Part shown: piece after piece, positions 1 through 64,000 of the stretch | How positions within the stretch are numbered: position 1 is the stretch's first letter | Layout: every line of letters begins with the position of its first letter | Assembly: GCA_044229175.1 (NCBI GenBank) | Contig: JBGATM010000001.1 | Location: forward strand, 24,282 to 88,281 | Direction: 5' to 3' | Origin: Vicinamibacteria bacterium | GTDB taxonomy: Bacteria; Acidobacteriota; Vicinamibacteria; Fen-336; JAGNNV01 | Length of the DNA: 64,000 nt | Position numbers and translations under genes: made by a program | Notes under the pieces: model-generated | The model's input: only the letters and a program-made list of their open reading frames with translations | Database searches by the model: none | What the model was told of the DNA's origin: nothing

Positions 1-770
1 GCACTCTTGGACGCGCGGCTTCGATCGTCGCGGTCAGCGAGGCCATGCGGGCCGAGCTGGTCGCGATGGGGGTGCGAAGCGACCGCGTGTCCGTGGTGCG
101 CGAAGCCATCCAGCTGACGGAACCGCCGACCGGGGATCGCGCGAGCCTCCGGAAGCAGCTGGGTCTGCCTCAACGCACAACCGTCGTGTTCCTCGGTCGC
201 CTGTCTCATGTGAAGGGCGCCGACGTGCTCATGCGCGCGGTCGGTGCGGGCGTGCTGGAGGAGACGAACTCGCAGCTGGTGTTTCTCGGCAGTGGGAACA
301 TGGAAGACTCCCTGAGAGAAGCCGCGCGAGCGATTCCGGGCGACCGCGTGCGGTTCGAGGGCTTCGTGCCGCACCACCGGGTCTCCGAATGGCTCGGGGC
401 CAGCGATCTTCTCGTCCTGCCCAGCCGGTCCGAGGGGTTGCCCCTTGCCCTGATCGAAGCCCTCTCGCTCGGGGTTCCCGTGGTGGCTTCGAGCGTCGGC
501 GGCATTCCTGAAATCGTCACCGCTGGGGAGACGGGATGGCTGGTGCCCCCCGAAGACGCTGGGGCTCTGGAGCGAGCGCTGCGCCTAGCACTGACAGACC
601 CGGAGGCGCTCGAACGCATGGGTCGGGCCGGCCGCAGGCTCGTGGCGGAGGGCGGGTTCGATGGCGGTCGGCTCGGGGACGATCTGAGCCGGCTCTATTC
701 CGAGGTGCTGTCCTCGCGCAAGGCCTTCAGCACCGCCTCCGACGCCACCTCGTCCCAGTCGAAGCGGTAG
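1..770 (+). CDS. Glycosyltransferase family 1 (GT4), C-terminal part; 5' end lies outside the window
   Basis: ORF 45..770 has no plausible N-terminal domain and continues upstream in frame. The translation shows the GT4 C-terminal domain motif (GFVP...LLVLPSRSEGLPLALIEALSLGVPVVAS..GGIPEIV). Confidence 0.8.
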   Translation, partial: TLGRAASIVAVSEAMRAELVAMGVRSDRVSVVREAIQLTEPPTGDRASLRKQLGLPQRTTVVFLGRLSHVKGADVLMRAVGAGVLEETNSQLVFLGSGNMEDSLREAARAIPGDRVRFEGFVPHHRVSEWLGASDLLVLPSRSEGLPLALIEALSLGVPVVASSVGGIPEIVTAGETGWLVPPEDAGALERALRLALTDPEALERMGRAGRRLVAEGGFDGGRLGDDLSRLYSEVLSSRKAFSTASDATSSQSKR

Positions 771-1783
771 GCCCGTGATCGGTCCATCGCACGACGGGCC
801 AGGTCTGCGCGCGCGAGGGGCTTGGCTTCGAGTTCGTCGAGGCGTGCCGCCAGGGCCCGCGCGTCGCCGAACGGAAACAACATCGCATCGTCCCCCAACG
901 TCTCCTCGACGCCGGGAACGCGCGATCCCAGGCAGGGAAGGCCGGCGGCCATGCCTTCCAGGAGACCGTTCGGACTGCCTTCGTGGCGCGAGCTGACGAC
1001 GAGGACATCGATCGCCGATAGAAACATGTTGCGATCCACCCAGCCGAGCAGGTGGGCGCGATCGGCCTTCACAAGATCAGCCGCGCGCGTGCGCAACGAC
1101 GCCTCGTATGGCGTCGAGGATCCGAAGCCGGAAATGGCCAGGTGCACCGAGCGTGTTCCCCGCACGCCGTCGATCACGGTCTCGAGCGACTTGATGGGTG
1201 CGAGCAGGCCCAGAGCGCCCGCGATAAAGGCATCCTGCGGAAGGTTCAACCGCGCCCGCGCCGTTGTGCGATCGATGAGACGAGGCTCGGGGGCGTCGTT
1301 TGGGATGAGGAGCGGGTTGATCGATGCCGGCGCGACGCCTCTTGAAACGGCGATGACCAGAGTGCTGGCCCGAAGCGCGAGACGTTCAGTCCACTCCACG
1401 CAGGCTCGACGGAGCGGCCCCGAACCTCGAGATCTTTCCTGTTCGAGCCAGCTCCCCCGGAGAAAGGTGACGAGTCTCCGCCCGGACCGGAACGGAAGCA
1501 GGAGCGCGGCGTAAACCGACCCAAAGGCCAGAAACCCATCCACTCGCTCGGCCCGCGCCACCCGGGCCGCCAACCGCCCGGCCGAGAGCAGTCTGAAGAG
1601 GGAAACCGGCCCGCTCCCTCCCTCCAGATGGTGAAACACGAGGCCGGGCACCGGCGTTTCGGTCGTGGCCTGGGTGACGGCATGCACGGTCACGCCTCGA
1701 TGGGCCAGGGCGGCATGGAGCCGGGCCAGGCGCTCGTAACAGCCGCCGCGAGGAGGTCCCGCGTACAGGGAGAGGATCTTCAC
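695..1783 (-). CDS. Glycosyltransferase family 1 (GT4)
   Basis: A GTG start at VKILSLYAG gives a ~362-aa protein. The C-terminal domain carries the EGSPNGLLEGMAAGLPCL motif. Its stop sits 76 bp inside the convergent upstream glycosyltransferase and 10 bp downstream of the asnB-like stop. Confidence 0.75.
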   Translation of the reverse strand: MKILSLYAGPPRGGCYERLARLHAALAHRGVTVHAVTQATTETPVPGLVFHHLEGGSGPVSLFRLLSAGRLAARVARAERVDGFLAFGSVYAALLLPFRSGRRLVTFLRGSWLEQERSRGSGPLRRACVEWTERLALRASTLVIAVSRGVAPASINPLLIPNDAPEPRLIDRTTARARLNLPQDAFIAGALGLLAPIKSLETVIDGVRGTRSVHLAISGFGSSTPYEASLRTRAADLVKADRAHLLGWVDRNMFLSAIDVLVVSSRHEGSPNGLLEGMAAGLPCLGSRVPGVEETLGDDAMLFPFGDARALAARLDELEAKPLARADLARRAMDRSRAYRFDWDEVASEAVLKALREDSTSE

Positions 1784-1793
1784 GCCTTGCCTA

Positions 1794-3653
1794 TCACGTC
1801 GACCGCGAGGCATCCACGAATTCGAGGAACCACAGCTCCAGGCACAGCAGGGCCCAGAGCCGGTACCCGTGGACCTCATGGCCGGACGCATGATCGGAGA
1901 TCATCTTCTCCACCGCTCTTGGCTCGAACAGACCCCGTTCGCGAGCCCGTCGAGAGAGAAGGGTGTCGCGGACCATGGGTTGCAGTTCGCCCGCGAACCA
2001 GTCGTTGATCGGGATCCCGAAGCCCATCTTGGGTCTGTCGATTACTGAGGCGGGAAGATGCTTTCGAGCCAGAGCCTTGAGGACAAGTTTGCCTTCGGAG
2101 TGGTTCGCGCTGACCCTGTCCGGCAGGCGCAGCGCCCATTCGACGAGTTCATGGTCGAGGAGCGGCGAGCGTCCTTCGAGGGAGTTGGCCATGGTGGCGA
2201 TGTCGACCTTGGTGAGAATGTCCCCGGGCAGGTAGGTCATGGCGTCGGCGTACTGAAGGAGCCTCACGCCCACGGACTCGCCTGACTCTTCCATGAAAGA
2301 GTACAGAAACTCGAAGGAGTCGGTGGCGTCGACCTCGTGCCGCATGGCCTTCGTGTAGACCTCGGTCTTCTGCTCGGGAGAGAAGTAAGACATCAAACGC
2401 GCATACGCCTGCCTGGGGGGGAGACCGGCGCCCGCGAAAGCGCGCCGAACACGGGGGGGAAGGGCTCGCCATCGTGAGAGCGCGCGTGCCGCGGGACCAA
2501 ACGGCATCAGCACGCGGGCGAGCTTGAAATAGTGAAGCGCCCGGTACCGGTCGTAGCCCGCGAAGAACTCGTCGCCCCCGTCGCCGTTTAGAGCCACGGT
2601 GACGTGCTCGCGCGTCAGCTTCGCGAGGTAGTACGAGGGCAGCGCGGAGGAGTCGGCGTACGGTTCGCCGTAATGCCGCACCAGTTTCGGCAGCACCTCC
2701 GCCGCGTTCGACTTCACCACGAACTCGTGATGATCGGTCGCGTATCGCTCCGCCACCGCGCGGGCGTGGGGGAGTTCGTTGAAACCGCTCTCTTCGAAAC
2801 CGATGGAGAAGGTCTTCACCTTCGTGAACTCCGACATGAGGGCCACGATCAGGGATGAGTCGACGCCGCCCGAGAGAAAGGCGCCGAGAGGAACCTCGCT
2901 CATGAGCCGTTTGCGCACCGCCTCCTTGAGACGCCGTTCGGTCTCGTTGACCGCGTCCTCCATGGTGAGGTCGAGTCGCGGCGTGCAGCTCGGCTGCCAG
3001 TAGCGGGAGATCTTCGCCGACCCGCCCTCGAAGACCAGGACGTGCGCGGGCGGAAGCTTCCGGATCGCCTTGAAGCCCGAGGCGGGCGCGGGAACGTACT
3101 GGTAGGTCAGGTAGTCGTGGATGGCGCGCCGGTCCACGTCCCTCGATACACGCCGGTCCGCGAGGACCGCCGAGAACTCGCTCCCAAAAGTGATCCGGCC
3201 CTGCGACTCCGCGTAGACGAGCGGTTTCTTGCCCAGCCGATCACGCCCGAGCAGCAGTCGCTGCTGGTCTTCGTCCCAGATCGCGAAGGCGAACATGCCG
3301 TGGAGGTGCTTCGGAATGTCGTCGCCCCACTGCTCGTAGCCGTGGACGATGGTCTCCACGTCGGAATGGGTCTTGAAGCGGTGGCCGAGCGATTCGAGCT
3401 CGCGGCGCAGGTCGAGGTAGTTGTAGATCTCGCCGTTGCACATGACGTGGATCCGGCCGGTTTCGTTGGAGATGGGCTGGCCGCCGCCCGCCACGTCGAT
3501 GATCGAGAGGCGGCGAAACGAGAAGCCCGCGCGCCCGAAAACCTCCACCCGCCCGTCATCGGGGCCGCGATGGGTGATCGTCTGTCCCATCCGCTCCAGA
3601 AGCTCACGCGAAGGAGACCCCTCCGCCTCGACGATACCCGCGATTCCGCACAT
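1794..3653 (-). CDS. asnB: Asparagine synthase (glutamine-hydrolysing), AsnB/WbpS-like amidotransferase
   Basis: The N-terminal MCGIAG nucleophile marks a class II glutamine amidotransferase. The SGGVDSS PP-loop of the synthetase domain is present. Length is 619 aa. Confidence 0.9.
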   Translation of the reverse strand: MCGIAGIVEAEGSPSRELLERMGQTITHRGPDDGRVEVFGRAGFSFRRLSIIDVAGGGQPISNETGRIHVMCNGEIYNYLDLRRELESLGHRFKTHSDVETIVHGYEQWGDDIPKHLHGMFAFAIWDEDQQRLLLGRDRLGKKPLVYAESQGRITFGSEFSAVLADRRVSRDVDRRAIHDYLTYQYVPAPASGFKAIRKLPPAHVLVFEGGSAKISRYWQPSCTPRLDLTMEDAVNETERRLKEAVRKRLMSEVPLGAFLSGGVDSSLIVALMSEFTKVKTFSIGFEESGFNELPHARAVAERYATDHHEFVVKSNAAEVLPKLVRHYGEPYADSSALPSYYLAKLTREHVTVALNGDGGDEFFAGYDRYRALHYFKLARVLMPFGPAARALSRWRALPPRVRRAFAGAGLPPRQAYARLMSYFSPEQKTEVYTKAMRHEVDATDSFEFLYSFMEESGESVGVRLLQYADAMTYLPGDILTKVDIATMANSLEGRSPLLDHELVEWALRLPDRVSANHSEGKLVLKALARKHLPASVIDRPKMGFGIPINDWFAGELQPMVRDTLLSRRARERGLFEPRAVEKMISDHASGHEVHGYRLWALLCLELWFLEFVDASRST

Positions 3654-3679
3654 GGAACCGCAAGGTTACCTTCCGCCTG

Positions 3680-4429
3680 CTACCCGAACAGCAGGACGAA
3701 GCCCACCTTGAACGCGAGGTAGATGACCCAGGGGATGCCGACACCCCACAACCCCGAGCTCAGGCCACGCTTGCCCGCGACCGCGAAACCGGAGGCGAAC
3801 AGGAAGAGAGTCCACAAGGAGAACAGGTCGAAGCTCGAGAGCAGGCTCCAGATCCATCGGGACATGCTGCCGACCTCGAAGAAGATCGTGGGGTTCGCCT
3901 GGATGATCTGGTTGGGATCCACATTCCAGTCGCCCTTGAGCCAGAAGACCAGGAGCATGACCGGAGTCTGGACCAGACCGATGGCCGCGAAGGTCCAGGC
4001 GATGACGGCGAGCGAGTGCATGAAAGACACGTCCGCGGCCATGAAGAACCGGAAGATGAACATGAAGATTCCGGCGAGGATCAGGTCGATCAGCACCGGC
4101 ACGAAGAAGGGAGCGATGCGGCCCCAGGTCCGCACGAACCGGGCCTGGGTATTGATGATCTGCTCCACCTGTTCGGCGGGAAGCTGCTGGATTCGCGAGT
4201 TCTGTTCCATCTGCGCCTTCATGAACTCCCGGGCATCCATCTTCTCGAGCCAGACGGAAGTGAAGAGCACGCCCATCGCGACTTGAAGGACGATGGCCAT
4301 CCACACCCGCGACTTCACGAAGATCTTCGCAAAGGTCTCCACGGGTTCGAAGTAGAGGTTGAACAGATTCCCGAGGAACGAACCGGAGTCGGCGCCTTCG
4401 GCGGCCGGGGCGTCTGGAGTTTCGGTCAC
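3680..4429 (-). CDS. Yip1-like polytopic membrane protein
   Basis: A 249-aa protein with a cytoplasmic N-terminus (FLGNLFNLYFEPVETFAKI) followed by about 5 hydrophobic helices. The gaps to the neighbouring genes are 22-26 bp. Confidence 0.45.
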   Translation of the reverse strand: MTETPDAPAAEGADSGSFLGNLFNLYFEPVETFAKIFVKSRVWMAIVLQVAMGVLFTSVWLEKMDAREFMKAQMEQNSRIQQLPAEQVEQIINTQARFVRTWGRIAPFFVPVLIDLILAGIFMFIFRFFMAADVSFMHSLAVIAWTFAAIGLVQTPVMLLVFWLKGDWNVDPNQIIQANPTIFFEVGSMSRWIWSLLSSFDLFSLWTLFLFASGFAVAGKRGLSSGLWGVGIPWVIYLAFKVGFVLLFG

Positions 4430-4451
4430 GAGGGTCTCCTCGCGGCCGAAT

Positions 4452-5702
4452 CTACTCGTATCTGAGGGCGTCGATGGGGTCGAGCTTGGCCGCTTTGAGG
4501 GCGGGCCACAGGCCGAAGAACAGGCCGACCGCGAGCGACGACACGAAGGCCGCGCCCACCCACTGGGGCTGGAAGGCCGCGGGGAAGGGGGAGAGGGCGT
4601 TCACGATCGACGCGAAGCCGCCGCCGATGGCGATGCCCAGGAGCCCTCCCACGCCGGTGAGAGTCATGGCCTCGGTCAGGAACTGCCAGAGGATGTCGCG
4701 TCGTTTCGCTCCGAGCGCCTTGCGGATGCCGATCTCGCGCGTCCTCTCCGTGACCGAGACGAGCATGATGTTCATGACCCCGACCCCGCCCACCACCAGC
4801 CCGATCGACGAGATGGCGATCATCACCAGGTAGATGCCGCCGGTGATCTGGTTGTAGAGGTCGGTGATGGCGTCCTGGGTGAAGACCGCGAAGGTGTCCT
4901 TGGCGAAGAACTTCAGCCGGCGCTTGCGCCTCAGGGTCTCGCGGATCTGCTCCTCGGCCTGGGCGAGGCGCTCGGGCGAGACCGCCTTGATGTCCGCGGC
5001 GTAGCCCTGCAGCCCCATGAAGTTAGCGGGAGGAAGGCTCTTGAGCGGCGCCAGAATGAAGTTGTCCCGGTCGATGAAGAGGAACTTGCCCTGCCGCTCG
5101 GTCACCCCGATCACCCGGAACTTCCGCCCGTCGATGGAGAGCTCCTTGTCGAGAGGGTCGAGTCCCGGAAAGACCGCGTCCACGATCGCGGGACCGATCA
5201 CCACCACCGGGGCCGAGCGCGAGGTCTCGCTCTCGTTGAAGAACCGACCTCTCTCCACGAAGACGTTGTGCACGCCCTCGTAGTCGGGCGTGGTTCCGAA
5301 CACCTGCGCGGAGTTGATCCGGAGATCCTTGTACTTGATCATGTCCGCGCGGACGAACTCGAGCGGGCTGATCGAGGAGATGTAGGACAGCTCGCGGATG
5401 GCCTTGACCTCCTCGTCCGACAGGAGCTTCCGTCTTCGACGTTCCTCCGGGGTCAGATTCTCGCCGGGCTGGAAGGGCCGCACCAGGATGAAGGCCGATC
5501 CCAGCTTGTTGAGCTGGGAGGACAGGGAGTTGTTGAGACCCGCGATGATGGACGACACCACTGACACGGTCATGATGCCCATGACCACCCCCAGAATGGT
5601 GAGGGAGGCGCGCATCTTGTAGGACACGAGGGAGGAGAGGCCCATCTTGATGGCCTCCCACAGGCCGAAGAGCGCGATCCGGAACGACCCCTTTCGAGCC
5701 AT
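4452..5702 (-). CDS. ABC transporter permease, MacB/FtsX family (periplasmic domain plus C-terminal FtsX 3-TM)
   Basis: The internal start MARKGSFRIALFGLWEAIK is aa 208 of the ORF. The 416-aa protein has an N-terminal TM, a large periplasmic domain and a C-terminal FtsX-like domain. The 5' part of the 623-aa ORF overlaps the upstream gene and is rejected. Confidence 0.85.
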   Translation of the reverse strand: MARKGSFRIALFGLWEAIKMGLSSLVSYKMRASLTILGVVMGIMTVSVVSSIIAGLNNSLSSQLNKLGSAFILVRPFQPGENLTPEERRRRKLLSDEEVKAIRELSYISSISPLEFVRADMIKYKDLRINSAQVFGTTPDYEGVHNVFVERGRFFNESETSRSAPVVVIGPAIVDAVFPGLDPLDKELSIDGRKFRVIGVTERQGKFLFIDRDNFILAPLKSLPPANFMGLQGYAADIKAVSPERLAQAEEQIRETLRRKRRLKFFAKDTFAVFTQDAITDLYNQITGGIYLVMIAISSIGLVVGGVGVMNIMLVSVTERTREIGIRKALGAKRRDILWQFLTEAMTLTGVGGLLGIAIGGGFASIVNALSPFPAAFQPQWVGAAFVSSLAVGLFFGLWPALKAAKLDPIDALRYE

Positions 5703-5704
5703 GG

Positions 5705-6946
5705 CTATTCGCTCCTCAGGGCGACCACAGGGTCGAGGGCGGCCGCGCGCGAAGCGGGATAGATCCCGGCCACCAGGCCCACCACGGTGGAGGAAATCAC
5801 GGCGATCGCGACCGCCCAGAGCTGGACGGGAGCGGAGAATTCGTCGCCCACGAAACCCGACATCAGCTTGCCGACCGCGAAGGAGAACACCGAGGCCGCG
5901 ACGACGCCGAGCAGGCCTCCGATGCCGGTGAGGAGCACCGATTCGACGATGAACTGGCTCTGGATGTCCCGGCGGCGCGCGCCCAGGGCCTTGCGGACGC
6001 CGATCTCCTTGATGCGCTCGGTGACCGAGACCAGCATGATGTTCATGACCACCACACCGCCCACCAGCAGACTGATCCCGGTGACCACCAGGGTCACCAC
6101 GTAGATGCCCTGAGTGGCGCTGTTCCACAGGTCCATGACACTCTCGCCGGTTTCGATGTTGAAATCGTCGGGGTCGGTGTAGGAAAGGTGTCGACGATTG
6201 CGCAGGGCGAGCCTCGCCTGGTCCTGGGCCAGCTCGAACACCGCCATGGACTTGGCCTCGACCTGGATGGTCACCGACCTCCTCGACCCGAAAGCCTTCC
6301 GGAAGGTGGTGATCGGAACCCACACGAAATCGTCCTGGGTCTGGCCGAAGACCTTGCCCTTCTTCTCCCCGACTCCGACCACGCGGAACCGGTTTCCGTC
6401 GATGATGATCTCCTTGCCCAGAGGTTCGGCATTCGGGAAGAGCGCATCCACGATGTCGGTCCCGATGACCGCGACGGGTCGGGCGGAATCGATGTCGTCG
6501 TTGATCAGGTGACGGCCGGTCATGAGATCCCGGATGGCGCCGATGCGGGAGTAGTTCTCGGTGATGCCCAGGACCTGGGCGCCCTCGTGGCGCACCGAGC
6601 CGTACTTCACGGTGCGGCCGGTCACCAGCACGCCCCCGACCTCGGAGCAGTACGTGCAGGCCTCCCTGACCAGGTCGATGTCGCGCAGGACCAGGTCCTT
6701 GCGCTTGTTCATTTCCCGGAACTGCTCGAACGACACGATGACCTGAGGGAACTTCTGGATGGTGAAACTCTTCGTTCCCAGGGCCAGGACCTTGTCGGCC
6801 ATGTATCGGTCGAGCCCGTCGGTGATCGCCACCACCGCGATGACCGAGGCGATGCCGATCACCACCCCGAGGATGGTGAGCACGGACCGGAGCTTGTTCG
6901 CCTTCACCGAGGCGATGGCGATGCTGATCGCTTCATGAAACGGCAT
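5705..6946 (-). CDS. ABC transporter permease, MacB/FtsX family (second, different paralog)
   Basis: A 413-aa protein with the same architecture as its neighbour. Its stop lies 2 bp from the downstream start. Confidence 0.85.
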   Translation of the reverse strand: MPFHEAISIAIASVKANKLRSVLTILGVVIGIASVIAVVAITDGLDRYMADKVLALGTKSFTIQKFPQVIVSFEQFREMNKRKDLVLRDIDLVREACTYCSEVGGVLVTGRTVKYGSVRHEGAQVLGITENYSRIGAIRDLMTGRHLINDDIDSARPVAVIGTDIVDALFPNAEPLGKEIIIDGNRFRVVGVGEKKGKVFGQTQDDFVWVPITTFRKAFGSRRSVTIQVEAKSMAVFELAQDQARLALRNRRHLSYTDPDDFNIETGESVMDLWNSATQGIYVVTLVVTGISLLVGGVVVMNIMLVSVTERIKEIGVRKALGARRRDIQSQFIVESVLLTGIGGLLGVVAASVFSFAVGKLMSGFVGDEFSAPVQLWAVAIAVISSTVVGLVAGIYPASRAAALDPVVALRSE

Positions 6947-6986
6947 CAGGGGCGTTCCTCGACGAAGCGGGCGGAAAGCGCCAGCC

Positions 6987-7700
6987 TCAAGCCTTCTTCA
7001 GGCTCAATTCGTCGCTGGCGATTTTGCCATCGCGGATCATGATGACCCGATGCGCGTGCTCGGCGATGTCCCGCTCGTGGGTGACCAGGATGATGGTGTT
7101 TCCGGCCTCGTGCAGGCGCTCGAACAGACGCATGATCTCCTCGCCGGTGGTGGAGTCGAGGTTTCCCGTGGGCTCGTCGGCGAGCAGGATGGCGGGCCCC
7201 ATGACCAGGGCGCGGGCGATGGCCACGCGCTGACGCTGGCCGCCCGACAGCTCGTTGGGCTTGTGGCTCATGCGGCTGCCCAGCTCGACCTTCTCGAGGG
7301 CCTGGCGGGCCCGGTCCATGCGCTCGCTCTTGGAGATGCCCGCGTAGACGAGGGGCAGCTCGACGTTTTCGAGGGCGGAGGCGCGCGGGAGCAGGTTGAA
7401 GGTCTGGAAAACGAAGCCGATCTCCTTGTTGCGGACTTCGGCTAAGGCATCGTCGCTCATCTTCGACACCAGCTGGTTCCGCAGGTAGTACTCGCCCTGC
7501 GAAGGCGTGTCGAGGCATCCGATGAGATTCATGAGCGTCGATTTGCCCGAACCCGAGGGGCCCATGATGGCGAGGTACTCGTTGGGCTGGATCTCGAAGG
7601 AGACGCCGCGCAGGGCGTGGATGGTCTCCTCGCCCATCTGGTAGGTGCGCCACAGATCGACGCACCGGATGATCGATGAGGCTTCGCTCGTGGCCGTCAC
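6987..7700 (-). CDS. ABC transporter ATP-binding protein (MacB/LolD-type ATPase)
   Basis: Walker A (GPSGSGKST), ABC signature (LSGGQRQR) and Walker B ([11 protein letters not shown]) are present. The stop overlaps the adaptor gene start. Confidence 0.9.
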
Positions 7701-8995
7701 TTGGAAGCCTTGTTCTTGGACTGATCCTCGAACTTGAGCAGCGCCTCGTTGCGCAGGGTTCGAAGGGTTCGATACGAACCGATGACGATCTCATCGCCGT
7801 CCTTGACGCCCTCGGTGATCTCGATGTCGGTGTCGCCCACGATTCCCGTCTTCACGGTCTTGAAGACGGCCTTCCCGTTTACGACCACGAAGACGCCTTC
7901 CTTCTCTTCGAGCTTCGCGGTTCGCGCGGGCGCGTTCGGGTTGTCGCCCGGACCGGACTGACCGATCGCGGGGTCCACGACCTTGCCGTCCTTGTCGACC
8001 TGGCGAACCACGACCGCCTGAATGGGGACGGCGGTGGTGCCCTCGCGGCGGGCGGTGATGACGTCCGCGGTGGCGTTCAAGCCCGGGCGCAGGGTGGCCG
8101 GCGGATCCTTGAGGGTGACCGTGACCTTGAAGTCCTTGGCCTGGTTGGAATTGTTCACGTTGGACGCGGTGGTGGCGGCGGCGCCGCGCGGAATCGCGGA
8201 GGAGCCGATCTCCGTCACCTCGCCCTTGATGATCGTGCCTTCGAGCGCATCGACGCGCACCTCGGCGGTCTGCCCCAGGGCGAGGTTCCGGATGTCCGTC
8301 TCGTCGACCAGGATCTCGACTTCCATGACCGAGAGATCGGCGACCACGCAGATGACGGTGGGCGAGAAGCTCTGGGCGCCGATGACGGTCTCGCCCTCTT
8401 CCTTCTGGAGACTGGTGACCACGCCGTCCATGGGGGCCATGACCGTGGTCTTGCCGAGGTCGTCCTGGGTGGTGGCCACCACCGCCGCCTGCTGGGCGAT
8501 GCGCTTGCGCTGCGACTCGACCGCGGCCTGCTTCATCTTGAACTCGGACTCGGCCTGTTCGAGGACCTGGTCGGAGACCAGCTTGTCCGCATGCATCTTC
8601 TTCTGCCGCTCGAGCGACTGGCGGCTCTGCTCGAGGTCGGCGAGCGTGCGATCGAGATCGGACCTCGAGGCCGCGAGACTCGCTTCGGACTGCCGCGCGC
8701 CTTCTTCGTACCGCTTGGCGTCGATCCGGGCCAGGATCTGGCCGCGCTTCACGCGATCGCCTTCCTTGATCAGCAACCGAACGATACGGCCGGCCACGTC
8801 GGAGGAGACGTTCACGAACTTCTTCGGTCGGATTTCGCCGGAGGCGGACACCTTGGAGACGAGGTCCTTCTTGCCGACCTTGCCGGTCTGGACCTCGACC
8901 TTCTTCCCGCTGGCCCGGGCGACGCTACCCGCGATCACGCCGCCGATCACCACGAGCGCCCCGATGAACAGCGCGATTTTCTTGCCCTTCGACAT
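7697..8995 (-). CDS. Efflux periplasmic adaptor subunit (MacA/HlyD family)
   Basis: Start chosen at [16 protein letters not shown] (aa 12 of the ORF), preceded by GGAGG. The protein has an N-terminal TM, a coiled-coil-rich middle and a beta-barrel C-terminus typical of membrane fusion proteins. Confidence 0.85.
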
Positions 8996-9146
8996 GAATC
9001 CTCCAGAATTGCCGGCCAGAGCTTCCATCTCCTGGAGAAACCTTCAGAAACTCCATGGACCGTGGACGAGACCAGACCTTCGTCCAACAATACGAATACG
9101 GAACGTGCCGCGCTTAAGTTCCGAGCGCGTTATCTTACGTGCGCCC

Positions 9147-9644
9147 ATGGAGATGGACCAAGACCACGAGAAACAAGCCCCCCGGGGGCGGCTCGAGTCG
9201 ATCCAGATCTCGAACGGAGGCGTGCCGAAGAGGAATGTTGCCTCCGCCATCGAGGTCATGCCGTCCGGTCTGGTCGGAGACCGCCAGCGCGACCTTCGTT
9301 TCCACGGGGGACCGGATCGGGCCGTGTGTCTCTTCTCGCAAGAGCAGATCGACGCGCTGCGGGCGGAGGGCCATCCGATCGATCGCGGCACCACGGGCGA
9401 AAATCTCACCATTTCCGGGCTGGATTGGAATCTCGTGCGGCCCGGGGCGCGCCTCGAGGTGGGAGAGGTCACGCTCGAGATCACCCGGCCCGCGCATCCC
9501 TGCCGGAATATCGCGGGATCTTTCGCGGATGGCGACTTTTCCCGGCTCTCCGCGAAGATCCACCCTGGCCGCGGCCGGATGTACGCCCGGGTCCTCACCC
9601 CGGGAACGATTCGACCCGGAGATCCCGTAACCGCGCAGACTTAA
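9147..9644 (+). CDS. MOSC domain-containing protein (YiiM-like)
   Basis: A 166-aa product from the internal start MEMDQDHEKQ. The MOSC signature (GDRQRDLRFHGGPDRAV..GENLTISG..EITRPAHPCRNI) is present. The upstream part of the 540-aa ORF is antisense to the macA-like gene and is rejected. Confidence 0.75.
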   Translation: MEMDQDHEKQAPRGRLESIQISNGGVPKRNVASAIEVMPSGLVGDRQRDLRFHGGPDRAVCLFSQEQIDALRAEGHPIDRGTTGENLTISGLDWNLVRPGARLEVGEVTLEITRPAHPCRNIAGSFADGDFSRLSAKIHPGRGRMYARVLTPGTIRPGDPVTAQT

Positions 9645-9797
9645 CGGACGGCTGTCCTCGGTTTCCCCTTCTTGTCATCGGAGCGGGACAATTCAGGCCT
9701 CCCAGACCCCCTTCCCGGGATGACGCATCGGCACACGGTTTGCTATGAGTTCAGTCGGCAGGGTCTCTTCCGGAGCCTGCCGATGAGGTTTCAAGCC

Positions 9798-10922
9798 ATG
9801 AAGACACTAAAAGTCATCGGAATGGTCCCCCTGGTCCTGATTGCCGCGACCGCTTTCTCTCAAGGCGATGATCGCGCCGTTCCCCGTGGCGGCGGAGGTG
9901 GGGGCGGCGATTCATCCGCGGGCGCCCGGCACACCGGGGGCGGCGGCGGCGGAGCCCCGCAAGGCGGGGGCGGAGCCCACCAGGGCGGTGGCGGTTCGTG
10001 GAGCGGAAGCTCATATCAGTCGGGCGCGGAGGGTCGCCGTCCGCGGCCCGGCACGGGGACTGGCAACCGCGATCGGTACGGCAATGAGTACAACCACTAC
10101 TACGGCCGCTATCCGTACTACTACGGCTACGGCGGTTATTACGGCTATCCCTACTCCTATTCCTACAGCCCATACGCCTATTGGGGCTATCCGGGCTATG
10201 GGTGGGGCTTTGGCCTCGGCTATGGCTACGGCTACGGCGCGTGGGGCTATGGCGATTACTACGGTTATTACCCCGCGCCCTACTATGGCGGCGGGTATCG
10301 AGAGACGAATGTCGCGCAGATCCGAACCCTGGTCGATCCGCCCAAGACCCGGGTCTATGTCGACGGCTACTACGCCGGCGTCGCGGACGATTTCGACGGC
10401 ATGTTCCAGCGTCTGAGCGTCTCGCCCGGCCGCCACGACATCGCTCTGAAGCTCGAGGGATACGCCTCGCACACCTTCTCCGTCTACGCCGGAGGCGCGG
10501 AGACCATCAAGCTTCGCTGGGACATGGTCAAAGGCACGGGCGAGACCCGGGAGACCATCGGCGAGGAATACGCCCGTCCCCTGGATCAAGGCCCCCCACC
10601 TGCTCGTGAGCTGCCTCAGAGTGAACCCCCGCGCGCCCGGCCGGAACCGGGCCGCGAGGTCGATTCTCCGCGCGTCGACCAGCCTGTGATTCAGATGTCC
10701 CAGGCCGGCCGCGGCGAAGTCCTCTTCGACATCCTCCCCCTCGACGCCTCGGTCTACATCGATGGCGAGTTCCACGGCAAGGCGTCGCAGCTGACGCAGG
10801 TCCAGCTACCGTTCGGCCGTCACCGCATCGAGGTCGTCCGTCCGGGCTACCGCACCGAAGAGACCGAGATCAACGTCGACGCCGACGGTCGGAAGATCGT
10901 GGTCAAGCTCGACCGGAGGTAG
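9798..10922 (+). CDS. Secreted Gly- and Tyr/Gly-rich protein with two PEGA domains
   Basis: Start at MKTLKVIGMVPLVLIAATAFSQG (signal peptide). Then come a poly-Gly tract and a 74-aa region that is about 45% Tyr and 35% Gly (YGYGGYYGYPYSYSYSPYAYWGYPGYGWGFGLGYGYGYGAWGYGDYYGYY). Two PEGA-like beta domains follow (TRVYVDGYYAG...GRHDIALKLEGY and ASVYIDGEFHG...GRHRIEVVRPGY). Confidence 0.7.
   Translation: MKTLKVIGMVPLVLIAATAFSQGDDRAVPRGGGGGGGDSSAGARHTGGGGGGAPQGGGGAHQGGGGSWSGSSYQSGAEGRRPRPGTGTGNRDRYGNEYNHYYGRYPYYYGYGGYYGYPYSYSYSPYAYWGYPGYGWGFGLGYGYGYGAWGYGDYYGYYPAPYYGGGYRETNVAQIRTLVDPPKTRVYVDGYYAGVADDFDGMFQRLSVSPGRHDIALKLEGYASHTFSVYAGGAETIKLRWDMVKGTGETRETIGEEYARPLDQGPPPARELPQSEPPRARPEPGREVDSPRVDQPVIQMSQAGRGEVLFDILPLDASVYIDGEFHGKASQLTQVQLPFGRHRIEVVRPGYRTEETEINVDADGRKIVVKLDRR
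10077..10298 (+). repeat. Low-complexity GGCTAC/GGCTAT-type tandem tract encoding the Tyr/Gly-rich region
   Basis: Visible ggctacggc / ggctatggc reiteration in the DNA, corresponding to aa 136-209 of the ORF. Confidence 0.6.
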
Positions 10923-10968
10923 AGCCCCGTAAAAGCCGGCCCTTCGGGGCCGGCGTCCGCCTGCTTCC

Positions 10969-12003
10969 CTACTGAGATCCGGCCGCGGTCGCGAGAGTCG
11001 GGTTCGTCGGGGGCGGTACGCCGAGGAGCGACCGGTAGAACTCACCGGCCACCGCGGAGGCGGCGGCGCCGTTGCCCCCGCGAACGAAGGCCACGACCAC
11101 CATCTCCGAACGCGGGTAGCCGAGAGAAGACGCGAACCAGCCGACGCCCGCGCACGATCCGGTCTTCCCGGAAGCCACGAAACCGGGGTCGAAGGCGCGT
11201 TGTGCGCTTCCCTCGGTCACGGAAGAGAAGAGTCCGGGGGCGAGGAGCGCCAGGGTGGGAGGTGCGGACAGGTGCGACCGCTCCTTCGTTTTGACCGCCT
11301 GGGGTCCGACGAACTGCGGTTCGTTGACCACGCCGCCGTTCACCAGGGCGGACATGAGCACGGCGAGCTGCATGGCGGAGGTCTTGACGCCTTGAGCATG
11401 CGACGACATATGGCCGACACCGAGACTCGGGATGGAGGAAGGAATCACGCCCGCGGTCTCGCCCGGCACGTTGATGCCGGTCGGGGAGCCCAGGCCGAGC
11501 TTCTGCGCGTAGGCGCGCACGGTCTCGAACCCCAGTCGCTCACCCACCCATTCGAAATAGGTGTTGCAGGAGACCGCGAGGGCGCGCCGCAAGTCGATGG
11601 GACCGTGCCCCGGGCTGATCCAGCAGCCGTCGGTGCAATTGAAGCGCGACTCGGGCGTGATGATGCCTTCGGTCAGTCCGGCCACCGCCACCACGAGCTT
11701 GAAGACCGAACAGGGCTGATAGGCGGTGAGAAGGCCGGACTGGGGATTGCCGATGGTGAGGACGCGGCCGGTCCAGGGGTCCATGGCGACGAGGGCGACG
11801 TTCGGCCGGTTGCGGATGGCCACCCGCGCGGCTTCTCCCACTCTCAGATCGAAGACGGACGCCTCGGGCGGAGTCAGGATCGAGACGGGAATCCACCGCG
11901 CCGGCGCGCTCTTTCGAGCTTTCGGGGCCGCGAACGCAGGCCCGCCCAGCAAGGGCAGGAGACACCCGAGGGCCAGGATTCGCGTCGGTTTTCGGAAGGA
12001 CAT
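10969..12003 (-). CDS. Penicillin-binding transpeptidase-domain protein / serine beta-lactamase-like, secreted
   Basis: Start at MSFRKPTRILALGCLLPLLGGPAFA (signal peptide; aa 95 of the ORF). SxxK (SVFK), SxN (SCN) and KTG (SGKTGS) motifs are all present. Length is 344 aa. Confidence 0.65.
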   Translation of the reverse strand: MSFRKPTRILALGCLLPLLGGPAFAAPKARKSAPARWIPVSILTPPEASVFDLRVGEAARVAIRNRPNVALVAMDPWTGRVLTIGNPQSGLLTAYQPCSVFKLVVAVAGLTEGIITPESRFNCTDGCWISPGHGPIDLRRALAVSCNTYFEWVGERLGFETVRAYAQKLGLGSPTGINVPGETAGVIPSSIPSLGVGHMSSHAQGVKTSAMQLAVLMSALVNGGVVNEPQFVGPQAVKTKERSHLSAPPTLALLAPGLFSSVTEGSAQRAFDPGFVASGKTGSCAGVGWFASSLGYPRSEMVVVAFVRGGNGAAASAVAGEFYRSLLGVPPPTNPTLATAAGSQ

Positions 12004-12175
12004 GGGCGGTGAAGCCCTGAAGCTATCACGACCCCCTAGTCCCAGGTTTCGCCGGGGCGGCGGTACACTCCCGTTCCCGAAGCGACGAGTCCCCGGGGCG
12101 GGGGTGCGGTTCGCCCCTTCGGCGTCTTCGAAAACCGCGCCACTTCTGCCCGCCTTGTTCAAAAGGAACTGCTCA

Positions 12176-13573
12176 ATGAAACGTTTTGGTCTGGCCCCGG
12201 CCCTCCTCGCCCTTCTCGCCTCCAATGCCCTCGCGGATCTCGACAAGAACGCGAAGAAATGGGTCGACGAAGTGCGGCCCATCATCCTTCCCGAGGAAGA
12301 GAAGTCCTACAAGGGCCTCAAGAACAACGCCGACGCCGCCGAATTCCAGAAGATCTTCTGGGCCCGTCGCGATCCGAACCTCGACACCCCCGAGAACGAG
12401 TACCAGGCCGAGTACCTGAAGCTCGTGGCCGAGGTCGATACGAAGTTCAAGGTGGCCGGCCGGGCGGGTTCGCAGACCGACTGCGGACGCCTTTACATCC
12501 TCCTCGGCGCCCCCGACGCGGTAAAGAAGGAGACGACGTCGGAGGTGTCCTTCCGCTCCCCGGAAACCTGGACCTACAAGGACCGGCCCACCATGACGTT
12601 CAAGGGCGGCTCGATCGAGATCCCCCTCGACGGCACCTGCATGCTGCCCCAGGGAAATCGCTTCGCCGAGCAGCTGAACCGGCTCGCCGAGTTCAAGGTC
12701 GTCCAGACCAACCTGTCGTACAAGTTCGATTCGAAGGGCGGCCTCGTGAAGCTCGTCGATCTGCTCCCCAAGCCCACGCCCGTGCAGGCTCTGCTCAAGG
12801 AGCCGCGCAAGGACTTCGAACTCAACGCGAAGCCGATCATGGAGATCCGTTCCCAGGACGGCGCCTCGGTATTCGTCGCCGGACTCATCCAGGGCGACGC
12901 CACCGGCCTCACCGTGACGGACGCGGGCGGGAAGAAGGTGGCGAAAGTGGTGGTTTCGGTTCATTCCTCCGACAAGGAAGGCCGGGTGCTCAAGTCGGCG
13001 GACCGCGAGGTCACGGCCGAAGTCGTCGACAACAAGTTCGTTTCCGGGTTCGGCATGCCGCTTCGTCCGGGTGAGCACACCATGAAGGTCGGGGCGATCG
13101 ATCCCAAGTCGAGCAAGGGCGCGGTGGCTCAGATGACGTTCAAGACCCAGGACTACGGCGTCGAACTCACGGTGTCTCCGGTCATGGTCCTGGCCGACAT
13201 CCAGGAGGGGACGACCCCCGCGAAGGACGATCCTCTCTTCGACTTCACCTTCGGCGCCACCAAGTTCGTGCCGCGTTACGGCAACGTGTTCAAGAAGAGC
13301 GAGTCGGTGACGCTTCTGGCCGCGATCTACGGCGCGGTGAAGGACGAAGCGGGGAAGATCTCGGTGACCGGCGGCTTCCAGATCCTCAAGGACGGCAAGA
13401 CCCTCGCCAAGGCCCCGGATCAGACCTACGACGTCGAGCCCGCGACACCCTCCGCGGGTCCGGTGCCGCTTGGCGGTTACGCTCCCGGCAAGTACATCGC
13501 GCAGCTTCGTCTTCGCGACAACGTGGCGAAGAAGGACCACGTCAAGGAAACCGAGTTCGAGATTATTCCCTAG
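12176..13573 (+). CDS. GWxTD-domain secreted protein
   Basis: Start at MKRFGLAPALLALLASNALA, preceded by AAAAGGAA. The motif IFWARRDPNLDTPENEY...GSQTDCGRLYILLGAPD fits the GWxTD pattern with W replaced by S; this domain is characteristic of Acidobacteria. Confidence 0.5.
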   Translation: MKRFGLAPALLALLASNALADLDKNAKKWVDEVRPIILPEEEKSYKGLKNNADAAEFQKIFWARRDPNLDTPENEYQAEYLKLVAEVDTKFKVAGRAGSQTDCGRLYILLGAPDAVKKETTSEVSFRSPETWTYKDRPTMTFKGGSIEIPLDGTCMLPQGNRFAEQLNRLAEFKVVQTNLSYKFDSKGGLVKLVDLLPKPTPVQALLKEPRKDFELNAKPIMEIRSQDGASVFVAGLIQGDATGLTVTDAGGKKVAKVVVSVHSSDKEGRVLKSADREVTAEVVDNKFVSGFGMPLRPGEHTMKVGAIDPKSSKGAVAQMTFKTQDYGVELTVSPVMVLADIQEGTTPAKDDPLFDFTFGATKFVPRYGNVFKKSESVTLLAAIYGAVKDEAGKISVTGGFQILKDGKTLAKAPDQTYDVEPATPSAGPVPLGGYAPGKYIAQLRLRDNVAKKDHVKETEFEIIP

Positions 13574-13689
13574 TCCGTCGCTGGGACCGTCAGAACCGCG
13601 ACCGCCGCACTGCGAACCCCGCACCGCGAACCCGCCCGGTGAGCCACGCACAGCGCGTTACCCCACGACCAGGCTCGTGCTGTCCGTCC

Positions 13690-13766
13690 AGTATTCCCCT
13701 CACGTCATTGCGAGGAGGCCAGTCCGTCCGCTATCCGACGAAGCAACCCCCTCCCACCACTACCAA
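13690..13766. repeat. Dispersed intergenic repeat, copy A (~77 bp)
   Basis: It shares conserved blocks with copy B at about 27085: tcacgtcattgcgaggag, cgacgaagcaaccccctc and ccactaccaa, in the same order, spacing and orientation. Confidence 0.6.
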
Positions 13767-13817
13767 CCCGGGGCGTTTCTCCCAATCGCCACGTCCGAAG
13801 GACGTGAGCGCTCGCGG

Positions 13818-14816
13818 CTAGCTTGCCTGCAGCCCGGTGATCGCGATGGCGTCGACGATGTCTTCGACCGAGCAGCCTCGCGAGAGGTCGTTGGCGGGTT
13901 TCGCGAGGCCCTGAAGGATCGGGCCCACGGCGCGGGCGCCGCCGAGGCGTTCCGCCATCTTGTAGCCGATGTTTCCGGAGTCGAGGTCGGGGAAGATGAG
14001 GACGTTCGCCCGCCCGCCCACCTCGGACCCCGGAGCCTTGGAGGCGGCGACGCTCGGGACGAGGGCCGCGTCGAGCTGCAGTTCGCCGTCCAGTTTGAGG
14101 CTCGGATAGCGCTCGCGGGCGATGTCGAAAGCGGCGCGGACCTTGCGCACCCGCGGATGATCGGCGCTGCCCTTGGTCGAAAACGAGAGCAGAGCGACGA
14201 GCGGCTCGACCCCGAGGAACTTCCTCGCGTTCCCGCTCGCGAGCCAGGCGATCTCCGCGAGCTCGCCCGGAGTGGGGTCGGGATTCACCCCGCAGTCCGC
14301 GAAGATGAGGCTGCCCGAGGCGCCGACACTCTGGTTGCCGGTCTCCATCAGGAAGAACGACGAAATCTTCGAAATGCCCTCCGCCACGCCGATGCCGCGC
14401 AGCGCCGCGCGCAGGGTTTCCGCGGTGGTGGACCGCGCCCCGGCCACGAAGCCGTCGAAGGTTTGAAGCGACACCCCGATGGCCGCGAAGAGCATGGCTC
14501 CGCGAACGTGGTCGGCCGCCTCGGACTCGGACATCCCGCGCGCGCGCGTCCGTTCCAGGTAGAAGCGCTTCGCGGTCTCGTGCTCCTTGCCGGAGGTGGG
14601 CGCTTCCACGAGATCGATCCCGGCGAGGTCGACGCCGAGGGCCGAAGCCGCGGATCGAACCTTCGACGGGTCCGCGCTCACCAGGGAAATGCGCGCGAGG
14701 CCCGCCTTCGTCGCGAGGGCGGCCGCCTGCAACGTGCGCGGCTCGTCCGCCTCCGGCAGGGCGATCCTCTTCGGCTTCCTGGCCGCTTCGTCGCGGATCC
14801 TTCGAAGGGCGCTCAT
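13818..14816 (-). CDS. pta: Phosphate acetyltransferase (PTA_PTB family)
   Basis: Start at [22 protein letters not shown] (aa 23 of the ORF). The Pta core is typical (GVSLQTFDG..., [30 protein letters not shown]). Length is 332 aa. Confidence 0.85.
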
Positions 14817-14869
14817 CGACGGAGAGTTAACCACAGGAAGGTCCCGAAGTAGGACAGAATCACCCGCGA

Positions 14870-15766
14870 ATGTCCGACCCACTGAACTACCACCACCTTC
14901 GCTACTTCTGGGCGGTGGTCCGTGAAGGCGGCATCACCCGGGCGAGCGAAAGACTCCACGTCTCGCAGCCCGCGATCAGCGCGCAGCTGCGCGAGCTCGA
15001 GCGCGCTCTCGGCGCCCGGCTGTACACGCGCTCGGGGCGGTCGATCGTTCTCACCGACGTGGGGCGGCTCGTCTTTCAGTACGCGGAGCAGATCTTCGGC
15101 ATCGGCAAGGAGCTCGTGGAGGTGGTGACCGGACGCGCGGCGCCTCGCCCGCGCGCGTTGTCCATCGGCATCGTGGACGCGGTTCCGAAACTCATCGTGT
15201 ATCGGCTGGTCGAGCCCGCCCTGCGCCTGACCCCCGCGGTTCGCGTGGTGTGCGTCGAGGGCAAGCTCGACCGCCTGCTCGCCGATCTCGCCACCCATCA
15301 CCTGGACCTCGTCCTCTCCGACGCGCCCGCGCCCGCCTCGGCGAAGGTCCGGGCCTATTCGCACCTTCTCGGCGAGAGCGGCGTCGGCTTCTTCGGGGTG
15401 CCCTCCTTTCGCGGACTCAGGCGGGATTTTCCGAAATCCCTTTCCGGGGTCCCGCTGCTCATGCCCGCGGAGGCCGCGACCCTGCGGCGCTCGATCGACC
15501 GATGGTTCGAGAGCCACGAGGTGACGCCCAGCATCGTGGGCGAATTCGAGGACAGCGCGCTCATGAAGGTCTTCGGTCAGAAGGGCCTCGGGGTATTCCC
15601 CGCGCCCCTGGCCCTCGCGCGGGACATCAAGGCCCAGTACGGCGCGGAGCTCGTGGGCCGGCTCCTGGGTCTGACCGAGCGCGCCTACGCCATCACGGTC
15701 GAGCGGCGGCTCAAGCATCCGGCCGCGGTGGCGATCTCCGAGAGCGCCATGGCGCTCTTCCGCTGA
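14870..15766 (+). CDS. LysR-family transcriptional regulator (NhaR-like)
   Basis: An N-terminal HTH ([40 protein letters not shown]) and a LysR substrate-binding domain. It is divergent from pta across a 53-bp spacer. Confidence 0.85.
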
Positions 15767-15802
15767 GCCTCGCTTCAAGGCCCTTATGATCCTGCGCCAC
15801 CC

Positions 15803-16906
15803 ATGAAAGCGCCCCGCGTCTACGTCACCGCCGACATTGGCCGGGAAGCGATCCTTCGCCTGTCGGGGGCCGGCTTCGAGGTGGAGGTCTATCCCAGCGT
15901 GGAGCCGCCCAGCTACGAAGAGCTCACCGCGAAGATCGAGTCCGGAATCGACGGGCTCGTGACCACCATCCGCGACCGGATCGACGAGGCGCTCCTTGCG
16001 AAGGGTGAAGCCGCGGGACTGAAGATCGTGGCCCAGGTGGCGGTGGGCTACGACAACATCGATGTTCCCGCGGCCACGCGTCACGGGATTCCCGTCGCGA
16101 ATACGCCGGACGTCCTCTCCGACGCCACCGCGGAATTCGCCTTCTTCATGATGGGCGACGTGGCCCGCAAGCTCTATCCGTCCGAGGATCTGGTGCGCAG
16201 CGGCCGCTGGGGCGTGTGGCACCCGCATCACCCCTGGCTGGGCGACAACGTGGCGGGCAAGACGGTGGCGGTGATCGGCACGGGTCGCATCGGCAAGGCG
16301 TTCGTCCACAAGTGCGCGGGATTCGACATGGACGTGCTCTGCTATTCGCGCACCCGCGACGAGAAGTTCAGGGCCGATGTCCAGCGCGTCATGGACCTGC
16401 GCGCCGAACTCGGTTTCGGAAAGCGGCGCACCATCGAATACGCGACCCTCGAAGAAGCGCTGGCCACCGCGGATTTCGTGTCCCTTCACGTGCCCCTCAT
16501 CAAGACGGGTCCCGACGCCACCGTCCATTTCATGAACGAGACGCGCCTTCGCCAGATGAAGCGCAACGCGTATCTGATCAACACCACGCGCGGCCCGGTG
16601 GTGGACGAGGATGCCCTGGCCCGCGCTCTGCTGGACGGGGTGATCGCGGGCGCCGCGCTCGATGTCTTCGCCAAAGAGCCCCTGCCCATGGATTCGCCGC
16701 TGCGCGACGAACGCCTGTTCCTCAAACTCAGGCTCTTCAACCATCTCGGCTCGGGCACGTACGAGACGCGCCTGTCGCCGGACCCGAACATCGGGATGGC
16801 CGGCCGCGCCGTGCAGTCCGTCATCGATCGTCTGGGAGGCGCCGACCCCCGGCAGATGGCCTGGGTCGTGAATCGATCCAACCTTCAGGGAGTCTTCGCC
16901 GGATGA
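15803..16906 (+). CDS. D-isomer-specific 2-hydroxyacid dehydrogenase (glyoxylate/hydroxypyruvate reductase-like)
   Basis: Rossmann motif GKTVAVIGTGRIGKAF and catalytic-domain conservation; length 367 aa. Confidence 0.85.
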   Translation: MKAPRVYVTADIGREAILRLSGAGFEVEVYPSVEPPSYEELTAKIESGIDGLVTTIRDRIDEALLAKGEAAGLKIVAQVAVGYDNIDVPAATRHGIPVANTPDVLSDATAEFAFFMMGDVARKLYPSEDLVRSGRWGVWHPHHPWLGDNVAGKTVAVIGTGRIGKAFVHKCAGFDMDVLCYSRTRDEKFRADVQRVMDLRAELGFGKRRTIEYATLEEALATADFVSLHVPLIKTGPDATVHFMNETRLRQMKRNAYLINTTRGPVVDEDALARALLDGVIAGAALDVFAKEPLPMDSPLRDERLFLKLRLFNHLGSGTYETRLSPDPNIGMAGRAVQSVIDRLGGADPRQMAWVVNRSNLQGVFAG

Positions 16907-19296
16907 TGAAAAGGAACACCCAGCGACTTCTGATCGCGTTACTGACGAGCGCGGTGGCGGCCGCGGACGCGTTGGCCCGGCAGAAGGATCCGCCGCCCGA
17001 GCCCTCACCCACGCCGGCTGCGCGATCCCAGGCCGAGGTCACGAAGGCCCTTCCCACCGCGGGCTCGCTCACCGCACGCGTGGTGCAGCTCAATTCCGGC
17101 CTGGTGCTCGAGCGCGAGGAGAGTTCCGGTCTCTTTCCCGCCGAACCGTCGCGCTTCGCGTTCCGCGGCGGGTCGTGGACGCAGTCCCGCATCGAGATCG
17201 ACGGCTTCGACGTCACCGACCCGATCTTCGGCGGCCGGGCCCTGGTCTGGGGTGCGGTCGAGCTGGGCGAGGTCGACGTTCGCACCGACTCGAAGGGGAC
17301 CGTGCTCGTTCACGATCATCCCGGCTCTCATGCCCCTGGCCGCACGCGCGTCCTGCTCCAGGGGAACCTGGGTCTGTTCGACTCGAAGGGGACTACCGCA
17401 GACCCGATCCCTTCGCTCGCGCGCGGGCACTCTCAGTTCGACGGGGTGCTGGCCGCTTCCGGCGCGTCCTCGACGGGCGCCACGAACTGGAGCGGCGCGC
17501 TTTCCGGGGCGGACGTGTCCCGCTCGGAGCGCGACTCCGATCTCGAACGCGCGACCCAGAGGCTTGGTTTCGAAGGTCGGTTGAACCACATGACGGGCGA
17601 CGATTCGTTCCGTGGTCTCGCGATGTACCAGGGTCGCCGCATGCCCTTCGGTTTCACCGCCACGGAAACACGGAGCACCGGCCTGTTGCTGGGCGCCGGG
17701 TGGGCGAGGCAGCACTCCCACGCGGTCCGGTTTCCGAGCCTGGGGGAGAGAAACGAGACCACGCTCAACGTGAGCTACCTGCGCGGAACCACCGACGATC
17801 CCGCCTTCGGATCGCCGTTGCCCTTCGAGCGCCTGGTGGACGGCCCCCCCGACTTCCAGGTCCCTTATCAATCGGTCGCCCAGCGGTTCGCGATCGAGGC
17901 CGCCCGGCGGGGATGGAACCTGGGCGATGTCGTGTCCTCGTCGGTGGTGGCGCGCTTCAGCCGGAGCCTGGGCCAGCGCGACCTTGCGGGAGGGACCTTC
18001 CAGGGCCTCGAAAGACTGCACGGCACCTCCGCCCGCCAGTGGACGTACTCCGCCGCCGCGCCCTCGCGCCTGGGCGAGACGCGCGCGAGCCTCAGCCTGG
18101 GCCTGGGCTACGGCCTTTCCGAGCGCACCCGGGTGAGCGGCGCGGTCGAACTGCAGCATGTGGCGGTGAGCGACCGTGACGGCGAGAAGATCCTCGGTTC
18201 CACGAAGGTCCTTCCCGAACTCCGCTTCGAATGGACGAAGAGCGAGGCCACGAGCTTCTACGCCGAGGCGTCGATCGGCACGGCTCCGACGCCTCTCTCG
18301 AGTTACGAGGCGGCGGCGAGCCACGCCCCCGCGGTGAGCGCCCGGCTCTGGCGGGACGCCAATCGCGACGGCCTCGCGTCACCCTCGGAACTGGGCATCG
18401 AGGTGGCGCGCCGCGGACCGGACTCGCTTTCCGTCGATCCCGATCTGTCCCTCCCCACCATGCGTCGGGTCATCGTCGGCTTCCGGACCAGGGTGCGGGG
18501 CATCGGCATTCACGCCACCGCGTTCGCGCGCCGCGACCGGGATCTCATCGAAACCGCACTCGACCCGCAAGGCTCTGAGATCGCGCGCGTCCGCAACATC
18601 CCCGATCCCTCCGGCGACATCGTGGGCGCGTCCGACGATCAGATCCTGCCCATCATCGAGGAGAGCCTCCGCTCTTTCACCCAGTCGAAGTACCTGCTCA
18701 CCAATCCCGCCGACCACGACGCGCTGGGAGAGGGGGCCGAGCTTGGTTTCGAGACCAACTCGAAGCACGTCCACTGGGGCCTCATCGGCGCGGCGTTCCG
18801 CGATTCGGGCCGCGGCGGCAACCGCAGCCTGCGGGTGGGGGAGAACGATTTCGGCGTGGTGGGCGAGAGCTTCGACCGCACGAACGCCGACACCTACGGC
18901 TACGGCCGCCTCTTTTTCGACCGCGCCTACAGCCTGCGCATGTATCTGACCGCGAACGATGTCCGCGGTTTCACCTTCGGCGCGATCGGCCGCTACGACG
19001 ACGGCCAGCCCTTCGCGCGCCTGGTGATCCAGAACGATCTTCCCCAGGGGCCCGACTTCGTGCAGGCGATACCGCGCGGCCGCGCGCGGCTTCACTACAC
19101 CCTCTCGGTGGACGCCCGCCTCGCGAAGCGCTTCAACGCGGGCGGGGCCAGCGTCGAGGTCTCGGCCTCGGTGTTCAATGCCCTCGGCTCGCAGTTCGAG
19201 GCGGAGGAGCAGATCGTCTGGCAGGCCGACTACCGGAGGATCACCATGGTCCAGCCGCCGCGCGCCTTCGTGATCGGCGTGCGCATCGAGCGGTAG
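16903..19296 (+). CDS. Outer-membrane beta-barrel protein, TonB-dependent-receptor-like
   Basis: Start at MMKRNTQRLLIALLTSAVAAADA overlaps the upstream stop as ATGA. It has a plug-like segment (RIEIDGFDVTDPIFGG) and a long region of alternating beta strands. The C-terminus is not aromatic, so the call is weak. Confidence 0.4.
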   Translation: MMKRNTQRLLIALLTSAVAAADALARQKDPPPEPSPTPAARSQAEVTKALPTAGSLTARVVQLNSGLVLEREESSGLFPAEPSRFAFRGGSWTQSRIEIDGFDVTDPIFGGRALVWGAVELGEVDVRTDSKGTVLVHDHPGSHAPGRTRVLLQGNLGLFDSKGTTADPIPSLARGHSQFDGVLAASGASSTGATNWSGALSGADVSRSERDSDLERATQRLGFEGRLNHMTGDDSFRGLAMYQGRRMPFGFTATETRSTGLLLGAGWARQHSHAVRFPSLGERNETTLNVSYLRGTTDDPAFGSPLPFERLVDGPPDFQVPYQSVAQRFAIEAARRGWNLGDVVSSSVVARFSRSLGQRDLAGGTFQGLERLHGTSARQWTYSAAAPSRLGETRASLSLGLGYGLSERTRVSGAVELQHVAVSDRDGEKILGSTKVLPELRFEWTKSEATSFYAEASIGTAPTPLSSYEAAASHAPAVSARLWRDANRDGLASPSELGIEVARRGPDSLSVDPDLSLPTMRRVIVGFRTRVRGIGIHATAFARRDRDLIETALDPQGSEIARVRNIPDPSGDIVGASDDQILPIIEESLRSFTQSKYLLTNPADHDALGEGAELGFETNSKHVHWGLIGAAFRDSGRGGNRSLRVGENDFGVVGESFDRTNADTYGYGRLFFDRAYSLRMYLTANDVRGFTFGAIGRYDDGQPFARLVIQNDLPQGPDFVQAIPRGRARLHYTLSVDARLAKRFNAGGASVEVSASVFNALGSQFEAEEQIVWQADYRRITMVQPPRAFVIGVRIER

Positions 19297-19430
19297 GCGC
19301 CGCGGCCCTGGACTACCGGCCGGAATGAAGCCGGGCGACGAAGCCCGTCAGCCGCGGGTCGCCGGGACGCAGGAAGAGCCGCCGCCGGCCCACGATCGAC
19401 GGGCAATCGCGGGCCAGCGGCGAAATGCGA

Positions 19431-22400
19431 CTAGGGAAGCGGGACCGGACACGCTCCGGCGTTCGGGCCGAGCGCGGTGAAGGGTGTGTTCGTGATTCCG
19501 CTGACGCTGATGTCGTCGATGTCCCAGCCGGGAGCCCCGGTCGACTCGTCGGCGCCGACGCGGAAGCGGATCCGGACGTCCTGATTCGCGTAGGCGGTTC
19601 CGAGGTTCCGGGTCACCGTGGCGAAGTTGGGCCACCCGGTCATGCGGTTGACGAAGGCGGGCCGGCTGGCGCCGATCGGGGCCGAGGTTGAGGCGTTGGT
19701 GGAACCGTTGTAGGCGCCGACGCCGATGTCGACCCAGGTGGCCCCGCCGTCGGTGGTGAGCTCGACCACGCCGCCGTCCCAACCCCCGCCCTCGAATGCG
19801 AAGCGATGGGAGAAGGAGAGAATCAGCGGGTCGGTCCCCACATGCAGGATCGGTGAGACCAGGACCTGCTCGTCGGGAAGGTCGCCCTTCTCGCCATCGG
19901 TCTGCCCGTTGTTGTCCGGTCCCCAGAAGACGTGTCGCGTGGGCGACAGGGCTCGCCGCTGCCAGGCCGCGATATTGGGCGCGGTGGTCGGGTCGCCCAG
20001 GATCGACCAGCCGTGGTTCGCCGACTCGACCGACTCGGTGGACGAGGAAGCCGCGATTTCATCGTAGTTGACGCGGTGGGTCGAAACCACGTTGAAGGCG
20101 CCAGGCAGCCCAAGTTCGGGGGCGTCGATGGACAGGGTGAAGTCGGTCTGGTCCGGGCCGGCCGCGCCGCTCAGGGCCACCTTGATGAATCCCGTGCTCT
20201 CATCGTTCTTCTGGACCGGTGGGAAATGGAGAATGTTCCCCTCGGGGAAGGTGACGAGCGGATTGCTGGACGAGAGCGTGATCGTGACGTGGTTGACGTT
20301 GTTGGGACCCTGGTTCTTGAGGGTGACGGTCAGCCGCCCGGTTTCGCCATTGTCGAGGACGCCGTCATCGCAGGCGCCGTCATCGGTCAGCACCGCGTTC
20401 ACCAGTTCGAGCTGAGACAGTTCCCAGATTCCCCGGCCGTAGGTCGCGATCCGGATGAAACCGCCGTCTGGAGGCATGTAGATGTCGTTCACGCGCACGG
20501 TGGGAAGGCCGTTGCCGTAGGGTTCCCAGCTGTCGCCGCCATCGGTGGTGCGGTAGATCCCCACGTGGGTGGCCGCATAGATCGTGTTCCGCGCGGCGTC
20601 GCGCGGATCGAAGTAGACCCGGGTCACCGGCAGGTCGGGAAGGCCGGTCTGCTTCACCGCGTACGTGGCCGTCGACCACGGGGCGGCCGGACTGGCGATC
20701 GAAGCCTTGATCACCCGGACCGCGCCGGTGGCCTGGGCCACCGAGGTGATCCAGAGGTTCTGGTTGTCCTGCCAGGTCACGTTGGTCACGAAGCCCTGGT
20801 ACCCCGGCACCTTGGTGATGAGGTCGATGTCGGTCCAGGTCGCGCCGCCGTCGGTGGAAACGTCGATGAAACCGCCTCCGGCCCCGACCGCGATCCGGTT
20901 CAGATCGCTGGGGCTGACCCCGAGGTTGTATGGGCTCGAGCGGAAGCGCCGCGCGCTCGGCAGCCCCGGTGAGGTGGGAGCGATGGCGGAAGCGATTCGT
21001 GTCCAGCTGAGGCCGCCGTTGACGCTTCGCCATACCCGCGAGTTCGAGAAGTGGAAGAAGACGCGGCCGCTCGGATCCAGGCTCGCGGGAGCGGGAACGA
21101 TCGCAGTGAAGAAGCCGAAACCCACGTCGCTCAAGCCCGAAGTGGCCGAGGCCCAGTTTTGGAAAACCTCGGGAGGAGTGTTGCTGAGATTCGTCCTCAT
21201 GCTCGAACCCTGCGCGCTGCCGATGACGGTGTTGGTGTTCCCCTGGCTGTATGCCGTCCCCATGCCATCGCCGCCGATCACCTGGTTGTGGATGGTCCCG
21301 TTGTCGGTGCGAAGGCGGGTGCCGTTGTCCTGGGTGCCGCCGATGACCAGATTCGGGAACGCGGGATTGCCGGCGGCGGTGTAGTACAAGTGGGTGGCAA
21401 GACCGTTGTTCTTGTCGCTGCTGAAAGTGACGCCGTTGTCGGTGGTGATGTTGAGGCCGCCGTCGTTGCCCAGGATCACGGTGGGCGTCCCCGTGGTCTT
21501 GAACGCGGCGGCGTGATGGTCGGCGTGCGCGTAGGGGAGGGTGGGGAACTGGCTGTAGAGCCACCAGGTATTGAGGCTCCAGGTTCCCCCGCCATTGGTC
21601 GACTTCGCCGTGGCCAGGTTGCCGCCGATCCAGACAGTGTTGCGGGTGGCGTCCGTGGGATCCACCAGGACCATCTGGTCGTACCAGCACTGACTCTGGC
21701 AGATGTTCATGTTCGGCATCGAAGAGTTGGCATTGGTCGGGATCTTGGTCGAGTTCACGCCGTTCGCCACCCAGGTCTGTCCCCCGTCGGTCGAGCGGTA
21801 GACATCCTTCATCTCGGCGTCGCCCACCGTGCTCGAGTAGGCATAGACGACCGCGTCTCCAGGGACCGCGACCCCTAGCGTGGTTCGGCCGTTGGCGTTG
21901 AACACGCCTCCGGCGTTGCTGATCGGGGCCCAGGTGGCGCCGCGGTCGGTGGACCGGTAGAGGGTGGTCGCGAAAGTGCATCGCAGGCCGACATTGGCCG
22001 TCGCGCAGGGCTGAGCGGAGGCGAGCCACCCCGCGCTGGTGCGCTCGATGCTCCACACCGACTGGCCGGAGAAGACGGCGATGGCGCTGTACGTCCGGCC
22101 CTCGTCCGCCGATCGGTACAAGCCGTTGTCGGTGGCCACGAGCACGATGTCGCGGTTGGTGCTGGTGTCGACCTTCACGTCGCGAACCGAAACCGCATTT
22201 CCCAGTTCGATGATGGGCTCCCAGGAGACCCCGCCGTTTCGGGACTTCGTCATGGCCCCGCCCACCAGGATCTGGTCGTAGGGATCGCCGAGGCCGAGAT
22301 ACAGAGTGTTCGGATTGCTGCCGAAGGCGACCGAACCGCCTCCCGTGGTCGGCAGGTCGTCGGTCAGGACATTCCAGGTGGTGACGCTGGAGGTCCAGTT

Positions 22401-22853
22401 GTTCGTCCGCCAGAGACCGCCGCCCGAAGTCAGGAAATAGACGATGTCCGGATTGGTGGGATGGGGAAGGATGGTGCGGGCGCGGCCGCTGTCGCGCACC
22501 TTGCCGGTGAAGCTCCCGTTCTGCTCGTAATCCGCGCCGGTGGGACCGATGTTGACCCACTTCGGTCCGGGGGCGTTCTTCTTGTCCGAATGCCGCCTCC
22601 CTTCCTTGATCGCGTTCTGGCGGAAGGTGGAAGTGACCACGCCCCAGGCCTGGCGCTGCCATTCCAGTCGGGCGGTGGCATCGTCCTGCTCGGCCCCCCC
22701 TCGGTTGGCCTCCGCCCCGGCCTGGCCGGGAACGGTGCGTTCGGTGGAATCCGCCGGCCGAACTTCCTGGGTTTGCGGCGAGCCGGTTGCAGCGATGCCG
22801 AGGAGGGCGACGCCGAAAACCAAAGATGTCTTCATTGACTGTATTGCTCTCAT
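19431..22853 (-). CDS. Secreted BNR/Asp-box repeat beta-propeller protein with C-terminal lectin/MAM-like domain
   Basis: Start at MRAIQSMKTSLVFGVALLGIAATG, preceded by AGGAG. At least 8 Asp-box repeats (SxDxGxTW: SRNGGVSW, SADEGRTY, STDRGATW, STDGGQTW, STNGGGTW, STDGGATW, TTDGGDSW, TTDGGATW) are present. Length is 1140 aa. Confidence 0.6.
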   Translation of the reverse strand: MRAIQSMKTSLVFGVALLGIAATGSPQTQEVRPADSTERTVPGQAGAEANRGGAEQDDATARLEWQRQAWGVVTSTFRQNAIKEGRRHSDKKNAPGPKWVNIGPTGADYEQNGSFTGKVRDSGRARTILPHPTNPDIVYFLTSGGGLWRTNNWTSSVTTWNVLTDDLPTTGGGSVAFGSNPNTLYLGLGDPYDQILVGGAMTKSRNGGVSWEPIIELGNAVSVRDVKVDTSTNRDIVLVATDNGLYRSADEGRTYSAIAVFSGQSVWSIERTSAGWLASAQPCATANVGLRCTFATTLYRSTDRGATWAPISNAGGVFNANGRTTLGVAVPGDAVVYAYSSTVGDAEMKDVYRSTDGGQTWVANGVNSTKIPTNANSSMPNMNICQSQCWYDQMVLVDPTDATRNTVWIGGNLATAKSTNGGGTWSLNTWWLYSQFPTLPYAHADHHAAAFKTTGTPTVILGNDGGLNITTDNGVTFSSDKNNGLATHLYYTAAGNPAFPNLVIGGTQDNGTRLRTDNGTIHNQVIGGDGMGTAYSQGNTNTVIGSAQGSSMRTNLSNTPPEVFQNWASATSGLSDVGFGFFTAIVPAPASLDPSGRVFFHFSNSRVWRSVNGGLSWTRIASAIAPTSPGLPSARRFRSSPYNLGVSPSDLNRIAVGAGGGFIDVSTDGGATWTDIDLITKVPGYQGFVTNVTWQDNQNLWITSVAQATGAVRVIKASIASPAAPWSTATYAVKQTGLPDLPVTRVYFDPRDAARNTIYAATHVGIYRTTDGGDSWEPYGNGLPTVRVNDIYMPPDGGFIRIATYGRGIWELSQLELVNAVLTDDGACDDGVLDNGETGRLTVTLKNQGPNNVNHVTITLSSSNPLVTFPEGNILHFPPVQKNDESTGFIKVALSGAAGPDQTDFTLSIDAPELGLPGAFNVVSTHRVNYDEIAASSSTESVESANHGWSILGDPTTAPNIAAWQRRALSPTRHVFWGPDNNGQTDGEKGDLPDEQVLVSPILHVGTDPLILSFSHRFAFEGGGWDGGVVELTTDGGATWVDIGVGAYNGSTNASTSAPIGASRPAFVNRMTGWPNFATVTRNLGTAYANQDVRIRFRVGADESTGAPGWDIDDISVSGITNTPFTALGPNAGACPVPLP

Positions 22854-23006
22854 GGGACTCCTCTTGGTGAAGGAATGGGCTGCCTGGAGACGGGGCGACC
22901 ACGGGTCGCAGCCGGCTCGGACTGGATTCTCAACATACGCCGCCCATGAGGGGTCGTCAACGCCGGCGTCCAGGTTCGGGGCGCCGCTCGGCGACACCAA
23001 ACGTGC

Positions 23007-25307
23007 CTAGCGGTTCGCGCGAAGGCCGTTCACGAAACGGACGACCTGCGGGTCGCCGGGACGTAGAGAAAGCAGCGTCTCCGCCCACTTCAAGGCGCGG
23101 TCCTTCTCTCCCTTCTGCGCATAGAAGACGGCGAGGGCATAGGCCACGTTTGGATCCGCGGGGTCGAGGCGTTGCGCCTCGAGGAGGGCCTTCTCGGCGG
23201 ATGCGCTCTGACCCGTCTGCTGCAGGGCGAGGCCGTAGTTGTAGTGAACGCTCGCGCGGTTCGGCAGCAGTTTCGTCGCTTTTCCCAGGGCCTCCGTGGC
23301 CTCTTTCATGCGCTTCTCCTCGGCCAGCAGCAAACCGAGGGAGTACTGAAGCTCCCCGATCTGGGGAAGGCGCTTCAGTCCCTCGGTCAGCACCCGCACC
23401 GCGTCTTCGTTGCGTGAGAGGGCGTTGTACAGGCGGGCGAGATTGGCGCGCGCGGGAGTGAAGTCCGGATCGATCCTGAGGGCCTGGAGGTAGTGCTCCT
23501 CCGCGAGCGTCGGCCGTGCGGTGTTTTCGTAGACCACGGCCAGGTTGAGGTGAGCGCCCGGCATGTCCAGCGCGAAGGTCTGAGTCCCGATGTATTCGGT
23601 CAGAGCCGCCTGGAAGGCCGGACGGGCGCTTTGTCCCAGCTGATCGAGGGGCACGAACGACAGGTTCCTGGCCGCGGTGGTTCGCACGGAGCGGACCGGA
23701 TCGGTGAGGAGCGGGGTCAGAGTCTCGACGCGCTGGGCCACGCTCAGGCCGTCCACGGCATTGGCCGCGGCGGTGCGGACCTCGGCATCGGCGTCTCGGG
23801 CTGCCCCGATCCGCTCGGCGGCTCCGACCACGGGCTCGCCTCTCAGCTGCTCCAGGGCACTCGCGCGCACGATGGCCGGCATGGCCCGGTTGGCAATGAG
23901 CCGGGCCAGCGCCTCATTTCCCGACGGCTGACCCGCGCGCGCCGCCGCGAAGGCCTCGCCGTAGTGCGTTCCCTGCTTGCGCACGGGTCCGTACCACTTG
24001 ACCACGGCGTCGGCGGACCATTGCGCTTTCTTGCCGACGTGGCAGGTCGTGCACGCGTCGGGCACGCCGATCTTCACCGCGAGGTCGGGGCGCGGGATCC
24101 TTATGCTGTGGTCGGGACGGAGCTGAATTCCCATGTAGGCCCGGGCCGGCATGTGGCAGGTGACGCACGAGGCGCCTTTGGAGCCTTCCTTGTGGAAGTG
24201 ATGCTTGGGCGAATCGAAATTCCCGGCCGCACTGGGAAAACTCGGATTCGGATCCGGCTTGTGGCACTGGATGCAGACCTCGTTGCCCGGCAGCCTGAGT
24301 TTGCCGGTGTGGGCGTTGTGGCAGTTCGTACAGGTGACGCCGCGCTGGAACATGAGACTCTGACGGAACGAGCCGTCCACGTACACCTCTTCGAGTTGCT
24401 GGCCGTCGGGGTAGTAGAGCCTGTCGACCAGGAGGCTCGGCAGGTAGTTGTCGAGCACCGGCTCGCCGGGCGCGGGCCGGGGCGTGAGTTCACTGCGCCT
24501 CATATGGCAGGGCGCGCAGAATTCCGTCCTCCGTCGCGCATCCGCGCCGCGGATGTCCACGGTCAGGGCGTGAGGCTCCCGGGGCGGGGACGAGGGCCTC
24601 TGGCCCGCGCCCCTCAGACTCGTCTCCCATTCGACGTGCCGGCTTCCCGGCCCATGGCAGGCCTGGCAGGAGACGTTGTCCTCCGCCCATCGCGACGCGA
24701 AGGTGTCGGTCTTCGGGTCGTAACGTTTCTCATAGTCGGTGGTGTGACAGACGAGGCACATGGTGTTCGCGGTCTGGTACCGGCCGGTCCAGTGCAGGAC
24801 ATCGCCCGGGGGCGCCTTCTCGTTCGGATAGAGGTGGAACCACTTCCGGTTCGGGCCGTCCCACGCGATAGTGAGGGGCTGCAGCCTTCCCCCCGGCATT
24901 TCGATCAGGTACTGCTGCAGGGGCTCGAGGCCGAAGGTGTACTTGATCTGGAAGTCCGAGGGCTTTCCGTTAGCCCCTTCGATGTTCACGAAGAATTTGT
25001 CGCCGCGCTTGAAGAAACGCGCGGTGACGCCCCGGTCGGTGAAGGACGTGTTCTTGAAATCCCCCCGGACCGTCTCTTCCGTGGGCAGGGCCATGGCCTT
25101 CGCGTGGTGAGAGCCCCGCCACTGCCGCGCCTCTTCCTGATGGCAGCCGAGGCAGGCTCCGTTCTCCACGTACGCCGCGGGAACGGGTTGCGGGCCGGGC
25201 GAGGGCGCCGTTCCCTTTCCCCGCTGTAACCACCAGACCGCGGCGCCGGTGAGCACGGCCGCGAATCCGAGGGCGGCGAGGAGCCCCAGGGCGAGTCTTC
25301 GGACCAT
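23007..25307 (-). CDS. Multiheme c-type cytochrome (8 CxxCH) fused to HEAT and TPR repeat domains
   Basis: N-terminal TM/signal, then CLGCH, CLVCH, CQACH, CAPCH, CTNCH, CIQCH, CVTCH and CTTCH. HEAT-like and TPR repeats (AYALAVFYAQKGEKDRALKWAE) follow C-terminally. Length is 766 aa. Confidence 0.75.
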   Translation of the reverse strand: MVRRLALGLLAALGFAAVLTGAAVWWLQRGKGTAPSPGPQPVPAAYVENGACLGCHQEEARQWRGSHHAKAMALPTEETVRGDFKNTSFTDRGVTARFFKRGDKFFVNIEGANGKPSDFQIKYTFGLEPLQQYLIEMPGGRLQPLTIAWDGPNRKWFHLYPNEKAPPGDVLHWTGRYQTANTMCLVCHTTDYEKRYDPKTDTFASRWAEDNVSCQACHGPGSRHVEWETSLRGAGQRPSSPPREPHALTVDIRGADARRRTEFCAPCHMRRSELTPRPAPGEPVLDNYLPSLLVDRLYYPDGQQLEEVYVDGSFRQSLMFQRGVTCTNCHNAHTGKLRLPGNEVCIQCHKPDPNPSFPSAAGNFDSPKHHFHKEGSKGASCVTCHMPARAYMGIQLRPDHSIRIPRPDLAVKIGVPDACTTCHVGKKAQWSADAVVKWYGPVRKQGTHYGEAFAAARAGQPSGNEALARLIANRAMPAIVRASALEQLRGEPVVGAAERIGAARDADAEVRTAAANAVDGLSVAQRVETLTPLLTDPVRSVRTTAARNLSFVPLDQLGQSARPAFQAALTEYIGTQTFALDMPGAHLNLAVVYENTARPTLAEEHYLQALRIDPDFTPARANLARLYNALSRNEDAVRVLTEGLKRLPQIGELQYSLGLLLAEEKRMKEATEALGKATKLLPNRASVHYNYGLALQQTGQSASAEKALLEAQRLDPADPNVAYALAVFYAQKGEKDRALKWAETLLSLRPGDPQVVRFVNGLRANR

Positions 25308-27013
25308 CAGCGACCGACGGCGGCCCCGTCGCGGTCACGACGGTCCGAGGCGCCTTCGAGGAGCCTTTCGGCCTTGTTCCACACGATGCCCTGGGCCACG
25401 CCCTGAGCGAAGGGATTCTCGCCGGTGGCATGGCCCCGCTGGTTCAGGATGGCGAGGGTGTCGGGCGAGACGCCGTTCTTCTCGAACTCGATGCGGTCGG
25501 GCAGCCACTGGTGGTGGAACCGGGGGAAGTCGACCGCGTCCTGGATGTTCATGCCGAAGTCCACGACGTTGAGGATGGTCAGCAGGACGGTGTTGATGAT
25601 GGTCCTTCCGCCCGGCGAGCCGATGACCATGAAGAGATCCCCATCCTTCGCGAGGATGGTGGGCGTCATCGATGACAGCATCCGCTTGCCGGGCTGGGCC
25701 AGATTGGGCTCGGTGCCGATCAGTCCCTTGTCGTCGGTGAGGCCCGGACCGGCGTTGAAGTCGCCCATCTCGTTGTTGAGGAGGAACCCGGCCCCCGGGA
25801 CCACGATCTTCGAGCCGTAGCCCGCTTCGAGGGTGTAGGTCATGGAGACCGCGTTCAGGTCCTGATCGACCACCGACAGATGCGTGGTCTCGTCGCTCTC
25901 CGCCGGCCACTCGAACGTGGTGGGCGTCGACACCGAGGCCTTGTCCTCGCGAATGGTCTTGCGCAGGTCCGTCGCGTATTCCTTCGAGGTCAGGCGCGCG
26001 ATCGGCAGGTTCGGATTGAACGCGGGGTCGCCCAGGTAGCGGGCCCGATCGGCAAAGGCGCGCCGCATGGCCTCGGTGATGCGGTGAATGGTGGCCGCCG
26101 AGCGGGGACCGTCCTTGGCGAGGTCGTAACCCTCGAGCACGTTCAGCATTTCGATGAGCGCGGTCCCGCCCGAGCTGATGGGGGGCATGCTGACCACCTC
26201 GTAGCCGCGGTACGTTCCGATCACGGCCGGCCGCTTCTTCGGCGCGTAGGCTTTGAGGTCCGCCTCCGTGATGAGTCCTCCATTCGCCTTCATCTCCCTG
26301 GCGATGAGCCTCGCGGTCTCGCCCTCGTAGAAGCCGCGCGGTCCTTCAACGGCGATGCGCTGAAGAGTTTCGGCGAGGTCGGGCTGCTTGAGCAGGTCGC
26401 CCATCTCGTAGGGCACGCCGTTGCGCGAGAACTGCGCTATCGAGGCGGGATACTTCTTCATGCGGGGCAGAACGCTCTTGAGCGAGCGGGCCAGGCCGTC
26501 GGTGACGATGAAGCCCTCCCGCGCGAGGACGACCGCGGGCTCCACCAGGCGCCGCCAGGGCATCTTCTTCGAGCCCATCTCCGCCCAGGCCGCGTAGAGG
26601 CCGGCCACCGTCCCGGGCACGCCCACCGCGACGTGGGAATTGTGGTGAAGCTCCGCGTCGTATTTTCCGTCCTTGAGGAACATCTGCGGGTTCGCGAGTG
26701 CCGGTGCGGTCTCCCGGAAGTCGTAGGTGGCGCTCGTTCCATTGGCCAGCCGGTTCACGAGGAAGCCTCCGCCCCCGATGTTCCCCGCGGTGGGATGCAC
26801 CACCGCGAGCGCGAAGGCGGTGGCGACGGCCGCGTCGACCGCGTTGCCGCCGTCCCTGAGCACATCCGCGCCCACCCGCGAGGCGATGACAGATTGCGAC
26901 GCCACCATCCCGCTCCTGGCTCGAACCGGCTGTCCGGCCCGGGCCGACGGCGGCAGAGCCGTGACCCCGAAGGCCGCCACGAGAAGGAGCGATGTGAAGC
27001 GGGACGCGCGCAT
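25307..27013 (-). CDS. ggt: Gamma-glutamyltransferase
   Basis: Signal peptide plus the GGT family core, including the autocatalytic Thr region (TTHLSVVD) and GGF/GSPGG motifs. Its stop overlaps the cytochrome gene start (ATGA). Confidence 0.9.
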   Translation of the reverse strand: MRASRFTSLLLVAAFGVTALPPSARAGQPVRARSGMVASQSVIASRVGADVLRDGGNAVDAAVATAFALAVVHPTAGNIGGGGFLVNRLANGTSATYDFRETAPALANPQMFLKDGKYDAELHHNSHVAVGVPGTVAGLYAAWAEMGSKKMPWRRLVEPAVVLAREGFIVTDGLARSLKSVLPRMKKYPASIAQFSRNGVPYEMGDLLKQPDLAETLQRIAVEGPRGFYEGETARLIAREMKANGGLITEADLKAYAPKKRPAVIGTYRGYEVVSMPPISSGGTALIEMLNVLEGYDLAKDGPRSAATIHRITEAMRRAFADRARYLGDPAFNPNLPIARLTSKEYATDLRKTIREDKASVSTPTTFEWPAESDETTHLSVVDQDLNAVSMTYTLEAGYGSKIVVPGAGFLLNNEMGDFNAGPGLTDDKGLIGTEPNLAQPGKRMLSSMTPTILAKDGDLFMVIGSPGGRTIINTVLLTILNVVDFGMNIQDAVDFPRFHHQWLPDRIEFEKNGVSPDTLAILNQRGHATGENPFAQGVAQGIVWNKAERLLEGASDRRDRDGAAVGR

Positions 27014-27084
27014 GATTCTTTTCCTCCGGAGGGACGCTCCATCTTACGAGCCCCGCGCCCCACCACCGAGCCCGGGCAGCGAGA

Positions 27085-27161
27085 AGTATCCCTCTCACGT
27101 CATTGCGAGGAGCCACTCCGTTTTGCAGTGCGACGAAGCAACCCCCTCTCGCCACTACCAA
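27085..27161. repeat. Dispersed intergenic repeat, copy B (~77 bp)
   Basis: See copy A at 13690. It lies in the divergent region between ggt and the downstream secreted-protein gene. Confidence 0.6.
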
Positions 27162-27189
27162 GCACGCCTCGGCCATTTATCCTCAACCC

Positions 27190-27900
27190 ATGATCCGCCT
27201 CTTCGTCATCCTGGGTGTCCTGCTCGCCGGAGCATCCAAGGCCGCGGCGCAGGAGCCTCCCCCCGCCCAGTGGCTGAGGCTCGATCCCCTGCCGGGGGAG
27301 ATGAAGCTCACCGCGCGCGAGAGTTTCGACGGCGTGCCGCCGCGTTTCGTCCTGCTCACCGACGGCTCGGTCTTCGTGGGGGGGCGCCGGGAGGTGCTGC
27401 GCGGTTTCCTCGACAAGACAGAGATGCAGGCCATCTCCACGCGACTCGACCTGGCGATGAAGTCCGTGGGCCGGGCCTCTCCGCCCACTCTCGTCATGGG
27501 CCAGGGCCCGGGTGAAGGCGAGGGTTCCGCCATCTTCAGGTTCTCGGCGCTGCTCGGTGCGCCCCTGCAGGTCGTGGTTATGGGCAGGCTCCCTCCGGCG
27601 GGCGGTCCGGCCCTGATGCCCCTGCCCGATTTCATCCGCTATCTCGTGGGGTTTCGCCATCCTTCGCTCAAGCCCTGGGATCCCTCCGAGTTCACGATGA
27701 TGGTCCGCGAGAAGACGCTGACGGGAGGCTGCCGCGCCCCGAAGGGGCTTCCTTCCCTCGCCCAGGCCGTGGGCGTGGAGACCACGGTATCCGAGAGGCT
27801 GACCCGGAGCTTCCCCACCGGCCCCGACATGACTCAGGTGTGCGAAGGTTCCAGGCGATACACGGTGGTGTTCAGGCCCCTCATCCCCGGGGGCCGCTAG
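27190..27900 (+). CDS. Hypothetical secreted protein
   Basis: Start at MIRLFVILGVLLAGASKAAAQEP (signal peptide). I recognise no family. Length is 236 aa. Confidence 0.5.
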   Translation: MIRLFVILGVLLAGASKAAAQEPPPAQWLRLDPLPGEMKLTARESFDGVPPRFVLLTDGSVFVGGRREVLRGFLDKTEMQAISTRLDLAMKSVGRASPPTLVMGQGPGEGEGSAIFRFSALLGAPLQVVVMGRLPPAGGPALMPLPDFIRYLVGFRHPSLKPWDPSEFTMMVREKTLTGGCRAPKGLPSLAQAVGVETTVSERLTRSFPTGPDMTQVCEGSRRYTVVFRPLIPGGR

Positions 27901-28055
27901 AACGTTCATGGCGACTGAATCGAACCTCGAGGTTTTCTAGTCATGGCCCGGTCCCCGGCCTGTGCCTCCTCGGCGCGGTCTACTTCACGTTCCGCTCGTA
28001 GCGGGCCCGAAGTGGCGGGCGAGTAGACTCCCCATCCCCTCCCGTCGAGGGTCGT

Positions 28056-30701
28056 TTGCAGTCTCGAAAGCAAGTAGCCAGCGTGTCCTTCACCACCGAC
28101 GTTCTGCTCAAAGACGGCGAGTCCCTGCGCATTCGCGCGGTTCGCCCCGACGACCGGGAGCTCCTGGACCGGGAGTTTCCCCCCGGGCTCCAGGATCATG
28201 ACTTCGACCGCGACTTCGGCCTCGTGGCGACCCAGGGCTCGGGGGAAGAACAGATCGTGGGCTTCGGCCGTTTCCATCGGCTCGAGGCGGCCCCCGACGC
28301 GGTGCCGCGCGCGGAGTTCGCCCTGTCCGTGGCCGATGCCTGGCGGCAGCGTGGTGTGGGGACGGCGCTTCTCGAACAGATGACGAGTGCCGCGTCGCGC
28401 CTCGGGATCGAGCGCTTCGAAGCCGATGTGCTTCCCGGGGCGCCGGTGATGGTGGATCTCCTCGCGCATCTCGGCTTCGACATCGGGAGCGAGACGCGCG
28501 CGGGCGTCATCCGCCCCTGGTTTCCCGTCCGCCTCACCGAGGCGTCCCGAAGGGCCATCGACGCGCGGGCCTCCGCAGCCTCCGCCCGGAGCGTCCGCGC
28601 CCTCTTCGAACCGCGGTCCGTCGCCCTTCTCGGCGCGTCGCGAAAGACCCTCACCATCAGCGGCACCCTGCTCCGGAACCTTCGCGAGAGCTTCAAGGGC
28701 GCCATCTACCCCGTGAACTCCGCGGGAGGGGAGATCCAGGGCCTGCCCGCGTTCACGAGTGTGGCCGCCATCGGAAGACCCATCGACCTCGGCATCATCG
28801 CGGTGCCCGCGGCGGGGGTCCTCCAGGCGGTGCGCGAGTGCGCGGAGGCGGGAGCGAGCGGCGTGGTGGTGATCTCCGCGGGCTTCGGGGAAATGGGACC
28901 CGAGGGCACCGCCGAGCAGGAGCGGCTGCGCGACTTCGTGCGCCGCTCCGGCATGCGCATGGTGGGCCCGAACTGCATGGGCATCCTCAACACGGATCCG
29001 CGGGTCGGGCTGAACGCGACCTTCGCGCCGACCTCGGCCCCCCCGGGGAACGTGGGGATGCTGTCGCAGAGCGGATCGCTCGGCGTCGCCATCCTGGAGC
29101 ACGCGCACGACCTTCACATCGGCATCTCGACCTTCGTCTCGGTGGGAAACAAGGCCGATGTCTCGGGCAACGATCTGCTCGCGTTCTGGAAGGACGATCC
29201 GCGCACCGACGTCATCGCGCTCTACCTCGAGAGCTTCGGGAATCCGCGGCGGTTCGCGCGCCTCGCCCCCGAAGTGGCGAGGCGCAAGCCCATCGTGGCG
29301 GTGAAGGCGGGCCGGTCCGCCGCGGGCACCCGGGCCGCGTCCTCGCACTCCGCGTCGCTCGCGTGCCTCGACGTGGGCGTCGACGCGCTCTTCGAGCAGG
29401 CCGGGGTCATTCGCACCAGCACCCTCGAAGAACTCTTCGACGTGGTGGCCCTCCTCTCCACCCAGCCCTCGCCCGAAGGACCTCGGGTGGGCGTAGTCAC
29501 GAACGCCGGCGGTCCCGGCATCCTCCTCGCCGACGCCTGCGAGGCGCAGGGCCTCGTCCTCCCTGAACTGGACGCTCGGTCCCTGGAACAGCTGAGATCG
29601 TTCCTGCCCGCCGCCGCCGGCTTCAAGAATCCCATCGACATGATCGCGTCCGCGACCCCCGAACAGTACGAGCGAACCATCGAGGTTGTGGGCCGGGATC
29701 CAAACGTCGACGCGGTGATCGTGGTCTTCGTGCCCCCCCTCGTGACCACGGCCGAGGAGATCGCGGTCGCGGTGGCGCGGAGCGCTTCGACCGTGCCCGC
29801 GCACAAGACGGTGCTGACCGTGTTCCTCGCGAGCAAAGGCGCGCCGCCCATGCTTCCCTCCGGCGGCCGGGGTCGTCTTCCCTCCTACACGTTCCCCGAG
29901 AACGCCGCGCGCGCCCTCGGCGCCGCTCTCAAGTATCGACGCTGGCGCGACCGCCCCGCGGGCGAGGTGGTGCGCCTGAGCGATGAACAGCGCGCGGAAG
30001 CCCGCCTCATCGTCGAGAAGTCGCTTGACGCCAGAAGCGAACGCCACTGGCTGGAGACCGAGGACGTACGCGCTCTGCTCGAGGTTGCGGGGATCGCCAT
30101 GGCGGACACCCGGGTCGCGTCCCCCGAGGACGCGGCCGCAGTTGCGCGCGCCATGGGCTTCCCGCTGGTCGCGAAGGCGGTGGCCCCCGGCCTCGTGCAC
30201 AAGACCGACGTGGGGGGGGTCGCCCTCAATCTACGCAGCGAGGCGGAGGTTTCCGCCGCGGTCACCGCCATGCGCGGCCGCCTGACCACTGCGGGCTTCG
30301 CGCTCGAGAAGGTGATCCTGCAGAGGCAGATCGAGGGGGGTCTCGAAGCCCTCGTCGGCGTGGTGGTCGATCCCACGTTTGGTCCCCTCCTGGTCTGCGG
30401 CATCGGCGGCGTCCAGGTCGAACTCCTGCGCGATGTGTCGTTCCATCTGCCCCCGGTGAGCGACCTCGACGCCGGGGAAATGATCGATCGCCTGAGGTTG
30501 CGGCCGCTCTTCGACGGATATCGGGGGAGTCCGCCCACCGATCGGGCCGCGCTGATCACCCTGCTCCAGCGACTCTCGGCCCTGGTCGAGGAGATGCCCG
30601 AACTGCGGGAACTGGACCTGAATCCGGTCAAGGTGATGCGCCCCGGCGAGGGAGCCATCGTCGTCGATGCGAGGATCCTCGTGGGCCGCCCCGGGTCGTG
30701 A
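28056..30701 (+). CDS. GNAT acetyltransferase fused to an ADP-forming acyl-CoA synthetase (CoA-binding, succinyl-CoA-synthetase-like and ATP-grasp domains)
   Basis: The N-terminus carries a GNAT signature (RQRGVGTALLEQM), followed by a CoA-binding domain (ALLGASRK..IYPVN) and a C-terminal ATP-grasp. The start is uncertain: TTG at 28056 or GTG at 28083. Confidence 0.75.
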   Translation: MQSRKQVASVSFTTDVLLKDGESLRIRAVRPDDRELLDREFPPGLQDHDFDRDFGLVATQGSGEEQIVGFGRFHRLEAAPDAVPRAEFALSVADAWRQRGVGTALLEQMTSAASRLGIERFEADVLPGAPVMVDLLAHLGFDIGSETRAGVIRPWFPVRLTEASRRAIDARASAASARSVRALFEPRSVALLGASRKTLTISGTLLRNLRESFKGAIYPVNSAGGEIQGLPAFTSVAAIGRPIDLGIIAVPAAGVLQAVRECAEAGASGVVVISAGFGEMGPEGTAEQERLRDFVRRSGMRMVGPNCMGILNTDPRVGLNATFAPTSAPPGNVGMLSQSGSLGVAILEHAHDLHIGISTFVSVGNKADVSGNDLLAFWKDDPRTDVIALYLESFGNPRRFARLAPEVARRKPIVAVKAGRSAAGTRAASSHSASLACLDVGVDALFEQAGVIRTSTLEELFDVVALLSTQPSPEGPRVGVVTNAGGPGILLADACEAQGLVLPELDARSLEQLRSFLPAAAGFKNPIDMIASATPEQYERTIEVVGRDPNVDAVIVVFVPPLVTTAEEIAVAVARSASTVPAHKTVLTVFLASKGAPPMLPSGGRGRLPSYTFPENAARALGAALKYRRWRDRPAGEVVRLSDEQRAEARLIVEKSLDARSERHWLETEDVRALLEVAGIAMADTRVASPEDAAAVARAMGFPLVAKAVAPGLVHKTDVGGVALNLRSEAEVSAAVTAMRGRLTTAGFALEKVILQRQIEGGLEALVGVVVDPTFGPLLVCGIGGVQVELLRDVSFHLPPVSDLDAGEMIDRLRLRPLFDGYRGSPPTDRAALITLLQRLSALVEEMPELRELDLNPVKVMRPGEGAIVVDARILVGRPGS

Positions 30702-31054
30702 CCGCGCTTCACGCGAGCACGGGAATTCTCACCGTCCTCGCTTTCTGGGCGTTGTGGTACTTCCTGGATCCGCCGTTACGTCCGGAGGGTGTGTCGTGGC
30801 CCCGTCTGCTCCTGTGGATCTTCACGCCTCTCGGCATGTACCTCTTCCTCTCTCGCCACCGCGAACCGCCTTCCACCATGGGGTCTCCAGTCGGAAACGA
30901 GGGTGTGGTCGCGGAGGCCGCGCCGCTCGAAGTGGAGGTCTTCGGATCTTTCTGGCACGCCCGATCGGTTCGCCCGGAGGAACTTCGAAAAGGCGATCGC
31001 GTCCGCGTGGTCGACCGCGACGGTCTGACCCTTCTGGTCGAGCGCCTCTCCTGA
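30698..31054 (+). CDS. NfeD-family short membrane protein (OB-fold C-terminus)
   Basis: Two TM helices, then a soluble beta domain (GDRVRVVDRDGLTLLVE). Its start overlaps the upstream stop. Confidence 0.55.
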   Translation: MTALHASTGILTVLAFWALWYFLDPPLRPEGVSWPRLLLWIFTPLGMYLFLSRHREPPSTMGSPVGNEGVVAEAAPLEVEVFGSFWHARSVRPEELRKGDRVRVVDRDGLTLLVERLS

Positions 31055-31076
31055 CCGCTTACAATCGCTTTTCAGC

Positions 31077-31871
31077 ATGACGCGCTCCCAGGTTCTCGAG
31101 GTCGTTGGAAGCGACCGCGACGAGCGAGCCCTCGTCGACGCCATCGACTTCGACCGCCTTCCGCGGCACGTGGCCATCATCATGGATGGCAACGGACGCT
31201 GGGCCAAGAGCCGTTTCCTCCCCCGCCTCGAAGGTCATCGGGCGGGGGTCGAGTCGGTCCGCTCCACCGTCGAGACCGCGGCGCGCCTCGGGCTCGAAGC
31301 CCTCACCGTCTATGCCTTCTCGACCGAGAACTGGAAACGGCCCAACGACGAGGTGTCCGGCCTCATGGGTCTCCTCAAGCTCTACATCCGCCGGGAACTG
31401 CGGACGCTCCAGGAGAACAACATCAGGTTTGGCGTGGTGGGTGGTCTCGACGGCCTCCCGAAAGATGTCCAGGACGAACTCCGGCGCGGCATCACGGAGA
31501 CCGCGCACCTGACCGGCCTTCAGTTCTCCCTGGCCCTCAACTACTCGGGCCGTTCCGAGCTCACCGACGTGGTGCGCCGCATCGCCCTCGAGGCAAAGGT
31601 CGGCACCCTCGATCCGGCCACGATCGATGAAGCCACCATCGAGAAGCACCTGTTCACCGCCCACCTGCCCGAACCGGATCTCCTGATCCGCACCAGCGGC
31701 GAGCTGCGCGTGTCCAATTTCCTCCTCTGGCAGATCGCGTACGCGGAGATCTGGGTCACCGACGTGCTGTGGCCCGACTTCCGGCGCCGGCACCTGCTCC
31801 AGGCCATCGCCGATTTCCAGAAGAGAGAACGCCGCTACGGCGGCATCACCGCGGCCACCTCGCGGGCATGA
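31077..31871 (+). CDS. uppS: Isoprenyl transferase / undecaprenyl-diphosphate synthase
   Basis: HVAIIMDGNGRWA and ALTVYAFSTENWKRP motifs. Confidence 0.9.
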   Translation: MTRSQVLEVVGSDRDERALVDAIDFDRLPRHVAIIMDGNGRWAKSRFLPRLEGHRAGVESVRSTVETAARLGLEALTVYAFSTENWKRPNDEVSGLMGLLKLYIRRELRTLQENNIRFGVVGGLDGLPKDVQDELRRGITETAHLTGLQFSLALNYSGRSELTDVVRRIALEAKVGTLDPATIDEATIEKHLFTAHLPEPDLLIRTSGELRVSNFLLWQIAYAEIWVTDVLWPDFRRRHLLQAIADFQKRERRYGGITAATSRA

Positions 31872-32704
31872 GCCTGTTCTCCTCGAACCTCTTCCGGAGG
31901 GTCGCGACCGCGGTGGTGGTTCTTCCCGTGGTGGTGGCCATGATCGCCCTCTTCCCCCAGCGCGGCCCGTGGATCCTGGCCGCGATCCTCTGCGTTCTCG
32001 GAGTGAGCGAAGCCCACACCCTGCTCGCCCGCGGAGGCCTCCACGCCTCGCACATCTCGTTTCTCCCCGGCATCGCCCTCTTCTTCGAGATGGCGGGAAC
32101 TCCCGACGCGGCCCACGCCTTTCCCATCACCGGGCTCCCCATCGTGGCCGCGGTGGCCGCGGCGTTCGTCGCGGTATCGCGCGCGGACCGTTTCGGCATT
32201 CCCGTTCTCGCCGCGGAGGGCGCGGGTGCGTTGTGCGGGCTCCTGATCGGACTCGGCGCCGGCTCCTTCGCGGCCCTTTCGAGCCTGCCCCCGATCGAGG
32301 AAGGCACGTCGCGCATCGCCCTGCTGCTCGCCGTGGTCATCTCCTCCGACGTGTTCGCGTATTTCACCGGCCACGCCTTCGGCCGCCACAAGCTCGCGCC
32401 CCAGGTTTCGCCGGGCAAGACCGTGGAGGGGGCGATCGGGGGGCTCGTGGGGGCGGCGCTCGCGAGCGCGCTCGTGGCCACCCTGCTCTTCCCGGATCAG
32501 TCGCCGGGGCTCGTGGTCATGATCGGGGTGCTGGTGGCGATCGCCGGCATCGTGGGCGACCTGCTGGAGAGTCTGTTCAAGCGCTTCGTCGGGGCCAAAG
32601 ACTCGGGAACCCTCTTCCCGGGGCATGGCGGGGCCCTCGATCGCATGGACGCATTCATCCTCGCCGCTCCTCTCCTCTACGCGTTCTTCCGGACCGTTTC
32701 CTGA
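31868..32704 (+). CDS. cdsA: Phosphatidate cytidylyltransferase
   Basis: Start at MSLFSSNLF overlaps the uppS stop (ATGA). A polytopic membrane protein with the CdsA C-terminal signature (SLFKRFVGAKDSGTLFPGHGGALDRMD). Confidence 0.85.
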   Translation: MSLFSSNLFRRVATAVVVLPVVVAMIALFPQRGPWILAAILCVLGVSEAHTLLARGGLHASHISFLPGIALFFEMAGTPDAAHAFPITGLPIVAAVAAAFVAVSRADRFGIPVLAAEGAGALCGLLIGLGAGSFAALSSLPPIEEGTSRIALLLAVVISSDVFAYFTGHAFGRHKLAPQVSPGKTVEGAIGGLVGAALASALVATLLFPDQSPGLVVMIGVLVAIAGIVGDLLESLFKRFVGAKDSGTLFPGHGGALDRMDAFILAAPLLYAFFRTVS

Positions 32705-32777
32705 GCCGTTCCAACCGGGGTGAGCGCGTAAGATCGAAGGCCCCTCGTTTGTGAGGGAGTTCTTTAAGAGGTATGGA

Positions 32778-33917
32778 ATGGACTTCGAACTGAGCGCGGA
32801 TCAGCGGCTCCTCAAGAAAACCGTCCGCGATTTCGCCGAACGCGAGTTGAAGCCGAATTCCCGGGCGTGGGACGAGGCTCAGCAGTTCCCTCGCGAAATT
32901 TTCAGGAAACTGGGCGAGCTGGGACTGCTCGCCGTGGTGTTCCCCGAGGAATACGGCGGCTCGGGCATGTCGACGGTGGACTACACCATCGTCATCGAGG
33001 AACTCGCTCGGGTCGACGCGGGTGTGGCCTTGTCGACCGCGGCCCACAACTCTCTCTCCTCCGGCCACATCTTTCTGGCCGGCAGCGAGGAACAGAAGAA
33101 GAAGTACCTTCCCAAGCTCGCCACCGGCGAATTCGTGGGAGCCTGGGGCCTCACCGAGAACAGCGCCGGCTCGGACGCCAGCGGCACCAAGACCGTCGCG
33201 GTCAAGGACGGAGACTCCTGGATCCTGAACGGGTCGAAGACCTTCATCACCAACGCGAGCTTCGCCGAGGTCGCGGTCATCATGGCCGTCACCGACAAGA
33301 CCAAGGGGAACAAGGGCATCTCCGCCTTCCTGGTGGACCGCGGGACCAAAGGCTTCCGGCCGGGCAAGAAGGAAGACAAGCTGGGGGTGCGCTCGTCCGA
33401 CACTTCCGAGCTGATTCTCGAGGATTGCCGCATCCCCTCCGGCAACCTGCTTGGCGAACTCAACAAGGGCTTCATCGACACCCTGAAGATCCTCGATCGC
33501 GGGCGCATCGGCATCGCGGCGTTCTCGATCGGCATCGCCCAGGGCGCTTTCGAAGCGGCGCTTTCCTACGCGAAGGGCCGCAAGCAGTTCAATCAGGCCA
33601 TCGCCGAATTCCAGGGTATCCAGTTCAAGCTTTCCGAGATGGCCATGAAGATCGACGCGGCCCGGCTGCTCATGTTGCGCGCGGCGGCGCTGCGCGACCA
33701 GGGCAAGGAGCACAAGACGGAATCGGCCATGGCGAAACTCTTTGCGAGCGAGATGTCGGTGGAAGTGGCGCTCGAGGCCATCCAGATCCACGGCGGCTAC
33801 GGCTTCGTGAAGGACTATCCGGTGGAGCGCGCGTTGCGCGACTCCAAGCTCGGCACCATCGGCGAAGGCACGAGCGAAATCCAGAAACTCGTGATCGCGC
33901 GGTCCCTTCTCGCTTAA
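32778..33917 (+). CDS. Acyl-CoA dehydrogenase
   Basis: Start at MDFELSADQ after AGAGG. The ACAD fold carries a catalytic Glu region (IGEGTSEIQ) and FAD-binding motifs. Confidence 0.9.
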   Translation: MDFELSADQRLLKKTVRDFAERELKPNSRAWDEAQQFPREIFRKLGELGLLAVVFPEEYGGSGMSTVDYTIVIEELARVDAGVALSTAAHNSLSSGHIFLAGSEEQKKKYLPKLATGEFVGAWGLTENSAGSDASGTKTVAVKDGDSWILNGSKTFITNASFAEVAVIMAVTDKTKGNKGISAFLVDRGTKGFRPGKKEDKLGVRSSDTSELILEDCRIPSGNLLGELNKGFIDTLKILDRGRIGIAAFSIGIAQGAFEAALSYAKGRKQFNQAIAEFQGIQFKLSEMAMKIDAARLLMLRAAALRDQGKEHKTESAMAKLFASEMSVEVALEAIQIHGGYGFVKDYPVERALRDSKLGTIGEGTSEIQKLVIARSLLA

Positions 33918-33948
33918 CGTCGGCCCGGGACGCACCCTTTCTAGTCGC

Positions 33949-34908
33949 ATGAACCTGCCCGAAGACAAGGACATCCTGCGCGGCGACATCCGCGCGGTGG
34001 CGCGGGCGATCCGCGCGGTGGAGGACGACTGGCCCGGTTCCCGCGCTCTTCTGACCCGCCTCTTCCCGCACGCCGGCCGCGCCCTGACCCTCGGGATCAC
34101 CGGGCCTCCCGGAGCGGGGAAGTCGACGCTGGTCGACCGCCTGACCACGCATTTCCGCAAGGCGGGGAAGACGGTGGGCGTGGTGGCCGTCGATCCCACG
34201 TCTCCGTTTTCCGGCGGCGCCATCCTGGGCGACCGGATCCGCATGCAGAACCACGCGACCGACGATGGCGTCTTCATCCGGTCGATGGCGACCCGCGGCG
34301 CGCTCGGAGGTCTCTCCGCCACCACCATGGCCGCTCTCCTCGTGCTCGACGCCTCGTCGAAGGACGTCCTGATCGTCGAGACCGTGGGCGTCGGGCAGGA
34401 TGAAGTCGATATCGCCTCGGAAGCCGACCTCGCGATCGTGGTCCTCGTCCCCGGCCTCGGCGACGAGGTTCAAGCGCTCAAGGCCGGCATCATGGAGATC
34501 GCGGACCTGTTCGTGGTGAACAAGGCCGATCGTGACGGCGCGGATCGCCTGGCCTCCGAGATCGAGATGATGCTCTCTCTCACCGGCGACACGAAAGGCG
34601 ACCGGCCGCCCGTAGTGCGCACCGTGGCCTCGACGAGCCAGGGCATCGAGGAACTCGCGAAGACCATCGAAGAGGTCCGCGCCCGTCGTGAACAAAGCGG
34701 CGAGCTCGCGGCCCGTCGCCGCGAGAGGCTGCTGCGACAGTTCGAGGCTCAGGTGGAAGGACTGCTGCGCGAAAAAGTGCGCCGCCGCATCGACGCCCTC
34801 GATTCCAGCCTGCGCCTGCGCGAACGGGTCCAGAATCGGCTGATCGATCCCTATTCGGCGGCGGATGAGACCCTGGCCGGCATCGAAATGACCCCGGAGA
34901 CTCCATGA
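33949..34908 (+). CDS. meaB: Methylmalonyl-CoA mutase-associated GTPase MeaB/ArgK
   Basis: P-loop GITGPPGAGKSTL, switch region VETVGVGQ and NKAD motif. Confidence 0.85.
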   Translation: MNLPEDKDILRGDIRAVARAIRAVEDDWPGSRALLTRLFPHAGRALTLGITGPPGAGKSTLVDRLTTHFRKAGKTVGVVAVDPTSPFSGGAILGDRIRMQNHATDDGVFIRSMATRGALGGLSATTMAALLVLDASSKDVLIVETVGVGQDEVDIASEADLAIVVLVPGLGDEVQALKAGIMEIADLFVVNKADRDGADRLASEIEMMLSLTGDTKGDRPPVVRTVASTSQGIEELAKTIEEVRARREQSGELAARRRERLLRQFEAQVEGLLREKVRRRIDALDSSLRLRERVQNRLIDPYSAADETLAGIEMTPETP

Positions 34909-35297
34909 TTCTGAAGATCGACCATCTTGGCATCGCGGTGAAGGACATGGCCGAGGCCCGGCGCGCCTACGAGGCCCTCGGCTTCAGGATCGAAGCCGAG
35001 CATGACGTGCCCACCGAGAAGGTGAAGGCCGCCTTCATCACCGTGGGCGAATCCCACCTCGAGCTTCTCGAGCCGACCGACCCGTCATCGGTGATCGCGA
35101 AGTTTCTCGAGAAGCGTTCCGGTCTGCACCACATCTGCGTGCTGGTCGACGACATCGAGAAGTCCATGGCCGAGATGAAGGCGGCGGGCGCGCAGCTTCT
35201 CGATGAAAAACCGCGGATCGGCGCGGGCGGCTGCCGCGTCGCCTTCATCCACCCGAAGTCCGCGGCCGGCGTCCTTCTCGAACTCAAGCAGGCCTGA
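34905..35297 (+). CDS. Methylmalonyl-CoA epimerase (VOC/glyoxalase family)
   Basis: A 130-aa VOC protein starting MILKIDHLGIAVKD. Its start overlaps the meaB stop. Confidence 0.7.
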   Translation: MILKIDHLGIAVKDMAEARRAYEALGFRIEAEHDVPTEKVKAAFITVGESHLELLEPTDPSSVIAKFLEKRSGLHHICVLVDDIEKSMAEMKAAGAQLLDEKPRIGAGGCRVAFIHPKSAAGVLLELKQA

Positions 35298-35298
35298 A

Positions 35299-36171
35299 AT
35301 GGAAATGAATCACACCGCGGACATCGGCATCATCGGAGGCAGCGGCCTCTACGACATCGAGGGGTTCGAAGCCCAGGGCGAGGCCTTCATCGAGACCCCC
35401 TTCGGAAAACCGTCGGACGCCATCATGGTGGGGACGTTCGGTTCACAAAGTGTCGCCTTCCTGCCCCGCCACGGTCGCGGCCATCGCATCTCGCCTTCCG
35501 AGATCAATTTCCGCGCCAATATCTGGGCCATGAAGTCCCTCGGAGTCCGGTGGATTCTCTCCGTCTCCGCGGTGGGGTCGCTCAAGGAGCAGTACGTCCC
35601 CACCCACATGGTGACGCCCGATCAGTTCATCGACCGGACGTTCGGCCGGAAGGGCACGTTCTTCGAGGGCGGGATCGTGGGCCACGTGGGCTTCGCCCAT
35701 CCGGTCTGCAGACACGTTCACCGGATCCTGGGCGAGGCCTGCCGGCGCGCGGGCGCCACCGTCCACGAGGGCGGCACCTACGTCTGCATGGAAGGGCCGC
35801 AGTTTTCGACCCTCGCCGAGTCGAATCTGTACCGCTCCTGGGGCGCCGATCTCATCGGCATGACCAACCTCCAGGAAGCGAAGCTCGCCAGAGAGGCCGA
35901 GATCTGCTACGCGACCCTGGCCATGGTCACCGACTACGACTGCTGGCATCCCGACCACGACGCGGTCACCGTCGACCAGGTGGTGGCGGTGGTCCGGAAG
36001 AACGCCTCCATGGCAAAGGCCATCCTCAAGGCCGCGGTTGAGCAGTTCCCGGCCCCCCGCGACTGCGAGTGCGAGAGCGCGCTCAAGTTCGCGATCATGA
36101 CCGCGCCCCACCTCATTCCCGAGAAGGTCAAAAAGGACCTGGCTCCCATAATCGGGCGCTACTTGAAATAG
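35299..36171 (+). CDS. mtnP: S-methyl-5'-thioadenosine phosphorylase
   Basis: Start at MEMNHTADIGIIGGSGLY (aa 33 of the ORF). The PNP/MTAP family motif GMT..EAKLAREAEICYA is present. Confidence 0.85.
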   Translation: MEMNHTADIGIIGGSGLYDIEGFEAQGEAFIETPFGKPSDAIMVGTFGSQSVAFLPRHGRGHRISPSEINFRANIWAMKSLGVRWILSVSAVGSLKEQYVPTHMVTPDQFIDRTFGRKGTFFEGGIVGHVGFAHPVCRHVHRILGEACRRAGATVHEGGTYVCMEGPQFSTLAESNLYRSWGADLIGMTNLQEAKLAREAEICYATLAMVTDYDCWHPDHDAVTVDQVVAVVRKNASMAKAILKAAVEQFPAPRDCECESALKFAIMTAPHLIPEKVKKDLAPIIGRYLK

Positions 36172-36258
36172 GCTTCCAGGCCGCGGACGCCTCGATTCTT
36201 CTCGCCACCTCTCTCCACATCCGCCGTTCCCTCACCCAGGAAAAGCACCCAACAAGCC

Positions 36259-37182
36259 ATGTCTGTTCTCGTAGTTGGAAGCGTCGCGTACGACACGCTT
36301 GAAACCCCCGCCGGCCGCGCCGAAAAGGTCCTTGGAGGCTCGGCGTCCTATTTCGCCCTGGCCGCTTCGTATTTCACGGACGTCAACATGGTGGGAGTCG
36401 TGGGCGACGACTTCGGTCCGGAGCAGATGAGTGCTTTCGAGGGCCGGCGGATCGATCTGCAGGGGCTCGAGCACGCGCCCGGGAAAACCTTCCACTGGCA
36501 GGGAAAGTACTCCACCGATCTCAATTCGCGCGAGACCATCTGCACCGATCTGAACGTCTTCGAGCACTTCAAGCCGAAGCTTCCCGAGAGCTATCGCAAG
36601 TCCGATCGCCTCTTCCTCGGCAACATCGAGCCCACCCTGCAGCGTGACGTCCTCGAACAGGTCGATGACCCGCAGCTCGTGGGCTGCGACACCATGAACC
36701 TGTGGATCAACCACCGCCTGGAGGAGCTCAAGAAGACCCTGTCGAAGGTCGAAGTCCTCCTGATCAACGATTCGGAGGCGAAGGAACTCGCGGGGGACTG
36801 GAACGTGATCCGGGCCGCCCGGAAGATCCGCGCCATGGGTCCGAAGACCCTCATCATCAAGAAGGGCGAGCACGGGGCCCTGCTCTTCCAGGAAGACTCG
36901 TGTTTCCTCGCCTCCGCGTTTCCGCTCGAGCACGTGAAGGACCCGACCGGCGCCGGCGACTCTTTCGCGGGCGGCCTCATGGGCTACCTCGACCAGTCGG
37001 ACTCGCACGACGAATCGACCTTCCGCCAGGCCGTCATCATGGGCTCGACCGTGGCGTCGTTCTGCTGCGAGGACTTCGGGGTCGAGCGTCTGCTCACCCT
37101 GACCCAGGACGAGATCCACGACCGGTTCCACGAATTCGCGTCGATGGTCCACTTCGACCGGCTGCCCGTGAGCAACCTTTGA
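36259..37182 (+). CDS. PfkB-family carbohydrate/nucleoside kinase
   Basis: Ribokinase-like fold with the C-terminal DPTGAGDSFAGG signature. Confidence 0.8.
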   Translation: MSVLVVGSVAYDTLETPAGRAEKVLGGSASYFALAASYFTDVNMVGVVGDDFGPEQMSAFEGRRIDLQGLEHAPGKTFHWQGKYSTDLNSRETICTDLNVFEHFKPKLPESYRKSDRLFLGNIEPTLQRDVLEQVDDPQLVGCDTMNLWINHRLEELKKTLSKVEVLLINDSEAKELAGDWNVIRAARKIRAMGPKTLIIKKGEHGALLFQEDSCFLASAFPLEHVKDPTGAGDSFAGGLMGYLDQSDSHDESTFRQAVIMGSTVASFCCEDFGVERLLTLTQDEIHDRFHEFASMVHFDRLPVSNL

Positions 37183-37183
37183 G

Positions 37184-37963
37184 ATGAGCGGGGGCTCGAT
37201 CCGTCGCGACGCGGTTCTCCTGATCGGCTCGATCGCCCTCTCCTACCCGATCGGGCTCGCCCTCGATCCCTGGTTTCTCCTTCCCGCGCTCAACGCTCTG
37301 CCCGCGTGGTGGATCATGACCCGCCGCCTGCGCGCCGGCGATCTTCGCGGCGCGGTGCTGCTGATGCTGGTGTTTCCCCTCGCCCTCGCTGTCTTCGGCA
37401 CGACCAGCCTCGCCCTGTGGCCCACCACCGACGGTTTCCCGCCCCGGGTGTTCAACGGCCCGGAGTACCGCGCGGAGATGTTCCACTGGATCCGCTTCGG
37501 CGGCGGGACGGAAGGGAACTGGCGCCTCTTCCTGCCCCTGCACGTCACCCACCTGGTGGTGTTCGTGCTCGTGAGCCTGCTTTCCGGGAGCCTGGTCTCG
37601 ATCACCGGCGGCGCCGTCCTCGTGAACTACATGAACGCGTACGTGGCCTCGATTCACCGCGCGGGAGCGCCCCTGTGGGCCACGGTTTTCTTCGGCTGGC
37701 AGCCGTATGCGATCTGCCGGGTGGCGGCCTTCTGCATCCTGGGCGTCGTTCTCGCCGGCCCCGTGCTCTCCCGCGTCTTCCGCTATCCGCCTCAGCCGTG
37801 CAAGCACCTGCGCCCCTGGGTGCTCACCGCCTCCTTCCTGATCCTGGCCGACTGGACGACCAAGGCTGCGATCGCGCCTACCTGGGGACGTATCCTGAAC
37901 TCAGCCATTCCCGTGAATCTGCCTCCGGCCCAGCCCGAGAGCCCGCACGCCGGGCATCACTGA
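37184..37963 (+). CDS. Hypothetical polytopic membrane protein
   Basis: Several hydrophobic helices and no family I recognise. Its 3' end overlaps the convergent lpxB by about 7 bp. Confidence 0.45.
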   Translation: MSGGSIRRDAVLLIGSIALSYPIGLALDPWFLLPALNALPAWWIMTRRLRAGDLRGAVLLMLVFPLALAVFGTTSLALWPTTDGFPPRVFNGPEYRAEMFHWIRFGGGTEGNWRLFLPLHVTHLVVFVLVSLLSGSLVSITGGAVLVNYMNAYVASIHRAGAPLWATVFFGWQPYAICRVAAFCILGVVLAGPVLSRVFRYPPQPCKHLRPWVLTASFLILADWTTKAAIAPTWGRILNSAIPVNLPPAQPESPHAGHH

Positions 37964-39081
37964 GACAGGAAACCGGAGACCTCGTCGGCGGCGCGCCGCG
38001 TGGCCCCGCCTCTGCCCAGTTTTTCGCGCACTTCTTCCAGGTTCTTGAGCATCTCGGTTCGTGAGGCGCCCTCGTCGAGGACGCGCAGAGTCTCTTCCGT
38101 GACGCGCGAAGGGGTGAAATCGCCCTGGATCAGCTCCGGCACCACCACGCGGCCGGCGATCAGGTTCACCATCGCGTAGTTCGAGACGCTGAGCAGCGGC
38201 TTGCCCAGCGTGTAGGTCAAAGCGGAGAGCCGATACACGACCACCATGGGGGTGAGAGTGAGCGCGGTCTCGACCGTGGCCGTGCCGGAGGCCACCACCG
38301 CGACTCGCGCGGCCGACAGCACGTCGCGGGTCGCGCCCTCCTTGACGATGACGCCGATTCTCTTGGCCTCCTGAAGCGCGTCCGCGCGCAGATGAGGCGC
38401 GGCGGCCAGGATGAACTGCAGGTCGGGGCGCTTCTCGCGGAGGAGTCTTACCGCGCCCATCATCGGCGGAAGGTTGAATCCCACCTCCTTGTTCCGGCTG
38501 CCGGGGAGGAGGGCGATCACGGGACGATCGCCTTCGAGCCCGAGCTTTCTCGCGATGGCCGCGCGATCCGCGGGGGGCCTCATGTGGTCGATCAGGGGAT
38601 GGCCCACGAACGTCACCGGCACCCCCGCATCGCGATAGATCTGTTCCTCGAACGGGAAGATCACGAGCATTTTCGCGACGTCGCGCTTGACGTCCTTGAT
38701 CCGGCCCCGCCGCCACGCCCAAAGCTGGGGCGACACGTAGTACACCACCGGGATCCCGAGCTTCTTCAGTTCACGGGCCAGCCGCAGGTTGAAGTCTGGA
38801 TAGTCGATCAGGACCGCGACATCCGGCCGGAACCGGGCCGCTTCGGCCACCACCGAATCAAAGAGAGTCTTGATTCGCCTCAGGTGGGAGAGAACTTCGA
38901 ACAGACCCACGACCGCGAGATCCTTGAGATGGGCGAGCAGTCGTACGTGCTCCGCGGCCAGTCGGTCTCCGCCCAGGCCTACCGCTTCGAGATCGGGATG
39001 CTGTTTCCGAAGTTCGGCCACGAGTTCGGCGGCGTAGAACTCGCCCGAAGGTTCGCCGCAGGAGATCAGAAGCCGCGGCAT
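37957..39081 (-). CDS. lpxB: Lipid-A-disaccharide synthase
   Basis: MPRLLISCGEPSGEFYAAEL N-terminus and overall GT19 conservation; length 374 aa. Confidence 0.9.
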   Translation of the reverse strand: MPRLLISCGEPSGEFYAAELVAELRKQHPDLEAVGLGGDRLAAEHVRLLAHLKDLAVVGLFEVLSHLRRIKTLFDSVVAEAARFRPDVAVLIDYPDFNLRLARELKKLGIPVVYYVSPQLWAWRRGRIKDVKRDVAKMLVIFPFEEQIYRDAGVPVTFVGHPLIDHMRPPADRAAIARKLGLEGDRPVIALLPGSRNKEVGFNLPPMMGAVRLLREKRPDLQFILAAAPHLRADALQEAKRIGVIVKEGATRDVLSAARVAVVASGTATVETALTLTPMVVVYRLSALTYTLGKPLLSVSNYAMVNLIAGRVVVPELIQGDFTPSRVTEETLRVLDEGASRTEMLKNLEEVREKLGRGGATRRAADEVSGFLSQ

Positions 39082-39087
39082 TCGTTT

Positions 39088-41052
39088 CTACTTCGCACTC
39101 GTCGTCCCGAAGAGATGCTTGTCGAACCAGTCGAGATTCTCCTGCAGGGCGTGTCGAAGAGCCTTGGGCTTGTTGAGGGAATGGCCGAAGCCCTTGTAGA
39201 GGGCGAGCCGTGTTTCGACCCCCTGATCGCGCAGGCCCTGGTACAGCTCGAAGGCGTCGGAAACCGGGACTCGCTGATCCGCGTCGCCGTGCTGAATGAG
39301 GGTCGGCGCCTTCGCTCCCTTGATATAGGTCATGGGCGAAGTCTTTCGGTAGATCTCGGGGTCGTCCCACGGCGTCGCCTTCAGGTACTGGCGGGTGAAG
39401 GGATGGATGTCGGTGCTCACGTAATACGTGACCCAGTTCGAGATCCCCGCGCCCACCGAGACCGCGCGGAACCGCGCCGAGTCGTGGGTGGTGAGGAACG
39501 CCGAAATGTAGCCGCCCTGGCTCCAGCCCATGACTCCTACCTTCGTCTTGTCCACGATGCCCTTCGCGATCAGGCTGTCGATTCCGGAGATCACGTCCCA
39601 GGCATCGCCCACCCCGAGATTGCGGACGTTCAGCGACCGGAAAGCTTCGCCGTAACCAGCGCTGCCCCGATAGTTGGGCTCGAGGATGAGGGCGCCCTTC
39701 GCGAGCCACGCCTCCATCGGGTAGACGTAGGTCGCGCCGAAGAGGCTCGGCCGTGACACCCCGGTCGGGCCGCCGTGGATGATCACGAGGAGCGGCGCGG
39801 CTGACCCTGCCTTGTATCCCGCGGGCTTTCGCAGCACGCCCTCGATGGTGGCGCCGTCCGTGCTCTTCCACGACACCACCTCGCTGGTTCCGAGGGTCAG
39901 TGAGCCCAGCTCACCGCCCAGGTCCGACAGCTTCTTCGCGGGGCCTCCCGACGCCGCACCCGCGAACACTTCCGGGTAGGCGCTCGCCGAGCTTCCCACG
40001 AAGGCGAGGCTGAGGGCGTCGCCGCTGAACGCGAACCCCGTGGCGATGGGCCGATCGAGGGGAACGCGCGCGACCGCCTTTCCGGCCGGGTCGACCTTGA
40101 AGAGGCCGGCCTCCGTCTTCTGATTGGCGGCGAGGAAGATCCCGTTCCTGGTCCACGCCACCAGACGCAGATCCTCGTCGAAGGAAGCGGTGATCGGAGT
40201 GATCGTCCCGCCCGCGGCCGGGATGGTCGCCACCTTGCCGTTCCGGTAGTAGTAGGACGCGACTTCCTGCATCGCGGTGGCGAAAGCGATCTGCCGGCCA
40301 TCCGGCGAGTAGTGGGGATCGCCGTCCGGGCCGTCCTGGCTCACGAGCGGACGGACGGTCGCGGATGCGGCGTCGACGACCGAGATGTTCGAGGTGACGC
40401 TGAACGAGGGGTCGGTGCTCTGAGTGAAGTCGAAGGCGATCTCGCGATCGTCCGGGGACCAGTCGAAAGCGCCCACCACGAAGGTGCCCGAGGTCAGACG
40501 CTTCGTGACCCCGCTCTCCACCTCGATGACGTGGAGGTGCGCGGGGTTCGTGGCCTCGTCCTCGATGGTCACGTCGCCATAGAGCTTCTGCCTTTCCTTC
40601 ATGGCCTCGGTCTTCGGGTCGGAAGCGACGAAGGCGATCCGCTTCCCATCGTGCGAATAGCCGAAGCGCGACACCCCTTCCTCGGCGCTCGTGAGCTTGC
40701 GCGCCTCGCCCCCCGAAAGGCTCATCACATAGACCTGCCGCTTCCCGTCGCGATCGGAGAGGAACGCCAGCGACGAACCGTCCGGCGAGAAGGCCGGGGC
40801 ATCCGAGGACTTCTTCGATTGCGTGAACGCACGCGACGTTCCGGACCTGACGTCAGCGAGCCAGATCTCGTTCTCGAACGTGTTCTCGTCCCAGTTGGCC
40901 TTGCGGACCACGTAGGCCACGCGGGAGCCGTCTATAGAGATCGCGGGCTGGGAAACCCGCTTGAGCGCCACCATCTCGTCGATGGTGGGCACATGCGTGT
41001 CGGCGAGCGCGAGAGTGGGAAGGAAGATCGCCAGCAGCAAAAGTCGTTTCAT
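39088..41052 (-). CDS. S9-family serine peptidase (prolyl oligopeptidase / acylaminoacyl-peptidase type), secreted
   Basis: Start at MKRLLLLAIFLPTLALA (aa 253 of the ORF). It has an N-terminal beta-propeller and a C-terminal alpha/beta hydrolase with GWSQGG nucleophile. Its start overlaps the upstream paralog's stop (ATGA). Confidence 0.85.
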   Translation of the reverse strand: MKRLLLLAIFLPTLALADTHVPTIDEMVALKRVSQPAISIDGSRVAYVVRKANWDENTFENEIWLADVRSGTSRAFTQSKKSSDAPAFSPDGSSLAFLSDRDGKRQVYVMSLSGGEARKLTSAEEGVSRFGYSHDGKRIAFVASDPKTEAMKERQKLYGDVTIEDEATNPAHLHVIEVESGVTKRLTSGTFVVGAFDWSPDDREIAFDFTQSTDPSFSVTSNISVVDAASATVRPLVSQDGPDGDPHYSPDGRQIAFATAMQEVASYYYRNGKVATIPAAGGTITPITASFDEDLRLVAWTRNGIFLAANQKTEAGLFKVDPAGKAVARVPLDRPIATGFAFSGDALSLAFVGSSASAYPEVFAGAASGGPAKKLSDLGGELGSLTLGTSEVVSWKSTDGATIEGVLRKPAGYKAGSAAPLLVIIHGGPTGVSRPSLFGATYVYPMEAWLAKGALILEPNYRGSAGYGEAFRSLNVRNLGVGDAWDVISGIDSLIAKGIVDKTKVGVMGWSQGGYISAFLTTHDSARFRAVSVGAGISNWVTYYVSTDIHPFTRQYLKATPWDDPEIYRKTSPMTYIKGAKAPTLIQHGDADQRVPVSDAFELYQGLRDQGVETRLALYKGFGHSLNKPKALRHALQENLDWFDKHLFGTTSAK

Positions 41053-43016
41053 TTCACACCCCATTTCGCGAACCATGCGAGTTCTCTCTCGATCTTGTCG
41101 ACCTGGTGGTTGGGCTCGCGGAAGCCGTGCGGCTCGCGCGGATAGGTCACGAACTCGGTCGGCACGCCCAGCTTCTTCAGGCCCAGATACAGTTCCTGCC
41201 CCTGGCTCGTGGGCACGCGGTCGTCGGCCTGGCCGTGGAGGATGAGGGTCGGCGTCTTCACCTTCGTGATCCCGGCCATGGCCGAGGCTGCCCAGTAGGT
41301 GTCCGCCTTCGCATAGGGCGGCCCGCCGAAATAGTCGTCGAGGGTCGAGGGGATGTCGTTCGTCCCGTACATGCTGAAGAGGTTGGTGAGGGCGGCGCCG
41401 CAGCTCGCGGCCTTGAAGCGGGTGGTCTGGGTGATCGACCACGCGCACATGTAGCCGCCGTAGCTCCATCCGTGCAGGGCCATGCGGTCCGGATCGGCGA
41501 CGCCCTTCGCGACGAGAGAGTCGACACCGCTCATGATGTCCTGGAAGTCGCCCCTGCCCCAGTCGTTCACGTTCAGCCTCTGGAAGGCATCGCCGTAGCC
41601 GGTGCTGCCGCGGAAGTTCGGCTGGAACACCGCATATCCCCGTCCGGTGAGAATGTGGTGATAGTTGTTCATGGCGGCGGGGAAGGTGAGGGTGTAGGCA
41701 CCCGAGGGCCCACCATGAACGTGCACGATGAGCGGCAGCTTCTTTCCCGCCGAGCCTTCCGGTCGGTGGAGCAGGCCCTCGATCTCGCGGCCATCCGGCG
41801 CCTTCCACCGCACCACCTCCGTGACGGAGAGAGCGAAGTCGGAGAGCTTCGGATTGAGCGTGGTGAGTCGCCGGGCCGCCGTGGCGGCGATGGGAAGCGA
41901 ACCCGGATCGACGCTTTGCACGTAGACGTCGCTCGGCGAGCGCGGATCCTGACGCAGGTAAACGAGCGAGGGAGCGCTCGTCGCCAGTCCGGGCGAGGAC
42001 ACGGTGAAAGCGCCGCTCATCAGCGCCCGGGGGGCGCCACCCCTGGTCGCTACGGAATAAAGCCGACCTTCGACCCCCACGGTGGCGGTGAAGAGGAGGG
42101 AAGCGCCATCGCCCGACCAGAGAATGGTTCCCGGGTTCAGGTCCACCGGGGTCAGCCGCGTGATGGCGCCCCCGGCCCGGGGAATGATGGCGATCGCGTC
42201 GGTCCCGGTGCGCGGCAGCTTTCCGTCGCGGGTGAGGAAGGCGATGGTCCGGCCGTCGGGAGAGTAGCGCGGCGACGAATCCGCGCCGGAGTTCTCGAAG
42301 AGAACTCTCGGCGCCCCACCCGTCGAGGGCACGATCACGATGTCCGAGGCGCTGCCGTCATCGGCCTTCGGGGTCGGCCTCCGGACCGCAGCGATCTCGG
42401 CGCCGTCTGGAGAAATGCGCGCATCGGAAAGAGTGAAAGCGCCTTCGGTCAATCGCTTCGTTTCTTTGGTCGCCACCTCGATCCGATGCAGATGGGTCAT
42501 GCGGAAGTCCTGATCCACCACGCGTTCATCGTCCTTGGCCTTCGTCCGCTTCTCCTCGTCCTCCGACGGCGCGTCGGCGGAAAGGGCCGCGATCCACGCG
42601 CCATCCGGGCTCCAGGCGAAGCCCGAGACCCCGCCCTTCAGGTCGGAGAGTTTCCAAGGCTCGCCGCCGCGCACGTCGGCGAGGAAGATCTGAGGTTTCT
42701 CTTCACGCTCGGAGATGAACGCGAGCTTCGTGCCGTCCGGGGAGAACTGGGGCGCGCGGTCGTTCTTCGGATGCCGGGTGAAGCGAAAGGGCTCGCCGCC
42801 CCCGGCGCTCACGAGCCAGATGTCGGTCTGGTAGACGTTCTCCTTCGCGTCCACTTCGCTGACCACGAACGCGACCGTGCGCCCATCCGGCGAGACCTGC
42901 GGGTCCTGGGCGGCGCGAATGGTCGGAACATCCTTCGGCTCCATCACGCGGTCGCCCGCGTGGGCGTAGGGCATGGCCGAAAGCAACAGAAGTGCGCTCG
43001 TCAGACATCTCTTCAT
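41049..43016 (-). CDS. S9-family serine peptidase, tandem paralog
   Basis: Signal peptide MKRCLTSALLLLSAMPYAHA, with GWSYGG nucleophile. Confidence 0.85.
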   Translation of the reverse strand: MKRCLTSALLLLSAMPYAHAGDRVMEPKDVPTIRAAQDPQVSPDGRTVAFVVSEVDAKENVYQTDIWLVSAGGGEPFRFTRHPKNDRAPQFSPDGTKLAFISEREEKPQIFLADVRGGEPWKLSDLKGGVSGFAWSPDGAWIAALSADAPSEDEEKRTKAKDDERVVDQDFRMTHLHRIEVATKETKRLTEGAFTLSDARISPDGAEIAAVRRPTPKADDGSASDIVIVPSTGGAPRVLFENSGADSSPRYSPDGRTIAFLTRDGKLPRTGTDAIAIIPRAGGAITRLTPVDLNPGTILWSGDGASLLFTATVGVEGRLYSVATRGGAPRALMSGAFTVSSPGLATSAPSLVYLRQDPRSPSDVYVQSVDPGSLPIAATAARRLTTLNPKLSDFALSVTEVVRWKAPDGREIEGLLHRPEGSAGKKLPLIVHVHGGPSGAYTLTFPAAMNNYHHILTGRGYAVFQPNFRGSTGYGDAFQRLNVNDWGRGDFQDIMSGVDSLVAKGVADPDRMALHGWSYGGYMCAWSITQTTRFKAASCGAALTNLFSMYGTNDIPSTLDDYFGGPPYAKADTYWAASAMAGITKVKTPTLILHGQADDRVPTSQGQELYLGLKKLGVPTEFVTYPREPHGFREPNHQVDKIERELAWFAKWGVK

Positions 43017-43102
43017 TTGGATGATTCCTCGGGAGTTGCGACGTTCCTGCGCGACGTGGTCGTGACAAAGGATACAGACGCCCGGCGCCCGCCTACGCTA
43101 CC

Positions 43103-43810
43103 GTGTCCGCCATGAAACTCACAGGAATCCTCACGGTCATCGCGATGACGTCTGTTGGCTGCGTGCAGGGTGGGGGGCAGGCGCCCGCGGCGGGTGCTTC
43201 GGGGAGCCCCGCCCCGGCAACCCGGGCCGAGTCGAAGAAACCCGTGCCGACCGCGACCGCTCCGGAGCCGGGATCGGCCGAGACCGCCGCGAAGGAGGCG
43301 CCCCCCGCGCGCTCGCGCGTCCGCCTCGACATCCCCGCGGGCACGCTCCTGCCCATAGAAATTCAAACCGCCGTCTCCACCGCCCACAGCCAGAACGGCG
43401 ATCCTGTGCTCGCGGTGTTGACCGAGGATGTCCCCCTTCAGGGTTTCAAACTCGACAAGGGCGCCGAAGTGCGCGGCAAGGTCCTGACCGCAGTGTCCGC
43501 GAAGCGGGTGAAGGGTCGCGCCCATCTGGTCGTCGGCTTCGACGCGGTGATGGTCAAGGGCGAGAAGCTCTCGATCGAGACCGAGCGCATCGACAGCCAG
43601 GCCGCCTCGACCAAGGGCAAGGACACGAAGATCATCGCCGGGGCCGCGGCGGGCGGACTGATCGTCGGCGCCATCAAGGACGGCGGGAAGGGCGCCGCCA
43701 TCGGCACGCTCATCGGCGCGGCCGCGGGCACCGGGGCTGTCCTGATCATGAAAGGCGACGAGGTTGAAATCCCCCGAGGCGCGAGGCTTTCTGTTGCCGT
43801 GACGAAATGA
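43103..43810 (+). CDS. Lipoprotein with C-terminal glycine-zipper segment
   Basis: Lipobox (TSVGC), an Ala/Pro-rich linker, then GAAAGGLIVGAIKDGGKGAAIGTLIGAAAGTGAVLI. Confidence 0.5.
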   Translation: MSAMKLTGILTVIAMTSVGCVQGGGQAPAAGASGSPAPATRAESKKPVPTATAPEPGSAETAAKEAPPARSRVRLDIPAGTLLPIEIQTAVSTAHSQNGDPVLAVLTEDVPLQGFKLDKGAEVRGKVLTAVSAKRVKGRAHLVVGFDAVMVKGEKLSIETERIDSQAASTKGKDTKIIAGAAAGGLIVGAIKDGGKGAAIGTLIGAAAGTGAVLIMKGDEVEIPRGARLSVAVTK

Positions 43811-43824
43811 GGGGATAGCCCTCA
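43808..43824. terminator. Candidate bidirectional hairpin built from the two convergent stop codons
   Basis: tgaggg-gatag-ccctca is a perfect 6-bp stem. TGA of the plus gene forms the left arm; tca (TGA of the minus gene) forms the right arm. Confidence 0.3.
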
Positions 43825-44934
43825 GTTCTGAAGGATGGCTTTGGCGAGCCGTTCGGCCGCGAGGGCCGACGCGATTTCGTTCGGGTGCCGATCCACGGGA
43901 TGCACCCACAGATCGGGCGCCTTTCTCGAGAGCAGCGGTGGCAGCAGATCGGCGAACTCGATGCCTCGATCTTTCGCGAAACCCGCGGTGCGGTCGTGGA
44001 TTTCCTGGAATGGATAGCCGTCGTCCCAGGGCACGAGAAGGGGCCAGAGGGCGAGGATGAACCGTCCGCCCCGATGCTTGAGGGTCGCGTCCATCTCCTT
44101 GATGTACTGACGGGTGACCACGATGCCGGTGCTGTTGAGGTCGCTGCCGAGGGCCTTGTACCAGTCGATCATGATCCGGGTATCGAGCCGGTCCTGGCGG
44201 ATCTTTCGCAGGAGAGCCAGGATCCTCAGGTCGAAGAAGCCGGACTTCGAGGCTCCTTCGGTTCGCCGGACCATGACCAGAGGACTCGACTCCAGCGGAG
44301 GCTGAGCGAGTTCCGGCTTTCGAACCGTGTCGTTGAGGGTCATCCCGTAGATCAGGATGTCCGGCTTCAACGCGAGTATCTCCCGGAACTTGTAGTACAG
44401 GTCGGGGAAGTCGCCGCTTGGAACGCCCGCGTTCAGAACTTCATAGCGCTCCGGCCGGCCCCGGTTGAGCAGCGCCTGCAGCCGGTCCGACACTCGATCC
44501 TCGAGACGCAGGCCCCACCCCATGTTGAAGGAATCGCCCATGAGGACCACCCGGGTGATTCCCTCCCGCTTCTCCTTGAACTCCGGCCCGAGGTAGACGA
44601 GCGAATTGAAGGGCTGCTCGACCGCGAAGTGGCGCTCCGGCAACGCCTTGTCGAGATTCCGCATGCCGATCGATTCGTAGTGGGCGAGTGTGGCCGGATC
44701 GGCGAGATCGATCTTGAAGTACCCGCGGTAATTCGTTGGATAGCACAGGAGAACCAGCGACCCCGGGCGGATGTTCCCCTCGCCGTCGGCCTTCTTGTTG
44801 GCGATCCGCACCACGGGCATATTGGGGGCCGGGCCCAGCAGGCCGAGTCGCAGCGCGCCCTCCACCAGCGTGAGGGCGAGCGGTATCGCGATGAGAAAAG
44901 GAGCCACGAGCCCCGCCACCCGTCGAATTGCCAT
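43822..44934 (-). CDS. SGNH/GDSL-hydrolase-family protein, TM-anchored (AlgJ/AlgX/DltD-like)
   Basis: N-terminal TM (MAIRRVAGLVAPFLIAIPLALTL) and a VVLMGDSFNMGWG block (GDSx nucleophile). Confidence 0.7.
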   Translation of the reverse strand: MAIRRVAGLVAPFLIAIPLALTLVEGALRLGLLGPAPNMPVVRIANKKADGEGNIRPGSLVLLCYPTNYRGYFKIDLADPATLAHYESIGMRNLDKALPERHFAVEQPFNSLVYLGPEFKEKREGITRVVLMGDSFNMGWGLRLEDRVSDRLQALLNRGRPERYEVLNAGVPSGDFPDLYYKFREILALKPDILIYGMTLNDTVRKPELAQPPLESSPLVMVRRTEGASKSGFFDLRILALLRKIRQDRLDTRIMIDWYKALGSDLNSTGIVVTRQYIKEMDATLKHRGGRFILALWPLLVPWDDGYPFQEIHDRTAGFAKDRGIEFADLLPPLLSRKAPDLWVHPVDRHPNEIASALAAERLAKAILQN

Positions 44935-44990
44935 CTCGCTGCAACATATAACAGCTATCGTTCGCCCGTCCTTTTCGCCGCCTCCCGCTC

Positions 44991-46028
44991 ATGTCCTCCC
45001 GCCTTCGACAAGCCGCGTCCACCCTGGTTCCGGTTCTTTCCGCCCTGGTCGTGCTCGCCGTCCTCGCGGAGGCGGCAACCCGCTTCCTGAACCGGTCGGG
45101 GGAGATCTACGACGTTGAAATGTACCGGTACTCCCGCCTCCTCAAGGAGGACGCGCCGCCCGAGGCTCCCGCGATGCATCACTGGCACCGCAAGAACGCG
45201 GAGGCCACCCTCCAGGGTGTCTCGATCCGCACGAACGAACTGCGGATGCGCGACAAGCCTCGAACCGAAAAGCCGGTCCCGGGGATCCGGCGGATTCTGG
45301 TCATGGGCGATTCCATCACCCTCGGCTGGGGCGTGCCTCAGGAACGCAGCTACAGCGCGGTGCTCGAGGCCCGGTTGGCGGAGCGTGGCGAGGGCCGCTA
45401 CGAAGTCCTGAATGCCGGTGTGGGGAACTACACACTCTCCCGGATGATCGGGTACTACGATTTCGCGCTGCAGCGGCTGGAGCCGGAGACCGTCGTCCTG
45501 GCCTTCTATCTCACCAACGCGAGCCGGGAGCAGGAATCCTCCCTGGCCCGCCTGCTGGATACGCCGCTGCACTTTCCGGTTTTTCTCTGGTCGCGCGGGC
45601 TGCGCGTCTACTCGCGATTCTCGAAGGCCGCGAGCTTCCGCGATTACTACCTCGATCTCTATCAGGACGGGGGATCCGAGTACGAGGTGTTCAAGGGGCA
45701 GTTGCGCGAGTTCATCGGCCGGGTGCGCGCGGAGAAGCGGAACCTCCTCCTGGTGAACCTCCCGGATGTCCGCTACGCGTCCACGAAGCCGTATCCGTTT
45801 CAAGCCGTCTCCGACCGCGTGCTCGCGATCGGACGCGACGCGGGTGCTTCGACCCTCGATCTGACCGGGAGCGTTTCGGACCTTCCACCCGAGGTCGCGG
45901 TGAATTCCATCGAGGACCGGCATCCGGCCGCGCTTGCTCATCAGCGGTTCGCCGACGCTATTCTTGACGCCTTGCGCGCGGCCGGCTTCGTCTCGATGCG
46001 ACCCGAATCCCAGGGAGAAATGAAATGA
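44991..46028 (+). CDS. SGNH/GDSL-hydrolase-family protein, TM-anchored (second paralog)
   Basis: N-terminal TM and an ILVMGDSITLGWG block. It is divergent from the first SGNH gene. Confidence 0.7.
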   Translation: MSSRLRQAASTLVPVLSALVVLAVLAEAATRFLNRSGEIYDVEMYRYSRLLKEDAPPEAPAMHHWHRKNAEATLQGVSIRTNELRMRDKPRTEKPVPGIRRILVMGDSITLGWGVPQERSYSAVLEARLAERGEGRYEVLNAGVGNYTLSRMIGYYDFALQRLEPETVVLAFYLTNASREQESSLARLLDTPLHFPVFLWSRGLRVYSRFSKAASFRDYYLDLYQDGGSEYEVFKGQLREFIGRVRAEKRNLLLVNLPDVRYASTKPYPFQAVSDRVLAIGRDAGASTLDLTGSVSDLPPEVAVNSIEDRHPAALAHQRFADAILDALRAAGFVSMRPESQGEMK

Positions 46029-46147
46029 GTTCGTTCTCGAAGAAAGTGTTCCTCCTGACCTTGGGGATAGCCCTCTTGCTCGCGGGCGGTCTGTATTTCC
46101 TTTCCCGGTCGTCGGGCGACCAGCCCTTCAGCTACGCGATCCAATGA
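46025..46147 (+). CDS. Unannotated 40-aa single-TM micro-protein (DltX-like?)
   Basis: MSSFSKKVFLLTLGIALLLAGGLYFLSRSSGDQPFSYAIQ. Its ATG overlaps the upstream stop (ATGA) and its stop overlaps the downstream ATG (ATGA). It is absent from the ORF track because it is under 60 aa. Confidence 0.45.
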   Translation: MSSFSKKVFLLTLGIALLLAGGLYFLSRSSGDQPFSYAIQ

Positions 46148-47280
46148 AGCGGGCGCTCGGCGCCCTCCTGGCTCTGGTCTTTGGCCTGGCCCTGGCCGAG
46201 ATCGCGGTTCGCCTGACCGCGCCCGACCGTTTTGGCTCGCTGCAGCTCCTCCCCTACGACGTCGTGGAGCCCGTGACCGCGGGCATGCGCATCAACGAGG
46301 CCACGAGCTATCTGGTCTTCGAACCCGAACTCGGGTGGGAGGTCGGGCCGAACCGCCATTCCCTGAACGGGCTCTACAACTCGGACGGATGGGGCGCGCG
46401 CGTATCCGTTTCGGCGCGCGAGGGTGTGACGCCCTGGGCGACCGCGTTCGGCGACTCCTTCACCCACGGCGACGATGTGCGCGACGAGGAGACCTGGGCG
46501 GCCCGGCTCGGCGCGTTGGGCCTCCCCACCGTCAACCTCGGCGTGCCCGGTTATGGCGTCGACCAGGCCTGGCTTCGCTATCGGAAACTGAAAGATCGGG
46601 TTCGCTCGCGTGTCGTCCTGATCGGCGTGATGGCCGACAACATCGCGCGCCACCTCAACCGGTATCGGCCGTTCATCACGCCTTCCGAGCGGGTCTTCTT
46701 AGTCAAGCCCAGGTTCGAAATGAGTGAGGGCCGGCTTCGGCTCGTGCCTTCTCCGTTTCAGCGGTTCGACGATTACGCAAGCCCGCCCGAGATCCTCCGA
46801 TCGGCGCTTCGGGAGGTGGGGCTCAAGGACCGCTTCTTCGATCCGCGGTTCTACGAGTCGAGCCCGCTCGATCGATCGAAGCTGTTCCGGATCGCCCGGA
46901 CCCTTCGGCTCGACCCCGCGCGGCACGCGGACTGGAGGCCGCTCTACGCGGACGAGGCCGCGGTGGAGCTGACTCTCGCCATCGTTCGGAGCTTCGTCGA
47001 AGAGGTGCGAGGCGACGGCCGCGAGCCCGTGGTGGTCTTCATCCCCGACCGGAGCGTGGCGCAAGACGTCGCTGCGGGCCGAGTCCCGCCCACCACCGCT
47101 CTTCTCGATCGATTGAAGGCACTCGGCTGTCCGGTCGCGGATCTGACCGCCCCGGTCGCCCGATTTGCTTCGAAGGCGGAGGCCCCCGCCGCTTTTCTGC
47201 CCCACTATTCGCCCGCTCTTTCCGAGGCGGTGGCGAACTACATCGCGGACTGGAAGAAGACGGAGAAGAGTCTTCCGTAG
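46144..47280 (+). CDS. SGNH/GDSL-hydrolase-family protein, TM-anchored, DltD-sized (third paralog)
   Basis: N-terminal TM (MKRALGALLALVFGLALAEIAV) and an AFGDSFTHGDD block. Length is 378 aa. Its 3' end overlaps the convergent MBOAT gene by 43 bp. Confidence 0.65.
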   Translation: MKRALGALLALVFGLALAEIAVRLTAPDRFGSLQLLPYDVVEPVTAGMRINEATSYLVFEPELGWEVGPNRHSLNGLYNSDGWGARVSVSAREGVTPWATAFGDSFTHGDDVRDEETWAARLGALGLPTVNLGVPGYGVDQAWLRYRKLKDRVRSRVVLIGVMADNIARHLNRYRPFITPSERVFLVKPRFEMSEGRLRLVPSPFQRFDDYASPPEILRSALREVGLKDRFFDPRFYESSPLDRSKLFRIARTLRLDPARHADWRPLYADEAAVELTLAIVRSFVEEVRGDGREPVVVFIPDRSVAQDVAAGRVPPTTALLDRLKALGCPVADLTAPVARFASKAEAPAAFLPHYSPALSEAVANYIADWKKTEKSLP

Positions 47281-48383
47281 ACCTCGACGCTGTCGGTGAG
47301 CGTGAACCGGAACGGTACCCAGAGCAGAGTGACGCCCAGGAAGGTCACGAGAATGGCTCCCGCGCGGTAGGCCGGCTGAGACTGAAGCTTCATCCGCTTT
47401 CGAGCGGGCAGGAGGGTCAGGAGTTTTTGCCGGTGGAACTGGTGAGCGGCGAGAAAGACCCCGTGCCCGAGGCCCCACAAGGCGAAGGACAAGCGGTCTC
47501 CGTGCCACATGCCGCACAGGGTCATGGTCGCGAGCGAGGCGAGGCTTCCGGTCAGCAGCGGGCGCTCGGCCAGCCATTTCACGTTCAAGGCCCGGCCCGA
47601 AAGAGGCATGAAGACCTGGTCGCGCAAAAACTGGCTGAGTGAAATGTGCCAGCGCGTCCAGAACTCGCTGATGCTTGTCGAGAGATAGGGCCAGTTGAAG
47701 TTCTCTCCGATGGAGTAGCCGAAAAGCCGCGAGGCGCCAATGGCGAGATCGCTGTAGGCGGAGAAGTCGAGGTAGAGAAAAAGGCTGTAGGCGAGGAGGC
47801 CTGCCCAGAGTTCCGCCGAGGGCGCGGTCCGGTTGAAGTTCGTGTCCGAGAAGGCCCGGAGAGGCTCCACCAGGGCGAGCTTCTTGGCGAGGCCGGTGGC
47901 GATGCGAAGCAGGCTCGCGAACAACTCGGTGCGGGAGAGTGTTTCCGGGACCACGCCCTTCGCGAAGCGAGCGTACGGTTCGATGGGACCGGAGAGAAAG
48001 GTCGGCGGGAAGAGCGCGTATTCGAGCGCCTTCCCCACGGGGAGCGGATCCGCGGCCTTCGAGGCGGCGCGGCACAGGAGGATCAGGCGGAAGGAAACGT
48101 AGGACAGTCCGACCACCTGAAACGCCGGGAGGTGCGCGTACTTGTTGAGGAGCAGACCGAGGAGGGCGAGGCCGATGGCCACCGTGATCCGAAAGGGTCC
48201 CGGGACGAAGCGCAGGGTCAGCAACACGGCCAGAACCAGCGCGAAGTTGATCGCGACCGAGGCCGCCATCGTCCCGTACAAGGCGAGACCGAAGAGCAGG
48301 AGGGAGGCCGCTCGATACACGGGAGGGACGATCTTCCAGTAGAGGACCGCGAAGACCAGGACCGCGAGTGTTCCTGCGATCAC
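47238..48383 (-). CDS. MBOAT-family membrane O-acyltransferase (DltB/AlgI/PatA-like)
   Basis: Polytopic, with the conserved MBOAT His region (WTRWHISLSQFLRDQVFMPL) and WHGDR near the C-terminus. Length is 381 aa. Confidence 0.9.
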   Translation of the reverse strand: MIAGTLAVLVFAVLYWKIVPPVYRAASLLLFGLALYGTMAASVAINFALVLAVLLTLRFVPGPFRITVAIGLALLGLLLNKYAHLPAFQVVGLSYVSFRLILLCRAASKAADPLPVGKALEYALFPPTFLSGPIEPYARFAKGVVPETLSRTELFASLLRIATGLAKKLALVEPLRAFSDTNFNRTAPSAELWAGLLAYSLFLYLDFSAYSDLAIGASRLFGYSIGENFNWPYLSTSISEFWTRWHISLSQFLRDQVFMPLSGRALNVKWLAERPLLTGSLASLATMTLCGMWHGDRLSFALWGLGHGVFLAAHQFHRQKLLTLLPARKRMKLQSQPAYRAGAILVTFLGVTLLWVPFRFTLTDSVEVYGRLFSVFFQSAM

Positions 48384-50059
48384 CCGGCTTCTCCCCGGTG
48401 CGATGCGAGGTACGCGTTCCGATTGTCATTGCGGGCGATCTTGCCGCTCGAGGTCTTGATCAGGTGGCCTTCCTTCACCACGAGCACCTCGGAAAGGGCC
48501 AGATCCATCTGCTGCAAGACGGATTGAACGATCTCTCTCCGGATGGCTCGAGCGCGCACGGGATCGTCGGCCTCCGGACTCTCCACCATGGCGACCGCGC
48601 TCTCCGTCCCCTTCGCTTCGGAGCGGGCGCCAAAGGCGACCACGCGGCCGGCCTTGACTCCTCGCACCGATCCCGCGATCCGCTCGACCTCGTTGGGGAG
48701 GAACTTGCGGCCGCCGACCACGATCAGGTCGTTGTCCCGCCCGAGAACGTACAGTTCGCCGTCCTGGAGGAAACCCAGGTCGCGCGTGAAGTACCACCCA
48801 TCGGCTCGACGAGCCGCGGTCTCCTCGGGCAGACCGAGGTACTCGGCGAAGAGGAAAGGCCCAGAGATCGCGATCTCGCCCACCACACCCTCGCTCACCT
48901 CCCGCCGTCCCTCGTCCACGATTCGGATCCCCACATCACGGATCGCCCGGCCCGACGATGCGAGGACGCGGCGGGTGCTGGGGGCGGGCGCCACCGCGAG
49001 CGGACGGCCTCCGGGTTCGAGACGGGTTCCATCGACATCGACCCGTCGCGGACCGGCGCCGTCGGTCTGGGTGACCGCGAAGACGTTCTCGGCCATGGCG
49101 TACGAGGCCTGGATCGAACCGGCCCGAAAGCCGCGACTCGCGAAGGCTTCGACGAAGCGGTCCATGGACGAGGGCATCACCACCTCCGAGCAGTTCACAA
49201 TCGCGCGAATGCCCTCGAGGGAGGAGGGAGGGACGGCGCCGGCTGCCGCGCCGTGGCGATCCGCGAGAAGGGCGAAGGCGAAGTTCGGCCACCAGGAGAG
49301 GGAAGCCTGCGCCGCCCCCATGTCCTCCACGAATCCGAGGGGATTCAGGATGAAGGACTCGGGCGTCATCGAGCGGCACGAGACTCCGTGGCTGAGCGGC
49401 AGCAGAAACGAGGTCAGAAGCCCCATGTCGTGATAGAGCGGAAGCCAGGTCGCGATGAGGTCGCGGGCGGGGTCGAGGCGGATGGCATTCGCATAGGCGG
49501 TCAGGTGATCGAGGACCGCGTCGTGGGTCAGGGCGACACCCTTGGGCACTCCCGTGCTTCCCGAGGAATGCTGCAGGAAGGCGATCGCCGACGACGGCTC
49601 GGGAGCCCTTCCCACCTGCGACTCCGCCTGCAGATCGGTCACGTCGATCCATCGGACCGCCCGGGTCGTCATTCCGAGCAGGCGTTCCCGCACTTCCTTC
49701 GAAGCCACCACCACGTCGGTCTGGTAGCGGTCGAGGAGCGCTTCGAGGTTTCGCACGTACGTGGGCACGTGCGTCTTGAACGTGGGCAGCGAGAGGTTGG
49801 CGGGCACGAGGTCGGCGGCCATGGCGGCCACGAAACTCGTCCACAGCTCCGGCGAGGTCGGACACAGCACCGGGACGACTTGCCCATGCCCGAGGCCCGA
49901 TCGCTTCAGCCGAAGCGCCGTCCCGGCGATGCGGTGCGCGAGGGCGTTCGCCTCGATCGTCTCCGGAGAGGCGCCCGCGAAGGAATACGCCGCCCGGCAG
50001 TCTCTCGAGGTGAGGGACCGAAGGATGGCGGCGGGGAGCGACTCTTTCGGGTTGCTCAA
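48380..50059 (-). CDS. AMP-dependent synthetase/ligase, fatty-acyl-AMP-ligase-like adenylating enzyme (DltA role)
   Basis: Adenylation core motif FLQHSSGSTGVPKGV. Length is 559 aa. Its stop overlaps the MBOAT start. Confidence 0.85.
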   Translation of the reverse strand: MSNPKESLPAAILRSLTSRDCRAAYSFAGASPETIEANALAHRIAGTALRLKRSGLGHGQVVPVLCPTSPELWTSFVAAMAADLVPANLSLPTFKTHVPTYVRNLEALLDRYQTDVVVASKEVRERLLGMTTRAVRWIDVTDLQAESQVGRAPEPSSAIAFLQHSSGSTGVPKGVALTHDAVLDHLTAYANAIRLDPARDLIATWLPLYHDMGLLTSFLLPLSHGVSCRSMTPESFILNPLGFVEDMGAAQASLSWWPNFAFALLADRHGAAAGAVPPSSLEGIRAIVNCSEVVMPSSMDRFVEAFASRGFRAGSIQASYAMAENVFAVTQTDGAGPRRVDVDGTRLEPGGRPLAVAPAPSTRRVLASSGRAIRDVGIRIVDEGRREVSEGVVGEIAISGPFLFAEYLGLPEETAARRADGWYFTRDLGFLQDGELYVLGRDNDLIVVGGRKFLPNEVERIAGSVRGVKAGRVVAFGARSEAKGTESAVAMVESPEADDPVRARAIRREIVQSVLQQMDLALSEVLVVKEGHLIKTSSGKIARNDNRNAYLASHRGEAG

Positions 50060-50197
50060 AACGTGGCGTACATGAACGCCGTTTCGCCGCCCTGGTCGAG
50101 GGCGAGGGCCAGGAAGAGGATGACACCCACGAGGACGATCAGGAACGTGGTCTGAATCGGCCGGGGCAGGCCGTCGAGATACTGCGCCGGGGCGAAG

Positions 50198-50440
50198 TCA
50201 GCGCGCAGCGGCATCGGTGAGAGCCACGCACTTGTCTATGGTGTCGAGGTCTTCGAGCCCCACCCCGTCGGTCGCCAGATTGAACTCGGTGTGGAGGAAG
50301 GCCAGGAGCCGCACCGCGGAGAAGGAGTCCACGAGACCCGAACTGAAGAGCGCTTCGTCACCCCCGAGATCGAGGTCGGGCTCGTTCAGGAGATCCTTCG
50401 CCACGAACTGACGGATTCGCTGCCGTCGCTCCTCGCTCAT
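50198..50440 (-). CDS. Acyl/peptidyl carrier protein (DltC-like)
   Basis: 80 aa from ATG (90 aa if the GTG at 50470 is used). The phosphopantetheine-attachment site GLVDSFSAVRLLAFL resembles the DltC IIDSF...LLL motif. Confidence 0.75.
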   Translation of the reverse strand: MSEERRQRIRQFVAKDLLNEPDLDLGGDEALFSSGLVDSFSAVRLLAFLHTEFNLATDGVGLEDLDTIDKCVALTDAAAR

Positions 50441-50470
50441 GGGCAAAGTATAGGAGACGGCCGAAGGCAC

Positions 50471-51016
50471 TCAGGCCGGGGGATATTTCGCCGCGAGCTT
50501 CTCCATGGTCTTCATTCCGCGGAAGGTGGCCTTGACCTTGAGGGTTCGTTCGAGGACCGCGTTCGAGATCTTCGATTGGCTCTGCCGCGTCCGACAGATC
50601 CAGTAGAGCTCCGCGCCGTTTGCGTGGAAGTCGTCGATGTCGGTCCGGAGCCCGGTGAGCGCGGCCCGGGTCGCGGCGGGAAGCGGCTCCTTGAGGAGGC
50701 CGACATTGAGCGCGGCCGCGGCTTCCATCTCCGCGGCAGGAAACGGACGGTAGCGGGCGATGGACGACACGCCCTCGAGGGACCGGACGAACGTCGTGAC
50801 CTCGTACCCGAGAACGTCTTCCAGCATCCGCTCGATCTTCCTCTCGATCGCGGCGGGTTCCTTGAGGCGTGTCTCGAAGATCACGTTGCCACTCGCGATG
50901 AAGGTCTCGACCTTCGCGAAGCCCAGGTCCTCGAATCTGGCCCGCAGGACCTCCATCTTCACCACATGACTGCCGCCCACGTTGATGGCGCGCAGAAAGG
51001 CCACGTATCGAGCCAT
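50471..51016 (-). CDS. DUF1697-domain protein
   Basis: MARYVAFLRAINVGGSHVVKMEVLRARFEDLGF...SGNVIF is typical of DUF1697. It sits 3 bp downstream of the potCD stop. Confidence 0.7.
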   Translation of the reverse strand: MARYVAFLRAINVGGSHVVKMEVLRARFEDLGFAKVETFIASGNVIFETRLKEPAAIERKIERMLEDVLGYEVTTFVRSLEGVSSIARYRPFPAAEMEAAAALNVGLLKEPLPAATRAALTGLRTDIDDFHANGAELYWICRTRQSQSKISNAVLERTLKVKATFRGMKTMEKLAAKYPPA

Positions 51017-51019
51017 GAG

Positions 51020-52822
51020 CTAGTCCTTTCCCGATTTCACTTCGGTCCACAGCCGATCGTGCAGGGCCGCGGCCTCGCCCAGATCCTCGAACGGCCGGAG
51101 CTGCTTCATCTGCGCCTCCGACGGGAACATGGCGCGGTTGTCCTGGACGGCTTGCGGGAGCAGCGCCCGCCCCGCGCGCGACGGCGTCGAGTAGCCCGTG
51201 GTGAGACAGATCTCCGCCGCGATCTCCGGTTCCATCACGAAGTCGAGGAATTCAAGGGCGAGGTCGGCATGCGGGGCGTTTTTCGGTATGGCGAGATTGT
51301 CCACGAACACCATGGCCCCTTCCCGGGGGATGGTGAAGCGCACCCAGGGCGCCTCCTTCATGATCTTCGCGATCTGCCCGGACCACGACTGCGCGAGCAG
51401 CACCTCGCCCGAGAGAACCGCATCGTCGAAACTCGCCGAGTCGTAAGCCCGCACCAGCGGCTTCTGGTCGATGAGGACCTTCTGGATCCGTGCGAGCGAC
51501 CCGGGGTCCCGCGTGTTCGGGTTGAGACCGAGCAGCAGCGCGCCGAAACCGATGGCCTCCCGGGCGTCGTCGAGCATGAGGATCCGGCCCTTCCACCTCG
51601 GATCGAGGAGCGCGCTCCACGAGTCGACCGATGCGACCTGTCGGGAGTCGGACGCGATCCCGGTCACCCCCCACAGGTAGGGAATGGAGAAGCGATTCTC
51701 CCGGTCCCAGTTCTGGCCGAGGAAGTCGGGCGCGGTGCCTCCGAGGTGGGGCAATCGGTCGCGGTCGAGCGCTTGGAGAACCCCCGCGCGGATCAGGGGC
51801 GCGAGGGTGTAGGTCGGGGGACAGATCACGTCGTAGCCGGGGTTGCCCGCGAGCATCTTCGACAGCAGCGCCTCGGCAGAGTCGTATACGTCGAGGTTCA
51901 CCTTCGCTCCGGTTCGCTCCTCGAACCTGCGAATGGTCTCGGGGGCGATGTAGTTCGACCACAGGTAGAGATTGAGCTCGCGCTTTCCCTGATGCTGCGA
52001 TCTCGCGAGGACCACCGGGGTGGCGAGGATCGACAATCCCGCGGCCATGGCCAGCATGGAGAGGCGAGGCCGGGACTCGATGAGCGCGGTCGCGAAGAGC
52101 AGGAGGGTGGTGGCCGCGAGCAGGATGGTCGAGGCGGCGGCGATCTCCGGAGAGAGCGAGCTCTTGAGCAGCGAGTAGATGTAGACGGGCAGGGTGGTTC
52201 CGCCCGCCCCCGAGACGAAGGAGGTCACCACGTAGTCGTCGATGGAGAGCGAGAAGGTGAGCAGGGCCGCGGCCACGAGGCCGGGGGCGAGGAGCGGCAG
52301 GGTGACCCGACGAAACACCTGCCCGGCCGAGGCGCCCAGGTCGGCGGCGGCCTCCTCGACATCCACCGGCAAGGCGTGCGCGCGCGCGCGGATCACGAAG
52401 AACGCGAAGGAGAGCGAGAACACCACGTGCGCCGCCACCACCGTGCCGAGGCCGAGGGGAATGAAGAGCCGGGAGAAGAAGGCGAGAAGCGAGGCTCCGA
52501 ACACGATCTCCGGGGTGACCAGGGGCAGGAGGAAGAGCGAGGCGGCCCGCGCGCGGGTCCTCTCGGGGGCGCCTCTCGATCCGAGCGCGGCCGCGGTCGC
52601 GAGGATCACGACGATGAAAGTCGCGGAAGCGCCCACGATCAGGGAGTTCTCCATCGCTCTCATCAGGGGCCCGTTGTCGAGCAGCTTCCGGTACCAGATG
52701 AGGCTCGGTCCGTCGAACGATGCGGACAGGCGCGAGCGCGAGAACGAGAACACCGCGAGGGCGAGAACGGGAAGGTGAAGGAAGAGCAACGTCCCCACCA
52801 GCAGGGCCTGGAGCCGCTTCAT
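51020..52822 (-). CDS. Spermidine/putrescine ABC transporter permease (PotC-like) fused to a periplasmic polyamine-binding protein (PotD-like)
   Basis: Start at MKRLQALLVG (aa 228 of the ORF). A PotC 6-TM core with EAA-loop (AAADLGAS..FRRVTLPL) is followed by a hydrophobic segment (MLAMAAGLSILATPVVLA) and then a PotD-type solute-binding domain. The two parts share one frame with no stop. Length is 600 aa. Confidence 0.75.
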   Translation of the reverse strand: MKRLQALLVGTLLFLHLPVLALAVFSFSRSRLSASFDGPSLIWYRKLLDNGPLMRAMENSLIVGASATFIVVILATAAALGSRGAPERTRARAASLFLLPLVTPEIVFGASLLAFFSRLFIPLGLGTVVAAHVVFSLSFAFFVIRARAHALPVDVEEAAADLGASAGQVFRRVTLPLLAPGLVAAALLTFSLSIDDYVVTSFVSGAGGTTLPVYIYSLLKSSLSPEIAAASTILLAATTLLLFATALIESRPRLSMLAMAAGLSILATPVVLARSQHQGKRELNLYLWSNYIAPETIRRFEERTGAKVNLDVYDSAEALLSKMLAGNPGYDVICPPTYTLAPLIRAGVLQALDRDRLPHLGGTAPDFLGQNWDRENRFSIPYLWGVTGIASDSRQVASVDSWSALLDPRWKGRILMLDDAREAIGFGALLLGLNPNTRDPGSLARIQKVLIDQKPLVRAYDSASFDDAVLSGEVLLAQSWSGQIAKIMKEAPWVRFTIPREGAMVFVDNLAIPKNAPHADLALEFLDFVMEPEIAAEICLTTGYSTPSRAGRALLPQAVQDNRAMFPSEAQMKQLRPFEDLGEAAALHDRLWTEVKSGKD

Positions 52823-53604
52823 TCCTGAGCCCGGGCGAGAAAGCGGCCGAAGAGAAGGAAAGCGGAAAGCGTGAGCACGCTCAGGGTGAAGGCCATGGCC
52901 GAGCCGAAAGCCGGATCGCGGGCCGCGCCGAACTGGCTCGTGATCAGGGTGCCCACCCAGGCCGTCTTCGCCCCCCCGAGGAGATCCGGCACGAGCACGG
53001 ACCCGAGCGCGGGCACGAACACGAGCACGCAACCGGCCACGATCCCCGGGGCGGCGATCGGGATGACCACTTTCGCGAGGGTCTTCCAGGGGCTCGCCCC
53101 CAGATCCCGGGCCGCGTCGACGAGCGACGGATCGATGCGCTCGAGCGCCGCGTAGATGGGGAGGATCATGTACGGCAGCTCGACGTAGAGCTGGCCGATG
53201 GCGACCGCGGTGGTGGTGTAGAGGAGGCTCGGCGCCGGCGATCCGAAGAAAGCGAGGATCTGAGAGAGCAGGCCTCCCGCCCGAAGGAGGAACACCCAGG
53301 CGTACAGCTTCACCAGCACCGAGGTCCACAGGGGCAGGGTGACGAGCAGGAGAAAGGGGCCGCGTGACTGCGCCGGCACCGCGCGCACCAGCGCCCAGGC
53401 CACCGGGAAGCCGACGAGCAGTGTGGCCACGGTGGTGCAAAGGGCCAGCAGCAGGCTGCGCCAGAAGATCGCGGCATAGAGCGGATCGAGGAGCCGCAGC
53501 CACACCGAGCTGTCTCCCGTGCGGGAGAGAAGCATCAGCTGGGGACAGGCGAACAGAACAAGACCGATGACGGCCGCGGGAATCAGGAGCCTTTGCGCCT
53601 TCAT
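52819..53604 (-). CDS. potB: Spermidine/putrescine ABC transporter permease (PotB-like)
   Basis: Start at MKAQRLLIPAAV (aa 147 of the ORF), overlapping the potA stop. EAA-loop DAARDLGASPWKTLAKVVIP. Length is 261 aa. Confidence 0.8.
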   Translation of the reverse strand: MKAQRLLIPAAVIGLVLFACPQLMLLSRTGDSSVWLRLLDPLYAAIFWRSLLLALCTTVATLLVGFPVAWALVRAVPAQSRGPFLLLVTLPLWTSVLVKLYAWVFLLRAGGLLSQILAFFGSPAPSLLYTTTAVAIGQLYVELPYMILPIYAALERIDPSLVDAARDLGASPWKTLAKVVIPIAAPGIVAGCVLVFVPALGSVLVPDLLGGAKTAWVGTLITSQFGAARDPAFGSAMAFTLSVLTLSAFLLFGRFLARAQE

Positions 53605-54668
53605 CTCGAGAGCGCGATCCAGCACGAGGGTTCGATATCGAGGAAGACCCGATCGCCCGCCCGCACCACTTCCCGCGGCGAGACGTTGGCGACGAGCGTG
53701 GTTTCGCCCACGTCGACCTGGCAGCGCGTGGCCTCGCCCAGGTACCGCACGTCGGTGACCGTCCCCGCGATTCCGCCCCCCGAGCGGGACAAGGAGACGT
53801 GCTCTCCGTGAAGGCCGATCGTCACCTCCGCCCCGGCAGGTAGGTCCGCGATCTCGATCCGCGTGAACCCGAGGTCCACGACGGCGCCCCCCGCCCTGTT
53901 CTCGATCACCCGTCCCTCGAGGATGTTCTCCATGCCCACCAGCCGGGCCACGTAGACGCTCGCCGGGTGCTCGAAGATCTCTTCGGGTGGCGCGTACTGA
54001 GCGATGCGACCCTCCCGCATGACCGCGATTCGCGAGGAGCACTCGATGGCCTCCTCGAGGTCGTGGGTCACCAGCACGAAGGTGATGCCGAGGGAGCGCT
54101 GGAGCTGCACCAGTTCCGAGCGCATGGCCGAGCGCAACTGGGCGTCGAGGGCGGCGAGGGGCTCGTCGAGGAGCAGGATGTCCGGCTCGAGAACGAGAGC
54201 GCGGGCGAGGGCCACGCGCTGCCCCTGGCCCCCGGAAATTTCCGAGGTCGCCCGGGAATCGAAGCCCTCGAGGTGGACGGCGCCGAGGGCTTTCGCGACC
54301 CGAGATCGGATCTCAGCATCCGGCCGGTCGCGCAGCCGCAGGCCGAAGGCCACGTTCTCGAAGACCGAAAGGTGGGGAAAGAGCGCGTAGCTCTGGAAGA
54401 CGGTGTGAACGGGCCGAAGGTGGGCTTTCATCGAGGTGACGTCTTTCCCGGAGACCTCGATCCGTCCGGAATCCACTTCATCGAGACCCGCGACGAGCCG
54501 GAGGAGGGTGGTCTTGCCGCAACCCGACGGCCCCAGCAGGGTCACGAACTCCCCGGGCTGCACGTCCAGGCTCACCCGGTCGAGCACGGGCGTGCCCCCG
54601 CGCTTCTTCGAGACGGACTCGACGGCCAGCGAGCCGCGGACTTTTTCGGAAAGAGGAGCTTCGCTCAC
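53601..54668 (-). CDS. potA: Spermidine/putrescine ABC transporter ATP-binding protein
   Basis: Walker A GPSGCGKTT, signature ISGGQGQRVALARAL, Walker B LLLDEPLAALD, plus a C-terminal TOBE-like domain. Confidence 0.9.
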   Translation of the reverse strand: MSEAPLSEKVRGSLAVESVSKKRGGTPVLDRVSLDVQPGEFVTLLGPSGCGKTTLLRLVAGLDEVDSGRIEVSGKDVTSMKAHLRPVHTVFQSYALFPHLSVFENVAFGLRLRDRPDAEIRSRVAKALGAVHLEGFDSRATSEISGGQGQRVALARALVLEPDILLLDEPLAALDAQLRSAMRSELVQLQRSLGITFVLVTHDLEEAIECSSRIAVMREGRIAQYAPPEEIFEHPASVYVARLVGMENILEGRVIENRAGGAVVDLGFTRIEIADLPAGAEVTIGLHGEHVSLSRSGGGIAGTVTDVRYLGEATRCQVDVGETTLVANVSPREVVRAGDRVFLDIEPSCWIALSR

Positions 54669-54792
54669 GATTCGCGGTAGATTATTTCTGAATGGCCTCG
54701 CTTGACTTGGGCGGCCCGCATAAAAGACAGTAGGCGTCAGGTCGCGCTCTCAGAAAGCCCGGACCGAAAGAGCCGCACAAAGGAGAATTCAG

Positions 54793-55077
54793 ATGGGTGA
54801 AGCACTTGGAATGATCGAGACCCGCGGTTTCGTGGCCCTCGTCGAGGCCTCGGACGCGATGGTCAAGGCCGCGAAGGTCGTGATCGTGGGCTGGGAGAAG
54901 ATCGGCTCGGGTTACGTGACCGTGATGTGCCGCGGCGATGTCGCGGCGGTGAAAGCGGCCACCGACGCGGGTGCGGCGGCGGCCCGCCGGGTCGGCGAGC
55001 TGGTTTCCGTCCACGTCATTCCGCGTCCGCACGACAACCTTCAGGACGTCTTCGCCATCGGCAAAGCCGGCAAGTGA
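54793..55077 (+). CDS. Bacterial microcompartment shell protein, BMC-H (PduA/CcmK/EutM family)
   Basis: [29 protein letters not shown]...VHVIPRPH aligns almost residue-for-residue with PduA. A strong SD (AAAGGAG) lies 7 nt upstream. Confidence 0.95.
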
Positions 55078-55145
55078 ACCCACTAGCGCGCGGCCTTCTG
55101 GCCTCGCGCGGCGGGTTCAGCGGAGAAGTCGAGAAGAGTTCATAG

Positions 55146-55430
55146 ATGCAGGTCGGTCGAGTTGTCGGCACTCTCGTCGCCACCCGCAAGGACGAGCGCC
55201 TGGTGGGGACGAAGCTCCTGGTCGTTCGCGTCATGGATCCCGCGTTCAAGGAAGAGCAGGGCTACGTGGTCGCGGTCGACACCGTGAACGCCGGGATCGG
55301 CGACCGGGTCATGCTCGTGGCCGGTTCATCGGCCCGCCTCGCCCAGGGCATGAAGGACGCGCCGGTCGATGCCGCCATCGTCGGAGTGGTCGATCAGGTC
55401 GAACTGGTCAAGTCCGCGACCAAGGCCTGA
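55146..55430 (+). CDS. BMC vertex protein, BMC-P (EutN/CcmL/PduN family), paralog 1
   Basis: MQVGRVVGTLVATRKDERLVGTKLLVV...DAAIVGVVD is the EutN_CcmL fold signature. Confidence 0.9.
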   Translation: MQVGRVVGTLVATRKDERLVGTKLLVVRVMDPAFKEEQGYVVAVDTVNAGIGDRVMLVAGSSARLAQGMKDAPVDAAIVGVVDQVELVKSATKA

Positions 55431-55433
55431 TCC

Positions 55434-55703
55434 ATGCAGCTCGGGATCGTGTGCGGGAACCTGGTGGCGAGCCGTAAGGACGAGCGCCTCGAGGGAATCA
55501 ACCTCCTGGTCATCCAGCCCATCCAGCCTGACGGCTCCGCCACCGGCAAGACGCTCGTCGCCACGGACGCGGTGGGCGCGGGTCCGGGCGAGAGGGTCTT
55601 CTGGGTCAAGTCGAAGGAAGCGGCAAACCCCTTCGAGCCCGTCGAGGTGCCCACCGACGCCACCATCGTGGGCATCGTGGACCTCGTCAACGTGGAGGCC
55701 TGA
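55434..55703 (+). CDS. BMC vertex protein, BMC-P, paralog 2
   Basis: MQLGIVCGNLVASRKDERLEGINLLVIQP...DATIVGIVD. It starts 4 bp after paralog 1. Confidence 0.9.
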   Translation: MQLGIVCGNLVASRKDERLEGINLLVIQPIQPDGSATGKTLVATDAVGAGPGERVFWVKSKEAANPFEPVEVPTDATIVGIVDLVNVEA

Positions 55704-55707
55704 AGGG

Positions 55708-55983
55708 ATGTTGATCGGGCGGGTGATCGGCAACGTCGTGGCCACGAAGAAGAACCTCAAGCTCGACGGCGAGAAGCTCCTGCTCGTGCAGCCCCTCGAA
55801 CTCTCGGGGGCGGCGAAGGGAACTCCCATCATCGCCATCGATCGAATGGGGGCCGGGCCGAAAGAGCGGGTCCTGTACACCCAGGATGGCCGCACCGCGC
55901 AGCAGGTCCTGGGACGGGGTGTCGCCGGGGTCGACGCCGCCATCCTCGGAGTGATCGACGAGATCGATTTCCGCCATGGATGA
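55708..55983 (+). CDS. BMC vertex protein, BMC-P, paralog 3
   Basis: Start at MLIGRVIGNVVATKKNLKLDGEKLLLVQP (aa 114 of the ORF); ...DAAILGVID. Confidence 0.85.
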   Translation: MLIGRVIGNVVATKKNLKLDGEKLLLVQPLELSGAAKGTPIIAIDRMGAGPKERVLYTQDGRTAQQVLGRGVAGVDAAILGVIDEIDFRHG

Positions 55984-56218
55984 CGCCAAGATCGACCTGA
56001 TCGCTCGCGAGGTTCTGCAAAGCCTCAAGAAGGCGCATGCCCACGACGCTCCCGCCAGCCCCTGCGCGCCCGCGAAGCCGGAACCTCAGGCCGTCGTCCC
56101 CCTGCACCCGTCCCTTCGTCTGCTTTCGGTGGCTGGCGGGGTGGTGGGATCGCCCTGCGTGATCGAGCCCGACAAGGCCTGCGTCGGCTCCTTGAAGTGC
56201 CGCACCTTCGGGCACTGA
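55976..56218 (+). CDS. Small Cys-containing protein with encapsulation-peptide-like N-terminal amphipathic helix
   Basis: MDDAKIDLIAREVLQSLKKA, then a Pro/Ala linker, then a 4-Cys C-terminus. Its ATG overlaps the BMC-P3 stop by 8 nt (ATGGATGA). Confidence 0.4.
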   Translation: MDDAKIDLIAREVLQSLKKAHAHDAPASPCAPAKPEPQAVVPLHPSLRLLSVAGGVVGSPCVIEPDKACVGSLKCRTFGH

Positions 56219-56220
56219 GA

Positions 56221-56236
56221 GGCGCGGGTTCGCGCC
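56221..56236. terminator. Candidate GC-rich hairpin between convergent genes
   Basis: ggcgcg-ggtt-cgcgcc is a perfect 6-bp stem with a 4-nt loop. It begins 3 nt after the small-ORF stop and 13 nt before the convergent metallophosphoesterase stop. No U-tract follows. Confidence 0.3.
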
Positions 56237-56248
56237 CCCCGGGCGGCT

Positions 56249-57205
56249 CTAGAAGCAGACTCCGTCGCCGCTGTCGATGACGGTTCCGGAGATGTTGAGG
56301 AAGGACCAGTCGTAGGCTCCCTCCCTCATCACGATGCGCAGCGCGCCGAAATGTTCGTTGGTTCGCGCCGCCGAGTGCGCCACCGGCGGGCGGACGAAAG
56401 CGGTGAGGTCACGACCGCCGGTGCCGACCACGAACAGGCGCAGGCCTTTGGCCGCGTCGGGGACCAGATCCGGGGTCATCAGTACGAAGCGCTCGTAGGA
56501 GTGCTCGTGACCGGACAGCACGATGTCCGCGTTGTTCTCGTACAGCAGTCGCATGAAGGGGAGAAGTGCCGGGGTGTTGCCGTTGGGCCCGGAGGCCTGG
56601 AAAGGGTGATGCATGTAGGCCACCGTGCACTTCTGCTTGTGGGTCAGCAGGTCGGCCTGGAGCCAGCGATACTGGGCGGATCCCACGTTGCACCCTCCGA
56701 TGCTGCTGCAGTTGCTGTTGAGGGCTATGAAGTGCCAGTCGGCGATGTCATAGGAGTACCACCCCTCGGTCCGAGCGCCCACGGCCACGCCCACGCCGGC
56801 GAAGTAGTCGAAGTAGCCGGTGGCGCCCCGCGTCTCGTATTCGTGATTGCCCGGGGTCGGATGGGCGTTCGCGTTCAGCCGGCCCCAGGTGGCGTCGTAG
56901 TTCTTCTTGAACTCGGCCAGCGTTCCCGACTCGTACTGGAGATCGCCCAGAGGCAGGGCGATGACCGCCGGGCGACGCGCGCGTTCGGCGACGATGAGGT
57001 CGGACGTCTCTTTGGACTTGCAGGGCAGCTGGGGGGTGGCGCTGTCGCAGGAGATGTCGCCTGCCGCCATGATCACGGGAAAGTTCGGGGTCGGAGCGGG
57101 CGTGGGCGTGGGCGCCGGGCTGGGCGAGGCGGAGCCGCCGCACGCCGGGAGAAGCAGGCCCGCGAGGAAGAGGAGAACGAACGACGAAAGAATCCAGGAC
57201 TTCAT
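56249..57205 (-). CDS. Metallophosphoesterase (calcineurin-like), lipoprotein
   Basis: Lipobox LLPACGG, and GDISCD...GNHEY...GHEH metallophosphatase motifs. Confidence 0.8.
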   Translation of the reverse strand: MKSWILSSFVLLFLAGLLLPACGGSASPSPAPTPTPAPTPNFPVIMAAGDISCDSATPQLPCKSKETSDLIVAERARRPAVIALPLGDLQYESGTLAEFKKNYDATWGRLNANAHPTPGNHEYETRGATGYFDYFAGVGVAVGARTEGWYSYDIADWHFIALNSNCSSIGGCNVGSAQYRWLQADLLTHKQKCTVAYMHHPFQASGPNGNTPALLPFMRLLYENNADIVLSGHEHSYERFVLMTPDLVPDAAKGLRLFVVGTGGRDLTAFVRPPVAHSAARTNEHFGALRIVMREGAYDWSFLNISGTVIDSGDGVCF

Positions 57206-57254
57206 GAATGAAAGATCGCGGAGGATAGCCGGTCCGGGACTTGCGCCGGTACGG

Positions 57255-59765
57255 CTAGAACCGAAAGCGAACCCCGAAGGTGGGAAGAAAGGGGAGGGCC
57301 GCCGTGGGTTCTTCCACGATGGTCGGCTGGTTGCTCACCGTCGAAGGGCGCAGTTTCGCGTCGTACCGGCCGACGTTCTGCCGGTTGGTGACGTTGATGA
57401 ACTCGAGGTAGAAGAGCCAGCGCGACTTGATCCCGTGCGGCTTCCAGTTGAACCGCAGGTCGATTCTGGAAAACCACGGGTAGCGCCCGTTCAGAAGGTT
57501 CGATACCGAGCCGTAGTCCGCGGTGTAGACCGGAAGCCCGAGCGAGTCCCGCTCCGGGATCAGTTCGGTGGTGTTCCCGTCCCGGTCGACGTCGAGAGTG
57601 TCGGCGGTGGGCACCACGCGAACCCCGAGCGGCGCGGTGCGGGGAAACCCCGACGAGGCCCGGACCGTGAAGCTGAGCTGGACCTTCTCGGAAGCGTTCA
57701 TCTGGCCCACGATCGACAAGGCATGGCGTCGGTCGTACTCGAAGGGAAGGCTCCGGCCGTAAGCCTCTTTGGTGGCCTTGCCGAAACTGTACGAGGCCCA
57801 TCCGGAAAACCGCTGATCCCCTCCCCGCTGGGGCCGGGTGGCCACGAGTTCCAGGCCGTAGGACCTCCCGGAGGCGCCGTTTATGGGCGCGGTGGTGATG
57901 TACTTCTCCCTGGGAATGCTCGATTGGAGCGTGATCGGGAAGTCGTAGCGGGCGAGCCGGGCCTGAAGCTCGGCGTCGGTCTCGAGCGCGCCCACGATCA
58001 GATCCGAGAAATTCTTGTAGTACGCCTCGGCCTTGAAACTCAAGGAAGCGAAGTCCTTCTCGAAACCGAGCGTCGCCTGCCGCGATCGTTCGTTGCGGAG
58101 CCCCAGGGTGGAAAGATCCAGGAAGTAATCCGACTGCAGGAGTTTCTCGATCCCCGGGCTCTGCGAATGAGACCCGTAGGCGGCGCGCCATCTGAAGGTC
58201 TCCCCGCCCCGCACCAGAATGGACGCCCGCGGCTCGACCTCCACCGTTCCGGTGATGGACGACCGCGAGAGGCGCAGCCCGGTCTCTATGGACAGACGCC
58301 TCCCCATGGTCATCCGGTCCTGAATGTAGGCGCCCCATCGATTGGAGGGCAATCGCTCGTCGTAGAAGTCGGGGAGCGCCGCTCCGCCCCGGATCGAGGA
58401 GGGGTTGGCCTCGGAGAGGTTGCGTTCGCCCGTGATGTTGTAGGTGGCGCCGGTGCGGAGACGATGCGCCTCGAAGCCCGCCTCGATCAGGTTCGTGGGC
58501 GAGAGGGCGAAGCTCCAGTCGTTGCGCAGGGAGAGGTCGCGGGTGGCGATGGTCTGGTCGAAGGCGACGTTGATCTGCGTGGTGTTGACCCGTCCGTTCG
58601 ATCGCCTCGACCCGTCCTCGAACTGGGCGTCGACGGCGAGGGTCTGGGCGAAGTCGTAGTACGCGGCGGCGAGGGTCGACGAAAGCCGCGGGCCAAAGAA
58701 GCTCCGCGCCCGCAGACCGTAGACGTCATTCGTCGCGGCGTTGGTGAACGAGCCGCTGTCCGTGCCGTCCCCGGTGAAGGTCGCGTCTCCGGACTCGCGC
58801 GACCGCATTCCGAACAGGGTCAACCGCGTGTTCGTCGAGGCCTCGTAGTTCCCGCGAAACTGGACATCGTTGAAGCCGGGCAGGTTCTCGCCCACGATGC
58901 GATCGGCGACCAGATCGTAGTAGGTGCGCCGGGCGCTCACGATCCAGGAACCCTTGTCCCGGTTCTTCCACGGACCCTCGAGGAGCACGTTGCCGTCCGT
59001 GATCGACAGCGTGGTCGAACCCTGGAGGCCGCGGTCCTTCGCTCCGTCCCGGTTCTCGACCAGGAGAATCGAGGACAGACGATCGCCGTACCGAGCCGAG
59101 AAGGCTCCCGCGGACAAATCGAACTTCTCCACCGTCTCCGGGTTGAAAGCGCTGGTGAGCCCGAACAGACGGTACGGGTTGTGGATCTCGACACCGTCCA
59201 TGAGGGTGAGATTCTGGTCCGGGGTTCCGCCCCGCACCGCGAGCCGCGAGCCGAACTCATCGGTGGCGGCGATCCCGGGGAGGGTCTGGAGCGCCCTGAA
59301 GATGTTGTCGACCGCGCCCGCCACCTGGAGCACCTGCTGGGGCCGGACCGGAATGGACGCGGGGGAGGGGTCGTCCTTCTGAACGCTAAAGACCTCCACG
59401 AGCTCCTCCCGCTTCACGGGCCGATCGAGCAGGAGGATCACGGTGGAGAGCGACTCGACCTCGGAGACCGAGCGAACCACGGGCGGCTGACCTTTGGCCT
59501 TGAGGGTGAAGCGATGAGGGGGCGGTCCTCTTCGAACCGTGAACTGCCCGAGCGCATCGGTGATCACCAGGGAATCGTCGATGCGGACCTCGACGCCTTG
59601 GAGCGGCTCTCCCGAGAGGCTGTCCCGAACCTCGCCCCGGATGTCCTGGACTTCAGGTCCGGAGGAAGCGCGCGCCGGTTCGGCCGCGAGGAGCAGGCTT
59701 CCGGCAAAGATCGCGGCGAAGGTCGCCGGCCCCAGTATGTCTTTCATCCTCACGATTCTACTCAA
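57255..59765 (-). CDS. TonB-dependent receptor with N-terminal carboxypeptidase-regulatory-like domain
   Basis: Signal peptide, a CarbopepD_reg-like segment, a plug (LAVRGGTPDQNLTLMDGVEIHNPYRLFG) and a 22-strand barrel ending in an aromatic residue (FGVRFRF). Confidence 0.85.
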   Translation of the reverse strand: MSRIVRMKDILGPATFAAIFAGSLLLAAEPARASSGPEVQDIRGEVRDSLSGEPLQGVEVRIDDSLVITDALGQFTVRRGPPPHRFTLKAKGQPPVVRSVSEVESLSTVILLLDRPVKREELVEVFSVQKDDPSPASIPVRPQQVLQVAGAVDNIFRALQTLPGIAATDEFGSRLAVRGGTPDQNLTLMDGVEIHNPYRLFGLTSAFNPETVEKFDLSAGAFSARYGDRLSSILLVENRDGAKDRGLQGSTTLSITDGNVLLEGPWKNRDKGSWIVSARRTYYDLVADRIVGENLPGFNDVQFRGNYEASTNTRLTLFGMRSRESGDATFTGDGTDSGSFTNAATNDVYGLRARSFFGPRLSSTLAAAYYDFAQTLAVDAQFEDGSRRSNGRVNTTQINVAFDQTIATRDLSLRNDWSFALSPTNLIEAGFEAHRLRTGATYNITGERNLSEANPSSIRGGAALPDFYDERLPSNRWGAYIQDRMTMGRRLSIETGLRLSRSSITGTVEVEPRASILVRGGETFRWRAAYGSHSQSPGIEKLLQSDYFLDLSTLGLRNERSRQATLGFEKDFASLSFKAEAYYKNFSDLIVGALETDAELQARLARYDFPITLQSSIPREKYITTAPINGASGRSYGLELVATRPQRGGDQRFSGWASYSFGKATKEAYGRSLPFEYDRRHALSIVGQMNASEKVQLSFTVRASSGFPRTAPLGVRVVPTADTLDVDRDGNTTELIPERDSLGLPVYTADYGSVSNLLNGRYPWFSRIDLRFNWKPHGIKSRWLFYLEFINVTNRQNVGRYDAKLRPSTVSNQPTIVEEPTAALPFLPTFGVRFRF

Positions 59766-59778
59766 ATACTACTCAAAA

Positions 59779-60873
59779 TCACACCCTGGGCTGATGTTTC
59801 TTGAGCGCCTTGCTCCCCATGCGATCGGCCGCTTTCTTTTCGATTCGCAGCTTGACGTCTCGGAGCTGGCCGATCGCCGTGGCCTCGCCGCGCAGCTTGG
59901 AGAAGTGGGCGTAGCGCTCCGCGTTCAGCTCGCCGCTCTCCGCGGCGGCCCGCACCGCGCACAGCGGCTCGGTCTGGTGGGTGCAGTCGCGGAATCGGCA
60001 CTTTTCCGCGAGAGCCTCGATGTCCGCGAAGGCGCCGGAGATGTCCGAAGCGCTCGACCACAGCTGCAGTTCGCGCATGCCCGGGGTGTCGATGGCGAGC
60101 GCGCCGCCTTTCAGCCGGAACATCTGACGCTCGGTGGTGGTGTGCCGGCCTTTCGAATCGGCCTCGCGAACCTCGCGGGTGGCCTGGCGTTCTTCGCCGA
60201 GGAGCGCGTTGATGAGGGTCGATTTCCCGGCGCCGGAGGAGCCGAGAAAGGCGATGGTGTCGCCCGCGCCGAGGAGCGCCTCGAGGGCCTCGAGGCCGAT
60301 CCGCGGCTTGGCCGCGATCAGGTGAACCGGCGCGCTGCCCGCCATGACCGCGACTTCGCTCAGGGGCTTGCCGGGGTCGGCGCACTTATCCGACTTGTTC
60401 AAAAGCACGACCGCCCGCGCCCCGCTCTCGCGGGCCAGGATCAGGTAACGCTCCACCCGCCTCGGGGAATAGTCGGAGTCGAGCCCGCACACGATGAACA
60501 CCGTGTCGATGTTGCTGGCCACGATCTGTTCTTCGGTCAAGTGTCCGGCGGCCTTGCGCTTGAAGGCGGTGTTGCGGGGCAGGACGAGCTGAATCACTCC
60601 CCGACCGTGGCGATGACCCTCCTCGCGAATTTCCTTCAAGGCCACGAAATCGCCCACCGCGGGCAGTTCGGAAGCGTGCAGCGCGTTGTGCTTCAGTCGG
60701 CCGGCGGTGGTGGCGATGAGTTCGCCCCTGGCGGTGATCACCCGGAAATACCCGCGATGATCGCGCACCACGCGGGCGGGAAAACAGCCATGGACGTCGG
60801 CGCTCTCGAACTTCCGGTGCCAGGCTTGCGAATATCCCCAGGCCTCGAGCTCGACGGGGTACGGAAACTTCAC
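59779..60873 (-). CDS. rsgA: Ribosome small-subunit-dependent GTPase A
   Basis: Circularly permuted GTPase motifs (NKSD...GSSGAGKSTL) and a C-terminal Zn knuckle (CRFRDCTHQTEPLCAV). Confidence 0.85.
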   Translation of the reverse strand: MKFPYPVELEAWGYSQAWHRKFESADVHGCFPARVVRDHRGYFRVITARGELIATTAGRLKHNALHASELPAVGDFVALKEIREEGHRHGRGVIQLVLPRNTAFKRKAAGHLTEEQIVASNIDTVFIVCGLDSDYSPRRVERYLILARESGARAVVLLNKSDKCADPGKPLSEVAVMAGSAPVHLIAAKPRIGLEALEALLGAGDTIAFLGSSGAGKSTLINALLGEERQATREVREADSKGRHTTTERQMFRLKGGALAIDTPGMRELQLWSSASDISGAFADIEALAEKCRFRDCTHQTEPLCAVRAAAESGELNAERYAHFSKLRGEATAIGQLRDVKLRIEKKAADRMGSKALKKHQPRV

Positions 60874-61289
60874 GGATTCACGGTGAAACTTGTCTTGAAG
60901 TCGATGGCGGGGTCGAGGGAGTGCCAGACCGAGCAGTACTTCTCACGAGACAACTCGATGGCCCGGGCGATTCGATCGGCCGGCACGTCGCCGGTCACCA
61001 GGAAATGGAGATCGACGCCGGTGATCTTCCGCGGCGAGGCGTCCGCGCGGAACACCCGCATGTCGCAGGTGAGCGACTTGACGGGAAAGCGGCCCTTCTC
61101 GATGACGTCCACCACGTCGATACCCATGCAGCCGGCGAGGGCGAAGGCCAGCGCCTGGGGGGGCGAGGGGGCGGTCTCGCGCCTGCCGTCCATGGTTATG
61201 GAAACCCCGCCGTCCGAGGTTCCGGAGAAGCGCTGGCCGCCCTGCCAGGTGAGGTTCAAAGCGAAGTCGGCCTTGGGTGTGGTGGTCAT
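60870..61289 (-). CDS. OsmC/Ohr-family protein
   Basis: Start at MTTTPKADFALNLTWQGG (aa 88 of the ORF). It has the OsmC Cys pair context (ALAGCMGIDV...REKYCSV). Length is 139 aa. The stop overlaps the rsgA start. Confidence 0.75.
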   Translation of the reverse strand: MTTTPKADFALNLTWQGGQRFSGTSDGGVSITMDGRRETAPSPPQALAFALAGCMGIDVVDVIEKGRFPVKSLTCDMRVFRADASPRKITGVDLHFLVTGDVPADRIARAIELSREKYCSVWHSLDPAIDFKTSFTVNP

Positions 61290-61407
61290 GATCAAAGCCA
61301 ATGGTAGCGATCCCGGAGCGTTCTCCCCAAGGCGCGCCGCGCCCGTCCGAAGGACCGTTGCCCATAAACTCCGCGATCCGCGAGGGTTCGAAGCCCCGCT
61401 CCACGCC

Positions 61408-63858
61408 ATGAGAGTCATGAAATTCGGAGGGACTTCGGTCGGCTCGGCCGACCGCATCCGGGGCGTGCTTCGCCTGGTTTCGGAAGCCTCCGGAGCCTCG
61501 CGCGTCATCGCGGTGGTCTCCGCCTTCGGTGGGGTCACAAACGCGCTCATCGACGCGTCGCGCCAGGCCCTCGCGGGATCGTCGGAATGGCGCGCCGATG
61601 TTCAGGCGATCGCCAAGCGTCACGCGGATGCGGTCCTCGAGCTCGTGGGTCCCGGGGAGCGCGCCTCTCTTCTCCAGGTCATCGAGCAGGCCCACGGCGA
61701 CCTGCGCGAACTGCTGCATGGCGTCTCCCTGGTTCACGAGTGCACGCCGCGAACCCTCGACAGCATCGTCAGTTTCGGAGAGCGCCTCTCCGCGCAGGTG
61801 GTCGCCGCGGCTTTTCGCGAGCAGGGCCTCTCCGCGCGCGCCGTGGATGCGCGCTCCCTGGTGGTGACCGACCGGGCTTTCGGCGCGGCGCGAGTCGACT
61901 TCGGCAGGACGAACGCCCGCATCCGCGATTGGTGGAAGGAAGAGACCGCGCTCCCCGTGGTCACGGGTTTCGTTGGCGCCACGGAATCGGGCGAGACCAC
62001 GACCCTCGGCCGCGGCGGATCCGACTACACCGCCGCCATATTCGGCGCCGCCCTTTTGGCCGAGGCCATCGAGATCTGGACCGACGTCGACGGAGTGATG
62101 AGCGCCGATCCGCGGATCGTCTCGACCGCGTTCTCCCTGGGCTCCCTTCGCTACGACGAGCTCATGGAACTTTCGCACTTCGGGGCCAAGGTGGTGTATC
62201 CGCCGACCGTGCACCCGGCCCGTGCCGCGAACATTCCCCTCGTCATCAAGAACACGCTGAATCCGACGTTTACGGGAACCAGGATTTCCGAGGAGGCTTC
62301 ACCCGCGCCCCTGGGGGTGCGGGGCGTGGCCTCGATCCCGGACGTGGCCCTCCTTCGCCTCGAGGGCGACGGGATGGTGGGCGTGCCCGGCATCGCCATG
62401 CGCCTGTTCGGGGCCCTGGCCCGGCGGGAGGTCAGCGTGATCCTCATCTCCCAGGCATCCTCCGAGCATTCGATCTGCTTCGCCATCGAGCCGGGCGCGG
62501 TGGCGCGCGCCCGGGAGAGCGTCGCCGCCGAGTTCGCGCTCGAGCGACAGGCCGGCCTCATCGATGACCTGGTGATCGAGCCGGAGATGAGCGTCATCGC
62601 GGTGGTGGGCGCGGCCATGCGCGAGACCCCGGGAAGCGCGGGCCGGATCTTCGGGGTCCTCGGCGAAGCCCACGTGAACGTGCGCGCCATCGCCCAGGGC
62701 TCGTCCGAACTCAACATCTCGTGCGTGGTCGGCCGGGACGACGAGAAGCGCGCAGTAAGCGCGATCCACGAGGCGTTCTTCGCCGACCACCGAACCGTTT
62801 CCGTCTTCATCGCCGGACTCGGTCGGGTGGGCCGAAGGCTGGTGGAGCAGATGACCGCGCAGTCCGATGGCCTCCGCGCGCGCGCCGGGCTTCGGCTCGA
62901 CATCGACGGCGCCTCGACCAGCCGCCACCTCCTGATCCGAACCTCGGGGATTCAAGGCGCCGGACTTCGGCAGACCGTCGAATCCGAAGGGCAGCCGGCC
63001 GATCTCGAGGCCCTGGTCCGCGCCGCCATCTCCAGCCGGCGTTCGAGCGCGGTGTTCGTCGACTGCACGGACAGCGAGGAGACCACGCGCCACTATGCCC
63101 GCCTGCTCGATGCCGGGGTTCACGTGGTGTCGGCCAACAAACGCCCGTTCGGCGGCGATCTGTCGACCTACAAGGCGATCAAGGCCGGACGCCGCCGCGG
63201 CCGGGGGGCTCTCTTCCACGAGACCACGGTGGGCGCGGCCCTTCCCGTGGTGGGGACGCTCTCGGACCTGGTGCGCACGGGCGACCGGATCCGGAGGATC
63301 GAGGGCGCCCTTTCCGGCACGCTGGGGTTTCTGATGACCAAGGTGACCGACGGCGTCGCCTTCAGCGTGGCTCTCAAGGAGGCGCACGCCCTCGGCTACA
63401 CCGAGCCGAATCCGCGCGAGGACCTTTCGGGCTCGGACGTGGCCCGCAAGATCCTGATCCTCGCGCGCGAAGCCGGCATGGCCATCGAAACCTCCGCGGT
63501 GGAGCGACACTCGCTCCTGCCCTGGCCGGAGTGGGACGCGATGCCCATCGACGAATTCTGGAAGCGCCTCCCCGAACTCGACGCCGGCATCGAGAAGCGC
63601 GCCCGCGAAGCTTCGCTCGAGGGAGGCCGGCTGTCCTACCTCGCTCGCGTGGTGGACGGAGTCGCCGAGGTGGGCCTGCGGCGGGTGGAACGGACGAGCC
63701 CCTTCGCCTCGCTCCGCGGGGGGGACAACATGGTCGCGTTCTGGACCGATCGCTACCCCGAGTCGCCGCTGGTCGTGCGCGGCCCCGGCGCCGGTCCGGA
63801 AGTCACCGCCTCGGGTGTGTTCGCGGACATCATCCGCGCGGCTTCCCTCGCGCGTTAG
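61408..63858 (+). CDS. thrA: Bifunctional aspartokinase / homoserine dehydrogenase
   Basis: Start at MRVMKFGGTSVGS (aspartokinase N-terminus). ACT domains are followed by a homoserine dehydrogenase domain (GLGRVGRRLVEQ...; LGYTEPNPREDLSGSDVARK). The upstream part of the 1439-aa ORF is antisense to other genes and is rejected. Confidence 0.9.
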   Translation: MRVMKFGGTSVGSADRIRGVLRLVSEASGASRVIAVVSAFGGVTNALIDASRQALAGSSEWRADVQAIAKRHADAVLELVGPGERASLLQVIEQAHGDLRELLHGVSLVHECTPRTLDSIVSFGERLSAQVVAAAFREQGLSARAVDARSLVVTDRAFGAARVDFGRTNARIRDWWKEETALPVVTGFVGATESGETTTLGRGGSDYTAAIFGAALLAEAIEIWTDVDGVMSADPRIVSTAFSLGSLRYDELMELSHFGAKVVYPPTVHPARAANIPLVIKNTLNPTFTGTRISEEASPAPLGVRGVASIPDVALLRLEGDGMVGVPGIAMRLFGALARREVSVILISQASSEHSICFAIEPGAVARARESVAAEFALERQAGLIDDLVIEPEMSVIAVVGAAMRETPGSAGRIFGVLGEAHVNVRAIAQGSSELNISCVVGRDDEKRAVSAIHEAFFADHRTVSVFIAGLGRVGRRLVEQMTAQSDGLRARAGLRLDIDGASTSRHLLIRTSGIQGAGLRQTVESEGQPADLEALVRAAISSRRSSAVFVDCTDSEETTRHYARLLDAGVHVVSANKRPFGGDLSTYKAIKAGRRRGRGALFHETTVGAALPVVGTLSDLVRTGDRIRRIEGALSGTLGFLMTKVTDGVAFSVALKEAHALGYTEPNPREDLSGSDVARKILILAREAGMAIETSAVERHSLLPWPEWDAMPIDEFWKRLPELDAGIEKRAREASLEGGRLSYLARVVDGVAEVGLRRVERTSPFASLRGGDNMVAFWTDRYPESPLVVRGPGAGPEVTASGVFADIIRAASLAR

Positions 63859-63872
63859 CAGTCGGCGCGCCT

Positions 63873-64000
63873 ACCGTCGCCAGGTGACGCGTCCAAGACT
63901 CTCGCGGTAGGCCGCGAGGCCGTGGAACACGAGCGCCGACCCGAGCCCCCCGGTGACCGCGGTGACGAGCGCGAGTGACAGACCGATGGCCTGCTTATCG
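63873..64000 (-). CDS. 3' end of a minus-strand gene whose start lies outside the window (hydrophobic C-terminus)
   Basis: The reverse-strand frame reads ...DKQAIGLSLALVTAVTGGLGSALVFHGLAAYRESLGRVTWRR and stops at 63873-63875. Only 42 codons are in the window. Confidence 0.3.

What the first reader, a model, noticed from the sequence alone, without database searches (positions are those of the whole stretch)
9798..10922. Secreted PEGA-domain surface protein with an extreme Tyr/Gly-rich low-complexity module
- After the signal peptide and a poly-Gly tract (GGGGGGGDSS...GGGGGGAPQGGGGAHQGGGG), 74 residues are almost exclusively Y and G, with some P/S/W (YYGRYPYYYGYGGYYGYPYSYSYSPYAYWGYPGYGWGFGLGYGYGYGAWGYGDYYGYY).
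- They are encoded by a visible ggctacggc-type DNA reiteration.
- Two PEGA beta-sandwich domains follow. PEGA domains occur in S-layer-like envelope proteins.
- Tyr/Gly-rich disordered modules are typical of eukaryotic structural or adhesive proteins (dityrosine cross-linking, pi-stacking condensates) and are rare in bacteria.
- Possible roles are cell-surface matrix, cross-linked sheath or adhesion.
- The repeat tract is also a candidate contingency locus for length variation.
Basis: seen in the sequence. Interest (0 to 1): 0.6.

Follow-up and report, generated by a model that had tools for sequence, protein, structure and literature searches.

The report
Exported PEGA protein with Tyr/Gly-rich tail
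This is a real, strongly conserved but unstudied exported protein of soil Acidobacteria (class Vicinamibacteria): two small beta-sandwich (PEGA) domains preceded by a structure-less stretch that is about 40% tyrosine and kept by selection, most likely a sticky cell-envelope tether and not a phase-variable surface adhesin.

Summary
Window 9798-10922 (+) encodes a 374-aa protein: Sec-type signal peptide, Gly-rich spacer, a 74-aa block with 30 Tyr and 21 Gly, then two PEGA beta-sandwiches joined by a Pro/Arg/Glu linker.

It is not a spurious ORF or an assembly artefact. Two searches gave about 1,800 and 2,077 sequence clusters with the same architecture, all environmental. The 146 matching species genomes are almost all Acidobacteriota, mainly Vicinamibacteria.

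The aromatic block has no predicted fold, yet its dN/dS (0.07-0.15) matches the folded domains. Aromatic content is constant (39 ± 4%), Tyr and Trp exchange between clades, Phe is rare, Arg is 7.6% and Lys is absent.

The N-terminal module occurs only in this architecture. Its best-conserved part is a short motif, RR(H)PR(P/A)GTGTG.

The gene is essentially single-copy and syntenic with lpxB, a stand-alone PBP2-like transpeptidase and a GWxTD protein.

The contingency-locus idea fails: there are no perfect DNA repeats, and close relatives differ only by 1-6-residue in-frame indels. No Tyr-oxidising enzyme is generally adjacent. A surface location is unproven; the periplasm is the default.

Best reading: a core envelope protein whose aromatic low-complexity block is a multivalent sticker. 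Function is untested.

The parts
9785..9788 (+). Shine-Dalgarno-like GAGG, 9 nt before the ATG at 9798
   Evidence: Read from the sequence. Public gene calls use the same start and give a 374-aa product.
9798..10922 (+). Coding sequence of the 374-aa exported PEGA protein (stop codon included)
   Evidence: Pfam PEGA E = 8.9e-15. About 1,800-2,000 homolog clusters.
9798..9860 (+). Sec-type signal peptide, aa 1-21 (MKTLK, hydrophobic core, AFS|Q); no Cys, so no lipobox
   Evidence: Read from the sequence. The pattern A-F-[AS]|Q is kept in the family consensus. No predictor was run.
9876..9887 (+). Conserved island A-V-P-R (aa 27-30) just after the predicted cleavage site
   Evidence: A27 and R30 are present in 99% of 114 sequences.
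9888..10025 (+). Gly-rich spacer (Gly/Ser-rich in homologs), aa 31-76, containing the conserved island A-G-x-R-H (aa 41-45, nt 9918-9932)
   Evidence: AlphaFold2 pLDDT < 50. Most indels among close relatives fall here.
10026..10064 (+). Best-conserved N-terminal motif, aa 77-89 AEGRRPRPGTGTG (family consensus TDAQRRHPR[PA]GTGTG)
   Evidence: P82, G85 and G87 are invariant in 114 sequences and nearly invariant in 60 remote representatives.
10077..10298 (+). Tyr/Gly-rich low-complexity module, aa 94-167 (30 Y, 21 G, 3 W, 1 F of 74)
   Evidence: Present in every full-length family member examined. No predicted fold. dN/dS 0.07-0.15.
10314..10559 (+). PEGA / carboxypeptidase-regulatory-like beta-sandwich 1, aa 173-254
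   Evidence: AlphaFold2 pLDDT > 90 with eight strands. Weak Pfam hits to PEGA and CarboxypepD_reg. Aligns to domain 2.
10560..10709 (+). Disordered Pro/Arg/Glu-rich linker, aa 255-304
   Evidence: pLDDT about 50. Fastest-evolving part, dN/dS 0.22-0.66.
10710..10907 (+). PEGA beta-sandwich 2, aa 305-370
   Evidence: Best Pfam PEGA stretch is aa 314-363. pLDDT > 95. Carries many of the invariant residues.
10935..10954 (.). G+C-rich hairpin (GCCGGCCC-TTCG-GGGCCGGC) between the convergent PEGA and transpeptidase genes; terminator-like, usable from both strands
   Evidence: Folding of 10915-10975 gives -31.8 kcal/mol, z = -2.6. It was not called by the T-run terminator scan.
10969..12003 (-). Syntenic neighbour: stand-alone PBP2-like transpeptidase-domain protein (344 aa, signal peptide)
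   Evidence: PF00905 E = 1e-37. Best NCBIfam resemblance is the PBP2/MrdA transpeptidase domain, far below its cut-off. Convergent neighbour in most of the Vicinamibacteria loci.
12176..13573 (+). Syntenic neighbour: exported GWxTD-domain protein (465 aa)
   Evidence: TIGR04514 E = 1e-20. Follows the PEGA gene, with or without the transpeptidase between them, in most loci.
37957..39081 (-). lpxB. It is the divergent upstream neighbour of the PEGA gene in about 45 other family loci, but lies about 27 kb away in this clade.
   Evidence: tblastn, 56% identity to the lpxB of L002.

Best explanation
**What it is.** The gene encodes a core, vertically inherited cell-envelope protein of Vicinamibacteria and related Acidobacteriota. 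It is exported by the Sec pathway. It carries no lipid anchor and no recognisable sorting signal, so it most likely acts in the periplasm or on the inner face of the outer membrane.

**How it most likely works.** Two PEGA (transthyretin-like) beta-sandwiches form the folded C-terminal half. The N-terminal half is intrinsically disordered but functional. It consists of:
- a Gly/Ser spacer;
- a short, very conserved motif, RR(H)PR(P/A)GTGTG;
- a block of about 70 residues of evenly spaced Tyr/Trp 'stickers' separated by Gly/Ser/Pro 'spacers', with Arg but no Lys.

The proposed mechanism is that this block makes many weak aromatic contacts (pi-pi, Arg-pi, CH-pi). The partners would be other copies of itself and/or envelope glycans such as peptidoglycan strands, LPS or exopolysaccharide sugars. 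The protein would thus act as a cohesive tether or gel-former in the envelope, with the PEGA domains and the conserved motif docking specific partners.

**Shown:** the architecture, the disorder prediction, conservation, purifying selection, the compositional rules, synteny and taxonomic range.

**Inferred:** the location, the sticker mechanism and the partners.
For: - **Real gene.** PEGA scores above Pfam's cut-off. Both beta-sandwiches are confident while aa 1-168 have no fold, both in the whole protein and when modelled alone.
- **Family size and range.** 1,823 and 2,077 clusters came from two queries. 146 species-level genomes matched, and nearly all of the 80 listed are Acidobacteriota MAGs. 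Remote members occur in Polarisedimenticolia and Thermoanaerobaculia. Every full-length member examined keeps an aromatic/Gly block directly before PEGA1.
- **Selection on the block.** dN/dS is 0.065-0.15 against four close relatives. The PEGA domains give 0.05-0.26 and the Pro/Arg/Glu linker 0.22-0.43.
- **Compositional rules in 186 distinct modules.**
  - Composition is Y 34%, G 23%, S 8.5%, R 7.6%, P 7.2%, W 3.1%, F 1.5%, K 0.0%, aliphatic 2%.
  - Total aromatic content is 38.7 ± 4.3%, while Y and W trade off (r = -0.58, up to 15% W).
  - Aromatic-aromatic adjacency is depleted against shuffles (z = -15), so the stickers are spread out.
  - Median length is 71 residues (49-106).
- **Module is exclusive to this architecture.** An N-terminal profile searched against 1.84 billion representatives found only 62 proteins. 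All are at most 415 aa. The module starts within about 70 residues of the N-terminus in all but two, which are a fragment and a protein with an extended N-terminal region. 44 of the 60 sequences scanned (59 of those proteins plus the window protein) carry PEGA, and those without are mostly short fragments.
- **Envelope context.** The gene order is lpxB (-), PEGA (+), PBP2-like transpeptidase (-), GWxTD (+) across most loci.
- **Copy number.** 78 of the 79 assemblies among the best 80 loci have one copy.
- **No anchor or sorting signal.** There is no Cys, no SLH domain, and I saw no C-terminal sorting tail.
Against: - No experiment or expression data exist, and I found no paper on this family.
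- Location is inferred only from the absence of recognised signals. Secretion by a type II or an unknown route cannot be excluded.
- Synteny across one class may be historical inertia and not a functional link. The PEGA and transpeptidase genes are convergent, so they are not co-transcribed.
- Alignment inside low-complexity sequence is uncertain, so the dN/dS values there are approximate.
- The spacing statistic depends on how I set the module boundaries.
- The 'sticker' grammar is an analogy to eukaryotic cytoplasmic domains, recalled from general knowledge and not tested here.
- The strong conservation of the RRHPRxGTGTG motif is not explained by a pure sticker model.
Confidence: 0.45

Rival explanations
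1. It is a surface or matrix protein whose Tyr-rich module is oxidatively cross-linked (dityrosine or DOPA chemistry) into a sheath, matrix or adhesive, as in resilin, mussel foot proteins or Tyr-rich spore-coat proteins.
For: - The Tyr content is extreme: 30 of 74 residues here and 34% across the family.
- In one lineage (L002/L003/L029) a glyoxal/galactose-oxidase-like gene (PF07250 + PF09118) lies 76 bp downstream on the same strand. Enzymes of this family are known to produce H2O2.
Against: - That oxidase is adjacent in only 3 of 89 loci.
- No laccase, peroxidase or tyrosinase was found in the region from about 10 kb upstream to about 20 kb downstream of the window gene.
- Whole clades replace much of the Tyr by Trp while total aromatic content stays constant. 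That fits a general aromatic role better than Tyr-specific chemistry.
- There is no surface-sorting signal.
- Lys, abundant in mussel foot proteins, is absent.
Confidence: 0.15
2. The aromatic block is a membrane-interface anchor. Tyr and Trp, the residues that favour the lipid-water interface, hold the protein on the periplasmic face of the outer or inner membrane, in place of a lipid anchor.
For: - Tyr and Trp are strongly preferred over Phe (34% + 3% against 1.5%), and aliphatic residues are nearly absent.
- There is no lipobox.
- lpxB (lipid A synthesis) is the divergent neighbour in about 45 loci.
Against: - A block with 23% Gly, 8.5% Ser, 7.6% Arg and 4.4% Asp and no amphipathic pattern is not a typical interfacial helix or strand.
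- AlphaFold2 gives no structure.
- Nothing here tests lipid binding.
Confidence: 0.12
3. Contingency (phase- or length-variable) locus. The repeat tract changes length at high rate by slippage, to vary a surface property.
For: Relatives at least 90% identical differ by in-frame indels. These include gain or loss of one GY unit in the (GY)n run, single Gly residues or a 3-residue unit in the Gly/Ser tracts, and up to six residues in the spacer. Cluster lengths are 374-378, 370-374 and 379-380 aa.
Against: - The longest perfect tandem DNA runs are (GGC)4 and (TAC)3, no more than the window background.
- Synonymous codons are mixed.
- All changes are in frame, so there is no on/off switch.
- The gene DNA is identical in three independent runs.
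- Module length is held at a median of 71 residues across the family.
Confidence: 0.04
4. The low-complexity half has no function of its own. It is a tolerated, drifting spacer in front of two PEGA domains that do all the work, or the ORF is spurious.
For: There is no predicted structure. Indels are confined to this half.
Against: - dN/dS is as low as in the folded domains.
- Aromatic fraction and length are constant over homologs 30-90% identical.
- Motifs inside it are invariant.
- Lys is strictly excluded.
- The ORF has a Pfam domain and thousands of homologs.
Confidence: 0.04

Closest known systems
PEGA-domain proteins (Pfam PF08308) and the carboxypeptidase-regulatory / transthyretin-like beta-sandwich superfamily
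   Same: - The C-terminal half is two such domains. The Pfam score is above the cut-off.
- The folds are confident, and the nearest solved structures are transthyretin-like domains of carboxypeptidases D, N and M and similar small sandwiches.
- Public annotation, where there is any, reads 'PEGA domain-containing protein'.
   Different: - PEGA is a generic module of unknown function, so membership says nothing about mechanism.
- The conserved N-terminal half (spacer, RRHPRxGTGTG motif and aromatic block, together 45% of the mature protein) matches no Pfam or NCBIfam model.
- That half occurs only in this architecture.
Eukaryotic prion-like / FUS-family low-complexity domains (sticker-and-spacer domains; from general knowledge)
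   Same: - The block is disordered.
- Tyr stickers are spaced out by Gly/Ser.
- Arg is favoured and Lys is excluded.
- Composition and length are conserved while the exact sequence is not.
   Different: - This protein is exported, not cytoplasmic or nuclear.
- Tyr is about twice as dense (34%), Gln and Asn are scarce, Pro and Trp are present, and there is no RNA-binding domain.
- There is no homology, and phase behaviour is untested.
Tyr/Gly-rich structural and adhesive proteins: mussel foot proteins 3 and 5, resilin, Tyr-rich Bacillus spore-coat proteins (from general knowledge)
   Same: All are extracytoplasmic and very rich in Tyr and Gly, with Arg, Asn and Trp present as in mussel foot protein 3.
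   Different: - Those systems depend on a dedicated oxidase (tyrosinase, peroxidase or laccase) and often on Lys.
- Here no oxidase is generally linked, Lys is absent, and Trp can substitute for Tyr.
- There is no homology.
Bacterial contingency loci (simple-sequence-repeat phase variation)
   Same: The coding sequence is repetitive, and close relatives differ by small in-frame indels.
   Different: There is no perfect tandem DNA repeat and no frameshifting unit, and the DNA is identical across independent samples.

Membership tests
PEGA domain family (PF08308) | Sequence matches the family HMM above Pfam's gathering score | tested here: met
   54.8 bits against a cut-off of 20.8, E = 8.9e-15. 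The best stretch is aa 314-363.
PEGA domain family (PF08308) | Small all-beta sandwich of the transthyretin / carboxypeptidase-regulatory type | tested here: met
   AlphaFold2 models aa 173-254 and 305-370 with pLDDT > 90, seven to eight strands each. Foldseek matches carboxypeptidase D/N/M transthyretin-like domains over 73-85 columns at rmsd 2.7-4.2.
   Two stretches are reported at E <= 1 and one at E <= 0.001. The two domains align to each other at E = 2e-4. Homologs carry two precomputed PEGA hits.
S-layer / surface-layer proteins | Cell-wall anchoring module (such as SLH) or other surface-sorting signal | tested here: not met
   Pfam finds no such domain at E <= 1. There is no Cys or lipobox. 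By my reading of the sequence, the protein ends inside PEGA2, so there is no C-terminal sorting tail.
S-layer / surface-layer proteins | Forms an abundant self-assembled lattice on the cell surface | not testable with these tools
   This needs microscopy or proteomics of a member organism. All homologs found are from metagenomes.
Contingency locus (simple-sequence-repeat phase variation) | Long perfect tandem DNA repeat prone to slippage | tested here: not met
   The longest perfect runs are (GGC)4 and (TAC)3, and 48 comparable runs occur in the 64-kb window. Tandem Repeats Finder gives only 72-87% matching short arrays.
Contingency locus (simple-sequence-repeat phase variation) | Repeat number differs among closely related strains or within a population, switching expression or antigen | tested here: not met
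   Relatives at least 90% identical differ only by in-frame indels, mostly of 1-3 residues and up to 6. The gene DNA is identical in three independent runs. Within-population read data were not available.
Oxidatively cross-linked Tyr-rich matrix proteins (resilin, mussel-foot or spore-coat type) | Dedicated Tyr-oxidising partner (tyrosinase, peroxidase, laccase) genetically linked | tested here: not met
   None was found in the region from about 10 kb upstream to about 20 kb downstream of the gene, nor in most related loci. A glyoxal-oxidase-like gene is adjacent only in L002/L003/L029. The rest of the genome was not searched.
Oxidatively cross-linked Tyr-rich matrix proteins (resilin, mussel-foot or spore-coat type) | Tyr specifically required, and dityrosine or DOPA present in the mature protein | tested here: inconclusive
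   Tyr and Trp trade off (r = -0.58) at constant total aromatic content, which argues against a strict need for Tyr. The chemical modification itself cannot be tested here.
Sticker-and-spacer (prion-like) low-complexity domains | Disordered; aromatic stickers evenly spaced by Gly/Ser; Arg preferred over Lys; composition conserved more than sequence | tested here: met
   pLDDT < 50. Composition is Y 34%, G 23%, S 8.5%, R 7.6%, K 0.0%. Aromatic adjacency is depleted (z = -15). The aromatic fraction is 38.7 ± 4.3%.
Sticker-and-spacer (prion-like) low-complexity domains | Self-association or phase separation of the isolated domain | not testable with these tools
   This needs purified protein.

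The most novel reading that the evidence does not exclude
The aromatic block is an extracytoplasmic counterpart of the eukaryotic sticker-and-spacer domains. Outside the cytoplasm it condenses with itself, and perhaps with envelope glycans, into a cohesive gel-like layer that is a core structural element of the Vicinamibacteria envelope. The conserved RRHPRxGTGTG motif would be the site where a partner, or a processing protease, controls that assembly. This would be a lineage-wide, selected use of a Tyr/Arg 'molecular grammar' in the bacterial periplasm or on the cell surface.
Probability: 0.2. Interest if true: 0.75.

Novelty: new variant of a known kind. Interest (0 to 1): 0.45.

Why it matters
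- To my knowledge Vicinamibacteria are among the most abundant, and least cultured, soil bacteria, and little is known experimentally about their cell envelope.
- This protein is a conserved, essentially single-copy envelope-locus gene. Nearly half of its mature chain is a disordered sequence under selection, with about 40% aromatic residues.
- If the sticker model is right, the compositional rules worked out for eukaryotic condensates would also be used by bacteria outside the cytoplasm.
- It would also give a compact natural Tyr/Gly module (about 70 residues) of interest for protein-based adhesives and hydrogels.
- If the model is wrong, the family still defines an undescribed N-terminal module and a sharply conserved short motif that call for a partner.

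Tried and rejected
- **A fold for the Tyr/Gly block.** AlphaFold2 found none, either for the whole protein with 114 sequences or for the N-terminal half alone with 31 sequences.
- **A solved relative.** A profile search of PDB sequences gave nothing. Foldseek gave only generic transthyretin-like sandwiches.
- **A curated family for the N-terminal half.** Pfam and NCBIfam have none.
- **Other architectures carrying the module.** None were found among 1.84 billion representatives, apart from fragments and one probable chimera with a BA14K-like tail, P0121.
- **Linked oxidases.** Only a lineage-specific glyoxal-oxidase insertion was found.
- **Microsatellite-type DNA.** Absent.
- **A cis-regulatory RNA around the gene.** Rfam gave only one sub-threshold match on the terminator hairpin. 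No sigma-70-like promoter was called.
- **Literature.** Searches for the PEGA domain with tyrosine-rich or Acidobacteria, for GWxTD, for Vicinamibacteria with disorder, and for bacterial Tyr-rich secreted proteins found nothing on this family.
- **A cultured host.** None was named among the best hits of two large searches or the best 80 genome loci.
- **Rejected readings.** I rejected a spurious ORF or wrong frame, because of GC3 bias, Pfam, homologs and dN/dS. I rejected an assembly artefact, because the DNA is identical in three independent runs. I rejected a Tat signal for the RR motif, because it lies about 60 residues after the signal peptide and no hydrophobic core follows it.
Full report
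**1. The observation**

Window 9798-10922 (+) is an intact 374-codon frame. A GAGG lies 9 nt upstream, and a G+C-rich hairpin follows the stop at 10935-10954.

The product begins with a typical Sec signal peptide: MKTLK, a 15-residue hydrophobic core, then A-F-S|Q. I read this from the sequence.

Next come Gly tracts and then a 74-residue block, aa 94-167 (nt 10077-10298). It holds 30 Tyr, 21 Gly, 6 Pro, 3 Trp and 1 Phe. No other protein of the window comes close: 29 aromatic residues in the best 60-aa window, against a next-highest value of 15 and a median of 7.

Pfam finds PEGA well above its cut-off, 54.8 bits against 20.8.

The 'visible DNA reiteration' is overstated. Tandem Repeats Finder sees only short, 72-87% matching arrays. 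The longest perfect tandem runs are (GGC)4 and (TAC)3, which is ordinary for this 66% G+C window. Tyr codons are mixed, 18 TAC and 12 TAT.

**2. Anatomy**

AlphaFold2 with a 114-sequence alignment gives two confident beta-sandwiches, aa 173-254 and 305-370, both with pLDDT above 90. It gives no structure for aa 1-168 or for the Pro/Arg/Glu linker, aa 255-304. Modelling the N-terminal half alone changed nothing: mean pLDDT 46.6 and no secondary structure.

The two sandwiches are related to each other. They resemble transthyretin-like carboxypeptidase-regulatory domains. No solved structure is related by sequence.

The protein has no Cys, so no lipobox. It ends inside PEGA2, and Pfam finds no wall-anchoring domain. 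In a diderm the default destination is therefore the periplasm. A surface location is possible but nothing supports it.

**3. The family**

- A search with the window protein returned 1,823 clusters at E <= 1e-3. A second search with a remote member returned 2,077 at E <= 1e-10.
- All are metagenomic. Where named, they are called 'hypothetical' or 'PEGA domain-containing protein [Vicinamibacteria bacterium]'.
- Among species-representative genomes, 146 carry a relative. Nearly all of the best 80 are Acidobacteriota MAGs, mostly Vicinamibacteria. Remote members at 30-34% identity occur in Polarisedimenticolia and Thermoanaerobaculia.
- Three short contigs assigned to other phyla have Vicinamibacteria-type neighbours and are probably mis-binned.
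- Only one assembly among the best 80 loci shows two copies.
- The exact window protein is on seven contigs. The gene DNA in three independent sequencing runs is identical to the window. This excludes an assembly artefact.

**4. The low-complexity half is under selection**

Every full-length member examined has an aromatic/Gly block directly before PEGA1.

*Composition in 186 distinct modules:*
- Y 34%, G 23%, S 8.5%, R 7.6%, P 7.2%, D 4.4%, W 3.1%, F 1.5%.
- Lys, Met and Cys are 0.0%, and aliphatic residues are 2%.
- The total aromatic fraction is nearly constant at 38.7 ± 4.3%.
- Tyr and Trp trade off (r = -0.58), and some clades reach 15% Trp.
- Length is held at a median of 71 residues (49-106).
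- Aromatic residues sit next to each other less often than in shuffled sequences (z = -15), so they are spread out.

*Selection:* codon comparisons with four close relatives give dN/dS of 0.065-0.15 for the block. The PEGA domains give 0.05-0.26 and the Pro/Arg/Glu linker 0.22-0.43. These values are approximate, because alignment of low-complexity sequence is uncertain. Indels occur only in the disordered parts.

**5. A conserved motif and an exclusive module**

The best-conserved element of the N-terminal half is not the aromatic block. It is a short motif just before it, window aa 77-89 AEGRRPRPGTGTG, with family consensus TDAQRRHPR(P/A)GTGTG. P82, G85 and G87 are invariant. Two smaller islands are AVPR at the mature N-terminus and AGxRH.

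I searched a profile of the N-terminal half (aa 22-174) against 1.84 billion representatives. It found only 62 proteins. All are at most 415 aa, and the module starts within about 70 residues of the N-terminus in all but two (a fragment and a protein with an extended N-terminal region). 44 of the 60 sequences scanned carry PEGA, and those without are mostly short fragments. The module therefore exists only in this architecture. Neither Pfam nor NCBIfam describes it.

**6. Genomic context**

In the window the gene lies between a MOSC gene with a macAB-type efflux operon upstream and a convergent gene downstream. That convergent gene encodes a stand-alone, PBP2-like transpeptidase-domain protein and is followed by a GWxTD-domain protein.

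The trio PEGA (+), transpeptidase (-), GWxTD (+) recurs in most of the Vicinamibacteria loci. In six loci the transpeptidase is missing and GWxTD follows directly.

In about 45 loci the divergent upstream neighbour is lpxB. In the window clade lpxB has moved about 27 kb away, to 37957-39081.

Lineage-specific insertions occur at the same spot. One is a glyoxal-oxidase-like gene (L002/L003/L029). Others are an M48 peptidase (L004/L005/L038) followed by a trypsin-like peptidase in L004/L005.

I found no laccase, peroxidase or tyrosinase in the region from about 10 kb upstream to about 20 kb downstream of the gene.

The context is thus cell-envelope biogenesis. It may partly reflect inherited gene order.

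**7. Contingency locus?**

Within clusters at least 90% identical, lengths are 374-378, 370-374 and 379-380 aa. The differences are in-frame indels, all in the low-complexity half. They include one GY unit in the (GY)n run, single Gly residues or a three-residue unit in the spacer, and one six-residue stretch in the spacer.

The DNA has no perfect repeat and was identical in independent samples. This is ordinary low-complexity drift under a length constraint, not a switch.

**8. Interpretation**

The data support a core, vertically inherited, exported envelope protein whose disordered half is functional.

Several features fit a multivalent 'sticker-and-spacer' element:
- constant aromatic content;
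- spread-out Tyr/Trp residues;
- Gly/Ser/Pro spacers;
- Arg present and Lys absent.

I draw that analogy from general knowledge of eukaryotic prion-like domains. The preference for Tyr and Trp over Phe is also what carbohydrate-binding surfaces and membrane interfaces show.

I therefore commit to a tether or gel-former that makes many weak aromatic contacts with itself and/or envelope glycans. The PEGA domains and the RRHPRxGTGTG motif would dock specific partners. The partner and the location are inferred, not shown.

- The cross-linked surface-matrix reading remains possible but lacks a general oxidase partner, and Tyr-to-Trp exchange weakens it.
- The phase-variation reading and the 'meaningless spacer' reading are contradicted by the data.

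**9. Novelty**

I found no paper on this family.

The PEGA part is known and generic. The N-terminal module and its motif are undescribed. I rate it a new variant of a known kind, of moderate interest. It is a large, conserved family in a dominant soil lineage with an unusual, selected, extracytoplasmic Tyr-rich disordered domain, but there is no functional evidence yet.

Noticed in passing
L002 9102-11057, L003 9102-11057, L029 6844-8796: In one Acidobacteriota species group, a 651-aa glyoxal/galactose-oxidase-like gene (PF07250 + PF09118) lies 76 bp after the PEGA gene on the same strand, between it and the transpeptidase gene. It is the only lineage where an oxidase sits next to this 35%-Tyr protein.
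   Followed up: partly
L004 9109-12200, L005 3134-6225, L038 2088-3341: In another lineage an M48 metallopeptidase is inserted at the same position (L004, L005, L038), followed by a trypsin-like serine peptidase in L004 and L005. This is suggestive given the basic RR-x-P-R motif in the PEGA protein.
   Followed up: no
window 10026-10064 (aa 77-89): The motif RRPRPGTGTG (family consensus TDAQRRHPR[PA]GTGTG) is the most conserved part of the disordered half. Its role is unknown: a docking, processing or modification site.
   Followed up: partly
protein P0121 (167 aa, from the representative search): The same signal peptide, spacer, motif and start of the Tyr block are fused to a BA14K-like C-terminus (PF07886) in place of PEGA domains. 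This is probably a chimeric assembly, or a rare domain swap.
   Followed up: no
L017, L019, L077: Short contigs assigned to Amaricoccus, Saprospiraceae and Patescibacteria MAGs carry the family gene. L017 and L019 also carry Vicinamibacteria-type neighbours (transpeptidase 80-91% identical to the window's). All three are probably mis-binned contigs.
   Followed up: partly
window 4452-9028 (-): A macAB-type efflux operon: periplasmic adaptor (7697-9028), ABC ATPase (6987-7700) and two MacB-type permeases (5705-6946 and about 4452-5660). A Yip1-family membrane protein follows at 3680-4429. The same order is seen in L001.
   Followed up: partly
window about 16930-19296 (+); L001 13926-16838: A large conserved ORF (about 790-970 aa) with no Pfam match in either the window or the related contig.
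   Followed up: no
window 23007-25307 (-): A 766-aa protein combining multihaem cytochrome c motifs (Cytochrome_C7, paired CXXCH, C554) with C-terminal TPR repeats. It is conserved in L001.
   Followed up: no
L001 compared with the window: The PEGA protein diverges much faster than its neighbours: 51% identity against 88% for the adaptor, 78% for the transpeptidase and 81% for GWxTD. Nearly all the divergence is in the disordered parts.
   Followed up: yes

What the first reader, a model, noticed from the sequence alone, without database searches (positions are those of the whole stretch)
13690..13766. Dispersed ~77-bp intergenic repeat family (two copies, 13.4 kb apart)
- Copies at about 13690..13766 and 27085..27161 share three perfectly conserved blocks (tcacgtcattgcgaggag / cgacgaagcaaccccctc / ccactaccaa) in the same order, spacing and orientation. 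The segments between them vary.
- Copy A lies between convergent genes (GWxTD protein and pta). Copy B lies in a divergent promoter region (ggt and a secreted-protein gene). Position relative to genes is therefore not conserved, which argues against a cis-regulatory leader.
- It looks instead like a REP/MITE-like dispersed element or a small structured RNA gene.
- I could not find convincing terminal inverted repeats or a strong internal hairpin by eye.
Basis: seen in the sequence. Interest (0 to 1): 0.5.

Follow-up and report, generated by a model that had tools for sequence, protein, structure and literature searches.

The report
REP-like hairpin repeat, Ssn-nuclease type
The two look-alike stretches are real copies of a short dispersed DNA repeat found in many bacterial phyla; elsewhere its units bracket the gene of a small Ssn-family nuclease that cuts single-stranded DNA at such hairpins, so this is a new sequence class of a kind of element first described in 2025, not a new kind.

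Summary
The two copies share three exact blocks, are 79% identical over 77 nt, and are the only copies in the window. A family profile extends each to about 105 nt (13665-13770 and 27062-27164).

They are not an RNA gene. The core, GTCATTGCGAGGAG-[variable segment]-CGACGAAGCAA, occurs exactly in more than 120 genome stretches from many phyla. It is often present as inverted doublets, and its inner stem covaries.

In 6 loci found through the repeat, and in Mucilaginibacter loci found through the protein, inverted units bracket a ~90-aa GIY-YIG gene. That protein is 49% identical to homologues bracketed by Neisseria-type NTS repeats.

The closest known system is Ssn/SRM (Chenal et al. 2025). Ssn nucleases bind such hairpins as single-stranded DNA and cut just upstream. 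The GTC before the palindrome and the C after it, which that paper identifies as important, are kept here. However, none of 135 units matches the published SRM search pattern.

The window copies are singlets of a mosaic subfamily seen in Vicinamibacteria. The copy A site is empty in close relatives. Copy B is kept in a relative but with its inner patch exchanged.

No cognate nuclease gene was found in the window or next to this subfamily. Verdict: new member of a known kind, moderate interest.

The parts
13665..13770 (+). Copy A, full singlet of the mosaic element (left linker, core unit, tail)
   Evidence: Family-profile nhmmer hit, E 4e-24. Sequence read. It lies in the 244-nt gap between the convergent GWxTD-like and pta genes. 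The same gap is 8-14 nt and empty in relatives L260, L261 and L262.
13703..13717 (+). Copy A head and 5' half of the core: CGTCAT + TGCGAGGAG. GTC precedes the TTGC half-palindrome.
   Evidence: Exact in both window copies and in 135 units from many phyla. The head fits HGTCWY of the published SRM pattern.
13718..13735 (+). Copy A inner variable segment GCCAGTCCGTCCGCTATC, closed by a G..C pair
   Evidence: It differs from copy B. There are 73 distinct inner segments among 86 subfamily units. The closing pair is C-G in 33 copies and G-C in 3. It matches the inner segment at the copy B site of relative L132 at 16 of 18 positions.
13736..13766 (+). Copy A 3' half of the core (CGACGAAGCAA, then C) and subfamily tail CCCCCTCCCACCACTACCAA
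   Evidence: Block 2 is exact in both copies. The tail is conserved in the subfamily consensus. In doublets the tail forms the centre of the palindrome.
27062..27164 (+). Copy B, full singlet, 26 nt upstream of the ATG at 27190 and divergent from ggt
   Evidence: nhmmer hit, E 5e-26. Sequence read. It is identical in four other assemblies, L255-L258, and present at the same site in relative L132.
27098..27112 (+). Copy B head and 5' half of the core (CGTCATTGCGAGGAG)
27113..27130 (+). Copy B inner variable segment CCACTCCGTTTTGCAGTG, closed by a C..G pair
   Evidence: In L132 it is replaced: 5 of 18 identical without gaps, about 10 of 18 with a 1-nt offset. The three blocks are 46/46 identical and the flanks are 85-89% identical.
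27131..27161 (+). Copy B 3' half of the core and tail (CGACGAAGCAACCCCCTCTCGCCACTACCAA)

Best explanation
Each copy is a non-autonomous singlet of a REP-like hairpin repeat.

**Anatomy**
- The core is cGTCA-TTGC-GAGGAG-[free inner stem-loop]-CGACGAA-GCAA-C.
- In this lineage (Vicinamibacteria) the core sits inside a mosaic of about 105 nt, with a left linker and a CCACTACCAA tail.
- Two such halves in inverted order form palindromes of about 170-180 nt elsewhere.

**Shown here**
- Family membership of the two copies.
- The hairpin with a covarying inner stem.
- The bracketing of Ssn-type genes by units of this class.
- Gain and loss of the element at orthologous sites.

**Inferred mechanism**
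- The core is the DNA site of a cognate Ssn-family GIY-YIG nuclease (cd10448 type, about 90 aa).
- When the + strand is single-stranded (transformation, replication, conjugation, repair), the nuclease would bind the hairpin through the conserved head, short stem and flanking C. It would nick a few bases 5' of CGTCAT, near 13700 and 27095.
- The same nuclease, whose gene elsewhere lies between two inverted units, would account for the spread and homogenisation of the repeats. This would work through an IS200/IS605- or REP/RAYT-like single-strand route, or through break-induced gene conversion.
- That these two copies are cut in this genome today is also inferred.
For: **The core is shared across phyla**
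Hosts include Chloroflexota, Pseudomonadota (Bradyrhizobium, Tisiphia), Bacteroidota, Zixibacteria, Ignavibacteriota, Patescibacteria, Omnitrophota, Gemmatimonadota and Vicinamibacteria.
- It also hits 31 viral contigs.

**It is a hairpin on the GTCAT strand**
- In 35 distinct units with a 9-nt insert, 93% of cells pair, against 83% in shuffles.
- 39 cells change on both sides, against 11.8 +/- 2.5 in shuffles (0 of 500 reach the observed value).
- Slid controls pair at 22-50%.
- 15 G-T pairs would be A-C mismatches on the other strand.
- Terminal stems of at least 4 bp occur in 22% of 125 inserts, against 1.3% in shuffles.
- 82 of 135 units have an inverted partner within 60 nt.

**Nuclease link, starting from the repeat**
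- 6 loci found by the repeat pattern carry a PF01541 GIY-YIG ORF next to the units, and in 5 of them the ORF lies between units (L031, L081, L109, L173, L234; L144 is cut off by the contig end).
- No other neighbouring protein recurs.

**Nuclease link, starting from the protein**
- In Mucilaginibacter mallensis (L247) the gene lies between GTCATTGCGAGGAGGAACGACGAAGCAACC... and its reverse complement.
- A profile of these proteins pulls 33 viral-contig loci.
  - About 21 are bracketed by GTCAT-headed inverted repeats of at least 24 nt (my count from the listing).
  - These include exact NTS-type repeats and one of our type.
  - 15 of 33 have a published-pattern SRM nearby, 12 on both sides.
- P0118, which is bracketed by our type, is 49% identical (E 9e-28) to an NTS-bracketed homologue.

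**Published biochemistry (PMC11893778)**
- SsnA binds NTS only as ssDNA and only on one strand, and cuts upstream.
- The three bases before the palindrome matter most for cutting.
- The C after the palindrome matters most for binding.
- Loop identity is free and the loop can be extended.
- Our core keeps GTC before the palindrome, C after it, and a free inner segment.

**Dynamics in this lineage**
- The copy A site is empty in L260, L261 and L262, and holds a full doublet in L259.
- At the copy B site the blocks are 46/46 identical in L132 while the flanks are 85-89% identical. The inner patch there matches copy A's.
Against: - No Ssn-type gene is present in the 64-kb window, nor next to any of 86 units with this subfamily's tail (tblastn). 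The only GIY-YIG on such a contig (L174) is a YhbQ-like one, 1 kb away and not bracketed.
- The two window singlets do not fold better than shuffles as ssDNA (z -0.4 and +0.1 on the + strand). NTS gives z -4.6.
- Only a 4-bp TTGC/GCAA stem plus one closing pair is conserved in the subfamily.
- None of 135 canonical units, nor the window copies, matches the published SRM degenerate pattern.
- Mobility driven by Ssn is only a hypothesis, even in the source paper.
- No target-site duplication or exact insertion boundary could be defined.
- Head orientation relative to the gene is not uniform across Ssn loci. L308 and L320 have heads pointing inward.
Confidence: 0.68

Rival explanations
1. Inert relics. 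The copies belong to the family, but in this genome they are decaying fossils with no partner nuclease and no present activity or function.
For: - They are singlets with weak folding.
- The inner stem is degenerate compared with canonical units.
- No Ssn gene was found in the window or near subfamily units.
- 53 of 86 sampled subfamily units are singlets.
Against: - At the orthologous copy B site the three blocks are 46/46 identical while the flanks are 85-89% identical.
- Blocks 1 and 2 are invariant in 38 aligned subfamily copies, although the search pattern itself required much of them.
- The inner patch was exchanged as a block rather than by point decay.
- Presence differs between close relatives, which points to recent turnover.
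Confidence: 0.2
2. A classical REP/REPIN, mobilised by a RAYT (Y1 HUH transposase of the IS200/IS605 superfamily) rather than by a GIY-YIG nuclease.
For: The gross anatomy is the same: extragenic imperfect palindromes, singlets and inverted doublets, BIME-like mosaics, and a preference for gene 3' ends. Convergent gaps account for 12 of 25 fully resolved contexts and divergent gaps for none.
Against: - No recurrent neighbour other than the GIY-YIG ORF was found by all-against-all clustering of ORFs near units in 240 loci.
- The head is GTCAT, not the GTAG of REPs (the GTAG head is from my own knowledge of Nunvar 2010 and Ton-Hoang 2012).
- REPIN/RAYT systems are described as mostly vertically inherited within lineages (abstracts listed). 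This core is identical across phyla.
Confidence: 0.05
3. A small structured RNA gene or cis-acting RNA element: sRNA, leader, or 3'-UTR stabiliser/terminator.
For: - The minus strand folds somewhat better than shuffles as RNA (z -2.0 for both copies).
- Many copies lie just after gene ends.
- REP-type hairpins are known to be used secondarily as mRNA stabilisers (general knowledge).
Against: - No Rfam match at the gathering threshold or at E<=10, for the window copy or for a canonical doublet.
- No sigma-70-like promoter and no intrinsic terminator at either copy.
- The subfamily consensus fold is weak (-5.2 and -3.9 kcal/mol) and built from invariant pairs.
- There is no orientation bias in tandem gene contexts (5 versus 8).
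- Units occur as inverted doublets and bracket a nuclease gene.
- SsnA does not act on RNA.
Confidence: 0.04
4. A MITE derived from a DDE-type insertion sequence, cut and pasted through its terminal inverted repeats.
For: - It is short, non-coding and dispersed, and its presence differs between relatives.
- Doublets look like two long inverted ends.
Against: - Singlets, which are the majority, have no terminal inverted repeats.
- No target-site duplication was seen at the filled versus empty site.
- The only coding partner found is a 90-aa GIY-YIG protein, not a DDE transposase.
Confidence: 0.03

Closest known systems
NTS / SRM hairpin repeats and the Ssn family of GIY-YIG site-specific ssDNA nucleases (Chenal et al., Nat Commun 2025, PMC11893778)
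   Same: - Extragenic, directional hairpin repeat of 20-50 nt with a CGTCAT head and a C after the palindrome.
- Many copies in the sequence collections.
- Units in inverted order bracket an approximately 90-aa single-domain GIY-YIG gene.
- The proteins bracketed by our units are 36-54% identical to those bracketed by exact NTS repeats.
- The loop is free to vary and to be extended.
- It is widespread across phyla.
   Different: - The palindrome is only TTGC/GCAA (ATTGC/GCAAT in canonical units).
- It is followed by a conserved purine-rich internal loop (GAGGAG / CGACGAA) and a second, covarying stem. NTS has a single 8-9 bp stem.
- The published SRM search pattern matches 0 of 135 units.
- Folding is much weaker than for NTS.
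- In Vicinamibacteria the unit is embedded in a ~105-nt mosaic.
- The cognate nuclease for this subfamily was not found.
- No biochemistry exists for this class.
REP / BIME / REPIN elements with RAYT transposases (Nunvar 2010; Bertels and Rainey 2011, PMC3116915; Ton-Hoang 2012)
   Same: - Extragenic imperfect palindromes, singlets and inverted doublets.
- Mosaic clusters with linker motifs.
- Enrichment at gene 3' ends.
- A single-copy nuclease gene bracketed by the repeats.
- Action on single-stranded hairpins.
   Different: - The partner enzyme is a GIY-YIG nuclease, not a Y1 HUH transposase.
- The head is GTCAT, not GTAG.
- The core sequence is shared across phyla instead of being lineage-specific.
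Neisseria dRS3 repeats (ATTCCC-N8-GGGAAT)
   Same: A short palindromic intergenic repeat, part of which is the NTS. It has been proposed as a substrate for recombination between copies, which would fit the patch exchange seen at copy B.
   Different: The sequence is different and the host range is limited to Neisseria. dRS3 itself is symmetric, whereas the element here is directional.
Subterminal hairpins of IS200/IS605 elements
   Same: Imperfect hairpins recognised on one DNA strand, with cleavage at a short distance from the hairpin. The analogy is drawn in the Ssn paper itself.
   Different: No TnpA or TnpB gene is associated. Left and right ends are not differentiated. The units are far more numerous than the gene.

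Membership tests
SRM/NTS repeats of Ssn nucleases | 5' head HGTCWY, with GTC as the three bases before the palindrome (main determinant of cutting) | tested here: met
   CGTCAT is at 13703-13708 and 27098-27103 and is invariant in 135 canonical units.
SRM/NTS repeats of Ssn nucleases | Cytosine immediately after the palindrome (main determinant of binding) | tested here: met
   GCAA-C in both window copies. GCAAT-C in at least 90% of the canonical units with a 9-nt insert.
SRM/NTS repeats of Ssn nucleases | Semi-palindrome that forms a hairpin on the head-bearing strand | tested here: inconclusive
   Canonical class: the hairpin is supported by covariation and by terminal-stem enrichment. Window singlets: only a 4-bp TTGC/GCAA stem plus one covarying closing pair, and ssDNA folding no better than shuffles.
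SRM/NTS repeats of Ssn nucleases | Match to the published search pattern HGTCWYN(0-2)YYVSBRHN(0-5)WNVSBRGN(0-2)RNCYNB | tested here: not met
   My regex of the pattern finds NTS. It finds none of the window copies, none of 135 canonical units, and nothing in the window. Loci whose Ssn gene is bracketed by our type have zero pattern hits.
SRM/NTS repeats of Ssn nucleases | Units flank an ssn (cd10448-type GIY-YIG) gene, typically on both sides | tested here: met
   Met for the sequence class: L031, L081, L109, L173, L234, L247 and L305. Pfam GIY-YIG. 49% identity to an NTS-bracketed homologue. cd10448 itself could not be scored with the libraries available. Not shown for the Vicinamibacteria subfamily.
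SRM/NTS repeats of Ssn nucleases | Mostly extragenic and present in many copies | tested here: met
   51 of 57 subfamily singlets lie outside called genes. Both collection scans stopped at the 120-stretch limit. There are 2 copies in this 64-kb window. The copy number per genome could not be counted.
SRM/NTS repeats of Ssn nucleases | The same genome encodes an Ssn homologue | not testable with these tools
   There is none in the window. The rest of the source genome is not available. Look-ups by window proteins returned only contigs of up to 2.7 kb, or nothing.
SRM/NTS repeats of Ssn nucleases | Bound and cut only as ssDNA, on one strand, a few bases upstream | not testable with these tools
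   This needs biochemistry. There is indirect support only: 15 G-T pairs in the inner stem are tolerated on the head-bearing strand.
REP/REPIN-RAYT | A Y1 (RAYT) transposase gene bracketed by the repeats, and a GTAG head | tested here: not met
   Clustering of ORFs near units in 240 loci gave no recurrent protein other than GIY-YIG. The head is GTCAT.
Rfam RNA families | Match to a curated covariance model | tested here: not met
   No hit at the gathering threshold in the window. No hit at E<=10 around copy A. For a canonical doublet, only sub-threshold generic hairpin (miRNA and isrG) hits.
MITE of a DDE insertion sequence | Terminal inverted repeats plus a target-site duplication | tested here: not met
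   Singlets lack inverted ends. No duplication is visible at the filled versus empty pta/GWxTD site, although the flanks there have diverged.

The most novel reading that the evidence does not exclude
The TTGCGAGGAG...CGACGAAGCAA units may be a separate specificity class of Ssn sites, spread widely by horizontal transfer.

- In this class, recognition would rest on a conserved purine-rich internal loop and a 4-5 bp stem.
- The inner arm would be a free 'cargo' position of 8 to more than 38 nt.
- The class escapes the published SRM search pattern, so current censuses of Ssn sites would miss much of the system in Chloroflexota, Bacteroidota, Acidobacteriota, candidate phyla and others.
- In Vicinamibacteria the units are built into BIME-like mosaics, and their inner patch is exchanged between copies. 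Nuclease-triggered gene conversion may therefore still be going on.
Probability: 0.3. Interest if true: 0.6.

Novelty: new member of a known kind. Interest (0 to 1): 0.4.

Why it matters
- **Census of the system.** Ssn nucleases are the only described site-specific nucleases that act only on single-stranded DNA, and their sites have been catalogued with one degenerate pattern. A class of sites that shares the key determinants but escapes that pattern, and that is exact in many phyla, widens the known range of enzyme/site pairs. It also offers a natural example of a site with a freely replaceable inner arm, which is relevant to the programmable-cleavage uses proposed for Ssn.
- **Annotation.** It explains a very common source of spurious short ORFs. 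Translations such as '..HCEE..DEAI..' and '..DCF..PRND..' appear in the ORF lists.
- **This genome.** It marks two intergenic spots as repeat insertions rather than regulatory RNA.

Tried and rejected
- **Rfam.** Searched the window at the gathering threshold, copy A at E<=10, and a canonical doublet at E<=10. Nothing relevant.
- **Literature by sequence or peptide strings.** Only primer coincidences.
- **Literature by keyword.** 'GIY-YIG' with REPIN/RAYT, COG2827/YhbQ, or terminal inverted repeats gave nothing relevant. 'GIY-YIG' plus 'extragenic' found the Ssn paper.
- **Strict GIY-YIG regular expression.** A first pass found nothing because it was too narrow. ORF clustering then found the genes.
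- **Conserved neighbours.** Apart from the GIY-YIG ORF, only spurious translations of the repeat itself or unrelated housekeeping genes recur.
- **Source genome.**
  - The copy B neighbour protein is on record only on contigs of up to 2.7 kb.
  - The pta ORF as I delimited it is not on record.
- **Target-site duplication.** The filled and empty pta/GWxTD sites are too diverged in the flanks to show one.
- **Tail as a flanking direct repeat.** Only 4 of 38 copies reach 11 of 14 matches, although a similar motif is visible by eye about 45 nt upstream. Left unresolved.
- **Promoter/terminator scans at both copies.** Nothing.
- **Other GTCAT-headed hairpins or published-pattern SRMs in the window.** There are no published-pattern hits (0.9 expected by chance), and the five GTCAT-headed hairpins found are unrelated to this family and look incidental.
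- **PDB.** Only two NMR structures of UPF0213 proteins (1zg2, 1ywl), with no DNA complex.
- **NCBIfam.** No family for these proteins.

Full report
**1. The observation**

The two copies are real and sit where reported.
- They form a 77-nt direct pair, 79% identical without gaps (D6).
- Three blocks are exact in both: 13700-13717 / 27095-27112, 13736-13753 / 27131-27148, and 13757-13766 / 27152-27161.
- Allowing 3 mismatches, block 1 (tested as a 17-mer) and block 2 occur only at these two places. Chance expectation is 0.27 and 0.13.
- A profile of 38 related copies finds only these two in the window and extends them to 13665-13770 and 27062-27164.
- pta homologues carry the source name Vicinamibacteria.

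**2. A core shared across phyla**

- Hosts include Anaerolineae and other Chloroflexota, Bradyrhizobium, Solimonas, Inquilinus, a Tisiphia endosymbiont, Sphingobacterium, Zixibacteria, Ignavibacteriota, Patescibacteria, Peregrinibacteria, Omnitrophota, Gemmatimonadota, Opitutae, Thermodesulfovibrionales and Vicinamibacteria.
- The pattern also hit 31 viral contigs.
- The canonical unit is GTCATTGCGAGGAG, then a variable self-complementary insert, then CGACGAAGCAATC.
- 82 of 135 units have an inverted partner within 60 nt, so doublets are common.
- Among 125 distinct inserts, terminal stems of at least 4 bp occur in 22%, against 1.3% of shuffles.
- On 35 distinct units with a 9-nt insert, I tested the structure ATTGC/GCAAT plus a 4-bp inner stem:
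  - it pairs in 93% of cells (83% in shuffles; 22-50% when partners are slid);
  - 39 cells change on both sides, against 11.8 +/- 2.5 in shuffles (0 of 500 reach this);
  - 15 G-T pairs would be A-C mismatches on the opposite strand.
- The unit is therefore a hairpin, read on the strand that carries the GTCAT head.
- No Rfam family matches either the window copy or a canonical doublet.

**3. The subfamily in the window**

- Of 156 units, 86 carry the window's CCACTACCA-type tail, with 73 distinct inner segments.
- The consensus is ..CCCCCnCACG TCATTGCGAGGAG CCAGTCCGTTnGnnnn GCGACGAAGCAACCCCCTCCCACCACTACCA...
- 27 units sit in tail-to-tail doublets that form palindromes of about 170-180 nt (for example L135, L126, L145, L149, L223, L231 and L259). 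53 are clear singlets like the window copies.
- Head-to-head pairs and several kinds of left linker also occur. The family is a BIME-like mosaic.
- 51 of 57 singlets lie outside called genes. Convergent gaps account for 12 of 25 fully resolved contexts and divergent gaps for none. Tandem contexts show no orientation bias, 5 versus 8. Copy B's divergent position is therefore unusual for the family.
- The consensus fold of the subfamily keeps only TTGC/GCAA and a closing pair of the inner segment. That pair is C-G in 33 copies and G-C in 3, and copy A is among the 3.
- As ssDNA, the window singlets fold no better than shuffles, whereas NTS gives z -4.6.
- There is no promoter-like or terminator-like site at either copy.

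**4. Turnover at the two sites**

Copy A site:
- Orthologous pta/GWxTD gaps are 8-14 nt and empty in L260, L261 and L262 (pta 85-88% identical).
- L259 (pta 90% identical) carries a full doublet.
- L263 carries an unrelated insert.
- The element was therefore gained in this lineage.

Copy B site:
- It is identical in four other assemblies.
- In the relative L132 the element is at the same site.
- Flanks are 75/84 and 46/54 identical, and the three blocks are 46/46 identical.
- The inner segment is exchanged: 5 of 18 identical without gaps, about 10 of 18 with a 1-nt offset, with the closing pair swapped.
- The L132 inner segment equals window copy A's at 16 of 18 positions.
- This looks like patch replacement between copies, with the conserved blocks acting as homology arms. 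That reading is an inference.

**5. The partner gene**

- All-against-all clustering of ORFs near units found no recurrent neighbour except a ~90-aa GIY-YIG ORF.
- In L031, L081, L109, L173 and L234 the ORF lies between units, and in L144 it lies next to units on a contig that ends inside the gene.
- Starting from the protein, the closest homologues are in Mucilaginibacter. In M. mallensis the gene lies between GTCATTGCGAGGAGGAACGACGAAGCAACCTCGTCGC and its reverse complement.
- A profile of these proteins retrieved 33 viral-contig loci chosen without regard to repeats.
  - About 21 are bracketed by GTCAT-headed inverted repeats of at least 24 nt (my count from the listing).
  - These include CGTCATTCCCGCGAAGGCGGGAATCCAG, GTCATCCCAGCGAAAGCTGGGA, GTCATGGCCGGGC.. 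and one of our type.

**6. Comparison with what is known**

The first of those repeats is the Neisseria NTS. Chenal et al. 2025 (PMC11893778) report the following:
- The GIY-YIG family Ssn (cd10448) binds NTS only as ssDNA and only on one strand, and cuts a few bases upstream.
- The three bases before the palindrome govern cutting, and the C after it governs binding.
- Loop identity is free and the loop can be extended.
- 71% of homologues have an 'SRM' nearby and 42% have one on both sides.
- The NTS-ssnA-NTS layout suggests an IS-like origin. This is stated only as a hypothesis.

My results against that description:
- 15 of 33 viral loci have a published-pattern SRM within 400 nt, and 12 have one on both sides.
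- A protein bracketed by our units is 49% identical to an NTS-bracketed one.
- Our core keeps the GTC and the C and has a free inner arm.
- It fails the published degenerate pattern in 135 of 135 units.
- Loci with our type have no pattern hit.
- It has a different build: a short outer stem, a conserved purine-rich internal loop, and a second covarying stem.
- The paper's SRM alignment came from 29 genomes of 4 phyla, and its main text does not mention Bacteroidota, Acidobacteriota or Chloroflexota. Its supplements were not available.
- An older survey treated these stand-alone prokaryotic GIY-YIG proteins as Slx1-like, vertically inherited enzymes (PMC1564403).
- PDB holds only two UPF0213 NMR structures.

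**7. Verdict**

The finding is a genuine dispersed repeat. Its best-supported identity is an Ssn-related hairpin repeat of a sequence class not covered by the published motif, present here as two singlets of a mosaic subfamily seen in Vicinamibacteria.

| Status | Claim |
|---|---|
| Shown | Family membership |
| Shown | Hairpin with covariation in the canonical class |
| Shown | Bracketing of Ssn-type genes by the class |
| Shown | Gain/loss and patch exchange at the two sites |
| Inferred | A cognate Ssn exists in this genome |
| Inferred | It cuts the + strand just 5' of CGTCAT |
| Inferred | It drives spread or conversion of the repeats |

The main weaknesses are three:
- no nuclease gene has been found for this subfamily;
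- the singlets fold weakly;
- there is no biochemistry for this class.

It is a new member of a known, recently described kind, of moderate interest.

Noticed in passing
window 13790-13806: A perfect 7-bp hairpin, cacgtcc-gaa-ggacgtg, lies between copy A and the pta stop codon. It shares CACGTC with the element's head and has no T-run. It could be a remnant of a lost right half or an unrelated stem-loop.
   Followed up: partly
window 13682-13693 and 13722-13733: Copy A carries GTCCGTCC twice in direct order, once in the left linker and once in the inner segment. In copy B, GCAGCGAGAAGTATCC in the left linker resembles GCAGTGCGACGAAGCAACC further in. The half-element may therefore be an old internal duplication.
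   Followed up: partly
L132 1928-2010 versus window 27062-27164: At the orthologous site in a relative, the conserved blocks are identical, but the last ~9 nt of the inner segment and its closing pair are replaced by the version found in window copy A (16/18). This suggests gene conversion between dispersed copies.
   Followed up: yes
L263 3500-3655 (pta/GWxTD gap of a relative): The same convergent gap holds an unrelated insert: the palindrome ctaggggggccagacacggacccggcccccctag, plus a terminator-like hairpin followed by a T-run. The gap appears to be a repeated landing place.
   Followed up: no
L120 1180-1960 (Bradyrhizobium): An Ssn-like GIY-YIG gene (1429-1692) is bracketed by a different inverted repeat, cgtcgccccggcgaaggccggggcccataaccac. 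The canonical TTGCGAGG-type units in Bradyrhizobium carry a 36-nt insert, CTCGCGACAAAATTGCAAAGCAATTTTGCGCTGAAG.
   Followed up: no
L152, L166, L201, L224, L234, L237 (metagenome loci): A further sub-type has the inner hairpin ..CCGCGAATAGCGG.. and the tail GCAACCCCAGTT. In L234 it directly precedes a GIY-YIG gene. L192, L217 and L237 run on to a shared '..ACAACCCATGAAC' that looks like a conserved gene start.
   Followed up: no
L248 1490-1510: The called start codon of the GIY-YIG gene is the ATG inside the unit's terminal CTCGCAATGAC. Several GIY-YIG copies with their doublets lie in tandem on this contig.
   Followed up: no
L174 2487-2711: A contig with a Vicinamibacteria-type unit also encodes a YhbQ-like GIY-YIG protein, 1 kb from the unit and not bracketed by repeats. 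It is probably a different clade from Ssn.
   Followed up: partly
window 19719-21971, 40281-42905, 55146-55785: These are direct repeat families of 57, 40 and 78 nt with 60-75% identity, 3 to 5 copies each. I assume they are protein repeat domains but did not check the reading frames. They are unrelated to the finding.
   Followed up: no
L001-L120 (ORF lists): Translations of the repeat give recurring spurious ORFs, with motifs such as HCEE..DEAI / SLRG..RRSNP on one strand and DCF..PRND / ..LAMT on the other. Gene callers sometimes fuse these to real genes, for example to the N-terminus of an ABC ATPase in L053.
   Followed up: no

What the first reader, a model, noticed from the sequence alone, without database searches (positions are those of the whole stretch)
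43822..50470. Complete Dlt-like carrier-protein-dependent O-acylation toolkit in a Gram-negative context, with rearranged order, a FAAL-like adenylase and three SGNH paralogs
Within 6.6 kb I see every functional part of the Gram-positive DltXABCD teichoic-acid D-alanylation machine, re-assorted.

Minus-strand genes:
- An 80-aa carrier protein at 50198..50440. Its serine motif GLVDSFSAVRLL looks like DltC (IIDSF..LLL) rather than a fatty-acid-synthesis ACP.
- A 559-aa adenylating enzyme with FLQHSSGSTGVPKGV (FAAL-like) at 48380..50059.
- An MBOAT with the WHISL His region at 47238..48383, which overlaps the ligase stop.

Plus-strand genes, convergent and overlapping the MBOAT 3' end:
- Two TM-anchored SGNH/GDSL proteins with a GDSxxxGWG block, plus a third DltD-sized one (378 aa, FGDSFTHG).
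- A 40-aa single-TM micro-ORF sitting between the second and third paralog.

A third SGNH paralog is divergently encoded on the left. The adenylase is fatty-acyl-AMP-ligase-like, not a D-Ala ligase, so the transferred group is probably an acyl or other carboxylic acid rather than D-alanine. The acceptor (EPS, LPS, peptidoglycan or something else) is unknown. I am not aware of a characterised system with this composition.
Basis: partly seen in the sequence, partly recalled or inferred. Interest (0 to 1): 0.8.

Follow-up and report, generated by a model that had tools for sequence, protein, structure and literature searches.

The report
Fatty-acid-loaded Dlt-like envelope acylation system
A soil acidobacterium carries an eight-gene, Dlt-like machine that appears to load a fatty-type acid (not D-alanine) onto a carrier protein and pass it across the inner membrane to an unknown envelope target, and relatives of this machine, which I could not find described in the literature, turn out to be common in environmental bacteria.

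Summary

- **DltX counterpart.** It has one TM helix and ends ...AFMYATF*, the FxYxxF acyl-shuttle motif.
- **The 40-aa ORF.** It is a second, separately conserved Tyr microprotein (...PFSYAIQ*), weakly DUF5989-like.
- **SGNH genes.** There are three, not four. None is detectably DltD by HMM.

The core order carrier, microprotein, FAAL, short MBOAT, with SGNH genes next to it, recurs in six further distinct loci (MBOAT 41-46% identical to the window's in alignment A1). F, Y and F of the motif are the only invariant microprotein residues.

The MBOAT's only solved relatives by sequence, and its best fold matches, are DltB. The ligase is FAAL-type, not DltA. The host is a Vicinamibacteria-class diderm (LpxB, TonB receptor).

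More distant FAALs (34-39% identity) are also linked: of 20 metagenome loci with enough flank, 18 carry an MBOAT and 16 a carrier. The window is therefore one member of a large FAAL-carrier-MBOAT-SGNH class.

Acyl group and acceptor are inferred, not shown. Verdict: a new variant of a known kind; interest 0.72.

The parts
50198..50440 (-). 80-aa stand-alone carrier protein (DltC/PCP-like), with Ser in FSSGLVDSFSAV
   Evidence: PF00550 22.6 bits, above the 20.8 cutoff. Weak DltC models and PCP/DltC PDB matches, with no AcpP among the matches listed. Orthologues of 87-99 aa carrying the same FSSGL(L/V)DSF motif head the operon in L006, L008, L090, L091 and L093.
50056..50214 (-). 52-aa single-TM microprotein ending AFMYATF* (FxYxxF); proposed DltX-type acyl shuttle with Tyr49
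   Evidence: Called as a gene in public contigs. Start overlaps the carrier stop by 17 nt, and its stop overlaps the FAAL start (TTGA). A 50-59-aa counterpart sits in the same position in 6 further loci, plus L004. In alignment A2 the only invariant residues are F47, Y49 and F52. Motif definition comes from PMC12148441. No Pfam DltX hit.
48380..50059 (-). 559-aa fatty-acyl-AMP-ligase-type adenylating enzyme (loader of the carrier)
   Evidence: PF00501 E 8e-42. Best NCBIfam models PRK07768 (324 bits) and PRK09192 'fatty acyl-AMP ligase' (304 bits). Best PDB matches are E. coli FAAL 3PBK, FadD32 and FadD23. The alignment to 3PBK is nearly gap-free through the FAAL insertion region, and the motif WLPLYHDMGL is present.
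47238..48383 (-). 381-aa short ('split') DltB-like MBOAT without a fused shuttle tail
   Evidence: PF03062 E 9e-23; DltB TIGR04091 172 bits, below the 375 cutoff. Its only PDB sequence hits are DltB 6BUG and 8JEM, E 1e-25. The AF2 model (pLDDT 91) best matches DltB at TM 0.71-0.76, then HHAT, LPCAT3 and PORCN. His246 and His294 are invariant in A1. The C-terminus ...FSVFFQSAM has no FxYxxF.
46144..47280 (+). 378-aa membrane-anchored SGNH-like protein 3 (GDS at 103; C-terminal PHYS motif)
   Evidence: PF13472 28.6 bits (below cutoff) and weak AlgX. No DltD model hit. Orthologues at 47-48% identity in L006 and L090, in the same convergent position. The single-sequence AF2 model was unusable.
46025..46147 (+). 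40-aa single-TM microprotein ending PFSYAIQ*; second conserved Tyr microprotein, weakly DUF5989-like
   Evidence: ATGA overlaps with both neighbours. Called in public contigs. Counterparts ...DSPFSYAVR* (L090, same position, not called as a gene) and ...DGPFSYVLQ* (L006). D.PFSY is invariant in A3. PF19451 20.1 bits, below the 27 cutoff. Profile probing shows the DUF5989 model ends in FxYxxF.
44991..46028 (+). 345-aa membrane-anchored SGNH/GDSL protein 2 (GDSITLGWG; C-terminal EDRHP)
   Evidence: PF13472 46.5 bits, above the cutoff. Orthologues at 46% identity in L006 and L090.
43822..44934 (-). 370-aa membrane-anchored SGNH/GDSL protein 1 (GDSFNMGWG; C-terminal VDRHP), divergent from SGNH-2
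   Evidence: PF13472 34.2 bits, above the cutoff. Orthologue at 43% identity in L090 in the same divergent position; 29% identical to SGNH-2.

Best explanation
This is a carrier-protein-dependent trans-envelope acylation system built on the Dlt/MBOAT-SGNH plan, with a different loader.

Proposed mechanism:
1. The FAAL-type enzyme adenylates a carboxylic acid in the cytoplasm, most likely a fatty or other hydrophobic acid. It thioesterifies the acid to the phosphopantetheine arm of the 80-aa carrier.
2. The acyl-carrier docks on the cytoplasmic face of the short DltB-like MBOAT. The MBOAT, using conserved His246/His294, transfers the acyl group to Tyr49 in the C-terminal FMYATF of the 52-aa microprotein at the periplasmic face.
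3. The acyl-Tyr is handed to the GDS serine of one or more of the three membrane-anchored periplasmic SGNH proteins. These esterify an envelope acceptor, most likely a glycan (LPS/O-antigen-like or exopolysaccharide).
4. The 40-aa PFSY microprotein, translationally coupled between SGNH-2 and SGNH-3, is proposed as a second Tyr relay serving those paralogues.

Shown here: the gene content, the family assignments, the conserved linkage, the conserved motifs and the diderm host.

Inferred: every chemical step, the identity of the acyl group (about 0.5 for fatty acyl), the acceptor (about 0.4 for a glycan), and the role of the second microprotein.
For: - **Family assignments:**
- **Operon structure:** overlapping start and stop codons link carrier, microprotein, FAAL and MBOAT, and also SGNH-2, the 40-aa ORF and SGNH-3.
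- **Conserved synteny:** carrier, 50-51-aa ORF, AMP-binding enzyme and short MBOAT, with adjacent SGNH genes, recur in L006, L008, L090, L091/92, L093 and one JGI contig. Contig lengths pair the MBOAT and FAAL clades further.
- **Shuttle motif:** F47, Y49 and F52 are the only invariant residues of the microprotein.
- **Mechanistic precedent:** DltX Tyr and the PatA C-terminal Tyr act as acyl shuttles in this motif (PMC12148441).
- **Paralogue conservation:** each SGNH paralogue has its own orthologue in L090, and SGNH-2 and SGNH-3 also in L006. The PFSY microprotein is conserved in L090 and L006.
- **Glycan context in relatives:** L004 has glycosyltransferases and an ABC-2 transporter. L091-L093 have GT4, PMT_2 and LPG_synthase_TM genes. 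L139 has Wzm/Wzt.
- **Wider linkage:** 18 of 20 loci with a distant FAAL carry an MBOAT, 16 a carrier and 18 a shuttle tail.
- **Fatty-acyl plausibility:** after DltB, the structural neighbours are the fatty-acylating HHAT, LPCAT3 and PORCN.
Against: - No component reaches the curated cutoffs of any Dlt family model.
- The microprotein has no detectable sequence homology to Pfam DltX beyond the motif.
- SGNH-3 is below the Pfam SGNH cutoff, and its fold could not be modelled.
- The window itself has no glycan-synthesis genes next to the cluster; the flanks are peptidases, DUF1697 and a Pot-type ABC transporter.
- FAAL-type enzymes also activate non-fatty acids: the PDB match list includes McyG, which from my own knowledge activates an aromatic acid. 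The pocket could not be analysed.
- No expression or biochemical data exist.
Confidence: 0.62

Rival explanations
1. The same machine carries a different cargo. The FAAL-like enzyme activates a non-fatty carboxylate, such as a short, hydroxy, aromatic or otherwise unusual acid. The modification would then change polarity or charge rather than add lipid.
For: FAAL-fold enzymes in the PDB match list include McyG and NRPS/PKS loading domains; from my own knowledge these accept varied acids. All FAAL models are below their curated cutoffs. A sister system replaces the FAAL with an LnmK-family acyltransferase/decarboxylase, a family that, from my own knowledge, delivers short acyl groups; this suggests the chassis tolerates different cargo.
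Against: The best-scoring models and structures are fatty-acid enzymes: PRK07768, PRK09192, EcFAAL, FadD32 and FadD23. No tailoring enzyme that would make a special acid lies in the window cluster.
Confidence: 0.25
2. The system acylates a membrane lipid or a secreted or lipo-protein rather than a polysaccharide.
For: There are no glycan genes beside the window cluster. After DltB, the closest structural neighbours acylate proteins or lysolipids: HHAT, PORCN and LPCAT3. LpxB lies 5 kb away. LPG_synthase_TM is near the system in L093.
Against: The characterised bacterial MBOAT-SGNH pairs discussed in PMC12148441 all modify glycopolymers. Several relatives sit in glycan clusters.
Confidence: 0.25
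3. It is an ordinary AlgI/PatA-style acetyl-CoA-dependent O-acetylation pair, and the FAAL and carrier genes are merely adjacent and unrelated.
For: JGI annotates many homologues as 'AlgI'. There are weak AlgX hits in SGNH-1 and SGNH-3.
Against: The genes have overlapping codons. The four-gene order is conserved at 41-46% MBOAT identity. The MBOAT lacks the fused FxYxxF tail that almost every long MBOAT in the control set carries. Its only PDB sequence relatives are DltB.
Confidence: 0.04
4. It is a genuine D-alanylation (Dlt) system with a divergent DltA.
For: DltB is the nearest MBOAT relative. The carrier resembles DltC around the Ser motif. [quoted passage not shown]
Against: The ligase scores 324 and 304 bits on FAAL-type models. 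The generic amino-acid adenylation domain model scores 110 bits, and no DltA model is among the best 25. The ligase has the WLPLYHDMGL motif, which from my own knowledge replaces the FDxS motif whose Asp binds the alpha-amino group. It aligns through the FAAL insertion region.
Confidence: 0.03

Closest known systems
DltXABCD teichoic-acid D-alanylation pathway (Firmicutes; also in Dickeya and Pectobacterium)
   Same: It has the same five roles: adenylating loader, small carrier protein, short MBOAT without a fused tail, free single-TM microprotein ending FxYxxF, and a membrane-anchored SGNH transferase. DltB is the closest relative of the MBOAT by sequence and by fold.
   Different: - The loader is FAAL-type, not DltA.
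- The gene order is C-X-A-B with convergent SGNH genes.
- There are three SGNH paralogues and a second Tyr microprotein.
- No component reaches the Dlt family cutoffs.
- The host is a diderm Vicinamibacteria with lipid A genes, so teichoic acid is an unlikely acceptor (inference).
PatA/PatB (peptidoglycan), AlgI/J/F/X (alginate), WssH/I (cellulose) O-acetylation systems
   Same: They share the MBOAT plus extracytoplasmic SGNH partner or partners, and an FxYxxF Tyr shuttle. The alginate system also uses more than one SGNH-like protein.
   Different: Those MBOATs are about 470-520 aa, have the shuttle motif fused to their C-terminus, use acetyl-CoA, and are described as lacking a carrier protein and a microprotein (PMC12148441). 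Here the shuttle is a separate gene, and a carrier plus FAAL are operonic.
Vibrio cholerae AlmEFG lipid A glycylation (from my own knowledge, not tested here)
   Same: It is a Gram-negative envelope modification that uses a DltA-like ligase and a DltC-like carrier protein.
   Different: AlmG is a lysophospholipid-acyltransferase-family enzyme, not an MBOAT. There is no SGNH partner or Tyr microprotein, and the cargo is glycine.
Eukaryotic fatty-acylating MBOATs (HHAT, PORCN, GOAT, LPCAT3)
   Same: Same fold (TM 0.68-0.74 to the model). They transfer fatty acyl groups to lumenal or extracellular acceptors.
   Different: They use acyl-CoA and acylate the acceptor directly, without a carrier protein, Tyr shuttle or SGNH partner.
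LnmK-loaded sister systems found here (L007, L094/95)
   Same: Carrier protein, SGNH-like protein, short MBOAT and a 36-37-aa microprotein ending F[LI]YRGF*.
   Different: The loader is an LnmK-family acyltransferase/decarboxylase (TIGR04098, 110-125 bits against a cutoff of 100) instead of a FAAL. The microprotein lies downstream of the MBOAT.

Membership tests
Dlt D-alanylation system | DltA-type D-alanine:carrier-protein ligase | tested here: not met
   The best NCBIfam models are FAAL-type (324 and 304 bits). The generic amino-acid adenylation model scores 110 bits, and no DltA model is in the best 25. PDB best matches are FAALs. The motif is WLPLYHDMGL.
Dlt D-alanylation system | DltB equivalog (TIGR04091 cutoff 375 bits) | tested here: not met
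   172 bits, E 2e-50, below the cutoff. DltB is nevertheless the only PDB sequence hit and the best fold match.
Dlt D-alanylation system | DltC equivalog | tested here: not met
   NF003464 21.6 bits (cutoff 68); TIGR01688 16.3 bits (cutoff 52.35).
Dlt D-alanylation system | DltX: about 50-aa single-TM microprotein with C-terminal FxYxxF | tested here: inconclusive
   The architecture and motif are met, and F, Y and F are the only invariant residues. No Pfam DltX-family hit at E <= 0.1.
Dlt D-alanylation system | DltD family SGNH protein (PF04914 / TIGR04092) | tested here: not met
   None of the three SGNH proteins hits a DltD model at E <= 0.1.
Bacterial MBOAT-SGNH acyltransferase pathways (generic) | MBOAT with the conserved catalytic histidines | tested here: met
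   PF03062 E 9e-23. H246 and H294 are invariant in A1 and align with the RWHMSL and FWHG histidines of DltB.
Bacterial MBOAT-SGNH acyltransferase pathways (generic) | Extracytoplasmic SGNH partner with a GDS serine | tested here: met
   SGNH-1 and SGNH-2 pass PF13472. All three have an N-terminal hydrophobic anchor and GDS. The periplasmic location is inferred from sequence.
Bacterial MBOAT-SGNH acyltransferase pathways (generic) | FxYxxF acyl-shuttle motif at a C-terminus facing outward | tested here: met
   The 52-aa ORF ends FMYATF*, after basic residues, a TM segment and a short tail. The N-in/C-out topology is inferred.
Fatty acyl-AMP ligases (FAAL) | FAAL-family sequence signature and FAAL-specific insertion | tested here: inconclusive
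   The top models and structures are FAALs, but all are below curated cutoffs. The alignment to EcFAAL 3PBK has only two 2-residue gaps across query 335-375. The boundaries of the insertion are recalled from memory.
Fatty acyl-AMP ligases (FAAL) | Transfers to a carrier protein and not to CoA; fatty acid substrate | not testable with these tools
   This needs enzyme assays. The adjacency and translational coupling to a carrier are only suggestive.
AlgI/AlgJ/AlgX alginate-type O-acetylation | Long MBOAT with fused C-terminal FxYxxF; AlgJ/AlgX-family partner | tested here: not met
   The MBOAT is 381 aa and ends FSVFFQSAM. AlgX hits are 13.7 and 14.1 bits, below the 26.5 cutoff.
DUF5989 (PF19451), for the 40-aa ORF | Score at or above the gathering cutoff of 27 bits | tested here: not met
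   20.1 bits. Q40F raises the score to 23.4, and changing F, Y and Q to Ala lowers it to 14.9. The protein is related in layout and tail, but membership is not established.

The most novel reading that the evidence does not exclude
FAAL-carrier-MBOAT-(Tyr microprotein)-SGNH clusters may be a widespread, so far uncharacterised bacterial route for lipidating extracytoplasmic envelope molecules. That would make them a prokaryotic counterpart of HHAT/PORCN-type fatty acylation, run through a carrier protein and one or two relayed Tyr-shuttle microproteins. Free FxYxxF microproteins, including Pfam DUF5989, which sits next to a carbamoyltransferase-type ORF (assigned from its N-terminal sequence only) in L139, would then be a general family of trans-membrane acyl or carbamoyl shuttles. 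In that reading the carrier-dependent 'split' design is not a Dlt peculiarity. It would be a modular chassis with at least three loader types: DltA, FAAL and LnmK.
Probability: 0.35. Interest if true: 0.88.

Novelty: new variant of a known kind. Interest (0 to 1): 0.72.

Why it matters
Current accounts of bacterial envelope acylation treat the carrier protein and the DltX microprotein as special to D-alanylation of teichoic acids. They state that other MBOAT/SGNH pathways lack both (PMC12148441).

This locus and its many relatives suggest otherwise. The same split design occurs in diderm soil bacteria, with a fatty-acyl-AMP-ligase loader, and in a sister form with an LnmK-type loader.

If the cargo is a fatty acid, this would be a cytoplasm-to-periplasm lipidation route for glycans or other envelope molecules that has not been described. 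It could bear on cell-surface hydrophobicity, biofilm matrix and soil aggregation in abundant uncultured phyla.

The work also gives concrete, testable catalytic residues: Tyr49, Tyr37, His246/His294 and the three GDS serines. It offers a functional hypothesis for the uncharacterised Pfam family DUF5989.

Tried and rejected
- **Genome-contig scan with MBOAT alignment A1.** It returned only 30-41%-identical ordinary MBOAT loci, of which only L069 had even a weak FAAL hit (53 bits, 22% identity). They were useful only as a control set.
- **Metagenome-contig scan with the FAAL.** The distant hits proved informative.
- **Single-sequence AF2 of SGNH-3.** pLDDT 39.9, unusable, so no fold search was run on it.
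- **Representative-library search with the 52-aa microprotein.** Only two true relatives were significant because the query is so short.
- **Plasmid tblastn with the MBOAT and the FAAL.** Only generic MBOATs and NRPS/PKS loading domains were found, with no linked system.
- **Sinorhizobium SMb20650/SMb20651 ligase-ACP pair.** The paper confirms a co-transcribed ligase that acylates its ACP, but does not mention an MBOAT. No Sinorhizobium record was among the 30 listed FAAL hits or the organisms counted. I did not pursue this lead.
- **'ACP_for_OlsHI' hit.** 30 bits against a cutoff of 130. OlsH is described in its paper's title as a GH3-like enzyme, and I judged it unrelated.
- **Promoter/terminator scan.** Nothing above the shuffled background.
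- **Schultz et al. 2023 (PMC10664464).** Not held, so I could not check whether it mentions non-Dlt DltX-like genes.
- **Context look-up in the cultured Nibricoccus aquaticus (P0252).** The look-up failed.
- **Acyl-pocket analysis of the FAAL.** Not possible because the tools return no coordinates.

Full report
**1. What is in the sequence**

The region 43822..50470 contains eight genes.

On the minus strand:
- an 80-aa carrier, 50198..50440
- a 52-aa ORF, 50056..50214
- a 559-aa ligase, 48380..50059
- a 381-aa MBOAT, 47238..48383
- further left, SGNH-1, 43822..44934

On the plus strand:
- SGNH-2, 44991..46028
- a 40-aa ORF, 46025..46147
- SGNH-3, 46144..47280

Independent gene callers predict the same eight products on near-identical public contigs.

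The junctions show tight coupling:
- The carrier stop and the 52-aa start overlap by 17 nt.
- The 52-aa stop and the ligase TTG start share TTGA.
- The ligase and the MBOAT overlap by 4 nt.
- SGNH-2/40-aa and 40-aa/SGNH-3 each share ATGA.
- The MBOAT and SGNH-3 converge, with a 43-nt 3' overlap.

**2. Family assignments**

- **MBOAT.** It hits PF03062 (E 9e-23). Its best curated model is DltB, TIGR04091, at 172 bits, which is below the equivalog cutoff of 375. Its only PDB sequence hits are DltB 6BUG and 8JEM, E 1e-25.
- **MBOAT model.** An AF2 model built on 17 homologues has pLDDT 91.1. It matches DltB best (TM 0.71-0.76), followed by the fatty-acylating HHAT, LPCAT3 and PORCN. His246 and His294 are invariant and align with the two conserved DltB histidines.
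- **Ligase.** It is FAAL-type. PRK07768 scores 324 bits and PRK09192 'fatty acyl-AMP ligase' 304 bits. The best PDB matches are E. coli FAAL 3PBK, FadD32 and FadD23.
- **Ligase motifs.** The ligase carries WLPLYHDMGL. It aligns almost without gaps to EcFAAL through the region I recall as the FAAL-specific insertion. No DltA model is among the best 25 hits.
- **Carrier.** It passes PF00550. It resembles stand-alone PCPs and DltC only weakly, and no AcpP appears among the matches listed.
- **SGNH proteins.** SGNH-1 and SGNH-2 pass PF13472. SGNH-3 is below the cutoff. None hits a DltD model. All three have an N-terminal hydrophobic anchor and a GDS serine.

**3. The missed microprotein**

The 52-aa ORF has a basic N-terminus, one hydrophobic helix, and ends ...ETAFMYATF*. 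That is the FxYxxF 'acyl shuttle' hexapeptide. Its Tyr carries D-Ala in DltX and acetyl in the PatA C-terminus (PMC12148441).

The MBOAT itself ends ...FSVFFQSAM and has no such tail. It is therefore a 'split' DltB-like enzyme.

As a control I scanned 80 unrelated MBOAT loci (1.06 Mb). Of 11,232 small-ORF ends, 81 finish F.Y..F, and 79 of those passed my hydrophobic-segment filter. Of the ones I read, nearly all are the C-terminal ends of long MBOAT genes (typically PFIYF[RQN]F*), and a few are free microproteins such as DltX in a Streptococcus locus (...GSFIYNEF*). The motif is therefore highly specific.

**4. Conservation of the core**

A clade of short MBOATs exists; those aligned in A1 are 32-80% identical to the window's. 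I fetched their contexts.

- L006, L008/L009, L090, L091/L092, L093 and one JGI contig all show carrier (87-99 aa), a 50-51-aa ORF, an AMP-binding enzyme and a short MBOAT in that order. The enzyme is 556-562 aa, except for a shorter 387-aa call in L093. SGNH genes lie adjacent.
- Every small ORF ends F[MLV]Y[ALVI][GAT]F*.
- In an eight-sequence alignment at 26-58% identity, the only invariant residues are F47, Y49 and F52.
- The FAAL's closest relatives (above 450 bits) lie on contigs whose lengths match those of the MBOAT clade in at least eleven cases.
- Each SGNH paralogue has its own orthologue. SGNH-1 matches L090_366 at 43%. SGNH-2 matches L090_336 and L006_346 at 46%. SGNH-3 matches L090_385 and L006_400 at 47-48%.
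- L008 has a minimal five-gene form with a single AlgX-like SGNH.

**5. The 40-aa ORF is a second conserved microprotein**

It ends ...DQPFSYAIQ*. An uncalled ORF in the same position in L090 ends ...DSPFSYAVR*. A 42-aa gene in L006 ends ...DGPFSYVLQ*. D.PFSY is invariant across the three.

It scores 20 bits on Pfam DUF5989, below the cutoff of 27. I probed that profile with a synthetic DUF5989-like sequence written from memory.
- The probe scores 97.9 bits over the full profile length.
- It loses 14.6 bits when the terminal F, Y and F are changed to Ala.
- For the 40-aa ORF itself, Q40F raises the score and removing F and Y lowers it.

So the DUF5989 profile also ends in FxYxxF. I propose the 40-aa protein as a second Tyr relay. 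This is inference.

**6. A much larger class**

The metagenome scan with the FAAL returned mostly 34-39%-identical FAALs. They too are linked to the other components.
- Of 20 loci with at least 4.5 kb on both sides of the FAAL, 18 contain an MBOAT.
- 16 contain a carrier detectable by tblastn.
- 18 contain an [FWLM]xYxxF* tail.

The architectures vary:
- split MBOATs with an upstream microprotein ending ...SP.WIYQGF*
- split MBOATs with a downstream microprotein ending ...F[LI]YGRF*
- fused MBOATs of 454-530 aa ending AQ[FLM]MY..F* or PFIYTLF*

A sister form lacks a FAAL. It has an LnmK-family acyltransferase/decarboxylase (TIGR04098, 110-125 bits against a cutoff of 100) with a carrier, an SGNH-like protein, a short MBOAT and a microprotein (L007, L094).

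Some relatives sit in glycan clusters:
- L004: glycosyltransferases plus an ABC-2 transporter.
- L091-L093: GT4, PMT_2 and LPG_synthase_TM genes.
- L139: Wzm and Wzt.

**7. Host**

LpxB (E 4e-94) and a TonB-dependent receptor lie in the window. The nearest named LpxB relatives, at 83-85% identity, are Vicinamibacteria MAGs. The host is therefore a diderm acidobacterium.

More than 100 LpxB clusters at 78% identity or above exist. Only about ten MBOAT clusters reach 59% or above. This suggests, loosely, a patchy accessory distribution.

**8. Mechanism and rivals**

The best reading is a Dlt-plan relay:
1. FAAL to acyl-S-carrier.
2. MBOAT His to Tyr49 of the microprotein.
3. Tyr49 to the GDS serine of an SGNH protein.
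4. SGNH protein to an envelope acceptor.

The acyl group is probably fatty. This rests on the family of the loader and on the nearest fatty-acylating MBOAT folds.

The acceptor is probably a glycan. This rests on the characterised bacterial MBOAT-SGNH systems discussed in PMC12148441 and on the contexts of relatives. Neither is shown.

Rivals considered:
- true D-alanylation (contradicted by the ligase)
- AlgI/PatA-type acetylation with unrelated neighbours (contradicted by coupling, synteny and the split MBOAT)
- a non-fatty cargo
- a lipid or protein acceptor

**9. Novelty**

No paper in the searchable library links a bacterial FAAL with an MBOAT, and none mentions DUF5989. The 2025 mechanistic paper states that other MBOAT/SGNH pathways lack a carrier and a DltX-like microprotein.

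The library is incomplete, and Schultz et al. 2023 could not be read. The claim is therefore 'not found', not 'never described'.

I classify this as a new variant of a known kind.

Noticed in passing
L139:85-2521 (minus strand) and L139:6366-7880: A 616-aa ORF that I read as a carbamoyltransferase from its N-terminal sequence only (no family search), a 137-aa ORF and a 50-aa DUF5989-like microprotein (...APFIYTLF*) lie about 2 kb from a FAAL / fused-MBOAT / SGNH / Wzm / Wzt cluster. The MBOAT's own C-terminus (...VTPFIYTLF*) carries the same tail. DUF5989 may be a free-standing Tyr shuttle family, possibly for carbamoyl groups.
   Followed up: partly
L094:3081-6438; L007:5713-9280: A sister system: carrier protein, LnmK-family acyltransferase/decarboxylase, SGNH-like protein, short MBOAT and a 36-37-aa microprotein ending F[LI]YRGF*. 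It has no adenylating enzyme.
   Followed up: partly
L105, L109, L133, L175 (fused MBOATs ending AQFMYR.F*): Long MBOATs with a fused shuttle tail are also adjacent to a FAAL and a carrier protein. Carrier dependence may therefore not be limited to split, DltB-like MBOATs, contrary to the current acyl-CoA assumption for fused types.
   Followed up: partly
L012:5380-10412: A tandem duplication of the module [DltD-like SGNH (PF04914 23.8 bits), short MBOAT, 37-aa microprotein ...QFVYVMF*]. No carrier or ligase was detected. The first MBOAT copy appears interrupted.
   Followed up: partly
L004:6648-9140: A 59-aa FVYVGF* microprotein plus a short MBOAT lie inside a glycosyltransferase / ABC-transporter polysaccharide cluster. 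No carrier or ligase lies within 8 kb.
   Followed up: no
window 50471-51016 (-): A DUF1697 gene lies directly upstream of the carrier on the same strand, about 30 nt from the ATG start and abutting the alternative GTG start at 50470. It is present in near-identical contigs but absent from the diverged loci, so it is probably not part of the system.
   Followed up: partly
window 51020-54668 (-): A Pot-type ABC transporter operon. In the near-identical contig L096 the called 600-aa product combines a permease domain (BPD_transp_1) with a periplasmic solute-binding domain (SBP_bac_1/8).
   Followed up: no
window 39088-43016 (-): Two tandem ORFs whose sequences look like S9-type peptidases with beta-propeller N-domains (assigned by eye, no family search) lie between LpxB and the cluster. 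The 906-aa ORF call has a long, probably spurious N-terminal extension; the likely start is MKRLLLLAIFLP.
   Followed up: no
window 23007-25307 (-) and 19431-23000 (-): A multihaem cytochrome c fused to TPR repeats sits next to a 1189-aa BNR/sortilin-Vps10-repeat protein.
   Followed up: no
L091:2583-4379, L091:10326-12392; L093:3896-5686, L093:13069-15132; L006:3455-5515: Large proteins of about 590-700 aa with no Pfam hit recur next to the FAAL-MBOAT core in one subfamily, together with PMT_2 (GT-C) and GT4 genes. They could be acceptor-synthesis or export components.
   Followed up: no
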